Virus record (IMG/VR): IMGVR_UViG_3300021963_000023
Location: 187,150-251,149 of that record
Reading direction: 5' to 3' (one strand)
Length of the DNA stretch: 64,000 nt
Shown here: piece by piece, positions 1 to 64,000 of the stretch
Position numbering within the stretch: position 1 is the first letter of the stretch
Layout: each line of letters begins with the position of its first letter
Translations under genes and position numbers: made by a program
Notes under the pieces: model-generated
Told to the model about the DNA's origin: nothing
Database searches by the model: none
The model's input: only the letters and a program-made list of their open reading frames with translations

Positions 1-1431
1 ACAACGAGTGGAGTCTCGTTAGCAAGAATTAACACCGCAAATAACGCGGTAATACCTCCAGCATATCAGGATGGTAAATTTGCAACAGTATTCTCACCAT
101 CATTATATGGTGCAAGCAGTGATGTTAGTTCAAGTGGATATTATCACATATCAAGTTCAATTAGTATTGCGAGTGGATCGAGTCCATTTACCACACCAAT
201 TGATAGTTATACCGAAGTATTCTACGCACCATTAACAACAATATCAACAAACATTCCGGCACAAACACCAACATTTAGTGGTGTAAGTGTTAATGCAATA
301 TCGGCGGTTTCTCGTTCATTGAGTGGAGCACCTTATTTAAGTTCAGCAACATATACAATATCGGGGTCAGTATTAGGACTATTTAATCCTTTATATTATG
401 CTGGTACGGGAATTACAACAATTACAGATTCAGATTCCTTAGTAACTGAGTCGGGCGGAATATTAACAGTATCAACTGCTGGAGGAACAATACAAACTGC
501 AAATGCGGTTTATGATTCAACAGGTGTAACCGCTAGAAGTACAGGAACGGTACCATATGAAACCGATATTGTAAAAGTATATACAACATCATCGTTTGTA
601 CCGGGTACATCTGACGAAAATATAAATCAAACAGGTTTAGGTACAACATCATTCTCATTATATATTAATGGTTTGAATAAAGCGGGAAGTACAACAACAA
701 ACACATCAACAGTTTCATATCATACCGCAGGTAATTTTGGACAACCAGCAGCAAGTGGTAGTTTAGCTTATTATGGTAAGACACAGGGTACAGATACATC
801 AACAACATTAGTTGAATCATTTACAGGAGAAAACAATAGACTACAAGTTAATAATAACATTTTAACATTTAGTGGTGATACCTGGTCAACAGCATTTGGG
901 TTGTACAATTTAGGTACTATAGATTTACAAGTTAAACCAGGATTTTTAGTTAAACCCGGTGGAACATATGGATATTGGTTAGCAAATCCAAGTTCTGCTA
1001 GTGATTACAAATATTACATTCGTAAAGTTAGTAGTGGTGCCGCATCAAATAAAGTGTCAATGACATTAAATCTTGGGCAAGCACTTGTAAACTGGACATC
1101 AACAACTTCAAATTCAGTTTCGGTAGCACTTCTTTTTGAATCTGCTAAAAGTGGAATTTATACACCACCAAGGTTCTTCGACCCTTCAGATACATTAAGT
1201 AACGTAATAAATTCTTCAATATCGGCAAATACGGATGGTACAAATCCATTTGGAAGTGCAATTGCGTTGTACGGAAATACAGGTGGTTCTTTATCAAGTA
1301 CAACATATACAATTCCTTTAAGACCAGCAGATGGTTTTACGGTAAATGCCACATATGATGAGGTGTATGTTATAATAAGATATAAAGGAGACCCAACACC
1401 AATAAGTTCGATAACAACAACATTTAGTTAA
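1..1431 (+). CDS. Virion structural protein, S/T/G-rich (5'-partial)
   Basis: Frame 1 is open from position 1 to TAA at 1431, so the track start at 319 is internal. Ser/Thr/Gly-rich and beta-like, next to fibre genes. Confidence 0.6.
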   Translation, partial: TTSGVSLARINTANNAVIPPAYQDGKFATVFSPSLYGASSDVSSSGYYHISSSISIASGSSPFTTPIDSYTEVFYAPLTTISTNIPAQTPTFSGVSVNAISAVSRSLSGAPYLSSATYTISGSVLGLFNPLYYAGTGITTITDSDSLVTESGGILTVSTAGGTIQTANAVYDSTGVTARSTGTVPYETDIVKVYTTSSFVPGTSDENINQTGLGTTSFSLYINGLNKAGSTTTNTSTVSYHTAGNFGQPAASGSLAYYGKTQGTDTSTTLVESFTGENNRLQVNNNILTFSGDTWSTAFGLYNLGTIDLQVKPGFLVKPGGTYGYWLANPSSASDYKYYIRKVSSGAASNKVSMTLNLGQALVNWTSTTSNSVSVALLFESAKSGIYTPPRFFDPSDTLSNVINSSISANTDGTNPFGSAIALYGNTGGSLSSTTYTIPLRPADGFTVNATYDEVYVIIRYKGDPTPISSITTTFS

Positions 1432-1445
1432 TAATTATATAGTAG

Positions 1446-2483
1446 ATGGCAGCAATAGATAGTACTAAAAAATCAGGTAGGTTCCTCCAAAGTAGAAGGT
1501 ATACACACGATACTTTCACCGACGCTCAAGAAGCTTTTACTTCTGTATTAGATATCAATGCGAGTGAAATTTACATAGACCATAGTTTAATACCAAGTAG
1601 TGGTTTACCATACAATAGTGTGGGTCAAGACGGTTCAATTTATTCTTCAAGTGGTCAACAAGTAATGAAATATTACTATAGACAAACAATGACTAAGTCT
1701 GATACAAACAACGAAGTTTGGTTTTTTTTAGTACCGACAGGTTCAACATCAGGTATTGGAGCAAGTTTAATTAATGGTGGACAACAAATAAATTTCATTT
1801 CCCCAAAATATTCAATTTCATCTTTAGCGAACTCAAATACTGAAGATGCTACACCAGGTTATGGTGTTAAAGTTTTAATTAACGGAGTTCAACAATCCGT
1901 AAACAACTACGCATTTGATTATAAAACTGGTGTTTTACAATTCGCATCAACCGCTGTTGCACCAACAAGTGGGCAAGTTGTAACCATATCTGCTTATCAA
2001 TATGTCGGTAGATTATTATCATCACAAATTGGTGGTGGAGGATCTTCAATTTATGATATTTTTAAACCCACAGGTTCATTTTTTGCAACAACGAATGATT
2101 TACAAGTTACGGGTTCATTAAAGATAACATCTGGTTCCGCTTTATTTGTTAGTTCAAGTATAACTGCCAATAATAGTAATGTATATCTTACAAGTGGTAG
2201 TGGTCTTTATATTAAAGATAACGCAGTTGTAGATATTACAGGATCACTTAATATGTCTGGTTCTGTTAGAATTAAAGGTGATTTAATTGTCGAGGGTACA
2301 ACTATAATGAGACAACCTAATGATCCAAATCTTGACACGCTTATTGTGTCTGGTGCTATGAATATAGTTAAAAACGAAATAAATGCGCAATTAGTTAGGG
2401 CGCAATTAAAGATAGAGAATCTTGGTGCATTATCAGATAGAGCACAAATTAGTGTTCTTGACTGTGGAGATGGATTTTTCTAA
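1446..2483 (+). CDS. Putative virion/baseplate-tail structural protein
   Basis: 345 aa with TGS/SGS repeats; ends LDCGDGFF, resembling the IDGG-type tail of the next gene. Confidence 0.5.
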   Translation: MAAIDSTKKSGRFLQSRRYTHDTFTDAQEAFTSVLDINASEIYIDHSLIPSSGLPYNSVGQDGSIYSSSGQQVMKYYYRQTMTKSDTNNEVWFFLVPTGSTSGIGASLINGGQQINFISPKYSISSLANSNTEDATPGYGVKVLINGVQQSVNNYAFDYKTGVLQFASTAVAPTSGQVVTISAYQYVGRLLSSQIGGGGSSIYDIFKPTGSFFATTNDLQVTGSLKITSGSALFVSSSITANNSNVYLTSGSGLYIKDNAVVDITGSLNMSGSVRIKGDLIVEGTTIMRQPNDPNLDTLIVSGAMNIVKNEINAQLVRAQLKIENLGALSDRAQISVLDCGDGFF

Positions 2484-2495
2484 TTAAAAATAAAG

Positions 2496-2503
2496 TATTT
2501 ATA
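2496..2503 (+). promoter_or_regulatory. TATTTATA putative late-promoter motif
   Basis: Recurs upstream of structural genes. Here it is part of the perfect palindrome TATTTATATAAATA (2496-2509). Confidence 0.55.
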
Positions 2504-2528
2504 TAAATAAAACAATTAAACACAAAAG

Positions 2529-4775
2529 ATGGCACAAATAATTAAACAGAGAAGAGGTAGTATAACCCAATTAAAGGATGTTACAGCCAGAATTAGTGAG
2601 CTTGTTGTTGCAACTGGATCAATTGGTAACCTAAACGGACCATTCCTTTTTGTTGGAGAAACAGAAGGTGTAGCCGGCGCATATAGACCAATTTCTAAGA
2701 TTTATCAGGGATCAGCGGCACCAACGATCACAGTCGGTTCATACGGTTCGATATTAGATGGTACACCCTTCTATGCATCTGCTAATAAATCATTATACAT
2801 ACTTAGTCAAGCCGGTAATTCTAGAATGGATTTTACTGGTAACATTGAAGGTAACACAATATCTAATGTTACTATTACCTCTTTAACAGGTAGTAACGCA
2901 AATTATACAAACCTAACAGGAACAACACTTACAAGTACAAATGGTAATATCACATCGCTTACTGGTAGTAACGCAGTTGTTACAAATATAACGGGAACCA
3001 CAATAACAGGTTCGAATGTACGGGTAACAAACGATTTAAATGTTGGTGGAAAAGTAACCGTAACTGGAGATATTTCTGGATCTAATTTAAATTTAACAGG
3101 AAACGCAACAATTGATGGTGATATAGTTTTAAAGGGTAATATTAGTATTGGTAACCAAACAACAGATTTAGTTACATTTGGTGCTGACGTTAGTTCTTCA
3201 ATTTTACCAGATGTACACAATGCATTCGATTTAGGTTCTTCAGAAAAAAATTGGAGAAACTTACACGTAAGTGGAACCGGGTATATTCAAACATTACAAG
3301 TAAATCAAGTAACTGTTACAAATATAGATGTTACAGGAGATTTAAGAGTTAGTGGTAGTACATTTTTAGGTAATGGTGGAGATAGTACAGTTATTAGTGG
3401 TTCAGTATACAATGACCAATTAACCGATAACAGAGTTCTTATTGTTGGGCCAAATGGTAGAATAGAAGATAGTCAATATTTCACATTTGATGATGTAACA
3501 TTAAAAGTTGGTACTGGAGGTGGAAATTTTGAGGTTGGTACTGCCGCTGGTGACGTTAGAACTTCAGGTTCATTATTAGTTAAAAGTGGTACAACTATAA
3601 CAGGTTCCTTAAACGTAACCGGTTCGGTTAATTTAAAGGGTAACACAACGGTAACAGGTTCATTAGATGTTACGGGTTCTGCAAATGTAGTAGGCCCGGT
3701 TGATGTTAAGGGTGATACAAAATTAACTGGTTCTTTAAATGTTAGTGGTTCTGCAAATGTAGTAGGTCCGGTCGATATTAAAGGGGACACAAAAATGACT
3801 GGTTCATTAAATGTAACCAACATCAAGGGTACAGGTTCGGTTTATTTACAACCCAACCAAGCCGACGCAAGATATTTTGAAATTTATAACACAGCAGCAA
3901 GTGGTGACGTACACATTAAATCTAATCAGGGATTAAGTTTCTTTGGTGATGATACCAATTATTTATTAATTAATGATGGCGCACAAACAGCAACAATTGT
4001 TGGTGTAAACGGTGTATTTGTTAGTTCTTCATTAACTGTAACTGGTTCTTTAAATGTTAGTGGTTCACAAACAATATCAAATAATTTAAATGTTTCAGGT
4101 AGTGCGTCTGTAACAGGAGCATTCACAGTAGGTTCAGGATCAATGACAAGTTTAGGTGGTGACTTATATGTGTCAGGTAACCTACAAGTTTTAGGTTCAT
4201 CAACAAGTGTTAATATCCAATCACAAACGGTTGAATTGGATGATAACATCATTAGATTAAACGCTTATTCACCATTCCAAAGTTATGCTGGATTTGAAGT
4301 TATGGATTCAGGATCATCAGGTGTTTCGGCTTCAATGCTTTGGGATTCACAAAATGATTATTGGATAGTAACAAATCAAAATGGTTCAGGTAGTAAATTT
4401 GTAGGTACAACGTTCGGAGCACAAGGTTCTGAAGTTAATTTAACAAGTGGAACATTCCCAATTGCAACATCAAACAATACAATTGGTGATAGTTTATTAA
4501 CAGATAATGCAACAACATTAAGTTATAATACCAATAAATTTCAAGTAACAGCATCAGATGGTGCTACTTTAATTGCGGGTAACGTAACCGTAAGTTCTGC
4601 TGGCGGTTCAGATTCAGGAACTAAGACTTCTAGAGTGGTTTTCAGAAACTCATCTAACGTTTTAGGTTATGTTTCAGCAACTGAATCAACAGATGTTCTT
4701 GATGGAATTTTAGGATATAAAAATTCAGACGGGGCTCTTAAGTTCTCAACTCTAATTGACGGAGGAACGTACTAA
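2529..4775 (+). CDS. Tail fibre-like protein
   Basis: MAQIIKQRRG N-terminus like Mtd_N-type fibre starts; 6-residue VTGSLN periodicity; C-terminal IDGGTY. Confidence 0.65.
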   Translation: MAQIIKQRRGSITQLKDVTARISELVVATGSIGNLNGPFLFVGETEGVAGAYRPISKIYQGSAAPTITVGSYGSILDGTPFYASANKSLYILSQAGNSRMDFTGNIEGNTISNVTITSLTGSNANYTNLTGTTLTSTNGNITSLTGSNAVVTNITGTTITGSNVRVTNDLNVGGKVTVTGDISGSNLNLTGNATIDGDIVLKGNISIGNQTTDLVTFGADVSSSILPDVHNAFDLGSSEKNWRNLHVSGTGYIQTLQVNQVTVTNIDVTGDLRVSGSTFLGNGGDSTVISGSVYNDQLTDNRVLIVGPNGRIEDSQYFTFDDVTLKVGTGGGNFEVGTAAGDVRTSGSLLVKSGTTITGSLNVTGSVNLKGNTTVTGSLDVTGSANVVGPVDVKGDTKLTGSLNVSGSANVVGPVDIKGDTKMTGSLNVTNIKGTGSVYLQPNQADARYFEIYNTAASGDVHIKSNQGLSFFGDDTNYLLINDGAQTATIVGVNGVFVSSSLTVTGSLNVSGSQTISNNLNVSGSASVTGAFTVGSGSMTSLGGDLYVSGNLQVLGSSTSVNIQSQTVELDDNIIRLNAYSPFQSYAGFEVMDSGSSGVSASMLWDSQNDYWIVTNQNGSGSKFVGTTFGAQGSEVNLTSGTFPIATSNNTIGDSLLTDNATTLSYNTNKFQVTASDGATLIAGNVTVSSAGGSDSGTKTSRVVFRNSSNVLGYVSATESTDVLDGILGYKNSDGALKFSTLIDGGTY

Positions 4776-4800
4776 ACGGTCATTTTAAAATAATAATTAA

Positions 4801-4827
4801 GGGAGGAATAAAAACCTCCCTTTTTTT
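4801..4827 (+). terminator. Rho-independent terminator
   Basis: GGGAGG-AATAAAAA-CCTCCC followed by T7. Confidence 0.85.
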
Positions 4828-4851
4828 ATTTATTTAATCCCAATTTTTGTG

Positions 4852-4859
4852 TATTTATA
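4852..4859 (+). promoter_or_regulatory. TATTTATA putative late-promoter motif
   Basis: Just downstream of the terminator and upstream of the 1358-aa fibre gene. Confidence 0.6.
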
Positions 4860-4927
4860 GTTAAGACCTACATAGGTCATAATTAACCGTGGTATATACC
4901 ACAAACACATAGGAGAGAACCATACAT

Positions 4928-7900
4928 ATGGCACAAATAGTAAAACTGCGTAGGAGTAGTGTATCCGGTCAAAAACCAACTAACTCAAATCTACAATTAG
5001 GTGAATTAGCTTTAAACACTACCGATGGTAAGGTTTATATGGCTAAATCAGGTTCTCTCGGACCATCAGTTGAAGAACTGATAACAACAAACACGGTTAA
5101 TACGGGCTCTTTACAATTAGTAGGCTCAATTACAGCATCGGCATTTAGTGGTAGTGCTGCTGGATTAATAAATGTTCCATTTCAAATTTCAGGTTCTGAT
5201 TTAAGTGGTAACACATACAACAAACAATTTACAAAATTACAATTTGATGATAGTACTGGTTTAAATGTTGAAGAAATAAATCCAGGAACCGCATTTATAT
5301 CAATTGGTTCTCACTTTAAAGATATTTTTGTTTCAGGTTCACCAATATTAAGTGCAACAGGTTCAGATGCGTTTGAAGTTATTGGTGCGGGTGGTCTTGG
5401 AATTTCAACATCAATCACAGATACTAATGGTAATGGATATGTTAAAGAATTAACAATTAGTGCAACAAGTTTATCTTCTTCATTAAATAATAGAATGGAT
5501 ACCATTACGGGTTCCATCACAACTTTATCATCCTCATTAAATTCGAGAATTAATACCCTTAATACATTTACATCAAGTGTTGTGTTAACATCACAAACAT
5601 CTTCGATGAATGTGTTAAGTGCATCATATGCGTTAACAGCGGCATTTGCATTAAACGCAGGTGCTGGTGGAGGTGGAGGATCGGCTATAGGTTCATATAG
5701 TTCTTTAGAAGTTACAAGTGCGGCTTCAACATGGAGTTTTGCACATAACTCTGGACAACAATACCCAATATTTCAAGTTTTTGATAGTAATGGTTTTGTT
5801 GTTATTCCAAGTCAAATTAGAGCGATTGATGAAGATCTCGCTGAAATTATTTTTCCAAGTCCACAAACAGGTATAGTAATTGCATCACTAGGAGGTGGTA
5901 ATGGAACAACACAGGAATTTACAAGTTCATCTTTATGGACAGTTGACCACTATTTGGGAACAGATTATCCCGATGTAACGGTTTGGGATTCAAATAGAAA
6001 TATTGTTTTTCCAAATAGAATTGAGTCGGTTAATACCAACCAAGTAAAAATTTATTTTAGTCAAGCAATATCGGGTAATGTTAGTGTATCAAGAGGTGGT
6101 CATGTTGTAACTGGAAGTATAACTTGGGCTAATGTATTAAATAAACCATCAGGTTTAGTTTCAGGTTCATCACAATTAACAGGGTCTTATGACACTCGTT
6201 ATGTGTTAAGTGGATCAATTACACAAACAACTTGGGATAATATTGCAAACAAACCAAGTGGATTAATATCAGGTTCAGTACAAGTAGACTTAACGAGTAC
6301 AACTGGATATTCAACATTTAGTTCTAGTATATCTACAAGCATAGGTGCATTATCTTCATCGGTTGCAACAACAACTAGTGGATTAAGTTCAAGCATTGGT
6401 TCGTTGAGTTCTAGTATTGCAACAACAACTAGTGGATTAAGTTCTTCGATTGGAAGTTTATCTTCATCAGTAGCAACAACAACCAGCGGATTAACAAGTA
6501 CAATAACAAGTTTAAGTTCATCATTAACATCTTCAATAGGTTCTTTATCTTCATCAGTAGCAACAACAACTAGTGGACTAAGTTCTTCTATAGGAAGTTT
6601 AAGTTCAAGCGTTGCCTCAATTGATAATACACAAAATGGTAGATTAGATTCACTTGAAACTACTAGTGGTAGCATTAGAAGTGATTTTAATACATTCACA
6701 TCCTCTTATAATACAGGTTCATTTACAGGTTCATTCAAAGGTGATGGTACAAATCTTTATAACATTCCAGCAAGTGGTGTAACCGGACTTAATTTAAATA
6801 AAATAATTTCGGGTTCGGTTAGTGCATCAATATCACCAGATAGAGGTTTAGAAATAAACACAAATGTTTATATTGATGGTTCTTTAACCGCCAAAGAATT
6901 ATTTATTAATTATGTAACATCTTCTGTTCTTCTTCAAAGTGGTAGTACAAAATTTGGTGATACATCAGACGATAATCATTTATTTACGGGGTCAATATTA
7001 GTTGATGGAAAAGTTAATGCAAGTTCATTAACAGGATCTATTAATTTTAATAATTTAACTAACGTACCTACATTAGTTTCAGGTAGTTCACAAATTGATA
7101 TAACAGGAACAACAGGTTATTCAACCTTTAGTTCTAGTATATCTACAAGTATTGGTTCTTTAAGTTCCTCAGTTGCAACTACCACGTCAGGATTAAGTTC
7201 TTCTATAGGAAGTTTAAGTTCTTCAGTATCTACAAGTATTGGTTCATTAAGTTCTAGTGTTGCAACAACAACACTTGATTTAAAAAATCGTGTTGATTCA
7301 ATTGAAGGTATAACCGGTTCTATTTCATCATTAAATTCATTTACATCTTCAATTAATACAACAATTAAGAGTAAGTTAGATAGTGATGGTGTTATATCTG
7401 GTTCGATACAAGTTATTTATAGTGGTTTAACAGGAATACCTTCAGGTATTGTATCTGGAAGTTCACAAATTATTTATTCAGGATTAACAGGAATACCATC
7501 AGGTATTGTTTCAGGTAGCTCACAATTAACAGGTTCATATGACACACGTTATGTTCTTAGCGGAAGTATAACACAGACAACTTGGGATAATATTGCAAAT
7601 AAACCAAATGATATTGTTTCAAGTAGTAATCAAATAAGTGCATTTGGATTTTTACAAACAAGTTCATTTAACACATACACATCAAGTAATGATGGTAGAG
7701 TTTCTTCATTAGAATCTTTTACCGCATCATTAAATACGAATTATGTTAGTGAAACAGAATTTGGTACGTATACAGGTTCGATTAACACATTTACAAGTAG
7801 TGTAAACACATACACATCAAGTAATGATGGTAGAGTTTCTTCATTAGAAAGTAAAACAGGTAGTTATGCAACAACAGGAAGTAATTCATTTATTGGTACT

Positions 7901-9004
7901 GAAAGAGTAACAGGTAGTTTAATTGTATCAAGTTCTTTAAATGTAATTGGAACTCAAAATGTAACAGGTAGTTTAATTGTATCAAGTTCTTTAAATGTAA
8001 TTGGAACTCAAAATGTAACAGGTAGTTTAATTGTATCCAATTCTTTAAAAGTAATTGGTAATCAAAATATAAATGGTAATTTATCTGTAACAGGTAGTGT
8101 TGTAATATCGGGTTCATTAGATTTATCAAACGCAAATGTTGATAATTCAAGATATCTACACATACAATCTACTAGCGGAACCACTTGGAATATTGTTCAC
8201 AATTTAAATTATTTATATCCAAGTATCACAGTATATGACGCATCAAATAAGGTGATGTTACCTGATGAAATTACATCAATTGATGCGAATACAACACAAG
8301 TAACATTTGCGGTTGCAGAAAGTGGACACGCTTTGGCTTCAGTCGGTGGTATATCAACAAGCACGGCTGATAGATATCTACATACACAAACATCTGCAAC
8401 AGGTTCGTGGGTTATTGACCATAACATTGGTTACAAATATGTAACAATAAATGTTTATGATGGTGCTGACGAACAATTAATACCACAAAAAATAACTGCG
8501 GTTTCTGTTAACAGAACACAAATTGATTTTGCAACACCAACAACAGGTAATGCAATTATAACTGTAGGTGGACCTCGTACAACATCATTATTTGTTCAAA
8601 CAGGTTCATTCTATAATACAACAACTAACATTGGAATCTCAGGTTCGTTGGTTGTAACAGGTGATGTGGATGGTAATAGTTTCAACACAACATCTGATAA
8701 GAAATTAAAAACAAATCTTGTTAGAATTGAAAACGCATTAGATAAGATTGAAAAATTAAATGGTTATACATTTGATTGGTTAGAAGAATATAGTGAAGAT
8801 AGAACAAGACAAATCGGAATGGTTGCCGATGAGGTATATGAAGTACAACCAGAATTGATATCACATAGAAATATTGTTTTATCAAACAAAGAAGAAAAAA
8901 TAAAATTATTAGACTACTCTAAAGTGACGGCAATATTAATTGAAGCAATTAAAGAGTTGAACGATAAGGTTACAAAATTAGAAAATAAAAAGAAGAAAAA
9001 ATGA
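4928..9004 (+). CDS. Long tail fibre with C-terminal peptidase S74-type intramolecular chaperone
   Basis: N-terminus MAQIVKLRRS..GELALNTTDGK (Mtd_N-like); four W-x-x-x-H-N/Y-x-G/N..V-x-D modules; Ser-rich coiled-coil repeats; C-terminus SDKKLKTN...IGMVADEV...LIEAIKEL. Confidence 0.85.
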   Translation: MAQIVKLRRSSVSGQKPTNSNLQLGELALNTTDGKVYMAKSGSLGPSVEELITTNTVNTGSLQLVGSITASAFSGSAAGLINVPFQISGSDLSGNTYNKQFTKLQFDDSTGLNVEEINPGTAFISIGSHFKDIFVSGSPILSATGSDAFEVIGAGGLGISTSITDTNGNGYVKELTISATSLSSSLNNRMDTITGSITTLSSSLNSRINTLNTFTSSVVLTSQTSSMNVLSASYALTAAFALNAGAGGGGGSAIGSYSSLEVTSAASTWSFAHNSGQQYPIFQVFDSNGFVVIPSQIRAIDEDLAEIIFPSPQTGIVIASLGGGNGTTQEFTSSSLWTVDHYLGTDYPDVTVWDSNRNIVFPNRIESVNTNQVKIYFSQAISGNVSVSRGGHVVTGSITWANVLNKPSGLVSGSSQLTGSYDTRYVLSGSITQTTWDNIANKPSGLISGSVQVDLTSTTGYSTFSSSISTSIGALSSSVATTTSGLSSSIGSLSSSIATTTSGLSSSIGSLSSSVATTTSGLTSTITSLSSSLTSSIGSLSSSVATTTSGLSSSIGSLSSSVASIDNTQNGRLDSLETTSGSIRSDFNTFTSSYNTGSFTGSFKGDGTNLYNIPASGVTGLNLNKIISGSVSASISPDRGLEINTNVYIDGSLTAKELFINYVTSSVLLQSGSTKFGDTSDDNHLFTGSILVDGKVNASSLTGSINFNNLTNVPTLVSGSSQIDITGTTGYSTFSSSISTSIGSLSSSVATTTSGLSSSIGSLSSSVSTSIGSLSSSVATTTLDLKNRVDSIEGITGSISSLNSFTSSINTTIKSKLDSDGVISGSIQVIYSGLTGIPSGIVSGSSQIIYSGLTGIPSGIVSGSSQLTGSYDTRYVLSGSITQTTWDNIANKPNDIVSSSNQISAFGFLQTSSFNTYTSSNDGRVSSLESFTASLNTNYVSETEFGTYTGSINTFTSSVNTYTSSNDGRVSSLESKTGSYATTGSNSFIGTERVTGSLIVSSSLNVIGTQNVTGSLIVSSSLNVIGTQNVTGSLIVSNSLKVIGNQNINGNLSVTGSVVISGSLDLSNANVDNSRYLHIQSTSGTTWNIVHNLNYLYPSITVYDASNKVMLPDEITSIDANTTQVTFAVAESGHALASVGGISTSTADRYLHTQTSATGSWVIDHNIGYKYVTINVYDGADEQLIPQKITAVSVNRTQIDFATPTTGNAIITVGGPRTTSLFVQTGSFYNTTTNIGISGSLVVTGDVDGNSFNTTSDKKLKTNLVRIENALDKIEKLNGYTFDWLEEYSEDRTRQIGMVADEVYEVQPELISHRNIVLSNKEEKIKLLDYSKVTAILIEAIKELNDKVTKLENKKKKK
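7907..8068 (+). repeat. 54-bp tandem repeat (2 identical copies + 1 diverged) in fibre gene
   Basis: gtaacaggtagtttaattgtatcaagttctttaaatgtaattggaactcaaaat at 7907-7960 and 7961-8014; diverged copy at 8015-8068. Confidence 0.9.
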
Positions 9005-11376
9005 GAATAGACGGACCTCAAATTACAGGTAGTTTTAATTTAAATGGTGATGTAATTGGTGATTTAGATGCGTTGGTAACAACATCATCATTAAACACCT
9101 ATACTTCATCGATAGGAACGACGATGGGTCACGTAAACACCGCAACCCATTCATTAAACACGTTCACAAGTAGTGCAACTACAAAACTAAACTCAATTGA
9201 AGGGGTAACTGGTTCATATGCAACAACTGGTAGTAACTTATTTGTTGGAACTCAGACATCATCTGGTTCTATTGTACCATCAGTTAATAACACATATGAC
9301 TTAGGAAGTCCAACACACCAATTTCGTCACGTCTATATTTCTTCAGGTTCATTATATGTTAATGGAACAAAGGTATTAGGTAGTACCGCACAAGAATTAC
9401 AAATTACAACCGACGCTGGACAATCGTTTAAAATATTAGAATCAAGTTCAGATACAATCACACTACAATCTGCTGATGGAAATATTACATTAACATCAAC
9501 AGGTCAAGGTGATATTGTTATGGACCCAAATACGGGTGTTATTGGTTTAAAAGGTACGGTTACAATTTATACAGGAAATAAAATAACATCAAGTGATGGA
9601 AATGCAATTCAATTCGGTAATGGTATTGCCGTTACTGGTAGTATTGTTGCAACTGGAACCGCTTTAGTTTCTGGTTCATCACAAATTACATATAGTGGAT
9701 TAAGTGGTTTACCTAGTAATATTATAAGTGGTAGTGGTCAATTAACAACATTGGGAATTGCAACAACTGGTAGCAATACCTTTAATGGTAATTTAACTGT
9801 TACAGGATTTATTGATGCACAAGAATTAAGAACAACATATATCAGTTCTTCCATATTATATCGTTCAGGATCAACAAAGTTTGGTGACGAATTAACGGAC
9901 ACACATTCATTTACTGGTTCCATTTTAATTAGCGGAAGTATTAGTGTTCCTGGTTCTAATTTGGTATCAGGGAGCTCACAAGTATTAAACGGTAGTGGTG
10001 TGTTTAGCGGTAGTGCTCAATTACCATCTGGTATTGTATCTAGTTCAGCACAAACAATTGCAAATTTACCGTCAGGTGTTGTATCTGGTAGTGCACAGAC
10101 GATTGCTAATTTACCATCGGGTACGGTTTCGGGTAGTGCACAAACGATTGCAAATTTACCAAGCGGAACAGTATCGGGTAGTGTACAAGTTGATGTTATG
10201 TCAACAACAAACATTGCTCGGTTGGCAACAACTGGTTCAAATACATTTACAAGTAATCAAATTGTTAGTGGTGCATTTACAACAACTGGAGATATTAACG
10301 TTAATTCAAGTGGTATTATAATTAATAGAAACACATCTGGAGAACCATATTTGTTTTTTAGAAAAGATGGTGTTAATAGAGGTTCTATATATGGTATAAC
10401 AGGTGGTGGTTTAAGAATGTTTGACCAAAGCGATAATCAAGTTCTAACTATGACCGGTAGTATGATAGGAATAAATAAATCATCACCTAGCGGCACACTT
10501 GATGTTCAATCATCGGGAGCAAATGGTATTGTTTTATCTTCTGATTCTAATGATACTAATAATAGTGGTAGAATATTCTTAATGAGAACCGGTGGTGAGG
10601 GGTTTGCAATTATGAATAATTCTGGTAACTTAAGTTTTAGAAGTAACGCAATACCAGGAAACACATCAGGTAATGAAAGAATGAAGTTAGATTCTTCGCA
10701 TAATTTAATATTAAATAATGGTTTAACTGTTGCGGGTGCAACTAACCATACTGGTGCGGTAAGGATGAATAATAGTTCTGCGGGTAATTCACCTAAAATT
10801 ACTTTTGGTACTGAAGATGAAAGTATTGCAGGAAATAAATCAATTTATCTTGATACCTATTGGATGATTCTTCAACCTCACGTAAATGAGGGTTTAAGAG
10901 TTAGATTTGTTAATGGGTCAGGAACACAAACTGAGACCGTTAGACTTCAATCAACCCAAGCAAGTTTTTACACATCCATAAGTTCTTCAAGTAGTATATC
11001 CGCTTCAGGTAATATGGGAGCAAGAAACTTTAATAACTTAGTTAGAAGTTGGTCCTCAAATGGTTCATATGTTTGGCACGAACAATTAAATGCAATCGCA
11101 AGTGTTTTTGATGATGGTGGATTGTATAGAGCATTTATTAGAGAATCAAATGCTGCACATTATTATGGATATATGTTTGACATTAATGTTAGTAGTAAAG
11201 GATATGGAGGAACATCACTTCAATATGTTGTTCGAAATATGACATCGTCTAATGGAGCGTGGCCAGCAGGTTGTGGAGCAACTTCATTTGCATCAATAGA
11301 TAATAGTGGATTTACAAAACAAAGTAGTGGTTGTTTTGATACTTTACATTTATATATAACAAAAATAGGAGGTTAA
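9001..11376 (+). CDS. Tail fibre protein
   Basis: Shares the YATTGSN...YDLGS...GTKVLGST.QEL cassette and the QTIANLPSG repeats with 11739 and 15395; unique C-terminal tip. Confidence 0.75.
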   Translation: MRIDGPQITGSFNLNGDVIGDLDALVTTSSLNTYTSSIGTTMGHVNTATHSLNTFTSSATTKLNSIEGVTGSYATTGSNLFVGTQTSSGSIVPSVNNTYDLGSPTHQFRHVYISSGSLYVNGTKVLGSTAQELQITTDAGQSFKILESSSDTITLQSADGNITLTSTGQGDIVMDPNTGVIGLKGTVTIYTGNKITSSDGNAIQFGNGIAVTGSIVATGTALVSGSSQITYSGLSGLPSNIISGSGQLTTLGIATTGSNTFNGNLTVTGFIDAQELRTTYISSSILYRSGSTKFGDELTDTHSFTGSILISGSISVPGSNLVSGSSQVLNGSGVFSGSAQLPSGIVSSSAQTIANLPSGVVSGSAQTIANLPSGTVSGSAQTIANLPSGTVSGSVQVDVMSTTNIARLATTGSNTFTSNQIVSGAFTTTGDINVNSSGIIINRNTSGEPYLFFRKDGVNRGSIYGITGGGLRMFDQSDNQVLTMTGSMIGINKSSPSGTLDVQSSGANGIVLSSDSNDTNNSGRIFLMRTGGEGFAIMNNSGNLSFRSNAIPGNTSGNERMKLDSSHNLILNNGLTVAGATNHTGAVRMNNSSAGNSPKITFGTEDESIAGNKSIYLDTYWMILQPHVNEGLRVRFVNGSGTQTETVRLQSTQASFYTSISSSSSISASGNMGARNFNNLVRSWSSNGSYVWHEQLNAIASVFDDGGLYRAFIRESNAAHYYGYMFDINVSSKGYGGTSLQYVVRNMTSSNGAWPAGCGATSFASIDNSGFTKQSSGCFDTLHLYITKIGG

Positions 11377-11387
11377 AATTTAAAAAT

Positions 11388-11723
11388 ATGGCAATTAATA
11401 TTACTATAGTATCAATTAAAAAAACAGATAATTTAGAGTTACCAAATGTGGTTACAGAAATTACCTATAAAATAACTAAAGAAGAAAATGGTAAAACCGC
11501 TTCATTAGAAGGTTTTGCTAATTTAGATTTTAGTGAGTTAACACAAGAAAATTATATCCCAATTTCAGGATTAACTGAAAATATGATTAAAGATTGGGTA
11601 TTGAATTCAATTGGAGATAGAATCACATCAATTGAAAGTTATTTGGATAATGAAATTGAAACTCAAGAAGAGAAATTAAAAATTGTTTCTACTGAAATAA
11701 AATTACCTTGGGAAACTAATTAA
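11388..11723 (+). CDS. Small acidic fibre-associated protein (possible chaperone)
   Basis: 111 aa with a ..DWV.. / LPW C-terminus typical of small proteins downstream of phage fibres. Confidence 0.5.
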   Translation: MAINITIVSIKKTDNLELPNVVTEITYKITKEENGKTASLEGFANLDFSELTQENYIPISGLTENMIKDWVLNSIGDRITSIESYLDNEIETQEEKLKIVSTEIKLPWETN

Positions 11724-11726
11724 AAC

Positions 11727-11734
11727 TATTTATA
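11727..11734 (+). promoter_or_regulatory. TATTTATA putative late-promoter motif
   Basis: 4 nt upstream of ATG 11739. Confidence 0.5.
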
Positions 11735-11738
11735 ACTA

Positions 11739-14700
11739 ATGGCAAACGGAGCATTTAAATTTAAAGACAATTCGGGTAATGTGGTATCATTTATCTCAGG
11801 AAGTGGTTCAAATATATCATTTTCAGGAGGTACGCTTGACCTATCAGGAATGACAGGTCTAACCTTAGGTAATCTTACCTTAAGTGGTACAACACAGAAC
11901 GCAATATCGGCTTCACACGCTGCGAGTTATCTATTAACATCTTCGTTTAACACATATAGTGGAACAACCGATACAGTTATCGGAACACTACAAACAAGTA
12001 CAAGTAGTTTAAATAGTTTTACATCAAGTGCAACAAGTAGATTATCATCTATAGAAACATCCACAGGTAGTTTAAACACATTCACCTCAAGTGCAACAAC
12101 AAGATTAAACTCTATTGAGGGTGTATCAGGTAGTTATGCAACAACAGGTTCCAACTTATTTAAAGGTAATCAAACAATTTCAGGTTCAATTATACCTGCA
12201 GTTGACAATGCCTACGATTTAGGTAGTGTTACACATCAATTTAGAGATTTATACCTTTCATCGGCATCATTATACATTGATGGAACAAAAGTTTTAGGTA
12301 GTACCGCACAAGAATTACAAATTACAACTGACACAGGTCAGTCATTTAAGATATTAGAAGCTGGTAGTGATAACATTACACTTCAATCTGCCGATGGTAA
12401 CATTGAATTAAAATCAAGTGGCGGTGGTGATGTTATATTAGACCCAACAACGGGAGTAATTGCACTTAAAGGAACAACCACATTATATGCGGGAAATAAA
12501 ATTTTATCAAGTGATGGAAACGCAATTCAAATTGGTAATAGTGCAACTATAACTGGTAGTTTAATTGTTACGGGATTTATTGAAACTCAAGAATTAAGAA
12601 CAACTTATATTTCATCATCTATATTATATAGAAGTGGAAGCACAAAATTCGGAGATGAGTTAAGTGATACTCACACATTTACTGGTAGTTTATTGGTTAG
12701 TGGAACGATTAGTGTTCCAGGTTCTGGATTAATTTCAGGATCATCGCAAATATTAAATGGTAGTGGGGTGTTTAGTGGTAGTGCACAATTGCCATCTGGT
12801 ATTGTTTCTAGTTCCGCACAAACAATTGCAAATTTACCGAGTGGAGTTGTATCAGGTTCTGCACAAACAATTGCTAACTTACCAAGTGGAACCGTAAGTG
12901 GTAGTGTTCAAGTTGATGTAATGTCAACAACAAATATTGCTCGGTTGGCAACAACAGGGTCAAACACATTCACAAGTAATCAAATTGTTAGTGGTAGTGT
13001 TTATATATCATCAGGTAGTTATTTTAATGTTGGTAGAGGTGCGGATAATAGTTATCCATTTAATGTAACGTCCCAATTTGCAAAAACAGATACTTCAGGT
13101 AGAGGTTTAATGTTTTTAGGTTCTAACGAATCAATTGCAACTAATCCTTTTGGGTTGGTTGTAACAGTAACAGGTGCAGCATCGTTAGCGGGTAGAACGG
13201 TAACAATGGGAACCACTGATTTTGGTTTAGCTAATGGTGGAACATTAAATTTGAATAATACATTATATGTTACGGGATCTAATATTGGTATTGGAACATC
13301 AACCCCAAATGCCTCATTAACAGTATCAGGTGGTGCAATATCTTTTCCATCAAATATGTCATCAGGATTTGTTGGATATTCTTTATTTCAAAATGGAAGT
13401 AAATTAACTATTGCAGGTGGTAGTGGTGGTATTCAACTCAACAATACAGCAAATTCAGCGGGACTTGTGAGTTTATTTGATAATGGAAATTTTCTAATAG
13501 GAACAACAGGAACAGATGGAGGATACAAGCTAGATGTTAATGGTACAGGAAGGTTTAGTGGTGATTTATATATTGATAATTCAAGTGCATTAGGATATTC
13601 AAGATTATGGTTAAGAAATAGTGGTGCATCTAATACTAACTATTTAATTGGTGTTGGTGGAAGTACTTCTGCAAGAGCAAATTTATTTTATATAAATAAT
13701 ACTACTTCTGACACTACTTTATTTAGTATGACATCCACAGGAGCAGCCACATTCTCTGCTAAAGTAAGTGCAAAAGGTGGAAGTGCTTCAGGTGGTTATT
13801 ATATGGATTATCAAACGGATGGTTCAAGTAGAAGTTTTAGAGTTTCAAGTGAACATTTAGTATATGCTGATTTTGTTATTCAAAGATCAACTACAAGAAC
13901 AGGAACTACCTACGAAGATTTACTTTATTTTGATGCAAATAGAGCGGCCACATTTTCTAGTAGCATAACGGCAGGAGGTGCAGTTATAGCAAATGTGGCT
14001 TCAGGATTTAGAAGCAATACTTACCAAGGTGGATTAAATCCTATTTGGTGTTTTAATACTGCTCCTGCTTATGGTATGGGGTACTACCAAGTTAATACCG
14101 ATATTTTAGGAATTGGTATGGATGCTATTGGATTTTTCTTTAGTAATACTTCTGCCCCTCAGTTTTTTGTTAAAGCAAATGGAGGTGCATATTTTGAAAA
14201 TAGTGTAGGTATAGGTGCAAAGTTTCCAAGAACAAGATTACAAGTTACACCAGCATCAAATGCTGAAACTCCTGTTTTAGGTACAGCAACTGGCGCTGTA
14301 ACATTTACATCTGCAAATACAAACTATGGAATACAGTTTAATAGTACATCAGATGGTTCATATTTTATTCAATCTCAAAGATTTGACGCATCAGCTACAG
14401 CGTATGCTCTTGGTTTAAATCCAGTAGGTGGATATGTTTATTTGGGTAAAGGTTGGGGAGCAGCAAACCATAGAATAAACTTAGAAGTAGCACAAGGTAA
14501 TAACATTCTTGTAGTAAGTGCATATGCTGGGGCTTCTAATGATAGTGTTCTTATAAGGGCGGCATCTGGAGCTAATCCTAACGATGCGGGTACCACAATG
14601 GGGGTTACAACTAACAGTGCAACGGGAAGATCAATATCAGCAGGTGGGACTATTAATGCATCCGGTAATGACTATGCTGAGTATATGTTAAAAGCTGTTA

Positions 14701-15146
14701 CTGATAATATTTCTAAAGGTGATATTGTTGGTATAGATAATGAAGGATTACTTACAAATATATTTTCTGATTCTGTGTCGTTCGTGGTTAAATCTACAAA
14801 TCCTTCTTATGTTGGAGGCGATGCTTGGGGAACTGTAGTTGGTAAAAGACCAGAAAGAACAACAGACCAAACAGAAGAAGAGTTTGCACCAATATTAGCA
14901 GAATTTGAAGCTAAATTAGAAGTTGAAAGACAAAAGGTAGATAGAATAGCATTTAGTGGTCAGGTTCCAGTAAATGTTACGGGATCAACCGTTGGTGATT
15001 ATATTATTCCAATATCAACTGAAGACGGAAAAATAACAGGACAAACAATAACAAACCCAACATTTGAACAATATCAAATTTCCGTAGGTAAAGTATGGAA
15101 AATAATGGAAGATGGTAGAGCATTTATTGCAGTTAAAATCGGTTAA
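11739..15146 (+). CDS. Tail fibre with C-terminal peptidase G2-like autocleaving chaperone domain
   Basis: Shared fibre cassette, IGIGT..P fibre repeats, C-terminus DYAEY...GDIVG...IAFSGQVPV...GDYI. Confidence 0.75.
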   Translation: MANGAFKFKDNSGNVVSFISGSGSNISFSGGTLDLSGMTGLTLGNLTLSGTTQNAISASHAASYLLTSSFNTYSGTTDTVIGTLQTSTSSLNSFTSSATSRLSSIETSTGSLNTFTSSATTRLNSIEGVSGSYATTGSNLFKGNQTISGSIIPAVDNAYDLGSVTHQFRDLYLSSASLYIDGTKVLGSTAQELQITTDTGQSFKILEAGSDNITLQSADGNIELKSSGGGDVILDPTTGVIALKGTTTLYAGNKILSSDGNAIQIGNSATITGSLIVTGFIETQELRTTYISSSILYRSGSTKFGDELSDTHTFTGSLLVSGTISVPGSGLISGSSQILNGSGVFSGSAQLPSGIVSSSAQTIANLPSGVVSGSAQTIANLPSGTVSGSVQVDVMSTTNIARLATTGSNTFTSNQIVSGSVYISSGSYFNVGRGADNSYPFNVTSQFAKTDTSGRGLMFLGSNESIATNPFGLVVTVTGAASLAGRTVTMGTTDFGLANGGTLNLNNTLYVTGSNIGIGTSTPNASLTVSGGAISFPSNMSSGFVGYSLFQNGSKLTIAGGSGGIQLNNTANSAGLVSLFDNGNFLIGTTGTDGGYKLDVNGTGRFSGDLYIDNSSALGYSRLWLRNSGASNTNYLIGVGGSTSARANLFYINNTTSDTTLFSMTSTGAATFSAKVSAKGGSASGGYYMDYQTDGSSRSFRVSSEHLVYADFVIQRSTTRTGTTYEDLLYFDANRAATFSSSITAGGAVIANVASGFRSNTYQGGLNPIWCFNTAPAYGMGYYQVNTDILGIGMDAIGFFFSNTSAPQFFVKANGGAYFENSVGIGAKFPRTRLQVTPASNAETPVLGTATGAVTFTSANTNYGIQFNSTSDGSYFIQSQRFDASATAYALGLNPVGGYVYLGKGWGAANHRINLEVAQGNNILVVSAYAGASNDSVLIRAASGANPNDAGTTMGVTTNSATGRSISAGGTINASGNDYAEYMLKAVTDNISKGDIVGIDNEGLLTNIFSDSVSFVVKSTNPSYVGGDAWGTVVGKRPERTTDQTEEEFAPILAEFEAKLEVERQKVDRIAFSGQVPVNVTGSTVGDYIIPISTEDGKITGQTITNPTFEQYQISVGKVWKIMEDGRAFIAVKIG

Positions 15147-15160
15147 AACTATTTATTAAT

Positions 15161-15367
15161 ATGGCATATAGAATACAAAAACAATTCGTACCGGTAGACA
15201 CCAACAATGGTGATCCAGATTGGGCAAAAAGACAAATATGGGTATCAAAATTAAACGCAGAAGATTCTGTGGATGAGTTTGATACATTAGAAGAAGCTGA
15301 AACCAAAAAGGGTGAATTGGAAACCGCAGATCCGTCTGAAAGAGTTTACAGAATTGTTGAGATCTAA
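15161..15367 (+). CDS. Small hypothetical protein
   Basis: 68-aa ORF with TATTTATT at 15150-15157, 3 nt before the ATG. Confidence 0.6.
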   Translation: MAYRIQKQFVPVDTNNGDPDWAKRQIWVSKLNAEDSVDEFDTLEEAETKKGELETADPSERVYRIVEI

Positions 15368-15394
15368 TCGGTCAATCGGACTATTTATTTACAT

Positions 15395-16642
15395 ATGAAA
15401 GTCCATAATCTCACAGTAACGGGTTCCCTAACAAGTGGTGGGGAAGTCATCACATCAATATCTTCATCCACCGTAACTAAACTTGGAAGTTTATCTTCTT
15501 CCTTGTCGACAAGTATCGGTCAATTATCATCATCGATGGCATCGTCAATGACAAGTCTATCTTCGTCATTAACGTCAAGTATGGGTAGTTTATCGTCCTC
15601 GATGGCGTCTTCTATGACAAGTTTATCTTCGTCATTGACAGGTAGTATGGGTAGTTTATCATCTTCGATGGCAACTTCGATGAATGACCTTTCATCTTCA
15701 ATGGGAAGTATAATGGCCACCACTGGTAGCAATCTATTTAAAGGTAATCAAACAATATCAGGTTCAATCATACCAGCCGTTAATGGTTTATATGACTTAG
15801 GTTCAATAACAAATGAATTTAGAGATTTATATCTTTCTTCCGCATCATTATATATCGACGGAACAAAGGTACTTGGAAGCACAACACAGGAACTTACAAT
15901 CACAACTGATACAGGACAATCATTTAAGATATTAGAAGCCGGTTCAGACACAATTACATTACAAGCAGCAGACGGAAATATTACACTTGCAACATCAGGT
16001 GGTGGAGATGTTATATTAGATCCAACAAGTGGACTTATTGCACTTAAGGGAACAACAACATTATATGCTGGTAATAAAATACTATCATCTGATGGGAATG
16101 CAATTCAAATCGGTAATAGTGTAACAATGACAGGTTCATTAATAGTAACCGGATTTATTGAAACACAAGAATTAAGAACAACATATATTAGTAGTTCAAT
16201 TTTATATAGAAGTGGTAGTACTAAGTTTGGTGACGAATTAGGTGACACACATTCATTTACAGGAAGTTTAACCGTTAGTGGGAGTATTAGTATACCTAGT
16301 TCAGGATTGGTCTCAGGATCGTCCCAAATTACGTATGGTGGATTAAGTGGTGTACCAAGTGGTATTATAAGTGGTAGTTCACAATTACCATCTGGATTGG
16401 TATCGGGTAGTGTACAAGTATTAAACGGAAGTGGAGTGTTTAGTGGTAGTGCACAATTGCCATCTGGTATTGTTAGCGGTAGTGCACAAACTATTGCTAA
16501 TTTACCAAGTGGAGTGGTGTCGGGTTCAGCACAAACTATTGCAAATCTACCAAGCGGAACCGTATCTGGTTCTAGTCAAGTATTAAATGGTACAACAATC
16601 CATTCTGGTTCATTCTTTAATGGTATCAGTTGTATCTGGTAG
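15395..16642 (+). CDS. Tail fibre, N-terminal part (frameshifted at ~16625)
   Basis: Fibre cassette and Met/Ser 11-mer repeats. Ends abruptly (NGISCIW*) where paralogues continue SGSVQVDVMSTT. Confidence 0.7.
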   Translation: MKVHNLTVTGSLTSGGEVITSISSSTVTKLGSLSSSLSTSIGQLSSSMASSMTSLSSSLTSSMGSLSSSMASSMTSLSSSLTGSMGSLSSSMATSMNDLSSSMGSIMATTGSNLFKGNQTISGSIIPAVNGLYDLGSITNEFRDLYLSSASLYIDGTKVLGSTTQELTITTDTGQSFKILEAGSDTITLQAADGNITLATSGGGDVILDPTSGLIALKGTTTLYAGNKILSSDGNAIQIGNSVTMTGSLIVTGFIETQELRTTYISSSILYRSGSTKFGDELGDTHSFTGSLTVSGSISIPSSGLVSGSSQITYGGLSGVPSGIISGSSQLPSGLVSGSVQVLNGSGVFSGSAQLPSGIVSGSAQTIANLPSGVVSGSAQTIANLPSGTVSGSSQVLNGTTIHSGSFFNGISCIW

Positions 16643-18263
16643 TGTGCAGGTGGATGTTATGTCAACAACAAATATTGCTCGGCTCGCAACAACTGGTTCG
16701 AACGTATTTACTGGTGCTCAAACAATCAACGCAAGTAATGTGGGTAGAATAAATTTAGGAAATACAACAGAAACAAAAACAGCGGGTGCAATCATCGCAC
16801 AAACATCCCCATCATATGGTGCAACCGGTAAACTTGGGTTTAGTGTTACAACCTGGGGTGTAAATACTGATTATGATTTAACCGAAGTAATGGCGATAGA
16901 TATGAGAAGCGCCGATACAAAGGGTGCTATAATTTATATGAATCCATTTGGTGGTGGTCGACTTGGTGTGGGAACACAAAACCCAACAGAAATGTTGCAC
17001 GTATATGGTTCTGGTTCAGCAACATCAATCAAGGTAGAAACAGCAACAAATCACGCAACATTTTTTGAGGCTAGTACATTTACCGGAACAACTAAAACAA
17101 GACTTCAATCTAATTCAAGTGCTGGATTTGTTGGTACAATAACAAGTCACCCATTTGATATTTTTTCTGGAAATGCATTTGCCGCGAGATATAACACGAA
17201 TGGTAATTTAAATGTTGGATATCAAGGAGATCAAGGAGCTAAATTATATGTCCAAGCAAACCTTGCCTCATATGCTGCATATATTGAACAGCTTGGTGGG
17301 GCCACAAGTTCTTATGGTGGTTTAAGAATTACAACAAATAGTACTGGTGTTAACTCTTTATATATTGATAACGCAGGTACTGAACGTTTTTCAGTAAAGG
17401 GCAGTGGTGTTGTACATATACAAAACGCTCTTGGTGTTGGTTACAGTGATCCACAATACACTTTACAGGTTCTTAATACAATAGGTTTAAGAGCTAATAG
17501 TCAAAACATTAAAGCAATAACAGGTACCGGTTGGGGTTATAGTCCGTCTACATATAAAGTTGTTATGCTTGGTGACACCGCTAATAATGTTACGGTATCA
17601 ATTGGTTATGATCCATCTGGTAATGCAAATAGTGCATTTAATGGTGCCGGTGGTGAGGTTTTATTTAGAAATGGTGCGTCATTTGCAACACCAAACGCAG
17701 CAAATACTTCATTTAATTTAAACACATTAGTATTAAAGGATGGAAAAGTTGGTTTTGGTAACGCCGATCCAACATACGGTGTGGATGTTAGTGGTAATAT
17801 TAGAATTAATGCTGGTGCAACATCATATCTTTATTTTAGTTCAACAATAACAAATAGATATCTAGCATATAATGGTGCGGATTCTTATTGGAGAAGTGAT
17901 GGTGTTCATTATTTTGAAAAAACATCTGGATATAAAGGTTCTTGGGATGCTAATGGTAATTTAACAGTAACGGGAACAATAACAGAATCATCAGCTAAAA
18001 GATATAAAGAAAATATTAAATTATTAGAAAACTCTTTAGATAAAATCATAAAACTAAGGGGTGTGTCTTATAATAAAATAGAAAGTGGTGATAAAGAAAT
18101 TGGTTTAATTGCGGAAGAGGTTAATGAGATATTACCTGAGTTAATTACCAAAAACACAAATGGAGAAATTGAATCTGTAGCATATGGTAGAGTGGTTAGT
18201 GTTTTAATTGAGGCAATAAAAGAATTAAAAATTGAAATTGAAGAATTAAAATCTAATTTATAA
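16587..18263 (+). CDS. Tail fibre, C-terminal part with peptidase S74-type chaperone (+1-frame continuation of 15395)
   Basis: Begins SVVSGSVQVDVMSTTNIARLATTGSN, matching the internal cassette of 9001 and 11739; C-terminus SAKRYKENI...IGLIAEEV...LIEAIKEL. Confidence 0.75.
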   Translation: MVQQSILVHSLMVSVVSGSVQVDVMSTTNIARLATTGSNVFTGAQTINASNVGRINLGNTTETKTAGAIIAQTSPSYGATGKLGFSVTTWGVNTDYDLTEVMAIDMRSADTKGAIIYMNPFGGGRLGVGTQNPTEMLHVYGSGSATSIKVETATNHATFFEASTFTGTTKTRLQSNSSAGFVGTITSHPFDIFSGNAFAARYNTNGNLNVGYQGDQGAKLYVQANLASYAAYIEQLGGATSSYGGLRITTNSTGVNSLYIDNAGTERFSVKGSGVVHIQNALGVGYSDPQYTLQVLNTIGLRANSQNIKAITGTGWGYSPSTYKVVMLGDTANNVTVSIGYDPSGNANSAFNGAGGEVLFRNGASFATPNAANTSFNLNTLVLKDGKVGFGNADPTYGVDVSGNIRINAGATSYLYFSSTITNRYLAYNGADSYWRSDGVHYFEKTSGYKGSWDANGNLTVTGTITESSAKRYKENIKLLENSLDKIIKLRGVSYNKIESGDKEIGLIAEEVNEILPELITKNTNGEIESVAYGRVVSVLIEAIKELKIEIEELKSNL

Positions 18264-18739
18264 TGGCGTCATTACAAGGAACAACGGTAACAACATTTAA
18301 TGCAACAACATCAGCCACAGCATCCTCTATTTGGAACACATCCTCAGGATCTGTTCAACAATGGGCCGGATATGTTGGTGTACCAACACCTTATTATGAA
18401 CCATCAAATAATTTTGCTAATTTAATTGGAAATAATAATGGATATGCTTGGATTATGGGTCACGTTTCAATCCCAGCAAATCAATCATATAATAGTTGTC
18501 ACGATTTTTGGTTTGCATTATCAAGATATGGTATAAAAACCTCTTTTGTTACAACAAACGATGGTTTATTAGGTTTATCACATTATCAAGATCCTGGAAA
18601 TGCAAACATAAATTATTTAAGAATTACAAATAACTATAATGCAAGTTGGGCTTATGGTAATTATCACGTGTGTGCAACAATCTTTACCGGTAGTGCCAAT
18701 AACTCGGTCATATCATCAGTTTTAACAAGAATTAATTAA
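18263..18739 (+). CDS. Virion-associated protein, paralogue 1 of 3
   Basis: MASL.. start, F-x-x-S-x-Y and RxTN motifs, LTRIN end; these are shared with the next two ORFs. Confidence 0.55.
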   Translation: MASLQGTTVTTFNATTSATASSIWNTSSGSVQQWAGYVGVPTPYYEPSNNFANLIGNNNGYAWIMGHVSIPANQSYNSCHDFWFALSRYGIKTSFVTTNDGLLGLSHYQDPGNANINYLRITNNYNASWAYGNYHVCATIFTGSANNSVISSVLTRIN

Positions 18740-18740
18740 T

Positions 18741-19211
18741 ATGGCAACGCTAATAGCATCATCAATCAATGGGACATTAACAGCAACTACTAGTATAGTT
18801 TCCCCTAAATTATTACAAACATATTCAACACAACAATTTAAAGAGTATATTGGTAGTGCTTCAATACCTAGTTCTGCAAATAGCGCAACAAATTACATAG
18901 ATTTGTTTGGAAATACGGGAGCACACGAAAGAATGCTTGGGTATGTTTCCTGGACCGTTTATCAATCACAAATACATACAGGATCATTTATGTTTCAATT
19001 ATCTGAATATGGTTTAAGTACATACAACTTACAGAATAGTGGATATTGGTCACTCGCTAGACATAATCCAACTTATGGTACTAACTATATTAGATTTACA
19101 AATACTGTTGGTACTGAATGGGGTAACGGAACATATTATTTTGTTGCTAGAATAACCGGTTTAGGTGGTCACTCATTTGTATCATCATATTTAACAGAAA
19201 GAATAAGATAG
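18741..19211 (+). CDS. Virion-associated protein, paralogue 2 of 3
   Basis: MATL.., FQLSEY, IRFTN, LTERIR. Confidence 0.55.
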   Translation: MATLIASSINGTLTATTSIVSPKLLQTYSTQQFKEYIGSASIPSSANSATNYIDLFGNTGAHERMLGYVSWTVYQSQIHTGSFMFQLSEYGLSTYNLQNSGYWSLARHNPTYGTNYIRFTNTVGTEWGNGTYYFVARITGLGGHSFVSSYLTERIR

Positions 19212-19212
19212 T

Positions 19213-19659
19213 ATGGCAAATTTAATAAGCACAACAGCACCAACAATATCAGCGTCTTTAATAACATCACCATTAACATATATGGAGACGGGTAACGGAA
19301 TGATTGAATATACTGGTTCTGTTTTCTTAAATAACAATGGATCGGTGGATATTTTAACCAATAATAGTGGTTATTCTAGAGTTGTTGGTTTAGGTTATTT
19401 TATGGCGGTTAGATCCAGCTCTTCTTGGTCTTTTGGACACTTTAGTTTTCAATGTTCAAGATACGAAACCTCATACACAAATTTATTACAATCAGATTGG
19501 GGAGGGTATTCAATAGCTAATTACCAAAATCCGGGTAATGTTGACATAAACTCCGTTAGATTCACAAATACTTCTGGTGATAGTGGGACGTTTTATTTTA
19601 ATTTTTTATTACAAAACCACGTAAGCGAATCATCGGCAAATTTAACAAGAATTAAATAA
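19213..19659 (+). CDS. Virion-associated protein, paralogue 3 of 3
   Basis: MANL.., FQCSRY, VRFTN, LTRIK. Confidence 0.55.
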   Translation: MANLISTTAPTISASLITSPLTYMETGNGMIEYTGSVFLNNNGSVDILTNNSGYSRVVGLGYFMAVRSSSSWSFGHFSFQCSRYETSYTNLLQSDWGGYSIANYQNPGNVDINSVRFTNTSGDSGTFYFNFLLQNHVSESSANLTRIK

Positions 19660-19667
19660 TTATAATT

Positions 19668-19925
19668 ATGACACATCCATTAGACGACGGAACCGAATTA
19701 ATAAATCCACAAGATGGAACACCATATACCGAAATTCAAAGGTTTGGTTTTTACACTGGATTACAAGAAGTTTTTGATACGGAATATCAAAGACAAAGAA
19801 AGAATGAATATCCACCAATTGAGGAGTATATTGACGGTGTAGTTAAAGGTGATCAATATCAAATTGACGACTATATTCAAAAATGCTTGGCGGTTAAATT
19901 AAAATACCCAAAACCAACTAATTAA
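19668..19925 (+). CDS. Small tail-fibre-associated protein
   Basis: YQRQR..EYP.I.E..D...VK.KYPKP motif, common next to phage fibre genes. Confidence 0.6.
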   Translation: MTHPLDDGTELINPQDGTPYTEIQRFGFYTGLQEVFDTEYQRQRKNEYPPIEEYIDGVVKGDQYQIDDYIQKCLAVKLKYPKPTN

Positions 19926-19954
19926 TATTTCCGCCCCATAACCGATATCCCAAG

Positions 19955-19962
19955 TATTTATA
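19955..19962 (+). promoter_or_regulatory. TATTTATA putative late-promoter motif
   Basis: Intergenic, 16 nt before ATG 19979. Confidence 0.55.
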
Positions 19963-19978
19963 GTTAAACTATAAATTA

Positions 19979-22900
19979 ATGGAATTATACGGTTCGTTAT
20001 TAAACATTTCGGGGTCAGTAACAGCCTCAGCATTTACCGGTTCCTTCAATGGAGATGGTGGAGGTTTATATAACCTTCCAGCGTCAGGTGTTACAGGTTT
20101 AAACCTATCACAAATAGCAAGTGGAAACGCCACAGCATCAATTTCATCATCGGGGTTTACGGTTAATAAAAGTACCCAAATTCAAGGTGATTTATCCGTT
20201 ACAGGGTCAATTATTGCAACCAACTATATTGTAAGTTCATCTGTAACTTATATGACCACAAGTTTTGCTAGTGGTTCATCTATGTTTGGTAACGATGGTA
20301 ATGATGTACATCAATTTACAGGTTCCGTTCAAATTACGGGTTCAATATCATTAAATGGACAAGCAATTGGTACGGGTAAGTTAGACGAAACAACATTTCA
20401 ATCATATACATCATCAATATCAAGTTCAATTGGTTCATTAAGTTCATCAATTGCATTAACAGATGTTTCACAAAGTAATAGATTAACAACGATTGAAGGT
20501 AATTATGCAACGACTGGTAGTAATTTATTTAAAGGTAGTCAAACCATATCAGGTTCAATTATACCATCTGTAGATAACACATATGATTTGGGTAGTTCAA
20601 CATATCAATGGAGAGACGTTTATATCTCTTCAGGGTCATTATACATCGATGGTACTAAAGTATTGGGAAGTACCTCACAGGAACTTACAATTACAACAGA
20701 TACAGGTCAATCAATTAAAATATTAGAGGCAGGTTCGGATTCAATTATATTACAATCTGCCGATGGTGATATCGAATTAAAATCATCAGGTGGTGGAGAT
20801 ATATTATTTGACCCAACAAACGGTCTTATATCAATTAAGGGAACAACACAAATACAAGATGGTTTTAAAATAACTTCATCAGGTGGAACCAACATAGTTT
20901 TTGGTGACACTATAATTGTTAGTGGTTCAATAGATTTAACAGGTAATGTTGATGGTATTGATTTACAATCATTCAGTTCTTCGGTATCTGCAAGTATTAG
21001 TTCATTGTTAGGTGGAAATACATCATTAAGTACTAGTATTGCAACCACAACTAGTGGATTAAGTTCTAGTATTGGTTCATTAAGTTCATCGGTTGCAACA
21101 ACAACAAGTGGATTGAGTTCTAGTATGGGAAGTTTATCTTCATCTGTTGCAACAACAACATCAGATTTAAGTTCTAGTATTGGAAGTTTGTCATCTTCTG
21201 TGGCAACTACAACATCAGGATTGAGTTCTAGTATAGCAACAACAACTCTTAACTTAAAAAATCGGGTTGATTCTATTGAAACAACAACAGGTAGTTTAAA
21301 CACATTCACATCAAGTGCAAGTGGAAGATTAACATCTATCGAAGGAATTACGGGATCAATAAGTTTACTTAACACATATACAGGTAGTAACAATACTGTT
21401 ATTGGTACTTTACAAACAAGTACAAGTTCATTAAATTCTTATACAAGTTCTAACACAACAAACATAGACGCGATTCACATTTCAACGGGTTCGTTTAAAT
21501 CGTTTACTTCATCATTCGATACTGCATTTGGAATGAGTGGTGCGGACGTTACCGTTAAAGGTAATTTAACTGTTTCAGGAACACAGACAACGGTCAATTC
21601 AACAACAGTTGCCATTGGTGATAATATCATTCAATTAAACGGAACGGGAGCGACAAACGCAGGTTTAGTGGTTAGAGACGCGACCGCACCAAATACCTTA
21701 TCGGGATCATTATTATGGGATAGTACCAGCGATAAATGGATAGCAGGAACTTTAGGTTCCGAAGATGATATTGTATTAAAAACAGCAACTCAAACATTAA
21801 CAAATAAAACAATTAATGCGTCACAATTAGTCGATGCATCTGTAACAAACACTAAATTAGCTAATTCATCTATAACAATAGCTGGAACATCAACATCATT
21901 AGGTGGTACAATATCTGCAGCGACAATATTATCAGGTACGGGAACTGTATCGGGGTCTGCACAAATTGATTTAACCGCAACAGCAAATTACGCTTCAGGT
22001 ATATTAACAAGATTAAATGCGGTTGGTGTATTTTCTGGTTCTGCTCAGGTTACTGGAATTGGTAATGCACAATTAACAAATTCATCTGTAACCGTTACTG
22101 CAGGTACAGGTATGAGTGGCGGTGGTGCAGTATCGTTAGGAGGTACTGTAACATTAACAAATGCGGGTGTAACTTCATTAACAACTAACACTGGTTTAAG
22201 TTCAAACGTAAGTGCAACAGGTGCGGTTACAATTACAAATACAATAACTAATAATAACCAATTAACCAATGGTGCGGGATATATAACCTCCGCAGGTACA
22301 GCAACTAATGTTAGTGGAATAGTTGCAGTTGTAAATGGTGGTACAGGTGCGTCAACCACATCTACAGCAAGAACAAACTTAGGATTGGCAATTGGTTCAG
22401 ATGTTTTAGCATATAGAACATTTGGAACCGCAGCAAATAATAACACAGGCGATTTTGCTTTAGTTAATGCCACACATTATGTTGGTACAACAGCAATCGC
22501 AGCTAACAGAGCATCCGCATCACAAACATTAACGGGAGTGTCAATTGATGGTAATGCTGCAACCGCAACAATTTTTAATAATGGTAGTCTATATATTTCA
22601 ACAGTAAATGGAAATACCTTAAATTCGGGATTTAGTAATGCAGGAGATGGTAGTGATATTTGGATTAACTATAGAGGATATAATGACGCTCAGTTATACT
22701 TTAGAGATTTTAGGGTGGGTAATGGAAAAGGTACGCAAATTGCTTTATTTACCGGTTCTAATGGTAGTTTAGCGGTAACAGGTACCATAGGAGCATCAAA
22801 CTATAGTGGAACACATAGTGGAGCATCTTCAGGAACAAATACTGGTGACCAAACAAATATTTCGGGTAATGCTGCAACCGCAACAACTGCCGGTAGTACT

Positions 22901-23449
22901 GGTACATTATCAAGTAATGCTGTTACAAATGGATATTTGGTTATCGGTGGTAACTATTCAAACAACGCATATAATGGTGTTGCTGGTGGAACAAGATTAA
23001 TGTTTGGTGGCGGTAACTCTGATGCTGTTGATAATTACTACATTGGTACAAATATGGAAGATTATGGTGGTAACTACAATAAATTAGATTTAAGATGGCA
23101 TACAGGTATTCGTATGGGTGCACAGGCGGGTTATGGCGGTATTAGATTTTACAATAATGAAGACTTAAGTTCCGTTCTATTTTCAATCGGTGCCAGTGAT
23201 GGTAACGTTAGAAGCCACACGAATTTATTACCATCTGCAAACAATTCATACAATTTAGGTAGTGCATCACTTAGATGGGCTAACTTATACACCAACGACT
23301 TACATTTAAGTAATGAAGGTAAAGAAGGTGGAAATGAAATAGATGGAACAACAGGTGACTGGACTATACAAGAAGGTCAAGAAAATCTGTATATTATAAA
23401 TCATAAGAACGGTAAGAAGTTCAAAATAGATTTAACTGAAATAGTATAG
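19979..23449 (+). CDS. Long tail fibre
   Basis: Shared cassettes and coiled-coil repeats; C-terminus LRWANLYTNDLHLSNE..N.IDGT.G.WTIQEG, typical of large-phage fibres. Confidence 0.8.
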   Translation: MELYGSLLNISGSVTASAFTGSFNGDGGGLYNLPASGVTGLNLSQIASGNATASISSSGFTVNKSTQIQGDLSVTGSIIATNYIVSSSVTYMTTSFASGSSMFGNDGNDVHQFTGSVQITGSISLNGQAIGTGKLDETTFQSYTSSISSSIGSLSSSIALTDVSQSNRLTTIEGNYATTGSNLFKGSQTISGSIIPSVDNTYDLGSSTYQWRDVYISSGSLYIDGTKVLGSTSQELTITTDTGQSIKILEAGSDSIILQSADGDIELKSSGGGDILFDPTNGLISIKGTTQIQDGFKITSSGGTNIVFGDTIIVSGSIDLTGNVDGIDLQSFSSSVSASISSLLGGNTSLSTSIATTTSGLSSSIGSLSSSVATTTSGLSSSMGSLSSSVATTTSDLSSSIGSLSSSVATTTSGLSSSIATTTLNLKNRVDSIETTTGSLNTFTSSASGRLTSIEGITGSISLLNTYTGSNNTVIGTLQTSTSSLNSYTSSNTTNIDAIHISTGSFKSFTSSFDTAFGMSGADVTVKGNLTVSGTQTTVNSTTVAIGDNIIQLNGTGATNAGLVVRDATAPNTLSGSLLWDSTSDKWIAGTLGSEDDIVLKTATQTLTNKTINASQLVDASVTNTKLANSSITIAGTSTSLGGTISAATILSGTGTVSGSAQIDLTATANYASGILTRLNAVGVFSGSAQVTGIGNAQLTNSSVTVTAGTGMSGGGAVSLGGTVTLTNAGVTSLTTNTGLSSNVSATGAVTITNTITNNNQLTNGAGYITSAGTATNVSGIVAVVNGGTGASTTSTARTNLGLAIGSDVLAYRTFGTAANNNTGDFALVNATHYVGTTAIAANRASASQTLTGVSIDGNAATATIFNNGSLYISTVNGNTLNSGFSNAGDGSDIWINYRGYNDAQLYFRDFRVGNGKGTQIALFTGSNGSLAVTGTIGASNYSGTHSGASSGTNTGDQTNISGNAATATTAGSTGTLSSNAVTNGYLVIGGNYSNNAYNGVAGGTRLMFGGGNSDAVDNYYIGTNMEDYGGNYNKLDLRWHTGIRMGAQAGYGGIRFYNNEDLSSVLFSIGASDGNVRSHTNLLPSANNSYNLGSASLRWANLYTNDLHLSNEGKEGGNEIDGTTGDWTIQEGQENLYIINHKNGKKFKIDLTEIV

Positions 23450-23450
23450 T

Positions 23451-24044
23451 ATGCCATTAAATGTAGAAGGTACAATATTTGGAGATAAAACAATCACACC
23501 AGCATCTGGTACATTGTCATTACCAAGCACATCATTGGCAATTAGTGGTTGGCATAGAAGAGGTATTAATAATCCAATATTTAGAGCAAATGGATCATTA
23601 CAAGCGTGGCGGTACCCAACTGATTCTGGTTGGAATGGAGCAGCAACTTGGAATATATTAGATTCAAGAATTGCATGGGTAACAACGGATAGAACAGGTA
23701 ATTTTAGCACATCAACAGGTAGGTTCACCGCACCTTCTGCTGGTTATTATCATTTCATGATGAATCTTTATATGTTAAACGATATTTCCGCACCATACAA
23801 CACCGGTGCCGGTTATATTCACCCACAATTTGCAAAAAATGGTGGATTAGGTTGGAATAATGGTCAAACACCATATACAATTTACACATATGGTGCCGCA
23901 GGAAATTATCCCGATGGTATTGATATATCTGCGGTTATGTCTTTAGCTGCGGGTGACTATGTTGATATTAGAGTTTACATTAATGCGAGCACAACTAGAC
24001 TTTATGGTGCACACACAGGATTTTGGGGGTGGAAAATTGGTTAA
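23451..24044 (+). CDS. C1q-domain protein
   Basis: FSTSTGRFTAP..GYYHF, L.AGDYV, F.GWKIG motifs. Confidence 0.75.
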   Translation: MPLNVEGTIFGDKTITPASGTLSLPSTSLAISGWHRRGINNPIFRANGSLQAWRYPTDSGWNGAATWNILDSRIAWVTTDRTGNFSTSTGRFTAPSAGYYHFMMNLYMLNDISAPYNTGAGYIHPQFAKNGGLGWNNGQTPYTIYTYGAAGNYPDGIDISAVMSLAAGDYVDIRVYINASTTRLYGAHTGFWGWKIG

Positions 24045-24075
24045 AAATTAATTATATTTATAAAAAACAAAAAAT

Positions 24076-24366
24076 ATGGCACAGTACACAGTAACATTAA
24101 CAGACGCACAAGAGAAAGCATTAAGATGGGTTGCAGTAGATCCACAAGATTGGTTTGAAAATTTTGTATTTGCGAGATGTGAATCCGCAATTGATGAAAT
24201 TGTAAGTAATGAGATAACAAGAAAATTAGCTGCGGGTGAAACAATATCAGGGTCAAAAGAAGAAATTGTTATGGCGTCAAACATTGTTTCGGCTGAAGAA
24301 AGAAGTCTAATACAACCAGATGTCTATAACGATATGATAAACCCAACACCAGATCCCTTTTTATAA
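24076..24366 (+). CDS. Small hypothetical (fibre/C1q-associated) protein
   Basis: 96-aa ORF with TATTTATA at 24055-24062 upstream. Confidence 0.6.
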   Translation: MAQYTVTLTDAQEKALRWVAVDPQDWFENFVFARCESAIDEIVSNEITRKLAAGETISGSKEEIVMASNIVSAEERSLIQPDVYNDMINPTPDPFL

Positions 24367-24953
24367 TGCCAATTTATTTAGGAGGAGCAACATATAGTAA
24401 CAATACAATCGCTGGTGCCAGTGGTGCGCTAGCGTTGACCGGTAATTTGGTTCAACCATCACCTTCGGCCTATTCAACAACTATTGGTGTTCAACCAGCA
24501 TTTAATGCAAATGGTAGTGGAGCTTGGATTTATCCATCTGCATTTGGTGGTGGAAATGCTTGGAGAGAATTGGGTAGTCCAATTGGCTGGGGTGTAACGC
24601 AACAAGGTGCAGGATCTTATGGTTTTAGTACGTCTACTGGTAGATATACGGCACCCGTTGCGGGAAAGTATTATTTTCATTCCTCAACATATTATAATAT
24701 TGATAGTAATAGTACATCAGGGTATATTCATTATCAATTAGCAATAAATGGTAATGTAACTTGGAACAATAGTAGAACCCCATATAATATTTATGGTCAT
24801 GGAGAATTAGCGAATCACTCAGATGGTATAAACGTATCGGCAATAATGAGTTTAGGTGTTGGCGATTACGCTAGTGTGATTCCATATTGGGGTGGTACGA
24901 TTGGTAGACTTTATGGTAGTTATACATTATTCTGTGGATATTTAATAGGTTAA
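24366..24953 (+). CDS. C1q-domain protein
   Basis: FSTSTGRYTAPVAGKYYF, LGVGDY, FCGYLIG. Confidence 0.75.
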   Translation: MPIYLGGATYSNNTIAGASGALALTGNLVQPSPSAYSTTIGVQPAFNANGSGAWIYPSAFGGGNAWRELGSPIGWGVTQQGAGSYGFSTSTGRYTAPVAGKYYFHSSTYYNIDSNSTSGYIHYQLAINGNVTWNNSRTPYNIYGHGELANHSDGINVSAIMSLGVGDYASVIPYWGGTIGRLYGSYTLFCGYLIG

Positions 24954-24956
24954 GTT

Positions 24957-25541
24957 ATGGCAATATACGTAGGAGATACAACATATTCTGAATCAACAAT
25001 AAATCAAAACTCTGGTGCGTTTGATACGGGAGTATCCTTGAATGGTAATTTAAGTGTTGGTACAAATTTACGGGCATCAGGACAACCATCTTTTAATGCC
25101 TCTGGAACTGTGGCTACTTGGATGTACTCCGCAAATTTTGGAGGAACTGGATGGAGAGAAGTTGGTAGTCAAATGGGTTATACTTCAACGCAAGTTGGTT
25201 CCGGTTTTAGTAATTCAACAGGTAGATTCACCGCACCATTAGCTGGTCATTATTATTTTTACGCACAAGCATATTATTACAATGACAACAATTCAACATC
25301 TGGATATATCCATTTTGGATTCGGTAAAAATGGTGTAGACTCTTGGAATGAAGGATATACCCCATTAAACATATATGGTCACGGTGCCGTTGCGAATCAC
25401 GTAGATGGTATTCATACACACGGTATTATTTATTTAGGTATAGGTGACTATGTTAGTGTTAGACCATATTTTGGTGGGGGTGTTGGTAGATTCTACTCAG
25501 ATTACTTTTTATTTACGGGAATGTTTTTAGGTGCTATGTAA
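24957..25541 (+). CDS. C1q-domain protein
   Basis: FSNSTGRFTAPLAGHYYF, LGIGDYV, FTGMFLG. Confidence 0.75.
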   Translation: MAIYVGDTTYSESTINQNSGAFDTGVSLNGNLSVGTNLRASGQPSFNASGTVATWMYSANFGGTGWREVGSQMGYTSTQVGSGFSNSTGRFTAPLAGHYYFYAQAYYYNDNNSTSGYIHFGFGKNGVDSWNEGYTPLNIYGHGAVANHVDGIHTHGIIYLGIGDYVSVRPYFGGGVGRFYSDYFLFTGMFLGAM

Positions 25542-25570
25542 TTTACATTCTAATAAAAATTATATATATT
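25542..25570 (+). promoter_or_regulatory. sigma70-like promoter TTTACA-N17-TATATT
   Basis: -35 at 25542-47, -10 at 25565-70, ATG 6 nt downstream. Confidence 0.6.
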
Positions 25571-25576
25571 TTACCT

Positions 25577-26311
25577 ATGAATAACATAGGATTTGGAATA
25601 TTTTGTTTTGGTGAAGACTATTATTATCGAGGAACCAAAGAAAAAATTAAACAACTATTAAATGCTGAATTATCTGTTTACGTATTAACAGACAAACCTG
25701 AAGAATTTATAGAATACCCACAAGTACATGTTATCCAATACAATAGACACTTAAAGTCATATTCAGATAAGATGATATTACCAAAATACATCTTAAAAAA
25801 TCATGATATTTGCATTTTACTTGATGCGGACACACACGTCACAGATTATTCATTTTTAGAATTATTAAAAACATATAGTTTTAATAAAGGTGTATCATAT
25901 ATTGATACTTTATTGAATCATAGTGCAAAAAAAGGTATTGTAAAAGATTTGGTTAATCAAACCAATCCCGAATGGAAAACATATGTTGAATACGCATCTA
26001 AACTATATCCACCATTCTTTAATTTTGAAACAATGTGGGAATACTTCTTAGTTATTAATAAAGATGGATTTGATGTGAATTCATTTTACTATTATTATGA
26101 GAAATTACAAGTGGTAAAAGAATTTTCAGACTTACCTTTGAAAAAAGAAATAAGTGGTGCGGGTGAAGGTATATCAATACAAATAAGTTGCAAATCTGCT
26201 AATATAGAAATACAAAGAGATCTCGTATTGTATGGTTTACTAGAAGGTAAGATGATAAGTATAAGTAGAATACACACACCACGACATTTGTGGCCAAATT
26301 GGATGAAATGA
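25577..26311 (+). CDS. Putative GT-A fold glycosyltransferase
   Basis: YVLTDKP and LLDAD (DxD) motifs. Confidence 0.55.
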   Translation: MNNIGFGIFCFGEDYYYRGTKEKIKQLLNAELSVYVLTDKPEEFIEYPQVHVIQYNRHLKSYSDKMILPKYILKNHDICILLDADTHVTDYSFLELLKTYSFNKGVSYIDTLLNHSAKKGIVKDLVNQTNPEWKTYVEYASKLYPPFFNFETMWEYFLVINKDGFDVNSFYYYYEKLQVVKEFSDLPLKKEISGAGEGISIQISCKSANIEIQRDLVLYGLLEGKMISISRIHTPRHLWPNWMK

Positions 26312-27039
26312 TAACAAATAACGATTACATAAAAAACAATATTACCAACAACGGTGATCAACCAGTACCATATAGATGGACACATGGGGCTACCGATTTA
26401 CATATGGGTGATGGTATTATTGTATATTCTATGATTCAACACATGAGAGCCAAAAATTGTGTATGTATTGGTTCTGGTGGTGGATTTATACCTAGAATAA
26501 TGACACAGGCTAGAATCGACTTATATCACGCTAATATCTTTGAGGGTGATGATAACCATAGTTGGGGTGATATTGGAGCTACATATGTTGTTGATGCATG
26601 TAATGGTATTGGAGGACCAAATGATTTAGATGATAAAAATTCCTTTTATAGAAAAAATTTTAATCCTAGGTTTATTAAAGAAACCTCGGAAGCTGCGTTT
26701 TATAATTTCTTTATTAGACAAGATATTAAAATAGATTTATTATTTATCGACGGCGATCATTCATACGAGGGTGTTAAGAAGGATTTTGATCTTTATTCTC
26801 AAATATTATCACCCAAAGGTGTTATCATCTTACATGATACGGACGATGAATATGAAGAAACATTAATTGTTTCCGAAGACTCAAAAAAAGATCACCATAG
26901 ATTTGATGGCCCAAGCAAACTGGTTAAAGAACTCCAAAAAAATTCTGACTGGAACTTGATTAATTTACATAATTTCCGTATATTAATGGATAAACCATCA
27001 TCTAGTGGTATAACCATTATTAATAGGAAATATGATTAG
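26308..27039 (+). CDS. Class I SAM methyltransferase (Methyltransf_24-like)
   Basis: IGSGGG and FIDGDHSYEGVKKDF..GVIILHD. Start moved to ATG 26308 (ATGA overlap with the upstream stop). Confidence 0.8.
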   Translation: MITNNDYIKNNITNNGDQPVPYRWTHGATDLHMGDGIIVYSMIQHMRAKNCVCIGSGGGFIPRIMTQARIDLYHANIFEGDDNHSWGDIGATYVVDACNGIGGPNDLDDKNSFYRKNFNPRFIKETSEAAFYNFFIRQDIKIDLLFIDGDHSYEGVKKDFDLYSQILSPKGVIILHDTDDEYEETLIVSEDSKKDHHRFDGPSKLVKELQKNSDWNLINLHNFRILMDKPSSSGITIINRKYD

Positions 27040-27814
27040 GCTTTTAACAGTTATTGCTGACGGAATTGAATTACTTCCACACTTCATAAAACACTATCGA
27101 CAATATGTTGATGAAATCAATATTGCTGTTTATGAAACAGATGCACATCCATTATTAGGTAATGAAATATCACAACTCATTGGAAATGAGGAGAATGTTA
27201 AGATAGTAAAGGTCATTAAAAACAAAACATATGATGTTGATAAGGCCACTCTATTATATAATTTTATAAAGTCACAAAAGCCAAATGATTGGTGGGTTAT
27301 TGCTAACATTAATGAATTTCATTTATATCCACACGACAATCTCCGTTATATGATTGATAATTGTGAAGAGAATGGTTATCAATTAGTTAGAGGTGGTGTA
27401 ATAGATAGAATTTCCACAGATAGTCAATACTCACAAATTATTGAAGATCAATTAATATTTGATCAATACCCAACAATGGGTTTTTTTGCACACCCGATGA
27501 ATAAAAAAAACCCTAACAGAGTCTGCGTGATGAAAGGTCATATCGAATTAACTCCTGGTCAACACTATGCCAAAATAGATGGTGAAACAACATGGAAGTG
27601 GCAAGGATGGGAACATCCATTAATAGCTAAAACATACACAGTTCAAGTACATGATTTCAAGTTAGATTCTAAAACTACAGACCAATTAAGAAAAAATAAA
27701 TTTAAAATAGATTTAAATAACCCAGATTTTATGATTCAGGGTAATGGAGAAATACCTAAACATCGGGTTTATAGAAAATGGGATAAACTAATAAAAAAAA
27801 TAACATCAATATGA
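27032..27814 (+). CDS. GT2-like glycosyltransferase homologue, degenerate acidic motif
   Basis: Paralogue of 30836 (LPH..KHY, WW, GG..DR, GQHYA) with NINE in place of DDDE. Confidence 0.6.
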   Translation: MIRLLTVIADGIELLPHFIKHYRQYVDEINIAVYETDAHPLLGNEISQLIGNEENVKIVKVIKNKTYDVDKATLLYNFIKSQKPNDWWVIANINEFHLYPHDNLRYMIDNCEENGYQLVRGGVIDRISTDSQYSQIIEDQLIFDQYPTMGFFAHPMNKKNPNRVCVMKGHIELTPGQHYAKIDGETTWKWQGWEHPLIAKTYTVQVHDFKLDSKTTDQLRKNKFKIDLNNPDFMIQGNGEIPKHRVYRKWDKLIKKITSI

Positions 27815-28017
27815 GTACTAAAGCAGAAAAAGAACAAGAAGAATTGCTTTTGGAACAACGCAAAGTAAAAGCATTAGAAAAAATTGCAAATTCAATGGAT
27901 GCCTTAACCGTTTGGTTTGAGGAGGTTGATAAACAAGAATGGAGTGATAGAATTCAACATTACTTGGCTGAATGGCACAAATCAATACAACCTAAAGATC
28001 CAACAATAAATGGGTAA
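27811..28017 (+). CDS. Small hypothetical protein
   Basis: 68 aa, translationally coupled on both sides. Confidence 0.6.
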   Translation: MSTKAEKEQEELLLEQRKVKALEKIANSMDALTVWFEEVDKQEWSDRIQHYLAEWHKSIQPKDPTING

Positions 28018-29437
28018 ACATAAATTAGGTATCATTGTTCCGTATCGAAATAGAGCAAATCAACTTGGTCTTTTTAAAAGAAGTATGTCACATTTTTTAA
28101 AAAAAGAACACATTGATCATGAGATCTTTATTATCGAACAAGATGGTGCAAAATTATTTAATAGAGGTATGATATTAAACATTGGTTTTAACTATGCGGT
28201 AAAGCGTGGTTGTGACTATGTTGCTTTTCATGATATTGACATGTTACCACTATATGTAGATTATTCATATTCAGACGTTCCACTTCATTTAGCTACAGAC
28301 TTCGAATTTGAAAAAGGGGAAAAAGAAAGAGAAATTTTTGAAGAATATTTTGGGGGTGTAACATTATTCCCGGTTGAAGCATTTAAAAAAATTAATGGTT
28401 ACTCTAACAAATATTGGGGATGGGGTTATGAAGATACCGATTTATTATTAAGATGTAGAATTAATGATATTGAATTAAATACCCTAAAAATAAAGAACAT
28501 GGGTAAAAACGGGAAGGCGTTAAAATTCAATGGAGTAAACACCTATGTTGAATGTGAAAACACGATTGATTTAAATAATGATGCAACATTTTTTATTTCC
28601 TTTTGCCCAGAAAATATGATATTTGATCATAAAAAAGATAGTGATGAGTTTACTGTCTTTAGCATACCTGGATGGGATTTTGCAATATCCTATAATTCTT
28701 TTTGTAGATATAATTTTTGTGCATTTGATAGTAAACATACTCCACATTTTGTTAATTCAGAAATTAAAACCAACTATAAAACAAACATGGTTGTTGTTTT
28801 TAATAGAGATGAAAAATTTATCAAGGTGTATCAAGACGGTGAGTTAATTGGAAAAACAGAATGTTTTAAAAGACTTTTATATTATAAAAAAGAACCAAAA
28901 TTTTATCTAGGCGCCGGAAAGCCAGAAAGGGAAAAGATACCAAATCACTTTAAAGGAACAATAGATAGTTTCGCCTACTTCGATAAGATGTTGTCAGAAG
29001 AAGAAATTAAAGAAATATCTAATAATGAAACATTTTACTTGAATGAATCTTTTGGGGAATATAAATCTAAAAACGATCTTAAAATTTATTACGATGGTGA
29101 TTTTATTGAAAATTATCAGTTAGTTGATTTAAGTAATAATGGTGTAAAAGGTAAAATATTTAATTGTGAAATAATAAAACAAAACTATCCAGAATATACC
29201 GAATTAAAAGTTCCGCATAGAAGAAGATCAAAATTTAAATCAATTAAACATGAGGAAAATGGATTTCTGGGAAATAGATGGAAAGATGATAATACCAGAT
29301 GGAATCAATTAAGATTTCATAATGAGGTTTCTTTAAATAATAATTTAATGATTGATGATGGGGTATCAAGTGTGGAATTTGTTCAACACGCATTCATTAA
29401 AGACAATAATACGTATCAAGCAATAGTTGGAATATGA
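28010..29437 (+). CDS. GT7 (beta-1,4-galactosyltransferase-like) with inserted LamG/ConA-like domain
   Basis: VPYRNR, FNRG, FHDID, GYSN.YWGWGYED; insert ALKFNG...FKGTID. Confidence 0.8.
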   Translation: MGKHKLGIIVPYRNRANQLGLFKRSMSHFLKKEHIDHEIFIIEQDGAKLFNRGMILNIGFNYAVKRGCDYVAFHDIDMLPLYVDYSYSDVPLHLATDFEFEKGEKEREIFEEYFGGVTLFPVEAFKKINGYSNKYWGWGYEDTDLLLRCRINDIELNTLKIKNMGKNGKALKFNGVNTYVECENTIDLNNDATFFISFCPENMIFDHKKDSDEFTVFSIPGWDFAISYNSFCRYNFCAFDSKHTPHFVNSEIKTNYKTNMVVVFNRDEKFIKVYQDGELIGKTECFKRLLYYKKEPKFYLGAGKPEREKIPNHFKGTIDSFAYFDKMLSEEEIKEISNNETFYLNESFGEYKSKNDLKIYYDGDFIENYQLVDLSNNGVKGKIFNCEIIKQNYPEYTELKVPHRRRSKFKSIKHEENGFLGNRWKDDNTRWNQLRFHNEVSLNNNLMIDDGVSSVEFVQHAFIKDNNTYQAIVGI

Positions 29438-30843
29438 GTCATAAATTAGGTATATGTATACCATATAGAAACAGAAAGGATCACATTGAAAGGTTAATAC
29501 CTCATTTAACAAAACATTTAAATGAAAAAGGTATTGAACACGCATTTTATGTTGGGCATCAAATAGATGATAAACTTTTTAATCGAGGTGCAATGAAAAA
29601 TATTGCAGCTCATTACGCATTTGAAGATGGTTGTGATTATGTGGCTTGGCATGATGTCGATATGCTTGGGCACGAGGAATCTGATTATTCATATTCAGAT
29701 GATACACCGATTCATATCTCAACAAAGTTATCAAAATACAACTATACCTTAGGTTATGATCAATACTTTGGTGGTGTGGTATTATTCACAAAAGAACAAG
29801 CATATAAAACTAACGGTTATTCAAATGAGTATTGGGATTGGGGTCAAGAAGATGATGATTTATTTTGGAGATGTCATTTTGAAGGGATGACAACTGGTAG
29901 GGTTATAGACACTGAAAAAAACAAACTCATTGCAAATTTCAATGGTGATGATTCTGCGATTTATATACCAACTAATCGTGAGATCAGTTCGTGCTTACAC
30001 AATGATCATACAATAACATTAACCTTTAACGCTGAACAACAAGATGATAAAGTTCCCATTTTTAGAGTTGGTGATAAGAATAAAAAATTCATAGAATATC
30101 CAATATTAAGAAAAGACGGTAGTTGGACCTGGGGAGTTTCATTTAACAATTCTAGAGCAGTTACTATGTCGTTATTTGATAGAGATGGTTTAAATCATTA
30201 TAACTGGGCTAAAAGATTTGAGGGTATGTGGACAAAGGTTACTTTTAGTTATAGTAGTGAAGAAAAGAATGCATATTTTTATATTAATGATGAGTTGATT
30301 TCACAAATAAGTGGTATAAAACAAAACGCACCATTTCTTGTAAAGAATGATCTTAAAACACACGATTCAATAAAGCCGTTTTTACTAGGATTTTGTTCAC
30401 ATGTAAACACCAGATTTAAAGGTAAAATATCTGATTTTAAAATTTATAATAAGTATTTTAGTGATATAAATCTAATATCACAAAATAAAGAAAATATGGT
30501 ATTGGAAATGGATCTAACAAGTGATGGTATAATTAAACAAAACATAAACTTAACTAACGAAGACATTGAGATCTTTGAAAATGTTGTACCCTTTAGAAGA
30601 GAGGGTAGGTTTTATTGTTTACCACATGTTGATGAAGGATTTATTCATGGTAACTGGGCCAAAGGTGAAACAACAGCAAAAAATGAAAAACGCTTTGTTA
30701 CAGAAATGCAACAAGGTAAATTAAACTATAAAGAAGACGGATTAAATAAAATATTAGAAGTGTTAGAAATTGATAATGTTGATGAGACACTATACCCTAA
30801 TACTAAATTTATAAATGTTAAAATGATTACCAACTATGCTTAA
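29434..30843 (+). CDS. GT7 (beta-1,4-galactosyltransferase-like) with inserted LamG/ConA-like domain
   Basis: IPYRNR, FNRG, WHDVD, GYSNEYWDWGQEDDD; insert FNGD...FKGKISDFKIYN. Confidence 0.8.
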   Translation: MSHKLGICIPYRNRKDHIERLIPHLTKHLNEKGIEHAFYVGHQIDDKLFNRGAMKNIAAHYAFEDGCDYVAWHDVDMLGHEESDYSYSDDTPIHISTKLSKYNYTLGYDQYFGGVVLFTKEQAYKTNGYSNEYWDWGQEDDDLFWRCHFEGMTTGRVIDTEKNKLIANFNGDDSAIYIPTNREISSCLHNDHTITLTFNAEQQDDKVPIFRVGDKNKKFIEYPILRKDGSWTWGVSFNNSRAVTMSLFDRDGLNHYNWAKRFEGMWTKVTFSYSSEEKNAYFYINDELISQISGIKQNAPFLVKNDLKTHDSIKPFLLGFCSHVNTRFKGKISDFKIYNKYFSDINLISQNKENMVLEMDLTSDGIIKQNINLTNEDIEIFENVVPFRREGRFYCLPHVDEGFIHGNWAKGETTAKNEKRFVTEMQQGKLNYKEDGLNKILEVLEIDNVDETLYPNTKFINVKMITNYA

Positions 30844-31675
30844 CCTCGTAACAGTAGTTGGAAGAAACACTCACATATTACCTCATATGCTAAAACACTA
30901 TGAAGGTATGGTAGATAAGATATATGTTGGTGTTTATAGACAACACGAAAACGATGGTATCTTAGAAGAAGTTAGAAATCTTGGTATTGAACCATTTATA
31001 GTTGTTACTGAACCAAAGTATAATTGGAATAAGGTAACTGAAATGTATAATACCATTAAGCGTACCAAACCTAATGAATGGTGGATCGTTTCAGATGATG
31101 ATGAGTTACAAGTATACCCATATGATATCAGAGATATCATTAAAGAATGTGAAGAAAATAATTTTACATTTGTAACCGGTGGATTTTTAGATAGATTAGG
31201 GGAAGGTGGAACATTTCCTATTGTTGAAAGAGATAGTGATATACATAAGCTATTCCCATATGCTGGATTTTTCAGATACCCAATGTCAAATGCGTGCCCG
31301 AATAAAGTCACACTAATGCTTGGTTCTCAAGATGTTACATCTGGCCAACATTATGCTGATTTTGGTAATAATAAGAATAGTTGGGGTAGATGGCATAGAA
31401 AAAGAATGCCAATTGATATTGTTTTCACACAAGTACATCACTTTAAATGGGATTCTACATGCAATACCAGAATTAAGGAGGTTGCGGATACTAGAATTGA
31501 TTATACTTGGTTCTGGGAGTATGAAAAATTATATGAAGAGTTAGAAAAGAACAAGTGGATTGTAGATATTAATAAACCTGAGTTTTTATTTGAAAAACTA
31601 GATAATTTTTCGTATATTAACTTTAATGACTATTCAAAATGGGATGTCTTAAGAGATAAAATTGTAACAATTTAG
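30836..31675 (+). CDS. GT2-like glycosyltransferase
   Basis: LPHMLKHY, WWIVSDDDE, HHFKW. Confidence 0.65.
   Translation: MLNLVTVVGRNTHILPHMLKHYEGMVDKIYVGVYRQHENDGILEEVRNLGIEPFIVVTEPKYNWNKVTEMYNTIKRTKPNEWWIVSDDDELQVYPYDIRDIIKECEENNFTFVTGGFLDRLGEGGTFPIVERDSDIHKLFPYAGFFRYPMSNACPNKVTLMLGSQDVTSGQHYADFGNNKNSWGRWHRKRMPIDIVFTQVHHFKWDSTCNTRIKEVADTRIDYTWFWEYEKLYEELEKNKWIVDINKPEFLFEKLDNFSYINFNDYSKWDVLRDKIVTI
31590..31618 (+). promoter_or_regulatory. Internal sigma70-like promoter TTGAAA-N17-TATATT ahead of radical SAM array
   Basis: Same -10 and 17-nt spacer as the other promoters; ends 60 nt before ATG 31679. Confidence 0.45.
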
Positions 31676-31678
31676 ATA

Positions 31679-33037
31679 ATGAGCAAAAAAACACCAGTTA
31701 GTGATACTTTCTGTATTTTACCATGGACGCATTTAATGATACAACCAAATGGTAATATACAACCTTGTTGCATGACCCCACATGATATGCCAATCGGTAA
31801 CACCAAAGAAGATACCTTAGAGGAAGTGTGGAACGGATTTGTTATGAAGAACATTCGTAAAAAAATGTTAAAGGGAGAAAAACCTATGCTTTGTAATAGA
31901 TGTTACATGATGGAAGATAACGGTGCGGTTAGTCCTAGAGTTAACATGACTGAAAAGTTTGGTGCTGATGTTGATAAAATGATTGCAAACACAAATAGAG
32001 AAACTGGCCACAATAATGATTTTTCTTTAAAGTATTGGGACTTTAGATTCTCTAACATTTGTAATTTTAAATGCAGAATGTGTGGAACGTTTGCTAGTAG
32101 TAAATGGGCGGATGATGAAATGGCTATTCATGGTCAATCCAATAATGGGTTAATGAATTTTAGAAGTGAATCCAGAGAAGATATCATGAACTATGTGGAT
32201 AAATTTATTGGTGATGTCCAAGAGATTTATTTTGCTGGCGGTGAACCACTGATCATGGATGAACATTATATTATTTTAGAAAAGTTAATTGCTGCAGGTA
32301 GAACAGATGTAATTTTAAGATATAATACAAACTTTAGTCACATACAATTTAAAAAATGGGATTTAAATAAACTATGGGAACCATTTATTAATTGTGCTAA
32401 AAATCCAAAGGGTAGAGTGCAATTATTTGCGTCGTTAGATGCAGTTGGGCCTGTTGCAGAATTAGCTAGACATGGCACTGTTTGGGAAAACGTCTATAAA
32501 AATATTGAAACCGCGCTCAAGTTGGGTGTTGAGGTTTTTGTTTCCCCAACAATTAGTATACTAAACGTCTTTCATGTTACTGATTTATTTGATGCGATTG
32601 TTAAATTAGGAATCAAACCTTCATATATTATCTTCAATAATTTTTTAACAGATCCACAATGTTATGATATAAGAATCTTACCTGAAGATCTAAAAGAAGA
32701 ATTAATGAATAAGCTAGAATCATATCACAAGAACTTACCAGAAGGTGCATACAAAAACGCTATTGGTTCAGCAATCGGTGCCTGGGTTCATTTTCTTTAT
32801 TCTGAAATTAATATAGATTTATTACAATTACAAATCAGTAGAAGAGAACTACTAAGAGTTACAACAATATTAGATGTTAGAAGAAATGAAAACTTCTTAG
32901 ATGTTAATCCACAATATAAAGATTGGTTTAAAGAGGTTAGAGCAACGGTTAAAAACTATGAGACTGAAGAATTTTTCTTTAGAGATAGAAGTTTACCTGA
33001 CCCACCTAATGAAATACCTAAAACAATCGAAAACTAA
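31679..33037 (+). CDS. Radical SAM protein with N-terminal SPASM/Twitch domain
   Basis: FCILPW..G...PCC..CNRC; CNFKCRMC; FAGGEP. Confidence 0.9.
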   Translation: MSKKTPVSDTFCILPWTHLMIQPNGNIQPCCMTPHDMPIGNTKEDTLEEVWNGFVMKNIRKKMLKGEKPMLCNRCYMMEDNGAVSPRVNMTEKFGADVDKMIANTNRETGHNNDFSLKYWDFRFSNICNFKCRMCGTFASSKWADDEMAIHGQSNNGLMNFRSESREDIMNYVDKFIGDVQEIYFAGGEPLIMDEHYIILEKLIAAGRTDVILRYNTNFSHIQFKKWDLNKLWEPFINCAKNPKGRVQLFASLDAVGPVAELARHGTVWENVYKNIETALKLGVEVFVSPTISILNVFHVTDLFDAIVKLGIKPSYIIFNNFLTDPQCYDIRILPEDLKEELMNKLESYHKNLPEGAYKNAIGSAIGAWVHFLYSEINIDLLQLQISRRELLRVTTILDVRRNENFLDVNPQYKDWFKEVRATVKNYETEEFFFRDRSLPDPPNEIPKTIEN

Positions 33038-33042
33038 AATTT

Positions 33043-34062
33043 ATGTTAGATAAAAAAGATTTTGTTTGTTTACAACCATTTGAGTTCACCGAATTCTTTG
33101 ATTACAAAACATATATGTGCTGTCCTAATTGGTTACCAGTTGATTTGGGTGATCCAATTGATATTAAAAACACCTGGGTTTCTGATCTAGCAAATAAGGT
33201 TAGAGAAAGTATGATAGATGGTAGTTACAAATATTGTATTGAAGCTAGATGTCCTAAATTAACGGGGTTAAAAGAAGGTAAAAGCGAAGGCTTTATGCCA
33301 AAGGAAGAGTTCTTAAGAAAAATCGATCAGTTTAAAGATCCGGTACCCAAAAGTGTTAAATTTAATTTTGATCAAAGCTGTAATCTACAGTGCCCTAGTT
33401 GTCGTTTAGAAAAAATAAATTATGTTGGGGAAGAAAGAACAAGAACGGAATTGATATTACAAAGTATTGAAGAACAATTGTCTGAGGGTCTTGAGCATAT
33501 AGAATGTACCGGATCTGGTGATCCATTTTTTTCTAGAACATTTAAGAAGTGGTTAATGACATTTAAGCCCAGTATGTACCCTAATTTAAAAAGTATACAC
33601 TTACATACCAACGGTACTCTTTGGAACGAATCTAACTGGTCTAAAATGACAAATGTGCATAGATTTATTAAGTCTGCTGAGATATCTGTTGATGCAGCAA
33701 CAAAAGACACGTATGAAAATTATACAAGGTTAGGTGGCAAATGGGAAGACATCCAAAACAATCTTAGGTTTATTGCAACATTACCCAATCTAGAATATGT
33801 TACCATGTCTTTTGTTGTTCAAAATTCAAATTATAAAGAAATGGAAATGTTCTATAAGATGTCAGAAGAAATATTTGATGACACACATATCAATTGGCAG
33901 ATATTTTTTAATAGAGTTGTTAACTGGGGAACATTTAAAAGTGAAGAATTTAAAATTGTTGATGTTGGTAATCCAGAACATCCAAACTACAAAGAGATGA
34001 TTGAAATATACCATAGACTACCTGTTTCTAATAATATTAGACATAATTTAACAATAGAGTAA
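33043..34062 (+). CDS. Radical SAM protein with N-terminal SPASM/Twitch domain
   Basis: CLQPF..CC..C; CNLQCPSC; GSGDPF. Confidence 0.85.
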   Translation: MLDKKDFVCLQPFEFTEFFDYKTYMCCPNWLPVDLGDPIDIKNTWVSDLANKVRESMIDGSYKYCIEARCPKLTGLKEGKSEGFMPKEEFLRKIDQFKDPVPKSVKFNFDQSCNLQCPSCRLEKINYVGEERTRTELILQSIEEQLSEGLEHIECTGSGDPFFSRTFKKWLMTFKPSMYPNLKSIHLHTNGTLWNESNWSKMTNVHRFIKSAEISVDAATKDTYENYTRLGGKWEDIQNNLRFIATLPNLEYVTMSFVVQNSNYKEMEMFYKMSEEIFDDTHINWQIFFNRVVNWGTFKSEEFKIVDVGNPEHPNYKEMIEIYHRLPVSNNIRHNLTIE

Positions 34063-35336
34063 TGATTGAATGTAAAAATTTAACAAATGGTTTTAGAATC
34101 GCCACCTCTGGAGGTTATTTTGCGTGTTGTCACACGTTTAATAACCCATTTAAAGATGAAAATGGTGATGAGATGGTAGCTAGCACACATTCAATTGAAG
34201 AAGGGTTAAAAAGCCCAACTAGAATGAAAATGTTAGATGATTTTAAAAATGATATTAGGCATCCGGCTTGTGTTGTTTGTTGGTCAGCAGAAGATGCTGG
34301 ATTTGTTAGTAAAAGACAAAGAGATAATGAGACATATAAAAAAATACTTGAATTTTACCCAGAAAGAAAAGATTCTGATTTATTTTTTTTAGAATTAAAT
34401 CTTGGTAACACATGTAATCTTGCATGTAGAATATGTCATATATCTGCATCATCAAAATGGAAAGAATTTCATCATGTAACAGAAACCGATGTAACTGAAG
34501 AAAGATTAGACTTTTATGTAGATAAATATTCAAAAGCATTTAGAGACAATAGTATTGTTTGGGCTGAATTAATGAGTATACTTCCTGAAGTTAGAAGTTT
34601 AGACATATATGGGGGTGAACCAATGTTGATGAAAAAGCAATGGGAGATTTTAGAAATGTCCGTTAAGTTGGGGTATTCTAAAAAACAACAAATGAGTTTT
34701 AACACAAACGGTACAATTATAAATGAGAAGTATATTGATATTTTAAGTTCATTTGCACAGTGTAGAATTGGGTTTAGTATTGATGGCGTTGGTAAAAGAT
34801 TCAACTATTTAAGACATTTTGGGAAATGGGATGTGGTTAGTGAAAATATTAATATTTGGCAAAATAAAGTTAAATTAATTCCAGACAATAAAATAATCTT
34901 TGAGGTATGTTGTACTATATCAATGCTAAATGTTCTTCATGTTTTTGAGATGGTTGATTTTGTTATTGAGAACCATTTAAAATTAATGATAGCTTTTGTT
35001 TACAACCCCAGACACTTACACATTGGATATATGCCAGAGAAGTGTAAAAAACTTATTTTAGAAAAACTTGAAGCCGAGTATGATCTTAGGATTACACAAA
35101 TTAATGATGATACAACAATAGATGATTCTGAAAAACAATATAGATGGGATGTAATGAGGCAAGCACATAAAGTTATAAACACATTAAAATTACCTGTTGA
35201 GGGTACACAAGGTGATTGGCAAGAATTTAAGAGACAAACATTAGCATTAGACATTTTAAGGAATGAATCTTTTGCTGATACATTTGCGGATTTAGAAGAA
35301 ATATATAATATTACAAAAACAACAAAATTAATATAA
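34062..35336 (+). CDS. Radical SAM protein with N-terminal SPASM/Twitch domain
   Basis: ACC..CVVCW; CNLACRIC; YGGEP; ends TKLI. Confidence 0.9.
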   Translation: MIECKNLTNGFRIATSGGYFACCHTFNNPFKDENGDEMVASTHSIEEGLKSPTRMKMLDDFKNDIRHPACVVCWSAEDAGFVSKRQRDNETYKKILEFYPERKDSDLFFLELNLGNTCNLACRICHISASSKWKEFHHVTETDVTEERLDFYVDKYSKAFRDNSIVWAELMSILPEVRSLDIYGGEPMLMKKQWEILEMSVKLGYSKKQQMSFNTNGTIINEKYIDILSSFAQCRIGFSIDGVGKRFNYLRHFGKWDVVSENINIWQNKVKLIPDNKIIFEVCCTISMLNVLHVFEMVDFVIENHLKLMIAFVYNPRHLHIGYMPEKCKKLILEKLEAEYDLRITQINDDTTIDDSEKQYRWDVMRQAHKVINTLKLPVEGTQGDWQEFKRQTLALDILRNESFADTFADLEEIYNITKTTKLI

Positions 35337-35337
35337 G

Positions 35338-36810
35338 ATGTCAGAAAGACTATTAAAATTTAAAGAAGAAAAATTAGATTCAGTTAGCTGTAGCTTCTGT
35401 CCTGCTAAGTGGTATAATGCAACTATCGATTTAGGTAGTGGTTATAGTAGGTCATGTTTCCTACCATTACCACACCCAATTGATTTAGAAGAAATTAAAA
35501 CAAACCCATCAGCATTACATAACACTTCACATAAAAAGAAAATGAGAAGAATGATGTTATCAGGTATTAGACCTGCTGAATGTTCTTATTGTTGGAAGGT
35601 TGATGACATTGGTAGAAACAATATTTCAGATAGAGTTTATAGAAGCATGGAATACAAACATGAAGATATTGATATCTTAAAAGATTTACCTTGGGATGCT
35701 GATGTTAATTTGAGAACCGTAGAACTATCATTTGATAGAAGTTGTAATTTTGCTTGTTCATATTGTAACCCAAGCTATTCAACAACCTGGGGTAAAGATA
35801 TTGATGAACATGGACCATATCAAAAATTTAAAACATTAACTGCTGGTGCATATCAACAAAACGGTTCATGGGCAGATCCTGAAAATAAATTTATTGGTGA
35901 TAACCCATATGTTACAGCATTTTTAGAATGGTGGCCAGACTTATCAAAAGATTTACAAACATTAAGAATCACTGGTGGTGAACCATCAACTAGTCATAAC
36001 TTTTGGAAATTCTTAGATAAAATTAAAGATCAATCATATCCTAATTTAAATCTATCTATAAATTCTAATTTAGGTGTTAAAGATGAATTGATTGATAAAT
36101 TAATTAGAACAACCCACGAATTAGATATTCAATCATATGACATCTACACAAGTTGTGAATCATATGGTGATCACGCAGAATATCTTAGAGATGGTTTAAT
36201 TTATTCTAAATGGAGAGGTAATGTTGTTAGAATGATTGAAGAGGCTAACATTAGACAAATTGTAATCATGATGACTGTGACTGGTTTATCATTAATGTCA
36301 ATGACTGAGTTCATGGATGATATGTTGGAGTTAAAGAAAAAGTATGGTCCTAATAAACCAACAATGGATCTTAACTTCTTAAGATGGCCAGGATTTATGT
36401 CACCATTGAATTTACCAGATAATATTAAGATTGAAGCTAAAAATAAAATTCAAGTTTGGTTAGATAAGAATAGAGATTCTGGTTTATTATTAGAACATGA
36501 GATAACACAAACACAAAGAGTAATTGATTACATTGATGTTGTTGATCAAGGACACGCTAGAGCTGAGTTCGATAAAGATAAACACTTCCATGACTTCAAA
36601 AGTTTTTATGTACAATATGATATTAGAAGAAACAAAGACTTTAGAAAAACATTCCCAATGTTAGTTGATTGGTACGATTCTATTCAAATAGACAACTATA
36701 TACCAGATGTTAAATTGTCTGGTGGTGGTATGGAAGGTTGGGAGCTTGGTGAATATAAACCAGACATCATGGCTAGAAATGAAGCCAGACAAAAAAATGA
36801 TTTAAACTAA
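35338..36810 (+). CDS. Radical SAM protein with N-terminal SPASM/Twitch domain
   Basis: FCPAKW..C..CSYCW; CNFACSYC; TGGEP. Confidence 0.9.
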   Translation: MSERLLKFKEEKLDSVSCSFCPAKWYNATIDLGSGYSRSCFLPLPHPIDLEEIKTNPSALHNTSHKKKMRRMMLSGIRPAECSYCWKVDDIGRNNISDRVYRSMEYKHEDIDILKDLPWDADVNLRTVELSFDRSCNFACSYCNPSYSTTWGKDIDEHGPYQKFKTLTAGAYQQNGSWADPENKFIGDNPYVTAFLEWWPDLSKDLQTLRITGGEPSTSHNFWKFLDKIKDQSYPNLNLSINSNLGVKDELIDKLIRTTHELDIQSYDIYTSCESYGDHAEYLRDGLIYSKWRGNVVRMIEEANIRQIVIMMTVTGLSLMSMTEFMDDMLELKKKYGPNKPTMDLNFLRWPGFMSPLNLPDNIKIEAKNKIQVWLDKNRDSGLLLEHEITQTQRVIDYIDVVDQGHARAEFDKDKHFHDFKSFYVQYDIRRNKDFRKTFPMLVDWYDSIQIDNYIPDVKLSGGGMEGWELGEYKPDIMARNEARQKNDLN

Positions 36811-38109
36811 ATGGAAAAAAATTATAATAAAGAAACCTTTTGTGTTGCTCCATGGATTGCATCGCATTTAAGTACATTTGGAAATGTTGTTCCTTGTTGT
36901 TTATATAAACAAGAACGAGTTTTCGGAGAACTTAAACAAGGTGTTCCATTAAATGAAATGTATAATTCTGATGTTGCAAAGGATATTAGAAAAAGATTGT
37001 GGAATGGTGAGAAGATAAATGAGTGTCAAATTTGCTGGTATAGAGAAGAGGTTTCAAAAGGGAAGAGCCAAGTTGATAGTTACAGATTTAATTTAAACAA
37101 ACAGTTTGAAGATGAAATAGAAAACATTGTGGATAACACAAATGAAGATTTTTCATTAAAAATTATACAATTTAAACACTTAGATCTACGTTTTGATAAT
37201 AAATGTAATTTAAAATGTAGGATTTGTAATCCCGGTTTTTCATCATCATTATATAAAGAGTATAAAGCGTTAGGCTTCAATAATTTTAAAGATTATGGTC
37301 AACCATATAGTATGTCGGTTGATGATGATGAGTTTAATTTTATTTTAAGCCAATTAAAGCATGTTAAGTCATTATTTTTTGCTGGTGGCGAACCATTAAC
37401 ACAAGATAAACATTATCAAATATTACAATACTGCATAGACAATGACTATGCTAAAAATATAACAGTGTGGGTTACAACCAATTTCACAAAATTATATTAT
37501 AAAGATTACAATATAATTGAGATGTGGAAGAAGTTCAAAGCTGTTGAGATAACAGCGAGTATAGATGGGTTTGAAGAGAGAGGTCAATACCTTAGAAGCG
37601 GATCCAAATGGTCTGAAATAGTTGAGAATAGAAAAACACTTTTGAGAGAACTACCAGATACTTTTTTTGGAATTGTACCAACAATTAACATAATGAATAG
37701 CTATACCATAATTGATTTATATAAAAATTGGATAGAAAATGGCTACTTACTTCCCGGTAAAATCCATATTAATTTATTGACACATCCAGAACACCTTCAG
37801 ATAAAAATGCTACCTGAAAGACATAAAGAGGTTCTTAGAATATTGTATAATAACCTTATAATTTGGATAAAAAATAACATAGCGGATAACAGTGAAGCAC
37901 AACGAGACATAGGACAATTTGAATTTGTAATAGACTTGTTAAATCAAGAAAGAGATGAAGAAATGTTCCAAAAGTTTTTAAAAATGACAGACATGGTTGA
38001 CACATTCAGAGGTGATGATTTCTTTTCTGTGTTTACTGAGTTTAGAGATTTTATTGATCCAAATGTTATCATTGAATTACCCAAAGATGATAATGTAAAA
38101 TTATTATAA
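36811..38109 (+). CDS. Radical SAM protein with N-terminal SPASM/Twitch domain
   Basis: FCVAPW..PCC..CQICW; CNLKCRIC; AGGEP; ends VKLL. Confidence 0.9.
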   Translation: MEKNYNKETFCVAPWIASHLSTFGNVVPCCLYKQERVFGELKQGVPLNEMYNSDVAKDIRKRLWNGEKINECQICWYREEVSKGKSQVDSYRFNLNKQFEDEIENIVDNTNEDFSLKIIQFKHLDLRFDNKCNLKCRICNPGFSSSLYKEYKALGFNNFKDYGQPYSMSVDDDEFNFILSQLKHVKSLFFAGGEPLTQDKHYQILQYCIDNDYAKNITVWVTTNFTKLYYKDYNIIEMWKKFKAVEITASIDGFEERGQYLRSGSKWSEIVENRKTLLRELPDTFFGIVPTINIMNSYTIIDLYKNWIENGYLLPGKIHINLLTHPEHLQIKMLPERHKEVLRILYNNLIIWIKNNIADNSEAQRDIGQFEFVIDLLNQERDEEMFQKFLKMTDMVDTFRGDDFFSVFTEFRDFIDPNVIIELPKDDNVKLL

Positions 38110-39332
38110 TGAATTCCATCTCAGAAAAATTTTGCTATTTACCCTTTGGTTCAATTTATGTTGGGGCATCTGGTACACTATCACCTTGTTGTATTGCTTC
38201 TCCATTTAAAGAGAATATTCATTTCAAGGATTTCAATTCTGTTGATGAAGCAATTAATAGCGAACCATATAAACGTATTAGAAAAGAGATGTTATTTAAT
38301 ATTGCGCCATCTGAATGTGCGGAATGTTTTGTATATAAAAATAGACACAAAGAACATAGTAATATTGAGTTTAGAGAAGAAATAGCGGACCCATCATTAT
38401 ATAATGAAGACTATAGTGTAAACAAAATTGTTTACACAGATTTGAGACTTTCTAATCATTGTAATTTTAAATGTAGAATGTGTTTTCATGGATCATCATC
38501 AACCTGGTTTGAGTATTGGGGATATGTTCAAAATCAACCAGAATATGATACCATCAATACCAAGTACTTAACAGCGGGTGACGACGCTCTTGATAAGTTT
38601 TCAGAAGAAAATATTGATTCTATTCGTAAAGTTTATTTAGCTGGTGGTGAACCATTTATAACGCCAACAACATTTACCTTGTTAGATAGATTCAGTGACG
38701 AACAGGCTAAAAATGTTTATATATTAATTAATACAAACTTATCCACACTAACATACAAAGGTATTGACATACTTGATAAACTTAAACGTTTTAAAACTGT
38801 AGACATCTCTTGTTCATGTGATGGGTATGGTAAAATTGGTGAATATCAAAGACCAGGATTTAATTCTGAAAAATTCTTTAAAAATCTGGAAACGCTAATT
38901 AAGTTTAAAGAAACCAACGACAATTTCAAAGTTTCTATTGATTATACTATTTCAACAATAAACATGTACCATTCTTTTGATTTCATAAAGTTTGTTGAAG
39001 AAAATTACCTCCATTCAGATCACATTAGGTTTCATACTGTGACTCAACCTTTTTATTTTGCACCTGGAATTTGTAAGGGTGGCATGAAACAAGCGTTAAT
39101 AGAACTTTATGAAAACAACATAAACAATTTAACATCACTTTGTAGATATACGTTGATTGAATTTGTTAAATATTTAAGAAACACTGAGGATGAGGAAGTT
39201 TATAGCCACCTATTAGATAAGAAGAAATATGTTACTATTTCACTACCGGAAACCTTAAGGAGATTTGACGAAATTAATAAAACCGATTATAAGGAAATAT
39301 GCCCATGGTTAGGTGATATTTTTATTGATTAA
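38109..39332 (+). CDS. Radical SAM protein with N-terminal SPASM/Twitch domain
   Basis: FCYLPF..PCC..CAEC; CNFKCRMC; AGGEP. Confidence 0.9.
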   Translation: MNSISEKFCYLPFGSIYVGASGTLSPCCIASPFKENIHFKDFNSVDEAINSEPYKRIRKEMLFNIAPSECAECFVYKNRHKEHSNIEFREEIADPSLYNEDYSVNKIVYTDLRLSNHCNFKCRMCFHGSSSTWFEYWGYVQNQPEYDTINTKYLTAGDDALDKFSEENIDSIRKVYLAGGEPFITPTTFTLLDRFSDEQAKNVYILINTNLSTLTYKGIDILDKLKRFKTVDISCSCDGYGKIGEYQRPGFNSEKFFKNLETLIKFKETNDNFKVSIDYTISTINMYHSFDFIKFVEENYLHSDHIRFHTVTQPFYFAPGICKGGMKQALIELYENNINNLTSLCRYTLIEFVKYLRNTEDEEVYSHLLDKKKYVTISLPETLRRFDEINKTDYKEICPWLGDIFID

Positions 39333-39335
39333 AAA

Positions 39336-39364
39336 TTGACTTTTCAACTTGTTTTAGCTATATT
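39336..39364 (+). promoter_or_regulatory. sigma70-like promoter TTGACT-N17-TATATT
   Basis: -35 at 39336-41, -10 at 39359-64, ATG 6 nt downstream (likely leaderless). Confidence 0.75.
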
Positions 39365-39370
39365 ATCATT

Positions 39371-39805
39371 ATGATATACTGGTTAACTGGACAACCCGGA
39401 GCAGGTAAAACAACCCTAGCAAAATACTTGGTGGAATATTTCCCTCAAAACGAGGTTACTCACATTGATGGGGATGATCTAAGAGACATCTTTAATAATA
39501 AAGACTATTCCATTACAGGAAGAAGACTAAACATCCAAAGAGCACAATACATTGCGCAATTCATGCATAGTAAAGGACACAATGTCATTGTATCCTTAGT
39601 TTCACCGTATAGAGATCAGAGAGAGGCATTTAAGTTCAGCACATCGGTTGTTGAGATTTATGTTCACACCACAGAAGATCGAGGTAGAAATCAATTCCAC
39701 GTTGAGGAATATGAACCACCATTAGAAAATTTTATAGATATAGACACAACAATAAAGAACGAGACAGATTCATATTATGAACTGTTAAAAAAATTATCAT
39801 TATGA
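39371..39805 (+). CDS. cysC: Adenylyl-sulfate (APS) kinase
   Basis: WLTGQPGAGKTT P-loop, IDGD.LR, SLVSPY, YEPP. Confidence 0.85.
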   Translation: MIYWLTGQPGAGKTTLAKYLVEYFPQNEVTHIDGDDLRDIFNNKDYSITGRRLNIQRAQYIAQFMHSKGHNVIVSLVSPYRDQREAFKFSTSVVEIYVHTTEDRGRNQFHVEEYEPPLENFIDIDTTIKNETDSYYELLKKLSL

Positions 39806-40182
39806 GTAAAAAATACGCAATGTATGTTGGTAGATGGCAAAATTGGCATAAGGGCCACGAATGGCTTATTAACCAACAATTAGATAAAGGAAAAGATGTG
39901 TGGGTTGCAATTAGGAACGTGCCAACGGATGAAAATAACCCTAAGACCGCACAGCAAGTTATGATGGATCTAAGTGAAGAACCTTTCTTTAGAGAAAATT
40001 CACAAAGAATTAACATATCAATTATTCCTGATATTGAGAGCATTAATTATGGTAGAGGGGTTGGTTATGATGTAATATACCACGAACCTCCTGCGGATGT
40101 GGCGGTTATTAGTGGAACGGCAATTAGAACCGGACATATGACACCCGATGGTACAATAACATATGACCAAACTAAAGGATAA
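39802..40182 (+). CDS. HxGH-family (cytidylyltransferase-like) nucleotidyltransferase
   Basis: GRWQNWHKGH, YGRGVGY, ISGTAIR. Confidence 0.75.
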   Translation: MSKKYAMYVGRWQNWHKGHEWLINQQLDKGKDVWVAIRNVPTDENNPKTAQQVMMDLSEEPFFRENSQRINISIIPDIESINYGRGVGYDVIYHEPPADVAVISGTAIRTGHMTPDGTITYDQTKG

Positions 40183-40391
40183 TGATAGTAGAAAAGAAAA
40201 GACATATAGCTAAAACCATCTCATATCGAATTGTAAGTACCTTAATTGGATTCTTATTAATGTGGATGATTAGTGGGTCGATTAAAGTTGGTGCGGCTTT
40301 TGGTGTTGCAGAATTGATTTACAAGCCAATACAGTATTATCTACATGAAAGAATATGGTATAGATGGATTAAGTATGGTCTTAAAAAATAA
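40182..40391 (+). CDS. DUF2061-like small membrane protein
   Basis: KTISYR...YYLHERIW. Confidence 0.75.
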   Translation: MIVEKKRHIAKTISYRIVSTLIGFLLMWMISGSIKVGAAFGVAELIYKPIQYYLHERIWYRWIKYGLKK

Positions 40392-40400
40392 TAAAACGCT

Positions 40401-40880
40401 ATGATTAACACATATCAAAATTTATTATCTGAAGAAGATTTGTTTTTCTTGAACTCGATATGTTTAAATTTTGTGGAAACACAAGTACCATATAAAAATA
40501 ATAACTATGTTAGAAAAAGTTTAAACGTAAAAGAAGAATTATTAGAATACCAAGAAAGGTGTTCAAAATATTTACCAGATGGGTATAAATTAAGTGGGTT
40601 ATGGATTAATAAGGTAACCGAAGAAACAAATATTAATGATGATTTTCATAACGATGAGGCGGACTTAACTATCATTACCTACATTAATGAAGATTTTGAG
40701 GGTGGGGAATTTGAGTATTTTTTAAAAGATAAAGAAATAAAAATAACACCTCAAATAAATCATACAATTATGTTAAATAAAAAAACAAAACACCGAGTTT
40801 TAAATGTAATTAGTGGATGTAGATTTAGTTTAATTTCATTTTATACAACAATAAAAAAAGAAGAAAAAACACTAATATGA
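40401..40880 (+). CDS. 2OG-Fe(II) oxygenase
   Basis: HND, FEGGEF, HRV..V.SG.RFSL; ends KTLI. Confidence 0.8.
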   Translation: MINTYQNLLSEEDLFFLNSICLNFVETQVPYKNNNYVRKSLNVKEELLEYQERCSKYLPDGYKLSGLWINKVTEETNINDDFHNDEADLTIITYINEDFEGGEFEYFLKDKEIKITPQINHTIMLNKKTKHRVLNVISGCRFSLISFYTTIKKEEKTLI

Positions 40881-41440
40881 TTGATAATATAGAAATATTT
40901 GAAAACTTTCTATCACCTGAAGAATGTAATATTATTTTAAATAAATGTAAGAGTGAATTAACATTAGAAACTGCTAAAGTGTATAATAATAAAAATAATA
41001 AAAATAGTGAAAATACACGTAGAAAATCGTCTATTGCTTGGATATCTGATTTAGGATTTTTAAATGAAAGATTAACAAGTAAATTAAGAGAGTCATTCAA
41101 TATAAACGGAATGGAAGTTACTGGTTTAGGTGATTATCAATTCACTGAGTATAAAGAACAAGAATACTTTGATTGGCATGTAGATAGTACTGATTTGTTA
41201 TATAGAGATAGATTCGCATCTATAGTAATTCAGCTAAATGATAACTACACCGGTGGCATATTGGAAATTAAAAACAGTAAAGGTGAAGTTGTACCAATAG
41301 AGAATAGAATTGGAACATTATATGTTTTTAATTCAAGATTACTTCATAGAGTAGTACCTGTGGTTGAGGGTGTACGTTATTCGTTAGTTAATTGGATATC
41401 ATTGGTTAAAACCGATTTTAAAAAACAAAATTTAATATGA
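40877..41440 (+). CDS. 2OG-Fe(II) oxygenase (prolyl-4-hydroxylase-like)
   Basis: WHVD, YTGG, HRVVPV.EG.RYSLV.W; ends KQNLI. Confidence 0.85.
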   Translation: MIDNIEIFENFLSPEECNIILNKCKSELTLETAKVYNNKNNKNSENTRRKSSIAWISDLGFLNERLTSKLRESFNINGMEVTGLGDYQFTEYKEQEYFDWHVDSTDLLYRDRFASIVIQLNDNYTGGILEIKNSKGEVVPIENRIGTLYVFNSRLLHRVVPVVEGVRYSLVNWISLVKTDFKKQNLI

Positions 41441-42054
41441 TAAACGGGTACCACATATTTGATGATATAATTCCAGAATTAAATCAAAATAAATTAGAAG
41501 AATATGTTAAGTTTTCAAATTTAAAATGGAATTATCAACACAACATTACGGGGCTATATGGTGGAACGGATTCATTAGAATTACCCGCAAATGTTTTAAA
41601 GGGTATTGATATTACAGACACTACAATTCTTAATATAATAAATTCAATAAAGTTAAATTTACTAAATAAACTTAATTTGGAATTTGAAAAGGATTATCGA
41701 TATAAAATAAATTGGACCACCCCTATAGGAAAAAAATATGATTTTAAAAATTTAATACATATTGATATGGATGTGGCCCATATTGCTATTGTTTATTATA
41801 TAAACGATACCGATGGCAACACTATTTTTTTAAATAATAAAAATGGAAATTCTTCAGAATCCCATCAAAATAATTTTAAAGGTGTCAATTTGGATGATTT
41901 TGAAATTGTAAATAGAATACCACCCAAAAAAGGTAGGGCGGTTATATTTGATGGTAACATTTATCACTATGGCGAATACCCAACAATAACCGATAGATTT
42001 ATAATTAATTTTGATTTAGTTGGTAAAAATAAGAACAAAAATAAATTAATATAA
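41437..42054 (+). CDS. 2OG-Fe(II) oxygenase-like protein
   Basis: HID, VYYIND.DG.T, PKKGR..FDG..YH, R..IN; ends NKLI. Confidence 0.75.
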   Translation: MINGYHIFDDIIPELNQNKLEEYVKFSNLKWNYQHNITGLYGGTDSLELPANVLKGIDITDTTILNIINSIKLNLLNKLNLEFEKDYRYKINWTTPIGKKYDFKNLIHIDMDVAHIAIVYYINDTDGNTIFLNNKNGNSSESHQNNFKGVNLDDFEIVNRIPPKKGRAVIFDGNIYHYGEYPTITDRFIINFDLVGKNKNKNKLI

Positions 42055-42055
42055 T

Positions 42056-42694
42056 ATGGAAAAGATATTTTTTGATGACACAACATACATTTGGAAAACC
42101 AAATTAAATTATACAGGTGATAAATCATCTTTTTTAAAAGAAGCGTACTCTCTTATAGAATCCCAACCTAAAGTTAAATCAGATGGATTTGGATATAAAA
42201 GAGAATGGAACGAACATTTAAATTTTATTGGTGATGTTAAGGTTGAAACAAAATTAGATGAAATTTTTAAAATCGGTATTAATAAATGTAAAGAAATTTA
42301 TAATGAAAAAAATATAAATTACAATAAAATCAATACAGACTCTTGGGTTAATGTTGTTCGATCAAAAAATCCAGTACAAGACAATTTTCACAATGGTAAA
42401 AAATATCATATACATACCGAAATTAATAAAGGAAACAAACAATTTATTCCACACTATACATATGTTTATTATATTCAAATGCCAGATGTAATGAATGGCG
42501 ATGATGGTGTATTGTGTTTTTTAGGTGAAAATAAGAAAGAATATTTCATCAAACCAGAAGAAGATGATTTAATTATTATGGAGGCACATATCCCACACTC
42601 TCCAAATAGTGCACCAAACTCCACATTAGATAGAATAGTTATGGCTGGAAACGTTGGTTTTGATTTTATTAAAAAAGAAAAAACAATATTATAA
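42056..42694 (+). CDS. 2OG-Fe(II) oxygenase-like (DSBH) protein
   Basis: WVN, HIH, YVYY, PEE.DL...H.P, RIV.AGN; ends KTIL. Confidence 0.65.
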   Translation: MEKIFFDDTTYIWKTKLNYTGDKSSFLKEAYSLIESQPKVKSDGFGYKREWNEHLNFIGDVKVETKLDEIFKIGINKCKEIYNEKNINYNKINTDSWVNVVRSKNPVQDNFHNGKKYHIHTEINKGNKQFIPHYTYVYYIQMPDVMNGDDGVLCFLGENKKEYFIKPEEDDLIIMEAHIPHSPNSAPNSTLDRIVMAGNVGFDFIKKEKTIL

Positions 42695-43416
42695 TGCTAG
42701 TAGAAAATAAATTTTTATTTGTAAATCTACCAAGATGTGCTTCAACCTCTTTTCATATATCATGTTTAAGAAGTGGATTTAAAATTGAACATTACGGCCA
42801 ATCATTTGTAGACAATTATCATACACCAATTAATTTAACACTTAGTAATGAAGAGCTAGCAGACAACATGGTTCATCTTCATGAAAGATTAGATGTGTTA
42901 CTTTCAAAATTTGGGAATGAATATGATATCATATCCATAAAAAGAGATAAGTACGAAAGATTCTTATCATTGTGGAAGCATATAATCGATATAGCACACA
43001 TGGAAGGTAATATCGAATTATATAATATATTTAAAAAACTAGAGTTAGAAGATATTTTATTTTATAATTATTCAGATTTAATATCGAATGAGGAGTCTGT
43101 AATATCTGAATTTGTGAGAAGAAATAAAATTGAAAAACATATGACAGACATTCTTTATACTATGTTAATTATTTTAGTTAGACATGTCTCATTTTGGCAT
43201 AATAATAATCCCAAAATAAAATGGTTTGAATTTGGTGAGTTTACAGAATTAGAAGAATGGGTTTCTAATAAAACAGGTAAACCATTTAAAATGGGGAAAT
43301 CAAATGGAAGTCAACATTTTGATTGCAAATTAAAAATGAATAGTGATTTCATAAAAAGATATAATAATATTTATGATTATTATGATTTTCAAAAAAATGT
43401 TAAGACACTAATATAA
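42694..43416 (+). CDS. Sulfotransferase (family 2-like)
   Basis: FVNLPRCASTS PAPS loop, RDKYERFLS; ends KTLI. Confidence 0.7.
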   Translation: MLVENKFLFVNLPRCASTSFHISCLRSGFKIEHYGQSFVDNYHTPINLTLSNEELADNMVHLHERLDVLLSKFGNEYDIISIKRDKYERFLSLWKHIIDIAHMEGNIELYNIFKKLELEDILFYNYSDLISNEESVISEFVRRNKIEKHMTDILYTMLIILVRHVSFWHNNNPKIKWFEFGEFTELEEWVSNKTGKPFKMGKSNGSQHFDCKLKMNSDFIKRYNNIYDYYDFQKNVKTLI

Positions 43417-43417
43417 C

Positions 43418-43720
43418 ATGATTAACACCCCTAATATCGATTATAAAGAAATATTTGAAGCCTGGAAAATTTCACTCAAACCAACACTAAAACAAGAAGA
43501 ATTGGCTAAACTTAGGCTTGAGGTTTGTTTGGGGTGTAATTATAGAAAAGAAGTGGTTAAGGGGTTAAAATGGAGCACTCTTTGTGGAAAATGTGGATGC
43601 CCCTTAAATAAAAAAGTGTTTTCCCCAAATTATAATTCCTGCCCAGAAAAATTATGGGGTGATATTGATTCTAATTATTTGGAACCTCTTAACCCCAAAA
43701 ATAAAAACACTTTAATATAA
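43418..43720 (+). CDS. Small Cys-rich (Zn-finger-like) protein
   Basis: RLEVCLGC...CGKCGCPL..K....CP...W; ends NTLI. Confidence 0.65.
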   Translation: MINTPNIDYKEIFEAWKISLKPTLKQEELAKLRLEVCLGCNYRKEVVKGLKWSTLCGKCGCPLNKKVFSPNYNSCPEKLWGDIDSNYLEPLNPKNKNTLI

Positions 43721-43771
43721 ATAGTATATATCTATATATGTATATACAAATTTTAAAATGGTGATTAGTGA

Positions 43772-43779
43772 TATTTATA
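43772..43779 (+). promoter_or_regulatory. TATTTATA putative late-promoter motif
   Basis: Upstream of the ATP-grasp-Hint gene; same motif as before the fibre genes. Confidence 0.5.
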
Positions 43780-43805
43780 TAATAAGAAATAAAAAATAAG
43801 ATTTT

Positions 43806-45299
43806 ATGAAAGCAACAATAATTGGTAGTGATTTTTTACAAAAAGATGGTTCGGTCAAATTTTTGGAAATAAATACAAACACCACAATCTATAATGAGGG
43901 CGCGGATTTGTTAGAATATGACGCGTTATTTAATATGTTAAATGTTAATAATATTACAGAATTTCATTATATATGGACGGAAAATGATGCATATAGCCCA
44001 TTAAATCAGGCACACAGATTTGTGCAAATATTAAAAACAAAATGTGAGGAAAATAATATATCATATACTGATCATATTGTGCCAATGAATTCGGTAACTG
44101 TACCTTTTATTGAAGACGCTAATAATAAATTTATCTTAAGACAGTCCTTTGATACTACCGCATTGGTAGATGAAACATATTGTGCTGATAAATTTGAATT
44201 TTTTAATTTAATGAAAGATTCACAATATATCCCCAAAACACATTACACATCGGATACATTAAATTTAAATACTTTGGATGAGGTGAATTATACTGATACT
44301 GAAAACCCAAACGTATTAATAAAATATCGTTATCCACAATATGATAAATCATTATACCCGGCCCTATATGCAGTTTCTAATAATACCGAATTATCTGATA
44401 CAATAAATTCTGCTGAAAGTAATTTTTTAGTTCAAGAATTTATATTTTCAGAAGAAAATTTGGTGGAGGGTAGATATTCGATTATAAGAGGGATTGATAT
44501 CATATATGGGTCTAATTTAGATGTTATTAATATGGGTGGCTATAGTCAATCCACGATAATACCGGTTTTATTTGCAACTACAGAACTTATTCCCAATACA
44601 AAAAAATTAAACCAAAAAAGTAGATACAAATATATTACAAAAGATGTTGGTGGATCAAAAGGAAAAGATTATCATACCGATGATGATTCAAATATTTTAA
44701 ACTATGATGGCTCATTAACAAATGTTAGTACAATACAATTGGGTGATTATGTTCGTTCTATTAATTTTGTGGATTCAAATGAAAATGAAGCTAAAGCTTT
44801 TACTAATGAAATTTTAACATACGGTTGGGATAGTACATTACAGCAATCAAATGACACATTAGTACCATTACAATCTGAATTAGTGGGTATGATATCATCA
44901 TCAGTTGAAATGGTAATGATAAAAATAACATTAGAAGATGGTAGAACTTGGTCAGATACTCCTGCGTGTGTATATTATATTGAAGAAAAAGATTCAACAG
45001 CAACTAGGTTTGAAAAGGTAAATAGTCTATATGTTGGTGATAAATTAGTTATAACCGATTCAAATACTAATCAATTAACAACCATAACAATTACGGGATT
45101 AGAAATGATATATGAAACCAAAACAATTTACACATTAGATTTTGCACCTTCTGATTTATTCTTAGTTGATATTGGCGATTTTCAATTTAGTGTAATGCAT
45201 AATGGTTGCTGGTGTAGTTATTCATATTGTGGTAACTGGTGTTATTCATCATGGTGTCCAACCTGTCAATATGGCGGGTTTCAAAAATTTCAACCCTAA
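43806..45299 (+). CDS. Circularly permuted ATP-grasp-like domain + Hint domain + C-terminal Cys-rich peptide
   Basis: N-terminal D......KFLEINTN, later VLIK and LVQEFI; Hint-like SNILNYDGS...IQLGDYVRS ... LYVGDKL ... IYTLDF...VMHN; then GCWCSYSYCGNWCYSSWCPTCQYGGFQKFQP. Confidence 0.7.
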   Translation: MKATIIGSDFLQKDGSVKFLEINTNTTIYNEGADLLEYDALFNMLNVNNITEFHYIWTENDAYSPLNQAHRFVQILKTKCEENNISYTDHIVPMNSVTVPFIEDANNKFILRQSFDTTALVDETYCADKFEFFNLMKDSQYIPKTHYTSDTLNLNTLDEVNYTDTENPNVLIKYRYPQYDKSLYPALYAVSNNTELSDTINSAESNFLVQEFIFSEENLVEGRYSIIRGIDIIYGSNLDVINMGGYSQSTIIPVLFATTELIPNTKKLNQKSRYKYITKDVGGSKGKDYHTDDDSNILNYDGSLTNVSTIQLGDYVRSINFVDSNENEAKAFTNEILTYGWDSTLQQSNDTLVPLQSELVGMISSSVEMVMIKITLEDGRTWSDTPACVYYIEEKDSTATRFEKVNSLYVGDKLVITDSNTNQLTTITITGLEMIYETKTIYTLDFAPSDLFLVDIGDFQFSVMHNGCWCSYSYCGNWCYSSWCPTCQYGGFQKFQP

Positions 45300-45333
45300 G
45301 ATTTTTAATAAAAATATAAAATAAAAACATATC

Positions 45334-45480
45334 ATGGCAAAGACCCCAAAAATAAGAGAAGAAAGACCATCAACTGTTATCAAGTTAGTAATTAGTCCAC
45401 TATCTACGGATGTAAAGACAAAAATATCAACAGCATTTCAAGCAGTTGTTACCGCTATAAAAGATAAACACTTATCATAA
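45334..45480 (+). CDS. Small 48-aa basic protein (not in ORF track)
   Basis: ATG 45334 to TAA 45480: MAKTPKIREERPSTVIKLVISPLSTDVKTKISTAFQAVVTAIKDKHLS; A-rich leader; fills the gap between neighbours. Confidence 0.6.
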   Translation: MAKTPKIREERPSTVIKLVISPLSTDVKTKISTAFQAVVTAIKDKHLS

Positions 45481-45515
45481 GTTAAAAAGACGAATGTTTG
45501 TTCATCCATTTATAT

Positions 45516-46085
45516 ATGATAAATCATTCAATCAATAATAACGTATTTACACAAACCGAATGTCTTGATATAATTGATTTTTGTATTCAACACGGTAAAC
45601 CTTTTTCATATCGTCCGAATGAATTTTGGGATTGTAGAAGAATACATGATGAGGGATTTAAGGAACAAATAATTACTTCATTAATGAATAATTATAAAAC
45701 CGGGAATTTTAATTTATGGTTTGATTTTGATGATTTTAATCTAAGGAATTTTCTTATTAGTTTAACATCTTATTACGATGGTAGATACCTAAATTTACAC
45801 AAAGATATTGATAGTGAGTTAACGTCGGTAATTGTATTATCAAATGGATTTGAAGGTGGTCAATTCGCATTAAGTGATAGTAACAGACCAGATATTCATT
45901 TTAATAAAATGGATGATATTACTACTTATGATTTAAAAATTGGTGATATGATATCCTTCAATGGGTCAAAAACCTATCATGGGGTTTTACCGGTCACAAA
46001 TGGTACACGATATGCCTTAAATATTTGGATGGATAACATCAATTCTGACCGATTAAAACGTAAAGTTGAAAAAACATTGATATGA
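45516..46085 (+). CDS. 2OG-Fe(II) oxygenase
   Basis: LHKD, FEGGQF, HGVLPV..G.RYAL; ends KTLI. ATG 45516 preferred over TTG 45498. Confidence 0.8.
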   Translation: MINHSINNNVFTQTECLDIIDFCIQHGKPFSYRPNEFWDCRRIHDEGFKEQIITSLMNNYKTGNFNLWFDFDDFNLRNFLISLTSYYDGRYLNLHKDIDSELTSVIVLSNGFEGGQFALSDSNRPDIHFNKMDDITTYDLKIGDMISFNGSKTYHGVLPVTNGTRYALNIWMDNINSDRLKRKVEKTLI

Positions 46086-46579
46086 GTATATTAATTGTTG
46101 CATTACCTAGAACCGGTTCAACTTCATTATTATATAAATTAGCAAAAGAAAAGGGATTAACTCCGATATTTGAACCATTCGATAATAGTGGAAGATTTAA
46201 GTATAATGGTGAAAAAAACGTAGTCCTTAAAACAATAATATGTCATCACCCAAACAATTTTGAATTAAGTAAGTACTTTGACAAGGTAATATTATTATCT
46301 AGAAAAAATATATTAGAATGTGTAGAATCTCACGCATACCAAATCTACTTCTCAAAAAAGAAAAATTACAATTCAAATCATCAATATTATTACGAAGAAG
46401 TACCATCTAAGTTATTTGATTTATGTTATAATGATGTAATGAAATGGAATAAGGATTTGAGTGAATTATCTTATAGACTTAACACCCCAATTACATATTA
46501 TGAAGACATATATGATATCAATAGTAATGAAAGATTACGAAAAGGGAATAAAAGTGAATTTAATAAAAAACTAATTTAA
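46082..46579 (+). CDS. Sulfotransferase-like P-loop protein
   Basis: ALPRTGSTS, FEPF, LSRKN, YYED; ends KKLI. Confidence 0.7.
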   Translation: MSILIVALPRTGSTSLLYKLAKEKGLTPIFEPFDNSGRFKYNGEKNVVLKTIICHHPNNFELSKYFDKVILLSRKNILECVESHAYQIYFSKKKNYNSNHQYYYEEVPSKLFDLCYNDVMKWNKDLSELSYRLNTPITYYEDIYDINSNERLRKGNKSEFNKKLI

Positions 46580-46584
46580 TTATT

Positions 46585-46992
46585 GTGAATTATACAACAC
46601 CATATGATTTTTTAAAAAATTGTGTAATGACTAGAATCAAACCAAGTGGGGTACACGGTGTTGGTGTTTTTGCAATTAGGGATATTAAAAAGGGTGAAAC
46701 CGTTTTTGAATTTTGGCAAGGAAAAACGGGGATATATGAAATTTCTAAAGCTGAGTTTGACACCTTTTCAGAGGAATTACAAGATTTTATAAGAGCAATG
46801 CGTGGTCACCCGTATAAAGTTAAACTTACAAATGGGTGTGTATATGGTTGTACAAATCATTATATTAATACAAATTTTGAAAACGGAACGGTTGATTGTT
46901 TCACATTTAAAGCATTGGCCGATATTCCATTAAATGAGGAGTTGTTTAGTAATTATGGGAATAACCATAGACATGAATATAAATTAATATAA
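46585..46992 (+). CDS. SET-domain protein
   Basis: SGVHGVGVFAIRDIKKGE, YIN, DI..NEEL..NYG; ends YKLI. Confidence 0.75.
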   Translation: MNYTTPYDFLKNCVMTRIKPSGVHGVGVFAIRDIKKGETVFEFWQGKTGIYEISKAEFDTFSEELQDFIRAMRGHPYKVKLTNGCVYGCTNHYINTNFENGTVDCFTFKALADIPLNEELFSNYGNNHRHEYKLI

Positions 46993-46993
46993 A

Positions 46994-47557
46994 ATGATTA
47001 TTACAATACTATGTGAACCTAGAAGTGGATCTACAAATTTGGCCAATTGGTTTTTTATAAGAAAGGATTTCACGGTATTATATGAACCATATAATATTAA
47101 GTCAGAATGGTACAAGAACAAAATACCACCCCAAAACTGGGAATTTACAACTGAACATCTATTAATAAAGGAAATTTATTCAAAAGAAATAAATTATACC
47201 GATTTATTAGACATATCAGACAAAATCATTATTCTTTATAGAGAAAATGAATATGAACAATCGCTATCCTGGGAAAATGCTGTTGCAACAAATAACTGGG
47301 ATAGGCCGTGGGTTTATGAAGAAAACTCTGAAAAAAAACAAACCGTAGGGTTGGATTATTTTTATGATATAAAAGAAGGTATTAAAGAAAATTATATTAA
47401 TAAGAATTATTTCACAATATCATACGAAGAATTATATTATAATAATGGGTTTCAAAGGGTTGTGGATTACCTTAATATTGATGGTGTTGAGAACACTGGG
47501 TTCCCATATGGCCAGAAATATAGAATTAATACTGACAAACCCAGGCCATTAATTTAA
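46994..47557 (+). CDS. Sulfotransferase-like P-loop protein
   Basis: EPRSGSTNL, YEP, LYREN...Q..S, ISYEELY; ends RPLI. Confidence 0.7.
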   Translation: MIITILCEPRSGSTNLANWFFIRKDFTVLYEPYNIKSEWYKNKIPPQNWEFTTEHLLIKEIYSKEINYTDLLDISDKIIILYRENEYEQSLSWENAVATNNWDRPWVYEENSEKKQTVGLDYFYDIKEGIKENYINKNYFTISYEELYYNNGFQRVVDYLNIDGVENTGFPYGQKYRINTDKPRPLI

Positions 47558-47633
47558 ATCCTTTTATAAAACCAATATTTTAATTACCATAATCAAAGGA
47601 CAAACTATTTATCTATGTATAATACACATTTAG

Positions 47634-50600
47634 ATGAATATATTTGATCCTCACATATCGGGCTCCCTATCAGTATCTGGTTCGGGAGAAATTTCAGGAG
47701 ACTTAAGGGTACTGGGTACCATTTCTGGCTCTATTAAGGGAGACGGGTCTCAACTCTTTAATATACCCTCTAGCGGTGTTACAGGGCTCAATTTAACACG
47801 AATTGCTGATGGGGTTGCCACAGCATCCATTTCTTCAGCAAACGGCTTAAGAATTAACTCAAATACCGAAATTACGGGGACATTAAAACTTAATAAAGTA
47901 AACTTAGGTAGTAACAACATTGTTGATATTACTCTTACAGATGGGGGAGGGAAATATTTCATCAACGGAGTTAGAGCTCCAAGGTTATCCTTCATTAAGG
48001 GATTCAAATATAGATTTTATTTTAATAACAATAACGTACACCCATTACTTTTTTCTTTAACTAGCGAAGGGGAACACAATGGAGGTACAATATATACCAC
48101 TGGAATAACAACCAACTCCGACCCTTTTTATGTTGAAGTTGATGTTACCGATGCCACAGCCACAACATTCTATTATTGGTGTGACCATCACGTTGGGATG
48201 GGTAATGCTATAACAGTATATTCGGATTTTATACATGGTCAATCTAGTATTGGTCTCATTAACGTAGATACAACTGCACTTGCCACAACCGGGTCAAATA
48301 ACTTTACAAATATTCAAAGAACAAGTGGGTCCTTAGTGGTGACCGGTTCCGTTGATATCACAGGTTCAATTACATTGAATGGTCAAGCAATTGGAACAGG
48401 AAAATTGGATGAAACAACATTTCAATCATATACAAGTTCAAACGATTCAACCAACTCAACACAAAATAGTCGGTTAACATCAATCGAGTCTGCAACGAGT
48501 AGTTTGAATTCATTTACTAGTTCCATCGATAATACAATTAAAAATAAACTTAATACGGAAGCAGTTATAACTGGAAGCGTTCAAGTTTTAATAACAGGAA
48601 CAACAGGATATTCCACGTTTAGCTCAAGTGTGTCTACAAGTATAGGTTCATTATCTAGTTCAGTTGCCACCACAACAAGTGGATTATCATCTAGCATTGG
48701 TTCTTTGAGTTCTAGTGTTGATTCTTTATCCTCATCAATTGCAACAACAACTAGTGGGTTAAGTTCTAGTGTTGCAACAACAACAAGTGGATTAAGCTCA
48801 AGTATTGGAAGTTTATCTTCGTCTTTTAGTTCCACTAATGATACTCAGAATGGTAAATTAACAAGTATTGAAACATCAACAAGTAGTTTAAATACATTTA
48901 CTAGTTCTATTGACACAACAATTAAAAATAAACTTAACACAGAAACGGTTATATCGGGAAGTGTTCAAGTTATAATAACAGGAACAACTGGTTATTCAAC
49001 ATTCAGCTCAAGTATATCAACAAGTGTAGGATTATTAAGTTCGTCAGTTGCTACAACAACAAGTGGATTAAGCTCAAGTATTGGAAGTTTATCTTCATCT
49101 TTTAGTTCTACCAGTGATGCACAGAATAATAAAATTACAAGTATTGAAACATCAACAAGTAGTTTAAATTCATATACAAGTAGTAATATTACTAACATAA
49201 ATGCAATTCATACATCAACAGGTAGTTTAAATACATTTAGTTCATCAATATTAGGTAGTATTGAACTTACTGGTTCTAATTTAACAGTTAAAGGAGATTT
49301 ACTTGTTAAAGGAACAACAACACAAATCGATTCAACAACCGTAAACATTGGCGATAATATCATTCAATTAAATGGTACTGGTGCAACCAATGCGGGTATT
49401 GTTGTTAGAGATGCAACAGCACCAAATACCATTTCAGGATCATTGTTATGGGACACAACAAATGATTATTGGAAGGCTGGAATTGTAGGAAGTGAAGAAA
49501 AAATAATTCTTAATACTGAATACTCAACGTTCTCTACATCAATAGATTCTAGAGCAACTAGTTTACAAACATCAACAAGTTCTTTAAACACATATACCAG
49601 TTCTAATAATACTAACATAAGTGCTATTCACACATCAACCGGTAGTTTAAATACATTTACATCTAGTGCTAATACTAAATTTGGTGTTATCGAAACCTCC
49701 ACATCAAGTTTAAATACATTTACTTCTTCGTTATTAACGGCAATAGAGTTAACAGGTTCTAACCTTACAGTTAGAGGTAACTTCTTGGTTAAAGGTACAA
49801 CAACAAACGTTAATACAACAACGTTAGATGTTGATAATAATCTAATTAACTTAAATGGTAATGGTGCGTCATTTGCTGGTATACGAGTTAAAGATACAAC
49901 AGGTCCAAATTTAATATCAGGGTCATTATTATGGGATGCAACAAATGATTATTGGATTGCGGGTCAATTAGGTTCAGAACAAAGATTAGTAAGAGAAACA
50001 GAATTTAACAATGCCGTTACAAGAGTAGGTAATGTTGAAACTTCAACAGGTTCATTAAACTCTTTTACGAGTTCTATTAATACAACCATTAAAACAAAAT
50101 TAAATACTGAAGGTGTTTTAAGTGGATCCATTCAAGTTAATCACAATACAACAACAAATTATGTTGCAAATGAACATATAAACCATACGGCGGTTTCAAT
50201 TACTGCAGGAAGTGGTTTAACTGGTGGCGGAGATATATCAACAACACGGACAATTAATGTGGGTGCGGGTAACGGTATAACAGTAAATGCTGATGATATT
50301 GCAATTGATACATCGTCAGCAACATTTACCACGGGTGTTAAAACTAAATTAAATACTGAAGGTGTAATATCAGGTTCTGCACAAGTTACTGGATTAAGTA
50401 ACGCACAATTAACAAACTCATCGTTTCATGTTGGAACAACATCAATATCATTAGGTAGAACAAGTGCGTCTCAAACATTAACGGGAATATCAATTGATGG
50501 CACCTCAGCTTATGCCACTCAATGGGGTACTAGTGCTGGATATGCTAATTTTAGTTCAACTGCTATATCAAGTGGTGTAGGATGGGTTTTGGGTACTACA

Positions 50601-51950
50601 GGCAATGGTTATTATGCTCCTGTTTCACTTGCTAGTGTGTCTTCTTTACTAAACTTAAGTGGTACAAACACGGGTGATGAAACATTAGCGAGAGTAAATG
50701 CATTAGCAATAACCACAGTGGGCACAATTACTTCAGGTACTTGGAACGGTACTGCAATTGGAAATGCATATTTGGCAAACTCATCTTTTCATGTTGGAAC
50801 AACATCAATATCATTAGGTAGGGCATCCGCATCACAAACATTAACGGGAGTATCGATTGATGGTAATGCCGCAACAGTAACAAACGCAACCTTCTATCGT
50901 CAGTTCACGGTAAGAGATGATAGAAGCGATGGAGGTAATTATAATTTATCAGGAAGAGCAACTGGTTTATATGCGATTGAAAGTTCAGGATCTAATGGTC
51001 CGGGTTCTGGGTATTTAAGTTTGATACACGTTGCTAATGGTACAGATGTTGCTTTCCAAATTGCGGGTGGATATACCTCTGATAATATGTATTTTAGAGG
51101 AACATCAGCATTACAAAGCGGAACTGGATATAGTGCTTGGAGAACGGTTATTCATAGTGGTAACATTGGTTCACAAACAGTATCAAACGTATCTGGAACG
51201 GTTGCAATTGCTAATGGTGGAACAGCAGCAACAGACGCAACAACAGCAAGAACAAATTTAGGTTTAGCAATTGGTACAAACGTTTTAGCATATAGAACAT
51301 TTGGAACTGCGGCAAATAGTGCAACAGGAGATTTTGCAACAGCAGCACAAGGAACAACCGCAGATGCCGCATTAGCTAGATCGGGTGGAACCATGACGGG
51401 TAATTTACTATTCTCTAACAAGGGTATTAACATGAAGAGAGATAGTGGTGCGAATACAGGTATATCTTGGTATTCTACATCATATTCAGCGTGGTGTGAT
51501 TATATGTCACCAGCAGCGACGACAGGTTGTGGCCCGAATGGTAATATTACCGCACCAGCAGGAACATATGTAACTTCGTGGGGATTAAGACGGTTTATTG
51601 AGGATAACGCGGGATTTGGTTGGACTTGGGAATCAGGAACATCAACTCAAGTAACACCAACTATTAAAGCAGAATTAAGAGCATCTGATGGTTTATTTAG
51701 TGTTGCTGGTGCAATGTATTCTGCGGGTAGTGTTGTGAAAACTGTTGCTAACTCATCATATTCAACATCATTTAGTAGTGTATCATCAGTAACAGTTACA
51801 CATAGTTTAGGAACAAAAGACGTGGCAGTATTTGTTTATGACAGTTCAGATAATATGTTCTGGCCATCATCAATCGTTACAACAAGCACATCGGTGGTTA
51901 CAATAACTTTTTCATCTTCTAGATCAGGTAGGGTTGTAGTTGTAAGATAA
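47634..51950 (+). CDS. Long tail fibre with cupredoxin-like N-proximal domain
   Basis: HPLLF...YYWCDHHVGMG; cassettes shared with 4928 and 19979; C-terminal HSLGT..V.VYD module; TATTTATC at 47606-13. Confidence 0.8.
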   Translation: MNIFDPHISGSLSVSGSGEISGDLRVLGTISGSIKGDGSQLFNIPSSGVTGLNLTRIADGVATASISSANGLRINSNTEITGTLKLNKVNLGSNNIVDITLTDGGGKYFINGVRAPRLSFIKGFKYRFYFNNNNVHPLLFSLTSEGEHNGGTIYTTGITTNSDPFYVEVDVTDATATTFYYWCDHHVGMGNAITVYSDFIHGQSSIGLINVDTTALATTGSNNFTNIQRTSGSLVVTGSVDITGSITLNGQAIGTGKLDETTFQSYTSSNDSTNSTQNSRLTSIESATSSLNSFTSSIDNTIKNKLNTEAVITGSVQVLITGTTGYSTFSSSVSTSIGSLSSSVATTTSGLSSSIGSLSSSVDSLSSSIATTTSGLSSSVATTTSGLSSSIGSLSSSFSSTNDTQNGKLTSIETSTSSLNTFTSSIDTTIKNKLNTETVISGSVQVIITGTTGYSTFSSSISTSVGLLSSSVATTTSGLSSSIGSLSSSFSSTSDAQNNKITSIETSTSSLNSYTSSNITNINAIHTSTGSLNTFSSSILGSIELTGSNLTVKGDLLVKGTTTQIDSTTVNIGDNIIQLNGTGATNAGIVVRDATAPNTISGSLLWDTTNDYWKAGIVGSEEKIILNTEYSTFSTSIDSRATSLQTSTSSLNTYTSSNNTNISAIHTSTGSLNTFTSSANTKFGVIETSTSSLNTFTSSLLTAIELTGSNLTVRGNFLVKGTTTNVNTTTLDVDNNLINLNGNGASFAGIRVKDTTGPNLISGSLLWDATNDYWIAGQLGSEQRLVRETEFNNAVTRVGNVETSTGSLNSFTSSINTTIKTKLNTEGVLSGSIQVNHNTTTNYVANEHINHTAVSITAGSGLTGGGDISTTRTINVGAGNGITVNADDIAIDTSSATFTTGVKTKLNTEGVISGSAQVTGLSNAQLTNSSFHVGTTSISLGRTSASQTLTGISIDGTSAYATQWGTSAGYANFSSTAISSGVGWVLGTTGNGYYAPVSLASVSSLLNLSGTNTGDETLARVNALAITTVGTITSGTWNGTAIGNAYLANSSFHVGTTSISLGRASASQTLTGVSIDGNAATVTNATFYRQFTVRDDRSDGGNYNLSGRATGLYAIESSGSNGPGSGYLSLIHVANGTDVAFQIAGGYTSDNMYFRGTSALQSGTGYSAWRTVIHSGNIGSQTVSNVSGTVAIANGGTAATDATTARTNLGLAIGTNVLAYRTFGTAANSATGDFATAAQGTTADAALARSGGTMTGNLLFSNKGINMKRDSGANTGISWYSTSYSAWCDYMSPAATTGCGPNGNITAPAGTYVTSWGLRRFIEDNAGFGWTWESGTSTQVTPTIKAELRASDGLFSVAGAMYSAGSVVKTVANSSYSTSFSSVSSVTVTHSLGTKDVAVFVYDSSDNMFWPSSIVTTSTSVVTITFSSSRSGRVVVVR

Positions 51951-51969
51951 AATCCGTATATTATATAAT

Positions 51970-53109
51970 ATGTTAAGAGAAAATGTAGAAGTTAGTGGGT
52001 CCTTAAATGTTAGTGGACAATATATTATACCAAGAGGGCCACGAGCAAATAGGCCATCTAGTCCTGATATTGGATCATTATATTTGGAAGAATCTACTAG
52101 TGGTAGTTTTGTTGTAACATACACAGCCTCATCAAATTATGACGATGGGTGGGAACCTGTCGGTTCGCAAAACACAGATAGAACTGGGTTCAAATATAGA
52201 CAGGTTATTAATTACTCATACTTAGCTGGTGGTTATAAATCCGCATCACCATGGAAGAACGTTCATAGAACAACCAATTCAACAGATCAAACGGTTCACT
52301 TAGGGGAATTATTGGATTACCCCGCATCATATACCTCCGGAGCGTGTAGTAAAAGTATTTTATTTCTTTGGTCAACAAATACCGATGGAGCATTTAAAGG
52401 AGATAATACTATTCATTCAACTTGGACCAGTGGTGTTAATATGGTAAATGAAACATCATATGCACACCAATCAAAATGGGATTTGGCAAATGCGAGAGAT
52501 GACTGTGGTACTTTACATCAAGAAACAGAATTTGCTTGGATATTTGGTGCTGGGGTTGCTGCAGTTGAGAAGTTCAATTTAACAAACGAAACAATGTATA
52601 GTGTTTATTACCAAGCGGGTGTCCCATACATTACAACAACATCATCAATCACGGGTAGTGGCCCTTCTGGTGCATCAGGATTTTCAGATGAGAATTATGG
52701 TTATGGATGGACACAACAAAGTGGTACAAAACTATTCTTCGCAAATGATACATTCACAAATAATCAGCAGTGGGGTGCGAGTGGTCAACAAAAAGGTATT
52801 AGTTCAAAGGTGGGTAAAGGTTATGCGGGAAATGAAGGAACATATAATGGGGGTTATAATTTAAGAAGATGGAATGTTTTTACTGAAACTAATTTAGGTA
52901 ATGTTTCAAAACCTCACGGTAACTGTGGTGAAGAAAACTTTACAATGGGACAAGATCATCAATATATGTTAGGTTGTTATGACGGTGCACAGGTAAATAC
53001 TAGTTGGAAATTTGGTTACACTACGGATACTGGTACAGTAAACCCTAGTGGTTTGGCGCCAGGAGTAAATGGTGGAACATCATCAGGTCATTGCGGTTGG
53101 AGAACATAA
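51970..53109 (+). CDS. Virion-associated beta-rich protein, paralogue 1 of 3
   Basis: Fibre-like N-terminus (EVSGSL, GSLYLEE), YLAGGY, NCGEEN, ends GTSSGHCGWRT. Confidence 0.6.
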   Translation: MLRENVEVSGSLNVSGQYIIPRGPRANRPSSPDIGSLYLEESTSGSFVVTYTASSNYDDGWEPVGSQNTDRTGFKYRQVINYSYLAGGYKSASPWKNVHRTTNSTDQTVHLGELLDYPASYTSGACSKSILFLWSTNTDGAFKGDNTIHSTWTSGVNMVNETSYAHQSKWDLANARDDCGTLHQETEFAWIFGAGVAAVEKFNLTNETMYSVYYQAGVPYITTTSSITGSGPSGASGFSDENYGYGWTQQSGTKLFFANDTFTNNQQWGASGQQKGISSKVGKGYAGNEGTYNGGYNLRRWNVFTETNLGNVSKPHGNCGEENFTMGQDHQYMLGCYDGAQVNTSWKFGYTTDTGTVNPSGLAPGVNGGTSSGHCGWRT

Positions 53110-53127
53110 AATTTATATTTATAAGAT

Positions 53128-54234
53128 ATGCTACACGAAAATATTGAAATTAGTGGGTCCCTAAAAGCACAAGGCGTGATAAAATCACCAATTGGAACAC
53201 GGGCAAATAGACCGAGCAGTCCACAAACTGGTTCACTTTATCTAGAACAGGCAACTAGTGGTAGTTTTTTAATGGTTTATATTGGTGTAAGTAACAACGA
53301 TAGTGGTTGGGTTAGAGTATCGTCTCAGGTAAATGCTAATGTTGGGTTTAAATTCAGACAAATTATTAACTATTCATACCTAGCCGGTGGATATAAAGAT
53401 TCATCACCATGGAAGAATGTTCATAGAACAATAAATGCAACGGATCAAACAACACATTTAGGTGAGTTGTTGGACTATCCAGCATCATACACATCTGGAG
53501 CTTGTAGTAGGTATATCTTATTTATATGGTCAGTCAATACGGATAATGTGTGGAAATCTGCATCAGATATACACGGAACAACAACCGCGGCGGTTAATAT
53601 GACCAATGAAACAAAGTACGCACATAATGTAAAGTTTAATATAACAAACATAAGGTCAGATTGTGGTACCATGCATAAAGAAACCGCCACCGCCTACATT
53701 TTTAGTGGAGGTAATGCAACCGTTGAAAAATTCGATTTGAATACAGAAACAATTGCCACCGGTTTTAATTTAACAACAATAACCGGTAACGATGGTGGTA
53801 GTGCATTCTCCGATGAAAATTTTGGATATGGATGGACAAGTAGTGAAGGTGTTAAAATGAGTTTTGCAACAGAAACATTCAGCTCAAGTGGAATGTGGGG
53901 AAACCACTCACAACAAAAAGGAATTAGTTCAAAAGTTGGTAAGGGTTACGCGGGTGCCGATGGTTCTTATAATGGTGGATATGCTTTAAGAAGATGGAGC
54001 AACGCTAACGATACTAATATTGGTAACGTTGCTAAACCACATGGCAACTGTGGAGAAGAAAATTTTACAATGGGGCAAGATCATCAATACATGTTAGGTA
54101 ATTATGATGGTGCACAAAATAATACAAGTTGGAAATTTAGTTACACAACAGACACAGGAACAGTAAACCCTAGTGGTTTAGCTCCTGGTGTTAATGGTGG
54201 AACGTCATCCGGACATTGTGGATGGAGAGGATAA
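53128..54234 (+). CDS. Virion-associated beta-rich protein, paralogue 2 of 3
   Basis: Same motifs; TATTTATA at 53116-23; ends GHCGWRG. Confidence 0.6.
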   Translation: MLHENIEISGSLKAQGVIKSPIGTRANRPSSPQTGSLYLEQATSGSFLMVYIGVSNNDSGWVRVSSQVNANVGFKFRQIINYSYLAGGYKDSSPWKNVHRTINATDQTTHLGELLDYPASYTSGACSRYILFIWSVNTDNVWKSASDIHGTTTAAVNMTNETKYAHNVKFNITNIRSDCGTMHKETATAYIFSGGNATVEKFDLNTETIATGFNLTTITGNDGGSAFSDENFGYGWTSSEGVKMSFATETFSSSGMWGNHSQQKGISSKVGKGYAGADGSYNGGYALRRWSNANDTNIGNVAKPHGNCGEENFTMGQDHQYMLGNYDGAQNNTSWKFSYTTDTGTVNPSGLAPGVNGGTSSGHCGWRG

Positions 54235-54247
54235 AACTAATTAAAAT

Positions 54248-55357
54248 ATGATATACGAGAATTTAGAAATTAGTGGAAGTTTAACATCAGATCGTGTAGT
54301 TAATAGACCACCTAAAGGCGTTAGAGCAAGTAGACCTGGTTCACCATTATCTGGTTCTTTATATTTGGAAGAATCTACTAGTGGTAGCTTTTTAATGTTA
54401 TATACCGGAGTATCAAATATTGATAACGGATGGGAAAGAATTGCAGCACAAGAAACCATCCCAATAGCATTTAAATATAGACAAGTTTTATCATATTCGT
54501 ACTTAGCCGGTGGTTATAAAGATTCATCACCGTGGAGAAACGTACATAAAACAACAAACTCAACGAATCAAACAACACACGTTGGTGAATTATTAGATTA
54601 TCCAGCGTCTTATACATCCGGTGCTTGTAATAAAACAATATTGTTTATTTGGTCAGTAAATGATGATGGGGCATGGAAAGGTCCAGATAGTATTCATGGG
54701 ACTCGGACATCAGCAATTAATTTGTTTAACGATACAAACTATGCTCATCAAGCTAAATTTAACACAGGTATTGCTAGAAGTGACGTTGCCACTATGCAAA
54801 AAGAAACGGAGTTCGCCTATCTAATTTCAGGTGGATCGACAACCATTGAAAAATTTAATCTATCTAACGAAAGTTATGTAAGTGGATTTGGTGTAACGTC
54901 AATAAATGGTAATGATGGTGGAGCCGCATTCTTTGACGAAAGTTTTGGATATGCTTGGACAAATAGTGGAGGTATCAAGTTTAATTTTTCAAATGAAACT
55001 CCCTCATCGTCAACACAATGGGGAGCACACGCTCAACAAAAAGGAATTAGTTCTAAGGTTGGAAAAGGATATGCGGGGAATGAAGGTTCATATAATGGGG
55101 GTTACAACTTAAGAAGATGGAGTAACTCTACCGATACAAATATTGGTAATGTTGCAAAGCCACATGCCAACTGTGGTGAAGAAAACTTCGCATTAGGACA
55201 AGACTGGCAATATATGTTAGGAAATTATGATGGAACAGGACAAAACAATACGTCTTGGATAATGGTTTATGCAACCGACACAGGTTCAAATGCCATTACG
55301 GGATTAGCACCACGGGTTAACGCTGGGACATCATCTGGACATTGTGGTTGGAGATAA
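54248..55357 (+). CDS. Virion-associated beta-rich protein, paralogue 3 of 3
   Basis: Same motifs; ends GHCGWR. Confidence 0.6.
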   Translation: MIYENLEISGSLTSDRVVNRPPKGVRASRPGSPLSGSLYLEESTSGSFLMLYTGVSNIDNGWERIAAQETIPIAFKYRQVLSYSYLAGGYKDSSPWRNVHKTTNSTNQTTHVGELLDYPASYTSGACNKTILFIWSVNDDGAWKGPDSIHGTRTSAINLFNDTNYAHQAKFNTGIARSDVATMQKETEFAYLISGGSTTIEKFNLSNESYVSGFGVTSINGNDGGAAFFDESFGYAWTNSGGIKFNFSNETPSSSTQWGAHAQQKGISSKVGKGYAGNEGSYNGGYNLRRWSNSTDTNIGNVAKPHANCGEENFALGQDWQYMLGNYDGTGQNNTSWIMVYATDTGSNAITGLAPRVNAGTSSGHCGWR

Positions 55358-55360
55358 CAT

Positions 55361-55389
55361 TTGACTTTATGAATATTTTTAAGTATATT
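55361..55389 (+). promoter_or_regulatory. sigma70-like promoter TTGACT-N17-TATATT
   Basis: -35 at 55361-66, -10 at 55384-89. Confidence 0.75.
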
Positions 55390-55408
55390 AGATGAAAACA
55401 AATTAATT

Positions 55409-56173
55409 ATGGAACAAGGTTACAAATATGATAGATCAAATTTTATCAATAACCCATTTGATGAAAAACTAATGCAAATTTCTGAAAGTATGTCTTTTGC
55501 ATTACCAAAATATAAAGCATATAACTTTGTGGGTGGAGCACAAATCACACCTTACGCGAGGTTAAAACAATGGTTATTAGAACTAAGAGGTAGAGAAGAT
55601 GCTGTAGAGCATTTGGAATATACCGTTAGAAAGATGGAACTTGAAATCCAAATGGATGAGGAAAGTAAAGAATTCATAACTGACCCCAAAAGAAAGGAAA
55701 TGGTTAATATAACCATTGCTGATAAAATGATTGATTTAAGAAAGTTTAATAGAAATCTTAAAGATGCATATAGAGAAAGACAAGGGTTTATTGATTTGAT
55801 AAAAGAATTCTTGGAATCTGATCAGGCGATTTTACCTAACGGAACGAAATTAATTGATGTATTTGGAAATCCCGAATTAGAAGAAAAATATGAACATGAA
55901 TACTGGACCGTTCGTATGGCAAAGCAAGCTATGCTAGATATGATTTCATATGGTAGAATTGGTACTGGTAATTTAGATTCGATTCTTATGATGGACCCAG
56001 AACAACAAAAACAAGTGCTAGCATTAGCATCCGCATATACTATCTCAACCGATAAAAATATAAACCAATTAATGACAGAAGCAACAACAAACAATTTTAC
56101 AATTGAAGAGTCATTAAAAAATCAGTTAAGATTAAGTGAACCAAATAAAACAGAAACAGAAAAATTATTATAA
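55409..56173 (+). CDS. Hypothetical helical/coiled-coil protein
   Basis: 254 aa, E/K-rich; ends EKLL. Confidence 0.6.
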   Translation: MEQGYKYDRSNFINNPFDEKLMQISESMSFALPKYKAYNFVGGAQITPYARLKQWLLELRGREDAVEHLEYTVRKMELEIQMDEESKEFITDPKRKEMVNITIADKMIDLRKFNRNLKDAYRERQGFIDLIKEFLESDQAILPNGTKLIDVFGNPELEEKYEHEYWTVRMAKQAMLDMISYGRIGTGNLDSILMMDPEQQKQVLALASAYTISTDKNINQLMTEATTNNFTIEESLKNQLRLSEPNKTETEKLL

Positions 56174-56913
56174 TGACACATATTCTTTTTAAAGTACAGG
56201 GAGACGTTCCAGGTTACATACAAGTAGTTGGGATGTATTTAAATTACAATTATGGTAGAATTGCTGACGAGTACAACGATATGAGAGTTGAGTTGAATAA
56301 ACTTGGGGCAATAGTTATACCAGAAATTGTGGCTAAAGGCTTTGTTTTTGCTGACATATATAAAGATTATATTAGCGTTAGAACAAACTCGCATATTATG
56401 GACGAAATTCCTCAGTTAGCCGAATCTAGTGAGTCTGAAGAAGAAAAAGTAAAATATTTTCTTAATGAGGATGACAAACTATCAGCTGTACTTTTTAATA
56501 AAGCTGCAATGAGAAAAGTTGTTGCTGATAGATTTTCAGAAAGATATAAAGAGTTAATGGTTGATGCTTCTATACTAGAAAAAGATACTTGGGAAGAACA
56601 GAAAAGAGAAGCGTTTGGTTGGACAGCTGACGAAGATTATCAAACTCCGATCATAGATATTTTATGTGCGGGTAGAAATATAGATAAAACATTATTTGTA
56701 CAAAAGATAATTAACAATGTTACAGCATATAATGTTAAATTAGCAAATCTATTATTAGAACAACAACTATTAGAAGAAAGAATTAAGGCGTGTGTAAACA
56801 TCGCAGATTGCCACAGACTTAAGCACGAAAAATTTGGTGTTGCATTGAGCAAACAACAAAGGGAAGATGAAAATATTCCAACAACACCTCTCACATTGAA
56901 AATGGATTTTTAA
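56173..56913 (+). CDS. Hypothetical protein, resembles tail-fibre assembly-type helical domain
   Basis: E..TW..Q..EA..W...TP....L...R pattern. Confidence 0.45.
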   Translation: MTHILFKVQGDVPGYIQVVGMYLNYNYGRIADEYNDMRVELNKLGAIVIPEIVAKGFVFADIYKDYISVRTNSHIMDEIPQLAESSESEEEKVKYFLNEDDKLSAVLFNKAAMRKVVADRFSERYKELMVDASILEKDTWEEQKREAFGWTADEDYQTPIIDILCAGRNIDKTLFVQKIINNVTAYNVKLANLLLEQQLLEERIKACVNIADCHRLKHEKFGVALSKQQREDENIPTTPLTLKMDF

Positions 56914-57914
56914 TGAATTTAGCTATTAACGGGACGTGTGCCAAAGGATGCTCATTTTGTTTCACAAAAGAAGACGCAAGACTAAAACACACACTCGGAG
57001 AAATGGATATAAACATGGTCGATAAAGTTATCGACCATTTTCATCTAAACAACTCCAACGAAGAAATCACAATACTCGGAGGTGAACCAACACAACATTC
57101 TAATTTTATTGGGATAATGGATCACATTTTCTCTAGAGGTTATAAGGTAAATCTAGTTAGTAATTTTCTTTTTGGTAAAACAACCAGAGATTATATTATA
57201 GATAATATTAAAAACATTAGATGGGCCTTTCCTAATGCCGCGGAACTCAATGAGAAAAACCGAATGGTTGTTTTTAAAAAGAACTATTTAGAAATCTATA
57301 AGGCTTATGCTAACACATGGGGATTCGATAACCACCCAAGATTATATTTGGCACTAACAATGTCAAGTGATTGGAAAGATAGAAATTTTTATGAATATAT
57401 CAAATGGTTATACCACGAGTTAGATGGTAATATAAACGCCATAAGACTAGGTTTAGACCTTACTGGAACATATCTTATCAACAATAAAGAGATGGGCGTT
57501 GAGATGACCAAAATACTTAAATTTGGACGTTATAATGAGATTAAAATAACATCAGATTGTCAAGTTCCGCCATGTCTTTGGGAGGGTAAAACAAAAGGGG
57601 CTGTGATGGAAAATTCATTAAACTTTGCTACGTTTAAAATACCTGAATATGAAACAATATGTGGGTTTATGCCATTGGATATATTCCCAGATGGTAGTTC
57701 TATTCATTGTTATCCATTAGAAGATAAAGTAAAGATCAATAATGTTTTGGAAATATCGGGAGAAAATGGTATATTAGGTCTTAGAGAAGAGTTCGATAAA
57801 CTTTATATAGAAAACCATAAAAATTATTCAATACCACAAGGATGTTTAGATTGTGTTTTTTACAAGACAGAATGTAATGGAATTTGTGGTGGTTGTTTAG
57901 AGGGAACCAAATGA
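56913..57914 (+). CDS. Radical SAM protein with C-terminal SPASM-like Cys cluster
   Basis: CAKGCSFC, LGGEP, C-terminal CLDC..C..ICGGC. Confidence 0.85.
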   Translation: MNLAINGTCAKGCSFCFTKEDARLKHTLGEMDINMVDKVIDHFHLNNSNEEITILGGEPTQHSNFIGIMDHIFSRGYKVNLVSNFLFGKTTRDYIIDNIKNIRWAFPNAAELNEKNRMVVFKKNYLEIYKAYANTWGFDNHPRLYLALTMSSDWKDRNFYEYIKWLYHELDGNINAIRLGLDLTGTYLINNKEMGVEMTKILKFGRYNEIKITSDCQVPPCLWEGKTKGAVMENSLNFATFKIPEYETICGFMPLDIFPDGSSIHCYPLEDKVKINNVLEISGENGILGLREEFDKLYIENHKNYSIPQGCLDCVFYKTECNGICGGCLEGTK

Positions 57915-58951
57915 CAAATAAAATATTTTCAATACCGTTTAATCCGATGCTATCGGAAGAAGTATTCTTGAAAGAGTTCTACCCATTCCTGGAAAGGAAC
58001 AAGGAATCAATCTATGACATTTATTTTACCTGTAGAATACCACCTTTCACACAAGATGCGATGGGTGCTATCTTTAGAGAAGAGGATAGAGACATTGTGT
58101 TTGAAAACGCAATGATTATACAAAAGGCTTTAGGTATTAGAATTAGTGCAACGTTCAATAATATTAATGTTTCTCCAAAATATGAGAACTATAAATTGTT
58201 TGTTGATAATTTAAAACCATTATATGAAAAGGGATTAAGGTGTATAACTATTCCTCATGGTCATTGGGTTGCAATGGGATTGAAGAAACATTTTCCAGAG
58301 ATGGAAATTAAAAATACCATATTAAGAAAAGTTGCAACCGGTCAGGACTTTTGGTACAATGCTGATCAGGGATTTGATTATATTAATCTCGATAGAATTT
58401 TAATGAGAGATATTGAGGAGCTTAAAAACATTAAGCGTGCCCAATTAAGATATTACGAAGAGAAGGGTAGGTATGTTAAACTATCACTCTTGGTTAACGA
58501 GGGTTGTTTAGGTAGATGCCCAGTAATGGATGAACACTATTCATATAATAACCTTAGGCAACCTAATGAACTACCATATTTTCATCATGAGATATCTAAA
58601 GTAACATGTGAATACAAATGGGAAAAAGAGATCAATGCATTCTTTTTTAAAGCCGCAACAATACCACCATTCAAAGAAGAGTTTGACGAATTGCTAGAAT
58701 ATATCGATGTCTTTAAAATGCATGGTAGAGATAGCTTTAATCGTTTAAATGAAACAATAGAGATTGTGGATTCATATGTTGCAGGTAATGAAATTTTATC
58801 TGAAACATCAAATCTTTATCTTGATGGTATACCACACGAAGAATTAAAAGGTTGGAGAAATAAAATAAAGAAATGTAAATTTCAATGTTGGGATTGTAAC
58901 TATTGTGATGTAGTTGCTGACCACAAAAAGAAATCATATGGACTTAGTTAA
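57911..58951 (+). CDS. Peptidase U32-family (Fe-S hydroxylase-like) protein
   Basis: LLVNEGCLGRC, FKMHGR, C-terminal CKFQCWDCNYC. ATG 57911 overlaps the upstream stop. Confidence 0.7.
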   Translation: MTNKIFSIPFNPMLSEEVFLKEFYPFLERNKESIYDIYFTCRIPPFTQDAMGAIFREEDRDIVFENAMIIQKALGIRISATFNNINVSPKYENYKLFVDNLKPLYEKGLRCITIPHGHWVAMGLKKHFPEMEIKNTILRKVATGQDFWYNADQGFDYINLDRILMRDIEELKNIKRAQLRYYEEKGRYVKLSLLVNEGCLGRCPVMDEHYSYNNLRQPNELPYFHHEISKVTCEYKWEKEINAFFFKAATIPPFKEEFDELLEYIDVFKMHGRDSFNRLNETIEIVDSYVAGNEILSETSNLYLDGIPHEELKGWRNKIKKCKFQCWDCNYCDVVADHKKKSYGLS

Positions 58952-59603
58952 ACATATTGACGATTCAATTGAATGGGGTAAACTAGAGGTATCTAAATTA
59001 ACACAAGACATTTTAGATATTCATGGGATTACAAGTAATAAAGTGAGATCATTTCTTAATAACATATGTAGTCTGGATAACGCAACTTATCTTGAGGTTG
59101 GTGTGTTCAGGGGTGCCACATTTTGTTCTGCGATATATGGTAATGATATTAAATCAATTGCAATTGATAATTTTATGTCACCTAATTTAACACCAAAAGG
59201 TGTTAGTCAGAAGTTAGGTAACTATTACAAACATAATATTGATATTTTACCACAAGAAGAATTTTTGCATAATGTAAAACGATTTGGTAATGTGAATAAC
59301 ATATCAGTATATAAAACTGATTACCAAACATTTGATTTTAAAACGCTACCACATGTTGACATTATTTTTTATGATGGTGAAACAAAATATCATGATCAAT
59401 ATGTTGCATTAACAAACATGTTACCAATTTTTTCTAAAGAAACCATAGTCATTATGGATGATTGGAATTGGAACAGTGGTGCTTTCGATAAATTCATTGA
59501 AGATAATAATTTAATGATAACATATTACAAGGAGTTAATCACATCTGGTGAAGACTCAAAGGATTTTTGGAATGGTCTTGGGGTATTTTTAATTGAGAGA
59601 TAG
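58938..59603 (+). CDS. Class I SAM methyltransferase
   Basis: YLEVGVFRGAT, AIDNF, FYDG, IMDDWNW. Confidence 0.75.
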   Translation: MDLVKHIDDSIEWGKLEVSKLTQDILDIHGITSNKVRSFLNNICSLDNATYLEVGVFRGATFCSAIYGNDIKSIAIDNFMSPNLTPKGVSQKLGNYYKHNIDILPQEEFLHNVKRFGNVNNISVYKTDYQTFDFKTLPHVDIIFYDGETKYHDQYVALTNMLPIFSKETIVIMDDWNWNSGAFDKFIEDNNLMITYYKELITSGEDSKDFWNGLGVFLIER

Positions 59604-59632
59604 TTGATTATGTGATATTTTTTGTTTATATT
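59604..59632 (+). promoter_or_regulatory. sigma70-like promoter TTGATT-N17-TATATT upstream of tRNA
   Basis: -35 at 59604-09, -10 at 59627-32, 17 nt before the tRNA 5' end. Confidence 0.65.
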
Positions 59633-59649
59633 AATAATAATAATTGTAA

Positions 59650-59739
59650 GGGGAGGTGGGTGAGTGGTTTAAACCGACAGCCTCCGAAGCTGCTATTGGA
59701 CTTAACATTCAATCGAGAGTCCGAATCTCTTCCTCCCCG
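59650..59739 (+). tRNA. tRNA with CCG anticodon (nominally Arg) on a type II, Ser-like body
   Basis: Acceptor GGGGAGG/CCTCCCC, discriminator G; D arm GGT-GAGTGGTTTAA-ACC; anticodon arm CAGC-CTCCGAA-GCTG; variable stem ATTGGA/TTCAAT; T arm GAGAG-TCCGAAT-CTCTT; CCA not encoded. Confidence 0.85.
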
Positions 59740-59772
59740 CAATTTTATAAACTTTTCTTAAACAAAAACAAA

Positions 59773-60657
59773 ATGAGAAAAACAATCACAATGCTATCGC
59801 TAATGTTAGCATTTTTGTTTATTACTAGATTGTCATATGGTCAGTATAGTAGTAGTGCAATTCAGAAAGGTTCAGAACAATCCTTAAAAGTTCAAACGGA
59901 CACAGTCCCTAATCAATTACAAGAAATTGTTGTTACAGCAAAGAAGGTACCTTTAATGACCAAGGTAGGCCCTTATGGTCAACCACTTTGGACAACAATG
60001 AGAATGTTTGCATCCACTAGAGTTTATGTGATGAACCCACCAGGTACCGCAATGTACGAGAAGTGGTTTGACATTAGACAAAGAAGAAACGGACCGGCAC
60101 AAATTAGAATGAGAGATGAATTCACATTCGGTTTAGGTAAGAGGCTTCAGTTGGATTTATATTCCCACACGGTTTATGACGGTAAAGATGGGGATAAACA
60201 ATTCAAATGGAGAGGTTTTTCTTGGGAGTTTCGTTATGCTCTTGCTGATTGGGGTAAATTATGGGGTAATCCAACTCTATATTGGGAAACAAAAATGTTA
60301 AATGGTCGCTGGGGTATTGAACCAAAGTTATTACTCGGTGATAGAATCGGTAAAAGTGGTATCTGGGGTTTCAATGCTATCTACGAAGGTAATCTAGCAG
60401 ATAAAAAAGAACTCCGTGAAGATGAATATGCGTATACCGCATCATATGCAAACATAATCAATAATGATTTGACATTAGGGGTTTCTCACATGTTTAGGTA
60501 TAACGACTTCGATGGTGGATCACAAGAATGGTACCTTGGGCCACTTTTACAATATCGTTTTAATAACAAAGGTTATTTGAATATTGAGCATATGCCAGGT
60601 TTAAACCAAGACGCAAAACAATCAAGAACCACAATTATATTCGCATGGAGATTCTAA
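59773..60657 (+). CDS. Outer-membrane beta-barrel protein with signal peptide and TonB-box-like motif
   Basis: MRKTITMLSLMLAFLF signal peptide, LQEIVVTA, alternating aromatic strands, terminal AWRF. The track start at 59656 lies inside the tRNA and is rejected. Confidence 0.7.
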   Translation: MRKTITMLSLMLAFLFITRLSYGQYSSSAIQKGSEQSLKVQTDTVPNQLQEIVVTAKKVPLMTKVGPYGQPLWTTMRMFASTRVYVMNPPGTAMYEKWFDIRQRRNGPAQIRMRDEFTFGLGKRLQLDLYSHTVYDGKDGDKQFKWRGFSWEFRYALADWGKLWGNPTLYWETKMLNGRWGIEPKLLLGDRIGKSGIWGFNAIYEGNLADKKELREDEYAYTASYANIINNDLTLGVSHMFRYNDFDGGSQEWYLGPLLQYRFNNKGYLNIEHMPGLNQDAKQSRTTIIFAWRF

Positions 60658-61652
60658 TCAACGGACAAGTATTCCTTGTCTATTTAATATTCATTATGTT
60701 CGTAACAGGTATCCTCAAAGAAAGAGGATACCTTATGGACATCTTTAGATTACTGGAACAAAGAGTTAAGTCAAAGAGAACGGTGGTATTCTTAGTATCA
60801 CTATTTGGTGGGATCTTACCAATCCCTGGACGAGTTGCATTATCAGCATCTATGTTAAACAGCATAGCACCAGTTGATAATAAGAAACGTAAGAAGTTTG
60901 GTATCATTGACTACCTAGCAACACATCACTATTATCTATGGTCACCTTTAGAGAAAACTGTTATTATTCCAATGGCTGTGTTAAGTTTAACCTATATGCA
61001 ATTCATGTCATATATCTGGCCATTACTTTTAATCTCAGCGTTATATATTACTTATTATATCTTATCATTAAAAGATGATGAAATAGATATTGAAGTTAAA
61101 GATGAACCAATTAATATGCAAAACATAACGATGGTGGTTATACCATTTTTAGTAACCATATTAATGTGTGTGTTTTTTACTGAATACTATTTTGGTTTCT
61201 TCACAGGATTCACAATATGGTTAGTATATTACTCTAAAAGCTGGAGTAAAATATTGAGCTATATCGACTGGGAACTAATATGGATCGTTGCTTTGGTTAT
61301 TATTTTAGGTAACCTTGTTGGATCTTACTATACACAGATAGAAGCTATAATAAAACAGTACAGTGAACCATCTAACATATTGATTGTCTCTGTGTTAGGT
61401 TTTTTAGCTTCATTTTTATTAGGTTCTTCAGCAAAATATGCTGGAATTGTTAGTTTATTAACTAGTGTATTTGGAATGCATTATTTTGTTCTATTCTTTA
61501 CTTTAGAATATTCAGCATACCTAATTTCACCATCACATAAGTGTTTACCTATTGGCCAAAGGTATTTTCATACTGGGTTTCTAACATATCTAAAAGCATT
61601 AATAATTTGGATATCAATGATGATAACTTATGCAATATTTACAGTTCTGTAA
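60645..61652 (+). CDS. Multi-pass inner-membrane transporter (DUF401/ion-transporter-like)
   Basis: About 9-10 hydrophobic segments, GILPIPG, SPSHKCL. Confidence 0.65.
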   Translation: MEILINGQVFLVYLIFIMFVTGILKERGYLMDIFRLLEQRVKSKRTVVFLVSLFGGILPIPGRVALSASMLNSIAPVDNKKRKKFGIIDYLATHHYYLWSPLEKTVIIPMAVLSLTYMQFMSYIWPLLLISALYITYYILSLKDDEIDIEVKDEPINMQNITMVVIPFLVTILMCVFFTEYYFGFFTGFTIWLVYYSKSWSKILSYIDWELIWIVALVIILGNLVGSYYTQIEAIIKQYSEPSNILIVSVLGFLASFLLGSSAKYAGIVSLLTSVFGMHYFVLFFTLEYSAYLISPSHKCLPIGQRYFHTGFLTYLKALIIWISMMITYAIFTVL

Positions 61653-61654
61653 GG

Positions 61655-61683
61655 TTGACTTTTTGAAAAATAAAATATATATT
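61655..61683 (+). promoter_or_regulatory. sigma70-like promoter TTGACT-N17-TATATT
   Basis: -35 at 61655-60, -10 at 61678-83. Confidence 0.75.
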
Positions 61684-61704
61684 ATAAAAGAAAATTAAAA
61701 ATTT

Positions 61705-62184
61705 ATGGAAAAAATCACATTAAAATTAGGAGACGTTCTACAATTAGAAAGTGAAATAAACGGGTATATTGAACCACAAACTGGAGAACAGGTGTTCGAG
61801 GGATTCAGTAAACAAAACCTTTCAATAATTTTGAAATACGAATTGAGTGACTTCTCAACGGAACTTAAAGGTGAGAGAACTAAGGTTGAGGCGTTAAGAG
61901 ATGAATTAATCAAAAAGTATGGAGAAGAAGATGGTAATGGCGGTGTCTTAGTAAAAATGTACAATGAAGTTAAGGACGATGAAGGTAACGTAACTGGTAA
62001 AGTTGTTAACCCTCAATACATCGAATTTGATAATGAATATGGTGTACTTTTAAATCAAGAAATTGAAATTGAATACCCTGAAATTACAAAAGAAGATTTA
62101 AAGGATGCAGGTAAAACGAAAGACAAATATCAGGTGTTATTTAAACTGATCAAAAAGGAAGTAAAAAAAGAAGGAGCTAATTAA
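61705..62184 (+). CDS. Hypothetical acidic phage protein
   Basis: 159 aa, LIKKYG motif; has its own promoter and terminator. Confidence 0.65.
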   Translation: MEKITLKLGDVLQLESEINGYIEPQTGEQVFEGFSKQNLSIILKYELSDFSTELKGERTKVEALRDELIKKYGEEDGNGGVLVKMYNEVKDDEGNVTGKVVNPQYIEFDNEYGVLLNQEIEIEYPEITKEDLKDAGKTKDKYQVLFKLIKKEVKKEGAN

Positions 62185-62195
62185 GCTCCTTTTTT
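62163..62195. terminator. Bidirectional intrinsic terminator between convergent genes
   Basis: A-tract, AAGGAGCT-AATTA-AGCTCCTT, T-tract; both stop codons fall in or next to the loop. Confidence 0.8.
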
Positions 62196-63026
62196 GTGTT
62201 CATTAATATAATCTGATAGATTAATGATTGGATACCAATTCAATACAAATTTAGCTAAATTACTTTCACATAAAGTTTCCTGAGCTTCACCTGGTTTATC
62301 ATCAAAATATAATCGATCTTGCTTAAACATATCCGCAACTTCATTTAACGAAAAGTTTTCACCTCTACCTAGTTCAAAAATATGCCCCCAAGCATTTCTT
62401 TCTTGTATCTTAATTAATCCATTAACAATATCGTCAATGTGTGTAAAATCTCTCCTCTTGGAACCGTCGCCATATATTGTTAAAGGTTCACCATCATCAT
62501 ATTGTTTTTCCCACCTACCAATCACAGTACTATAACCGCCATCCCTTAAATGATATGGGCCGTATACATTATAAAAACGAGTAATAGAAGCATTTAATTT
62601 AAAATGATCCTGATAAAGTTTAATAATCTCCTCACCAATATCTTTACTGAATGTGTATGGATTTTTAAACTTACCGCTATGGTGTGAACTACTTCCAGCA
62701 TAAACTAATGGTATATTATTGTTAACACAATACTGTGCTATGTTTAATGTACCATTTGTGTTTGTTTCAAAATATTCTACTGGCTGTTCAAATGATGGTT
62801 GTATTCTAGCTATTGCAGCTAAATGATAAACCATATCAAACTTCACATCATGCAAAATACTTAAATCTTTAACGTCACCAAATATATAATTTGCACCATC
62901 TTGATGATTAGTTATATATCCACTTAAATAGTTATCAATTGATGTGACACCATGTCCATCTTTCAATAATCTCTTAATCAAATTGGTGCCAACAAATCCA
63001 GCACCGCCAGTTACAAGTATATTCAT
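62181..63026 (-). CDS. NAD-dependent nucleotide-sugar epimerase/dehydratase
   Basis: ILVTGGAGFVG, HLAA, YxxxK (YTFSK), RFYNVYGP, RDFTHIDD. Confidence 0.9.
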   Translation of the reverse strand: MNILVTGGAGFVGTNLIKRLLKDGHGVTSIDNYLSGYITNHQDGANYIFGDVKDLSILHDVKFDMVYHLAAIARIQPSFEQPVEYFETNTNGTLNIAQYCVNNNIPLVYAGSSSHHSGKFKNPYTFSKDIGEEIIKLYQDHFKLNASITRFYNVYGPYHLRDGGYSTVIGRWEKQYDDGEPLTIYGDGSKRRDFTHIDDIVNGLIKIQERNAWGHIFELGRGENFSLNEVADMFKQDRLYFDDKPGEAQETLCESNLAKFVLNWYPIINLSDYINEHKKGA

Positions 63027-64000
63027 TAAATTATCTTTTTAATATCAATCATCATATTACCAATTTGATACTCTCCTGGTTCATAATGAGGGATTGAAAG
63101 TCTTAGTTTTTTAAGTGTTTCTAGATCCTGTTCATCAAATGGGCTGGTTTCATAAATCATCACGTCAACGTCCTCTGTAAGGATAAATTTCGATCTTAAA
63201 TCATATTTGGTATTCTTCTGTTCATTCTCTATATAGTCCTCAGGAATGAGCCCTAAATTAATTTTATCAAAGAATGGTTCTATCTGTAATAAATAAGCTC
63301 TACTTTTAGTGGTTAATCCCATATTGAATGTTTTATATTTGAAGTCATTATCCTCCCAATACCTGATCTCACTAAACGCTGAGATGGGTAACCCCCATTT
63401 TCTTATGAAGTTTCTGTTTGATGACACTTCAATTAATTGTCTATTATTCTTCATATCATCACTAAATCTAGATGTCTGAGAAACAAAATGATATGTAATG
63501 GCTGAATCACAAGTCTTTAGTTCATAGCCCTTTAATTTTGCTCTGATTAGGAAGTCATCATCTTCACAGAAGCATGGTACAAAACTAAACCCATCAAAGA
63601 ATCCAACATCCTCAAACATCTTTTTGTATCCAGACATAAAGAATACAGCACCATCAGATAACTTATCATTTTTATTCCATTGTTTAACATAGGTATTAAA
63701 ATTAAAGTCATCGAAATTATCGAATCCACTTCCAAGATCTAACAAGACCTTACCAGGTCTTTGGTGACCTCTGAATATTGGTGGCTCAATAGTGGTATAT
63801 GATAATAACATATTCGGTTGTAACAATCTTTCAATTGCTTCTAAGAATCCTTCACCAATAACCATATCATTATGTATCAAGACTAACTTATCGGTATCAA
63901 CTAATTTAATACCGGTATTATAGGTGTCAGAGAATGTTAATCTATCATCATCATGAATATAGGACACATTATTATCCACTAATGATGATAACCATTCCTT
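63026..64000 (-). CDS. GT2-family glycosyltransferase (5'-partial)
   Basis: LIHNDM, FCEDDDF..R, YHFVS; frame stays open to the window edge; ends KKII. Confidence 0.75.
   Translation of the reverse strand, partial: KEWLSSLVDNNVSYIHDDDRLTFSDTYNTGIKLVDTDKLVLIHNDMVIGEGFLEAIERLLQPNMLLSYTTIEPPIFRGHQRPGKVLLDLGSGFDNFDDFNFNTYVKQWNKNDKLSDGAVFFMSGYKKMFEDVGFFDGFSFVPCFCEDDDFLIRAKLKGYELKTCDSAITYHFVSQTSRFSDDMKNNRQLIEVSSNRNFIRKWGLPISAFSEIRYWEDNDFKYKTFNMGLTTKSRAYLLQIEPFFDKINLGLIPEDYIENEQKNTKYDLRSKFILTEDVDVMIYETSPFDEQDLETLKKLRLSIPHYEPGEYQIGNMMIDIKKII

What the first reader, a model, noticed from the sequence alone, without database searches (positions are those of the whole stretch)
59650..59739. Serine-type tRNA body carrying an arginine (CCG) anticodon
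Seen in sequence: a clean cloverleaf with its own promoter, anticodon loop CT-CCG-AA, a long variable arm with a 6-bp stem, G73, T rather than A after the D-loop GG, and an atypical T-loop TCCGAAT. Established: SerRS recognises the long variable arm and ignores the anticodon, whereas ArgRS needs A20 and C35, and tRNA-Arg normally has a short variable loop. Inference: this tRNA may insert Ser at CGG codons. However, CGG in this window aligns with Arg in paralogous repeats (CGG 21263 vs CGT 7289 in KNRVDS; CGG 53200 vs CGA 52042; CGG 48471 vs AGA in the xRLxS repeats). It is therefore not a genome-wide reassignment. It could be a mistranslating/anti-host tRNA, a decoy against anticodon nucleases, or a re-purposed Arg tRNA.
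Basis: partly seen in the sequence, partly recalled or inferred. Interest (0 to 1): 0.75.

Follow-up and report, generated by a model that had tools for sequence, protein, structure and literature searches.

The report
Serine-shaped phage tRNA reading CGG
A group of uncultured giant phages carries an optional tRNA built like a serine tRNA but reading the arginine codon CGG, and only phages that carry it use CGG, almost entirely in their tail-fibre (host-recognition) genes, so the tRNA and the codon form a private pair whose inserted amino acid is still unknown.

Summary
Window 59650-59739(+) is a 90-nt cloverleaf with anticodon CCG, a long variable arm, G73, U20 and T-loop TCCGAAT. It is neither an assembly error nor a one-off mutation. 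At least 30 related viral contigs carry it in two alleles about 84% identical. Both alleles keep CCG, and they differ by two compensatory stem changes.

The body is a tRNA-Ser. The best matches in 401 Bacteroidota genomes are all tRNA-Ser, and isotype models score it 63.5 bits for Ser against 26.5 for Arg.

The gene is an optional cassette. It sits between a conserved promoter-like element and the next gene, and 36 of 61 relatives lack it.

The new result is a link to codon use. Phages with the tRNA have 76 CGG among 2328 Arg codons in tail-fibre-module genes. Relatives without it have 1 among 1490 (odds ratio 50, p=1e-15). No other codon shifts comparably, and conserved core genes show no difference.

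These CGG codons align with AGA and other Arg codons in relatives and almost never with Ser codons. So there is no code change, and the anti-host and decoy ideas are disfavoured.

The amino acid delivered is unresolved. The body predicts Ser, while codon evolution predicts Arg. I found no published description.

The parts
59650..59739 (+). Class II (long-variable-arm) tRNA with anticodon CCG, allele A
   Evidence: ARAGORN. Rfam tRNA 50 bits. Identical or nearly identical in 24+ viral contigs. Isotype models score Ser 63.5, Arg 26.5 bits.
59684..59686 (+). Anticodon CCG inside loop CTCCGAA
   Evidence: The same loop occurs in Bacteroidota class I tRNA-Arg(CCG). It is invariant in alleles A and B.
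59695..59713 (+). Long variable arm, stem ATTGGA/TTCAAT with a 7-nt loop
   Evidence: The stem base is invariant and the loop varies among relatives. Its layout (44-45 unpaired, one unpaired base before C48) matches true tRNA-Ser.
59720..59726 (+). T loop TCCGAAT with C55 in place of the usual T55
   Evidence: Kept in both alleles. Rare in tRNA-Ser (2 of 54) but present in other phage tRNAs.
59617..59633 (+). Conserved promoter-like element ATTTTTTGTTTATATTA, shared with tRNA-less relatives
   Evidence: Flank alignment. tRNA-less alleles keep it in front of the next gene. The core motif occurs 4 times in the genome; the three copies elsewhere lie 19-40 nt before a gene start, and this one lies 152 nt before the next gene because the tRNA sits between. 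Promoter function is inferred.
59773..60657 (+). Downstream gene (294 aa, signal-peptide-like N terminus, no family match), probably co-transcribed with the tRNA
   Evidence: Metatranscriptome contigs span the tRNA and the gene start. This gene was the query that recovered relatives without bias toward the tRNA.
58914..59603 (+). Upstream gene, methyltransferase-like (C-terminal part of phrog_1458)
   Evidence: Also present in tRNA-less relatives.
2529..55357 (+). Tail-fibre-like module holding 14 of the genome's 18 CGG codons
   Evidence: The CGG codons start at window positions 3021, 10219, 12942, 16680, 21263, 23610, 25071, 27764, 48471, 50247, 51591, 53200, 54704 and 55313. That is 14 of 503 Arg codons here against 4 of 1944 elsewhere, p=2.8e-7. 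Homologous genes of tRNA-less relatives hold 1 CGG in 1490 Arg codons.

Best explanation
This is a working, optional tRNA gene of a clade of uncultured jumbo myophages with a Bacteroidota-type host.

Ancestry: it descends from a bacterial tRNA-Ser, closest to Bacteroidota tRNA-Ser(GCU). Its anticodon loop has been rewritten to CUCCGAA, the loop of host-type tRNA-Arg(CCG).

Expression: it sits between a conserved promoter-like element and the next gene, so it is probably made as the 5' part of that transcript and cut out.

Function: it decodes CGG, a codon these phages otherwise hardly use. This lets CGG exist in the neighbouring tail-fibre genes, at positions that are Arg in relatives.

Charging: by the known identity rules SerRS should charge it, because of the long variable arm, G73, G2-C71 and a Ser-type D arm. 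ArgRS may add some Arg through C35, G36 and G73, despite the missing A20. My best reading is that CGG in these fibre proteins is read as Ser or as a Ser/Arg mixture. That would be a recoding confined to one gene class and to carrier phages, not a change of the genetic code.

Shown: existence, conservation, Ser ancestry, cassette structure, and the link between the tRNA and CGG codons. Inferred: transcription, charging, and the residue inserted.
For: Real and conserved:
- It occurs in 24 of 25 contigs found with the anticodon arm. It occurs in 25 of 61 relatives found through the neighbouring protein.
- Allele B is about 84% identical. It keeps CCG, the anticodon loop, C55, G73 and the long arm.
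- Alleles A and B differ by compensatory changes at 30-40 and 52-62. 96.7% of stem cells stay paired.

Ser ancestry:
- The 21-nt D-arm sequence occurs in 38 bacterial tRNA-Ser and 26 tRNA-Tyr, and in no Arg or Leu tRNA.
- The best matches in 401 Bacteroidota genomes are all tRNA-Ser, 70-73% identical over the full length.
- Isotype models give Ser 63.5, Arg 26.5, Leu no hit.
- Identity rules are taken from PMC9976931.
- No SerRS-type, ArgRS, CCA-adding or FemAB gene was found in the phage.

Cassette:
- tRNA-less alleles keep the promoter-like element and the leader of the next gene.
- tRNA-less alleles co-exist in one metagenome (joints 59602>59747 and 59633>59747).
- Presence is scattered on the tree of the adjacent gene.
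- Metatranscriptome contigs span the tRNA and the next gene.

Link with CGG:
- In fibre-module homologues, carriers have 76 CGG per 2328 Arg codons and non-carriers 1 per 1490 (OR 50, p=1e-15). Other conserved genes give 6/4015 against 2/2847.
- Only CGG shifts, and GC3 is equal.
- The CGG codons fall at 79 distinct sites.
- The same adjacency to CGG-bearing fibre genes holds in a different gene order (L011).

Non-synonymous behaviour:
- CGG is missing from core genes. It is also nearly missing from the genes just downstream of the tRNA (3 of 803 Arg codons). This fits a codon that is not fully equivalent to Arg.
Against: CGG sites look like ordinary Arg sites.
- Against tRNA-less relatives, Arg is kept at 61% of CGG sites and 71% of other Arg-codon sites in the same proteins. 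Against other carriers the figures are 84% and 81%.
- Ser codons are not enriched at aligned sites (3.0 vs 2.2%, and 0.3 vs 0.9%). If Ser were acceptable at these positions, Ser codons should turn up there.
- CGG persists between carriers about as well as the minor Arg codon CGT.

Other points:
- The tRNA differs from tRNA-Ser at three positions kept in both alleles: G3-C70, C55 and G49.U65, each found in at most 3 of 54 tRNA-Ser. These could weaken SerRS or EF-Tu binding.
- Transcription rests on metatranscriptome contigs in which DNA carry-over cannot be excluded.
- The carrier genomes are not independent samples, and the host is unknown.
Confidence: 0.45

Rival explanations
1. Identity-switched arginine tRNA. 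Despite its serine-type body, the molecule is charged essentially only with Arg by the host ArgRS through C35, G36 and G73. It is an ordinary codon-supply tRNA that makes CGG readable as Arg in a host that decodes CGG poorly.
For: - CGG in carriers aligns with Arg codons (AGA first) about as often as other Arg codons of the same proteins do. Ser is not enriched.
- CGG rises about 50-fold only where the tRNA is present.
- Four of the six listed bacterial Arg determinants are present: G73, G2-C71, C35 and G36.
- The anticodon stem-loop CAGC-CTCCGAA-GCTG is identical to that of one Bacteroidota tRNA-Arg(CCG).
- G3-C70, C55 and G49.U65 are rare in tRNA-Ser and conserved here, so they may be anti-determinants against SerRS.
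Against: - A20, called the main ArgRS determinant in bacteria, is absent. The phage's own and the host-type Arg tRNAs have it.
- The long arm and G73, which drive SerRS recognition independently of the anticodon, are conserved in both alleles.
- The Arg model scores it no better than it scores true tRNA-Ser.
- If CGG were truly synonymous, it should also accumulate in core genes and in the closely linked downstream genes. It does not.
- Other minor Arg codons show no such gene-class bias.
- Normal class I tRNA-Arg(CCG) genes exist in other phages, so the odd body would have no evident reason.
Confidence: 0.3
2. Anti-host weapon. A Ser-charged tRNA(CCG) poisons host proteins by putting Ser at host CGG codons, while the phage avoids CGG.
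For: - The body is Ser-type.
- CGG is the rarest codon of the phage, 18 of 77,078 codons.
Against: - Carriers have more CGG than non-carriers, not less.
- The extra CGG codons sit in the phage's own structural genes, next to the tRNA.
- The cassette is often lost.
Confidence: 0.05
3. Non-translational role. It acts as a decoy or sponge for an anticodon nuclease or another tRNA-targeting defence, or as a Ser donor for a tRNA-dependent transferase.
For: - The T loop (C55) and G49.U65 are unusual.
- Neighbouring genes of unknown function include a radical SAM protein and methyltransferase-like proteins.
Against: - None of these roles predicts the specific link with in-frame CGG codons.
- No FemAB-type transferase was found.
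- The upstream genes are also present in tRNA-less relatives.
Confidence: 0.07
4. Artefact, or a decaying passenger with no function.
For: Two copies (L003, L018) carry pair-breaking changes. The cassette is dispensable in many relatives.
Against: - Dozens of independent assemblies and sequencing runs agree.
- The two diverged alleles differ by compensatory changes.
- Presence is linked with codon use.
Confidence: 0.03

Closest known systems
allo-tRNAs (Mukai et al. 2017, PMC5389517)
   Same: These are bacterial tRNAs with SerRS identity features (long variable arm) and non-serine anticodons, including Arg anticodons GCG and those for AGA/AGG. They inserted Ser at sense and stop codons in E. 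coli.
   Different: allo-tRNAs have 8/4 or 9/3 acceptor/T-stem geometry. They occur mainly in Acidobacteria, Clostridia and Proteobacteria, often beside toxin-antitoxin genes. This tRNA is a canonical 7/5 tRNA-Ser body, phage-borne, with anticodon CCG, and it is tied to CGG codons in tail-fibre genes.
CGG reassignment through a dedicated tRNA(CCG) in low-GC bacteria (Shulgina and Eddy 2021, PMC8629427)
   Same: Genomes are low in GC, CGG is extremely rare (<1-6 per 10,000 codons), and it is read by one dedicated tRNA(CCG) whose body belongs to another isotype (Trp or Gln).
   Different: In those clades CGG aligns with the new amino acid genome-wide. Here CGG aligns with Arg. The tRNA is an optional phage cassette, and CGG use is confined to one gene class.
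tRNA-Ser(CAG) of CUG-clade yeasts and nematode V-arm tRNAs (nev-tRNA) (from my own knowledge; the yeast case is the subject of PMC4937558, listed but not read)
   Same: A class II body carries an anticodon of another amino acid. The body dictates charging, and decoding is ambiguous or altered.
   Different: Those are eukaryotic, chromosomal and act genome-wide. In Candida, CUG codons moved to Ser positions, which is not the case for CGG here.
bldA tRNA-Leu(UUA) of Streptomyces (from my own knowledge)
   Same: A single tRNA for a nearly unused codon is present in only a small functional class of genes, so the tRNA gates their expression.
   Different: bldA is a normal Leu tRNA whose amino acid is not in doubt. 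Its regulatory role has been shown experimentally.
Ordinary phage tRNA-Arg(CCG), for example L031:6536-6608 and L043:10583-10656
   Same: Phage-encoded, same anticodon, presumably supplying CGG decoding.
   Different: Those are 71-73-nt class I tRNAs inside large tRNA arrays. This one is a 90-nt class II tRNA standing alone about 200 kb from the phage's array.

Membership tests
tRNA (Rfam RF00005) | Cloverleaf with a 7-bp acceptor stem, D, anticodon and T arms, and a 7-nt anticodon loop | tested here: met
   ARAGORN. Rfam 50 bits against a gathering score of 29. 96.7% of stem cells pair across the two alleles, with two compensatory pairs.
Bacterial tRNA-Ser (class II) | Long variable arm with Ser-type layout | tested here: met
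   6-bp stem. In my sample Ser stems are 5-7 bp, Leu 3-5 and Tyr 3-4. The unpaired bases match those of true tRNA-Ser.
Bacterial tRNA-Ser (class II) | Discriminator G73, G2-C71, R4-Y69 (Table 1 of PMC9976931) | tested here: met
   G73, G2-C71 and G4-C69 are read from the sequence. 44 of 48 class II tRNA-Ser in the sample have G73; all Leu and Tyr have A73.
Bacterial tRNA-Ser (class II) | C11-G24 and G30-C40 (Table 1 of PMC9976931) | tested here: inconclusive
   The pair is G11-C24 here, but genuine Bacteroidota tRNA-Ser(GCU) with the same D arm have that too. G30-C40 is present in allele A and is A30-U40 in allele B.
Bacterial tRNA-Ser (class II) | Overall sequence and structure profile of the isotype | tested here: met
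   The Ser model gives 63.5 bits (allele B 59.8). Held-out tRNA-Ser score 76-83 and tRNA-Arg(CCG) 22-28.
Bacterial tRNA-Ser (class II) | A serine anticodon (NGA or GCU) | tested here: not met
   CCG in all 50+ copies seen.
Bacterial tRNA-Ser (class II) | Charged by SerRS | not testable with these tools
   Needs an aminoacylation assay.
Bacterial tRNA-Arg | A20 in the D loop (main determinant) | tested here: not met
   Three pyrimidines follow G18G19 before A21: UUU in allele A, UCU in allele B. Host-type tRNA-Arg(CCG) and the phage's own Arg tRNAs (sequences, read by eye) have A20.
Bacterial tRNA-Arg | C35, G/U36, A/G73 | tested here: met
   C35, G36 and G73.
Bacterial tRNA-Arg | Class I body with a short variable loop, and the isotype profile | tested here: not met
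   The variable arm is 19 nt. The Arg model gives 26.5 bits against 74-79 for true tRNA-Arg(CCG), which is within the range of true tRNA-Ser (14-32).
allo-tRNA | 8/4 or 9/3 acceptor/T-stem geometry | tested here: not met
   7-bp acceptor and 5-bp T stem.
tRNA-Sec | 8/5 geometry, 6-bp D stem, anticodon UCA | tested here: not met
   7/5 geometry, 3-bp D stem, anticodon CCG.
Sense-codon reassignment (CGG to Ser) | The codon aligns with the new amino acid in conserved proteins | tested here: not met
   Excluding CGG-to-CGG pairs, the 330 sites aligned to carriers' CGG codons hold 216 Arg codons and 6 Ser codons. Ser is not enriched relative to other Arg codons.

The most novel reading that the evidence does not exclude
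The tRNA and its CGG codons are a phage-private codon system for host-recognition proteins. One form: the Ser-bodied tRNA is charged ambiguously (Ser and Arg), so each fibre gene yields a mixture of protein variants at its CGG positions, diversifying receptor binding at the level of translation. Another form: CGG acts as a lock, so the fibre genes are translatable only where the cassette is present. Either would be a gene-class-restricted recoding carried on a mobile cassette.
Probability: 0.3. Interest if true: 0.92.

Novelty: new variant of a known kind. Interest (0 to 1): 0.8.

Why it matters
Natural tRNAs whose body and anticodon disagree are the raw material of genetic-code change, and very few are known. 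None, to my knowledge, sits in a phage together with the codons it serves.

This case offers a natural comparison: close relatives with and without the cassette. The cassette comes with a roughly 50-fold, codon-specific and gene-class-specific change in codon use.

If Ser or a Ser/Arg mixture is inserted, phages would be diversifying or gating their host-recognition proteins during translation. If Arg is inserted, a bacterial ArgRS accepts a class II tRNA that lacks A20, and SerRS rejects a near-perfect tRNA-Ser body. Either outcome would revise the identity rules.

Both outcomes can be tested directly with a 90-nt transcript and two enzymes. The case also shows that isotype-versus-anticodon mismatches in viral tRNAs should be read alongside codon use in the linked genes.

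Tried and rejected
- Assembly error or one-off mutation. Rejected: many assemblies, sequencing runs and two alleles agree.
- attP or host tRNA copy. No class II CCG tRNA was found among 68 bacterial contigs sharing the D arm, nor in 401 Bacteroidota genomes.
- Origin from the phage's own tRNA-Ser genes. Their D arms differ.
- Own sigma-70 promoter. Not above chance.
- General GC or codon-usage shift of the fibre module. Rejected: only CGG differs and GC3 is equal.
- Pure linkage to the tRNA as the reason for the CGG distribution. Rejected: genes 0-10 kb downstream have 3 CGG in 803 Arg codons.
- DNA-level avoidance of CGG. The trinucleotide occurs at the expected frequency over all frames (2212 observed, 2252 expected).
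- Special selection to keep CGG at a site. Its persistence resembles that of CGT.
- Phage-encoded SerRS-type enzyme, ArgRS, CCA-adding enzyme or FemAB. None found; the record is estimated 75% complete.
- Host identification through cultured relatives. None are close: DNA polymerase is 26% identical to Salinibacter phages. Only the lack of Shine-Dalgarno sequences and the A-rich leaders point to Bacteroidota.
- A loose pattern search for host tRNA-Arg(CCG). It was mostly noise, and only three clean examples were recovered.
- L009 was a chance 18-mer match inside a coding region.
- Literature searches found no description of this tRNA.
Full report
CONTEXT. The window is the last 64 kb of a single 251,149-bp virus record with 32% GC. 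The phage is a jumbo myophage with a tail sheath, DNA polymerase and ribonucleotide reductase, and it has no close cultured relative. Only 16 of 235 genes have a Shine-Dalgarno-like motif, which is below background, and leaders are A-rich at -13 to -10. This is the Bacteroidota pattern, so I infer a Bacteroidota-type host. The phage has a tmRNA and an array of 21 ordinary tRNAs at 40-50 kb. The array includes class I tRNA-Arg(ACG) and tRNA-Arg(UCU), both with A20, and tRNA-Ser(GCU) and tRNA-Ser(UGA). The tRNA studied here stands alone about 200 kb away.

OBSERVATION. ARAGORN and the Rfam tRNA model both find a 90-91-nt tRNA at 59650-59739(+) with anticodon CCG.
- a 6-pair variable stem;
- G73;
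- U where Arg tRNAs have A20;
- T loop UCCGAAU;
- an A27.C43 mismatch and a G49.U65 pair in addition.
The 'own promoter' needs correcting. Consensus hexamers upstream are not above chance. There is a conserved element, ATTTTTTGTTTATATTA, but relatives without the tRNA have the same element directly in front of the next gene. Its core motif occurs four times in the genome. The three copies elsewhere lie 19-40 nt before a gene start; the copy here lies 152 nt before the next gene because the tRNA sits between.

NOT AN ERROR, AND CONSERVED. An 18-nt anticodon-arm probe found 25 IMG/VR contigs. Twenty-four carry the same tRNA and one is a chance coding match. The copies are almost identical, while flanking DNA is 66-99% identical, mostly 70-93%. 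To remove the bias of searching with the tRNA itself, I recovered 61 relatives through the downstream protein.
- Twenty-five carry a class II tRNA at the same spot, and all read CCG. Thirty-six have none.
- Four of the 25 carry a diverged allele B (93 nt, about 84% identical). Allele B keeps CCG, the whole anticodon loop, the C55 T loop, G73, G49.U65 and the long arm.
- Alleles A and B differ by compensatory changes at 30-40 (G-C to A-U) and 52-62 (A-U to G-C). At 27-43 the A.C mismatch becomes G.U.
- With only two lineages the covariation statistics are weak, but they agree with the cloverleaf.
- Two copies (L003, L018) carry pair-breaking changes. These may reflect decay or sequencing error.

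ANCESTRY IS tRNA-Ser.
- The 21-nt stretch covering the acceptor end and D arm occurs in two genuine phage tRNA-Ser genes.
- It also occurs in 68 bacterial contigs. The tRNAs there are 38 tRNA-Ser (of those shown, 36 of 37 have G73) and 26 Dehalococcoidia tRNA-Tyr (all A73). None is Arg or Leu.
- BLAST of the 90 nt against 401 Bacteroidota genomes gave only tRNA-Ser as top hits, nine GCU and one GGA. Full-length identity is 70-73%, with the same acceptor stem apart from pair 3-70, the same D arm and variable-arm layout, and a closely similar T arm.
- I built isotype covariance models from sets not chosen by similarity to the query: Ser n=26, Arg n=30, class II Leu n=13. The window tRNA scores 63.5 bits on Ser, 26.5 on Arg and nothing on Leu. 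Allele B scores 59.8, 24.2 and 22.4.
- Held-out Bacteroidota tRNA-Ser score 76-83 on Ser and 14-32 on Arg. Held-out tRNA-Arg(CCG) score 22-28 on Ser and 74-79 on Arg.
- Canonical Bacteroidota tRNA-Arg(CCG) is a 75-nt class I tRNA with A20 and A73. It has the same loop CUCCGAA, and in one of three examples the same stem-loop CAGC-CUCCGAA-GCUG. The molecule therefore looks like a Ser body carrying an Arg(CCG)-type anticodon arm.
- It also differs from 54 tRNA-Ser at three positions kept in both alleles: G3-C70 (3 of 54), C55 (2 of 54) and G49.U65 (2 of 54). C55 also occurs in other phage tRNAs of several isotypes and in one bacterial tRNA-Ser.

IDENTITY RULES. Giege and Eriani 2023 (PMC9976931) list these bacterial determinants:
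- Arg: A/G73, G2-C71, C3-G70, A20 (main), C35, U/G36.
- Ser: G73, C72, G2-C71, R4-Y69, C11-G24, the large variable region, G30-C40. Ser identity is independent of the anticodon.
This tRNA has every Ser element except C11-G24, which its Bacteroidota tRNA-Ser relatives also lack, and G30-C40, which allele B has lost. It has four of the six Arg elements and lacks A20. The phage record encodes no SerRS-type, ArgRS, CCA-adding or FemAB enzyme.

AN OPTIONAL CASSETTE.
- In tRNA-less relatives the intergenic region reads as the promoter-like element, about 10 nt, then the leader of the next gene. In carriers the tRNA lies between the two.
- One DNA metagenome holds both forms, shown by joints skipping 59603-59746 and 59634-59746.
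- On a tree of the adjacent gene, presence is scattered. Well-supported branches force at least 3 changes, parsimony gives 6-8, and the basal clades lack the tRNA.
- In contig L011 the tRNA and its upstream element sit in a different gene order.
- Metatranscriptome contigs from lake and river samples cover 59587-59945 and 59695-59933, that is the tRNA plus the start of the next gene, and none of the differences listed (40 of 380) falls within the tRNA. This fits co-transcription, but DNA carry-over is not excluded.

MEANING OF CGG.
- CGG is the phage's rarest Arg codon (I did not tabulate all 61 sense codons): 18 of 77,078 codons, or 0.7% of Arg codons. The trinucleotide itself is at the expected frequency over all frames.
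- I compared codons across 13 whole or partial genomes: eight carriers and five non-carriers, one of the latter 97% complete.
- Carriers' CGG aligned to other carriers: CGG 141, other Arg codons 116, Lys 20, Val 12, Ser 1.
- Carriers' CGG aligned to non-carriers: Arg codons 100 (AGA 74), CGG itself 2, Gln 15, Lys 15, Tyr 13, Gly 10, Ser 5.
- Within the same proteins, Arg is kept at 61% of CGG sites and 71% of other Arg-codon sites against non-carriers (p=0.01; CGA sites are also 61%). Against carriers the figures are 84% and 81%. Ser is not enriched.
- CGG therefore evolves as an Arg codon, and there is no reassignment.

THE NEW FINDING: THE tRNA AND CGG CODONS GO TOGETHER.
- Fourteen of the 18 CGG codons lie in the tail-fibre-like module just upstream of the tRNA. 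That is 14 of 503 Arg codons against 4 of 1944 elsewhere, p=2.8e-7. Other minor Arg codons show no such bias.
- Across genomes, CGG per 1000 Arg codons is 7.4-21.4 in carriers. It is 1.6-2.7 in four of the five non-carriers and 7.8 in the fifth.
- By gene class, carriers against non-carriers:
  - fibre-module homologues: 76/2328 against 1/1490 (OR 50, p=1e-15);
  - other conserved genes: 6/4015 against 2/2847 (not significant);
  - ORFs without a homologue in this phage: 48/3831 against 17/3588 (p=4e-4).
- All eight carriers, of both alleles, have 5-19 CGG codons in the module. All five non-carriers have 0 or 1.
- Three non-carriers (G410, G417, G418) nest among carriers on the adjacent-gene tree, so the contrast is not a single split.
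- CGG is the only codon that shifts strongly. The next largest odds ratios lie between 0.6 and 2.1, and GC3 is 0.205 against 0.208.
- The 130 CGG codons of carriers fall at 79 distinct sites.
- In L011 the tRNA again directly follows fibre-like genes holding 4 CGG in 42 Arg codons. The genes on its other side have 0 in 64.
- The complete non-carrier G411 has a similar tRNA array (23 tRNAs, including the same Arg and Ser isoacceptors) but no CCG tRNA.
- CGG density does not simply fall with distance from the tRNA. It is 26-48 per 1000 Arg codons in the fibre-like blocks at -60 to -40 kb and -20 to 0 kb, but 3.7 per 1000 in the 10 kb just downstream. Gene class matters, not linkage alone.

WHAT THIS RULES IN AND OUT.
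- An anti-host mistranslating tRNA predicts fewer CGG codons in carriers. A decoy predicts no link at all. Both are disfavoured.
- The link is what one expects if the tRNA works in translation and makes CGG usable. Non-carriers hold 0.55-0.97 CGG per 10,000 codons in four of five genomes (2.7 in the fifth, G418). This matches the level reported for bacteria that lack any CGG decoder (PMC8629427). That would fit a host that reads CGG poorly, but this is inference.

THE OPEN CONFLICT. The body, and the conservation of the long arm and G73, say Ser. So does the absence of CGG from conserved enzymes and core genes, even closely linked ones, because a fully synonymous codon should spread there too. 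Against this, CGG sites are as Arg-conserved as other Arg sites in the same proteins, and Ser codons are not found at them. That is what a synonymous Arg codon looks like.

My weighting is as follows:
- 0.45: charged by SerRS, alone or together with ArgRS, giving Ser or a Ser/Arg mixture at CGG in fibre proteins.
- 0.30: a fully identity-switched Arg tRNA.
- 0.15 in total for the remaining rivals (anti-host 0.05, non-translational 0.07, artefact 0.03); the remaining 0.10 is left unassigned.
Either of the first two readings is unusual. The experiment that decides between them is small: one transcript and two synthetases.

NOVELTY. Full-text searches found no description of such a phage tRNA. 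The nearest known things are:
- allo-tRNAs, which have a Ser identity and non-Ser anticodons but 8/4 or 9/3 geometry;
- bacterial CGG reassignments through a dedicated tRNA(CCG);
- from general knowledge, CUG-clade tRNA-Ser(CAG), nematode V-arm tRNAs and the bldA tRNA.
I file this as a new variant of a known kind. What is new is the canonical Ser body with CCG, carried on a mobile phage cassette and linked to CGG codons in host-recognition genes.

LIMITS.
- Genes were called by a simple longest-ORF rule.
- Most related records are fragments.
- The genomes compared are related to each other, so the p-values overstate independence.
- The host is unknown.
- Transcription, processing and charging were not observed directly.

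Noticed in passing
G000 C1:39720-40116(-) and C1:45593-50489(-), outside the window: The phage encodes a tmRNA (tag GNVYNNMEVAGLLATSNVAVA) next to an array of 21 tRNAs. The related complete record G411 has a similar array of 23 tRNAs, with the same Arg and Ser isoacceptors.
   Followed up: partly
L050:3750-3842 and L035:3334-3417: Two unrelated phage tRNA arrays hold other odd class II-like tRNAs. One is a 93-nt tRNA-His(GTG) with an 8-bp acceptor stem and a 9-bp variable stem. The other is an 84-nt tRNA-Asn(GTT) with a 3-bp variable stem. The first recalls the 8/4 His tRNAs of Mukai et al..
   Followed up: no
L031, L035, L039, L045, L048, L049, L050 (phage tRNA arrays): Many tRNAs with Leu anticodons are only 74-78 nt long, so they lack the long variable arm expected of tRNA-Leu. 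This is the mirror image of the present case.
   Followed up: no
L043:11646-11720 and L050:8217-8291: ARAGORN labels tRNAs with anticodon CTA as 'Pyl' in phage arrays. They are likely amber suppressors, which hints at stop-codon recoding in those phages.
   Followed up: no
window 51970-55357 (+): Three tandem paralogues of about 370 aa carry hypervariable positions (aa 153 and 356: R, W, T, Y, Q, H, G, A, V) and a conserved N-terminal GT-R-ANRP motif. These positions are among those encoded by CGG.
   Followed up: partly
window 57884-58951 and 58914-59603 (+): Two overlapping ORFs together match one 519-aa PHROG (phrog_1458). The second carries a methyltransferase domain. This is a split gene, a frameshift or a two-gene version of a fused family.
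   Followed up: no
window 56913-57914 and 60645-63979: Auxiliary genes surround the tRNA: a radical SAM protein, a DUF401/citrate-transporter-like membrane protein, and a nucleotide-sugar epimerase. The epimerase region is 69% identical in DNA to Flavobacterium phage vB_FspM_immuto, where the match also covers a gene annotated as 'pilin glycosylation protein'. Fibre or host glycan modification is possible.
   Followed up: no
window 59650-59739: The Rfam tRNA model missed this tRNA when the whole window was searched in gathering mode. It scores 50 bits when 400 nt are searched. Speed filters can hide long-arm tRNAs in AT-rich DNA.
   Followed up: yes
window 1-55000 and related loci: Fibre-like genes share long repeated segments within and between genes. 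For example, VQVDVMSTTNIA-R-LATTGSN occurs in three genes, each time with CGG. This suggests frequent gene conversion in the module.
   Followed up: partly
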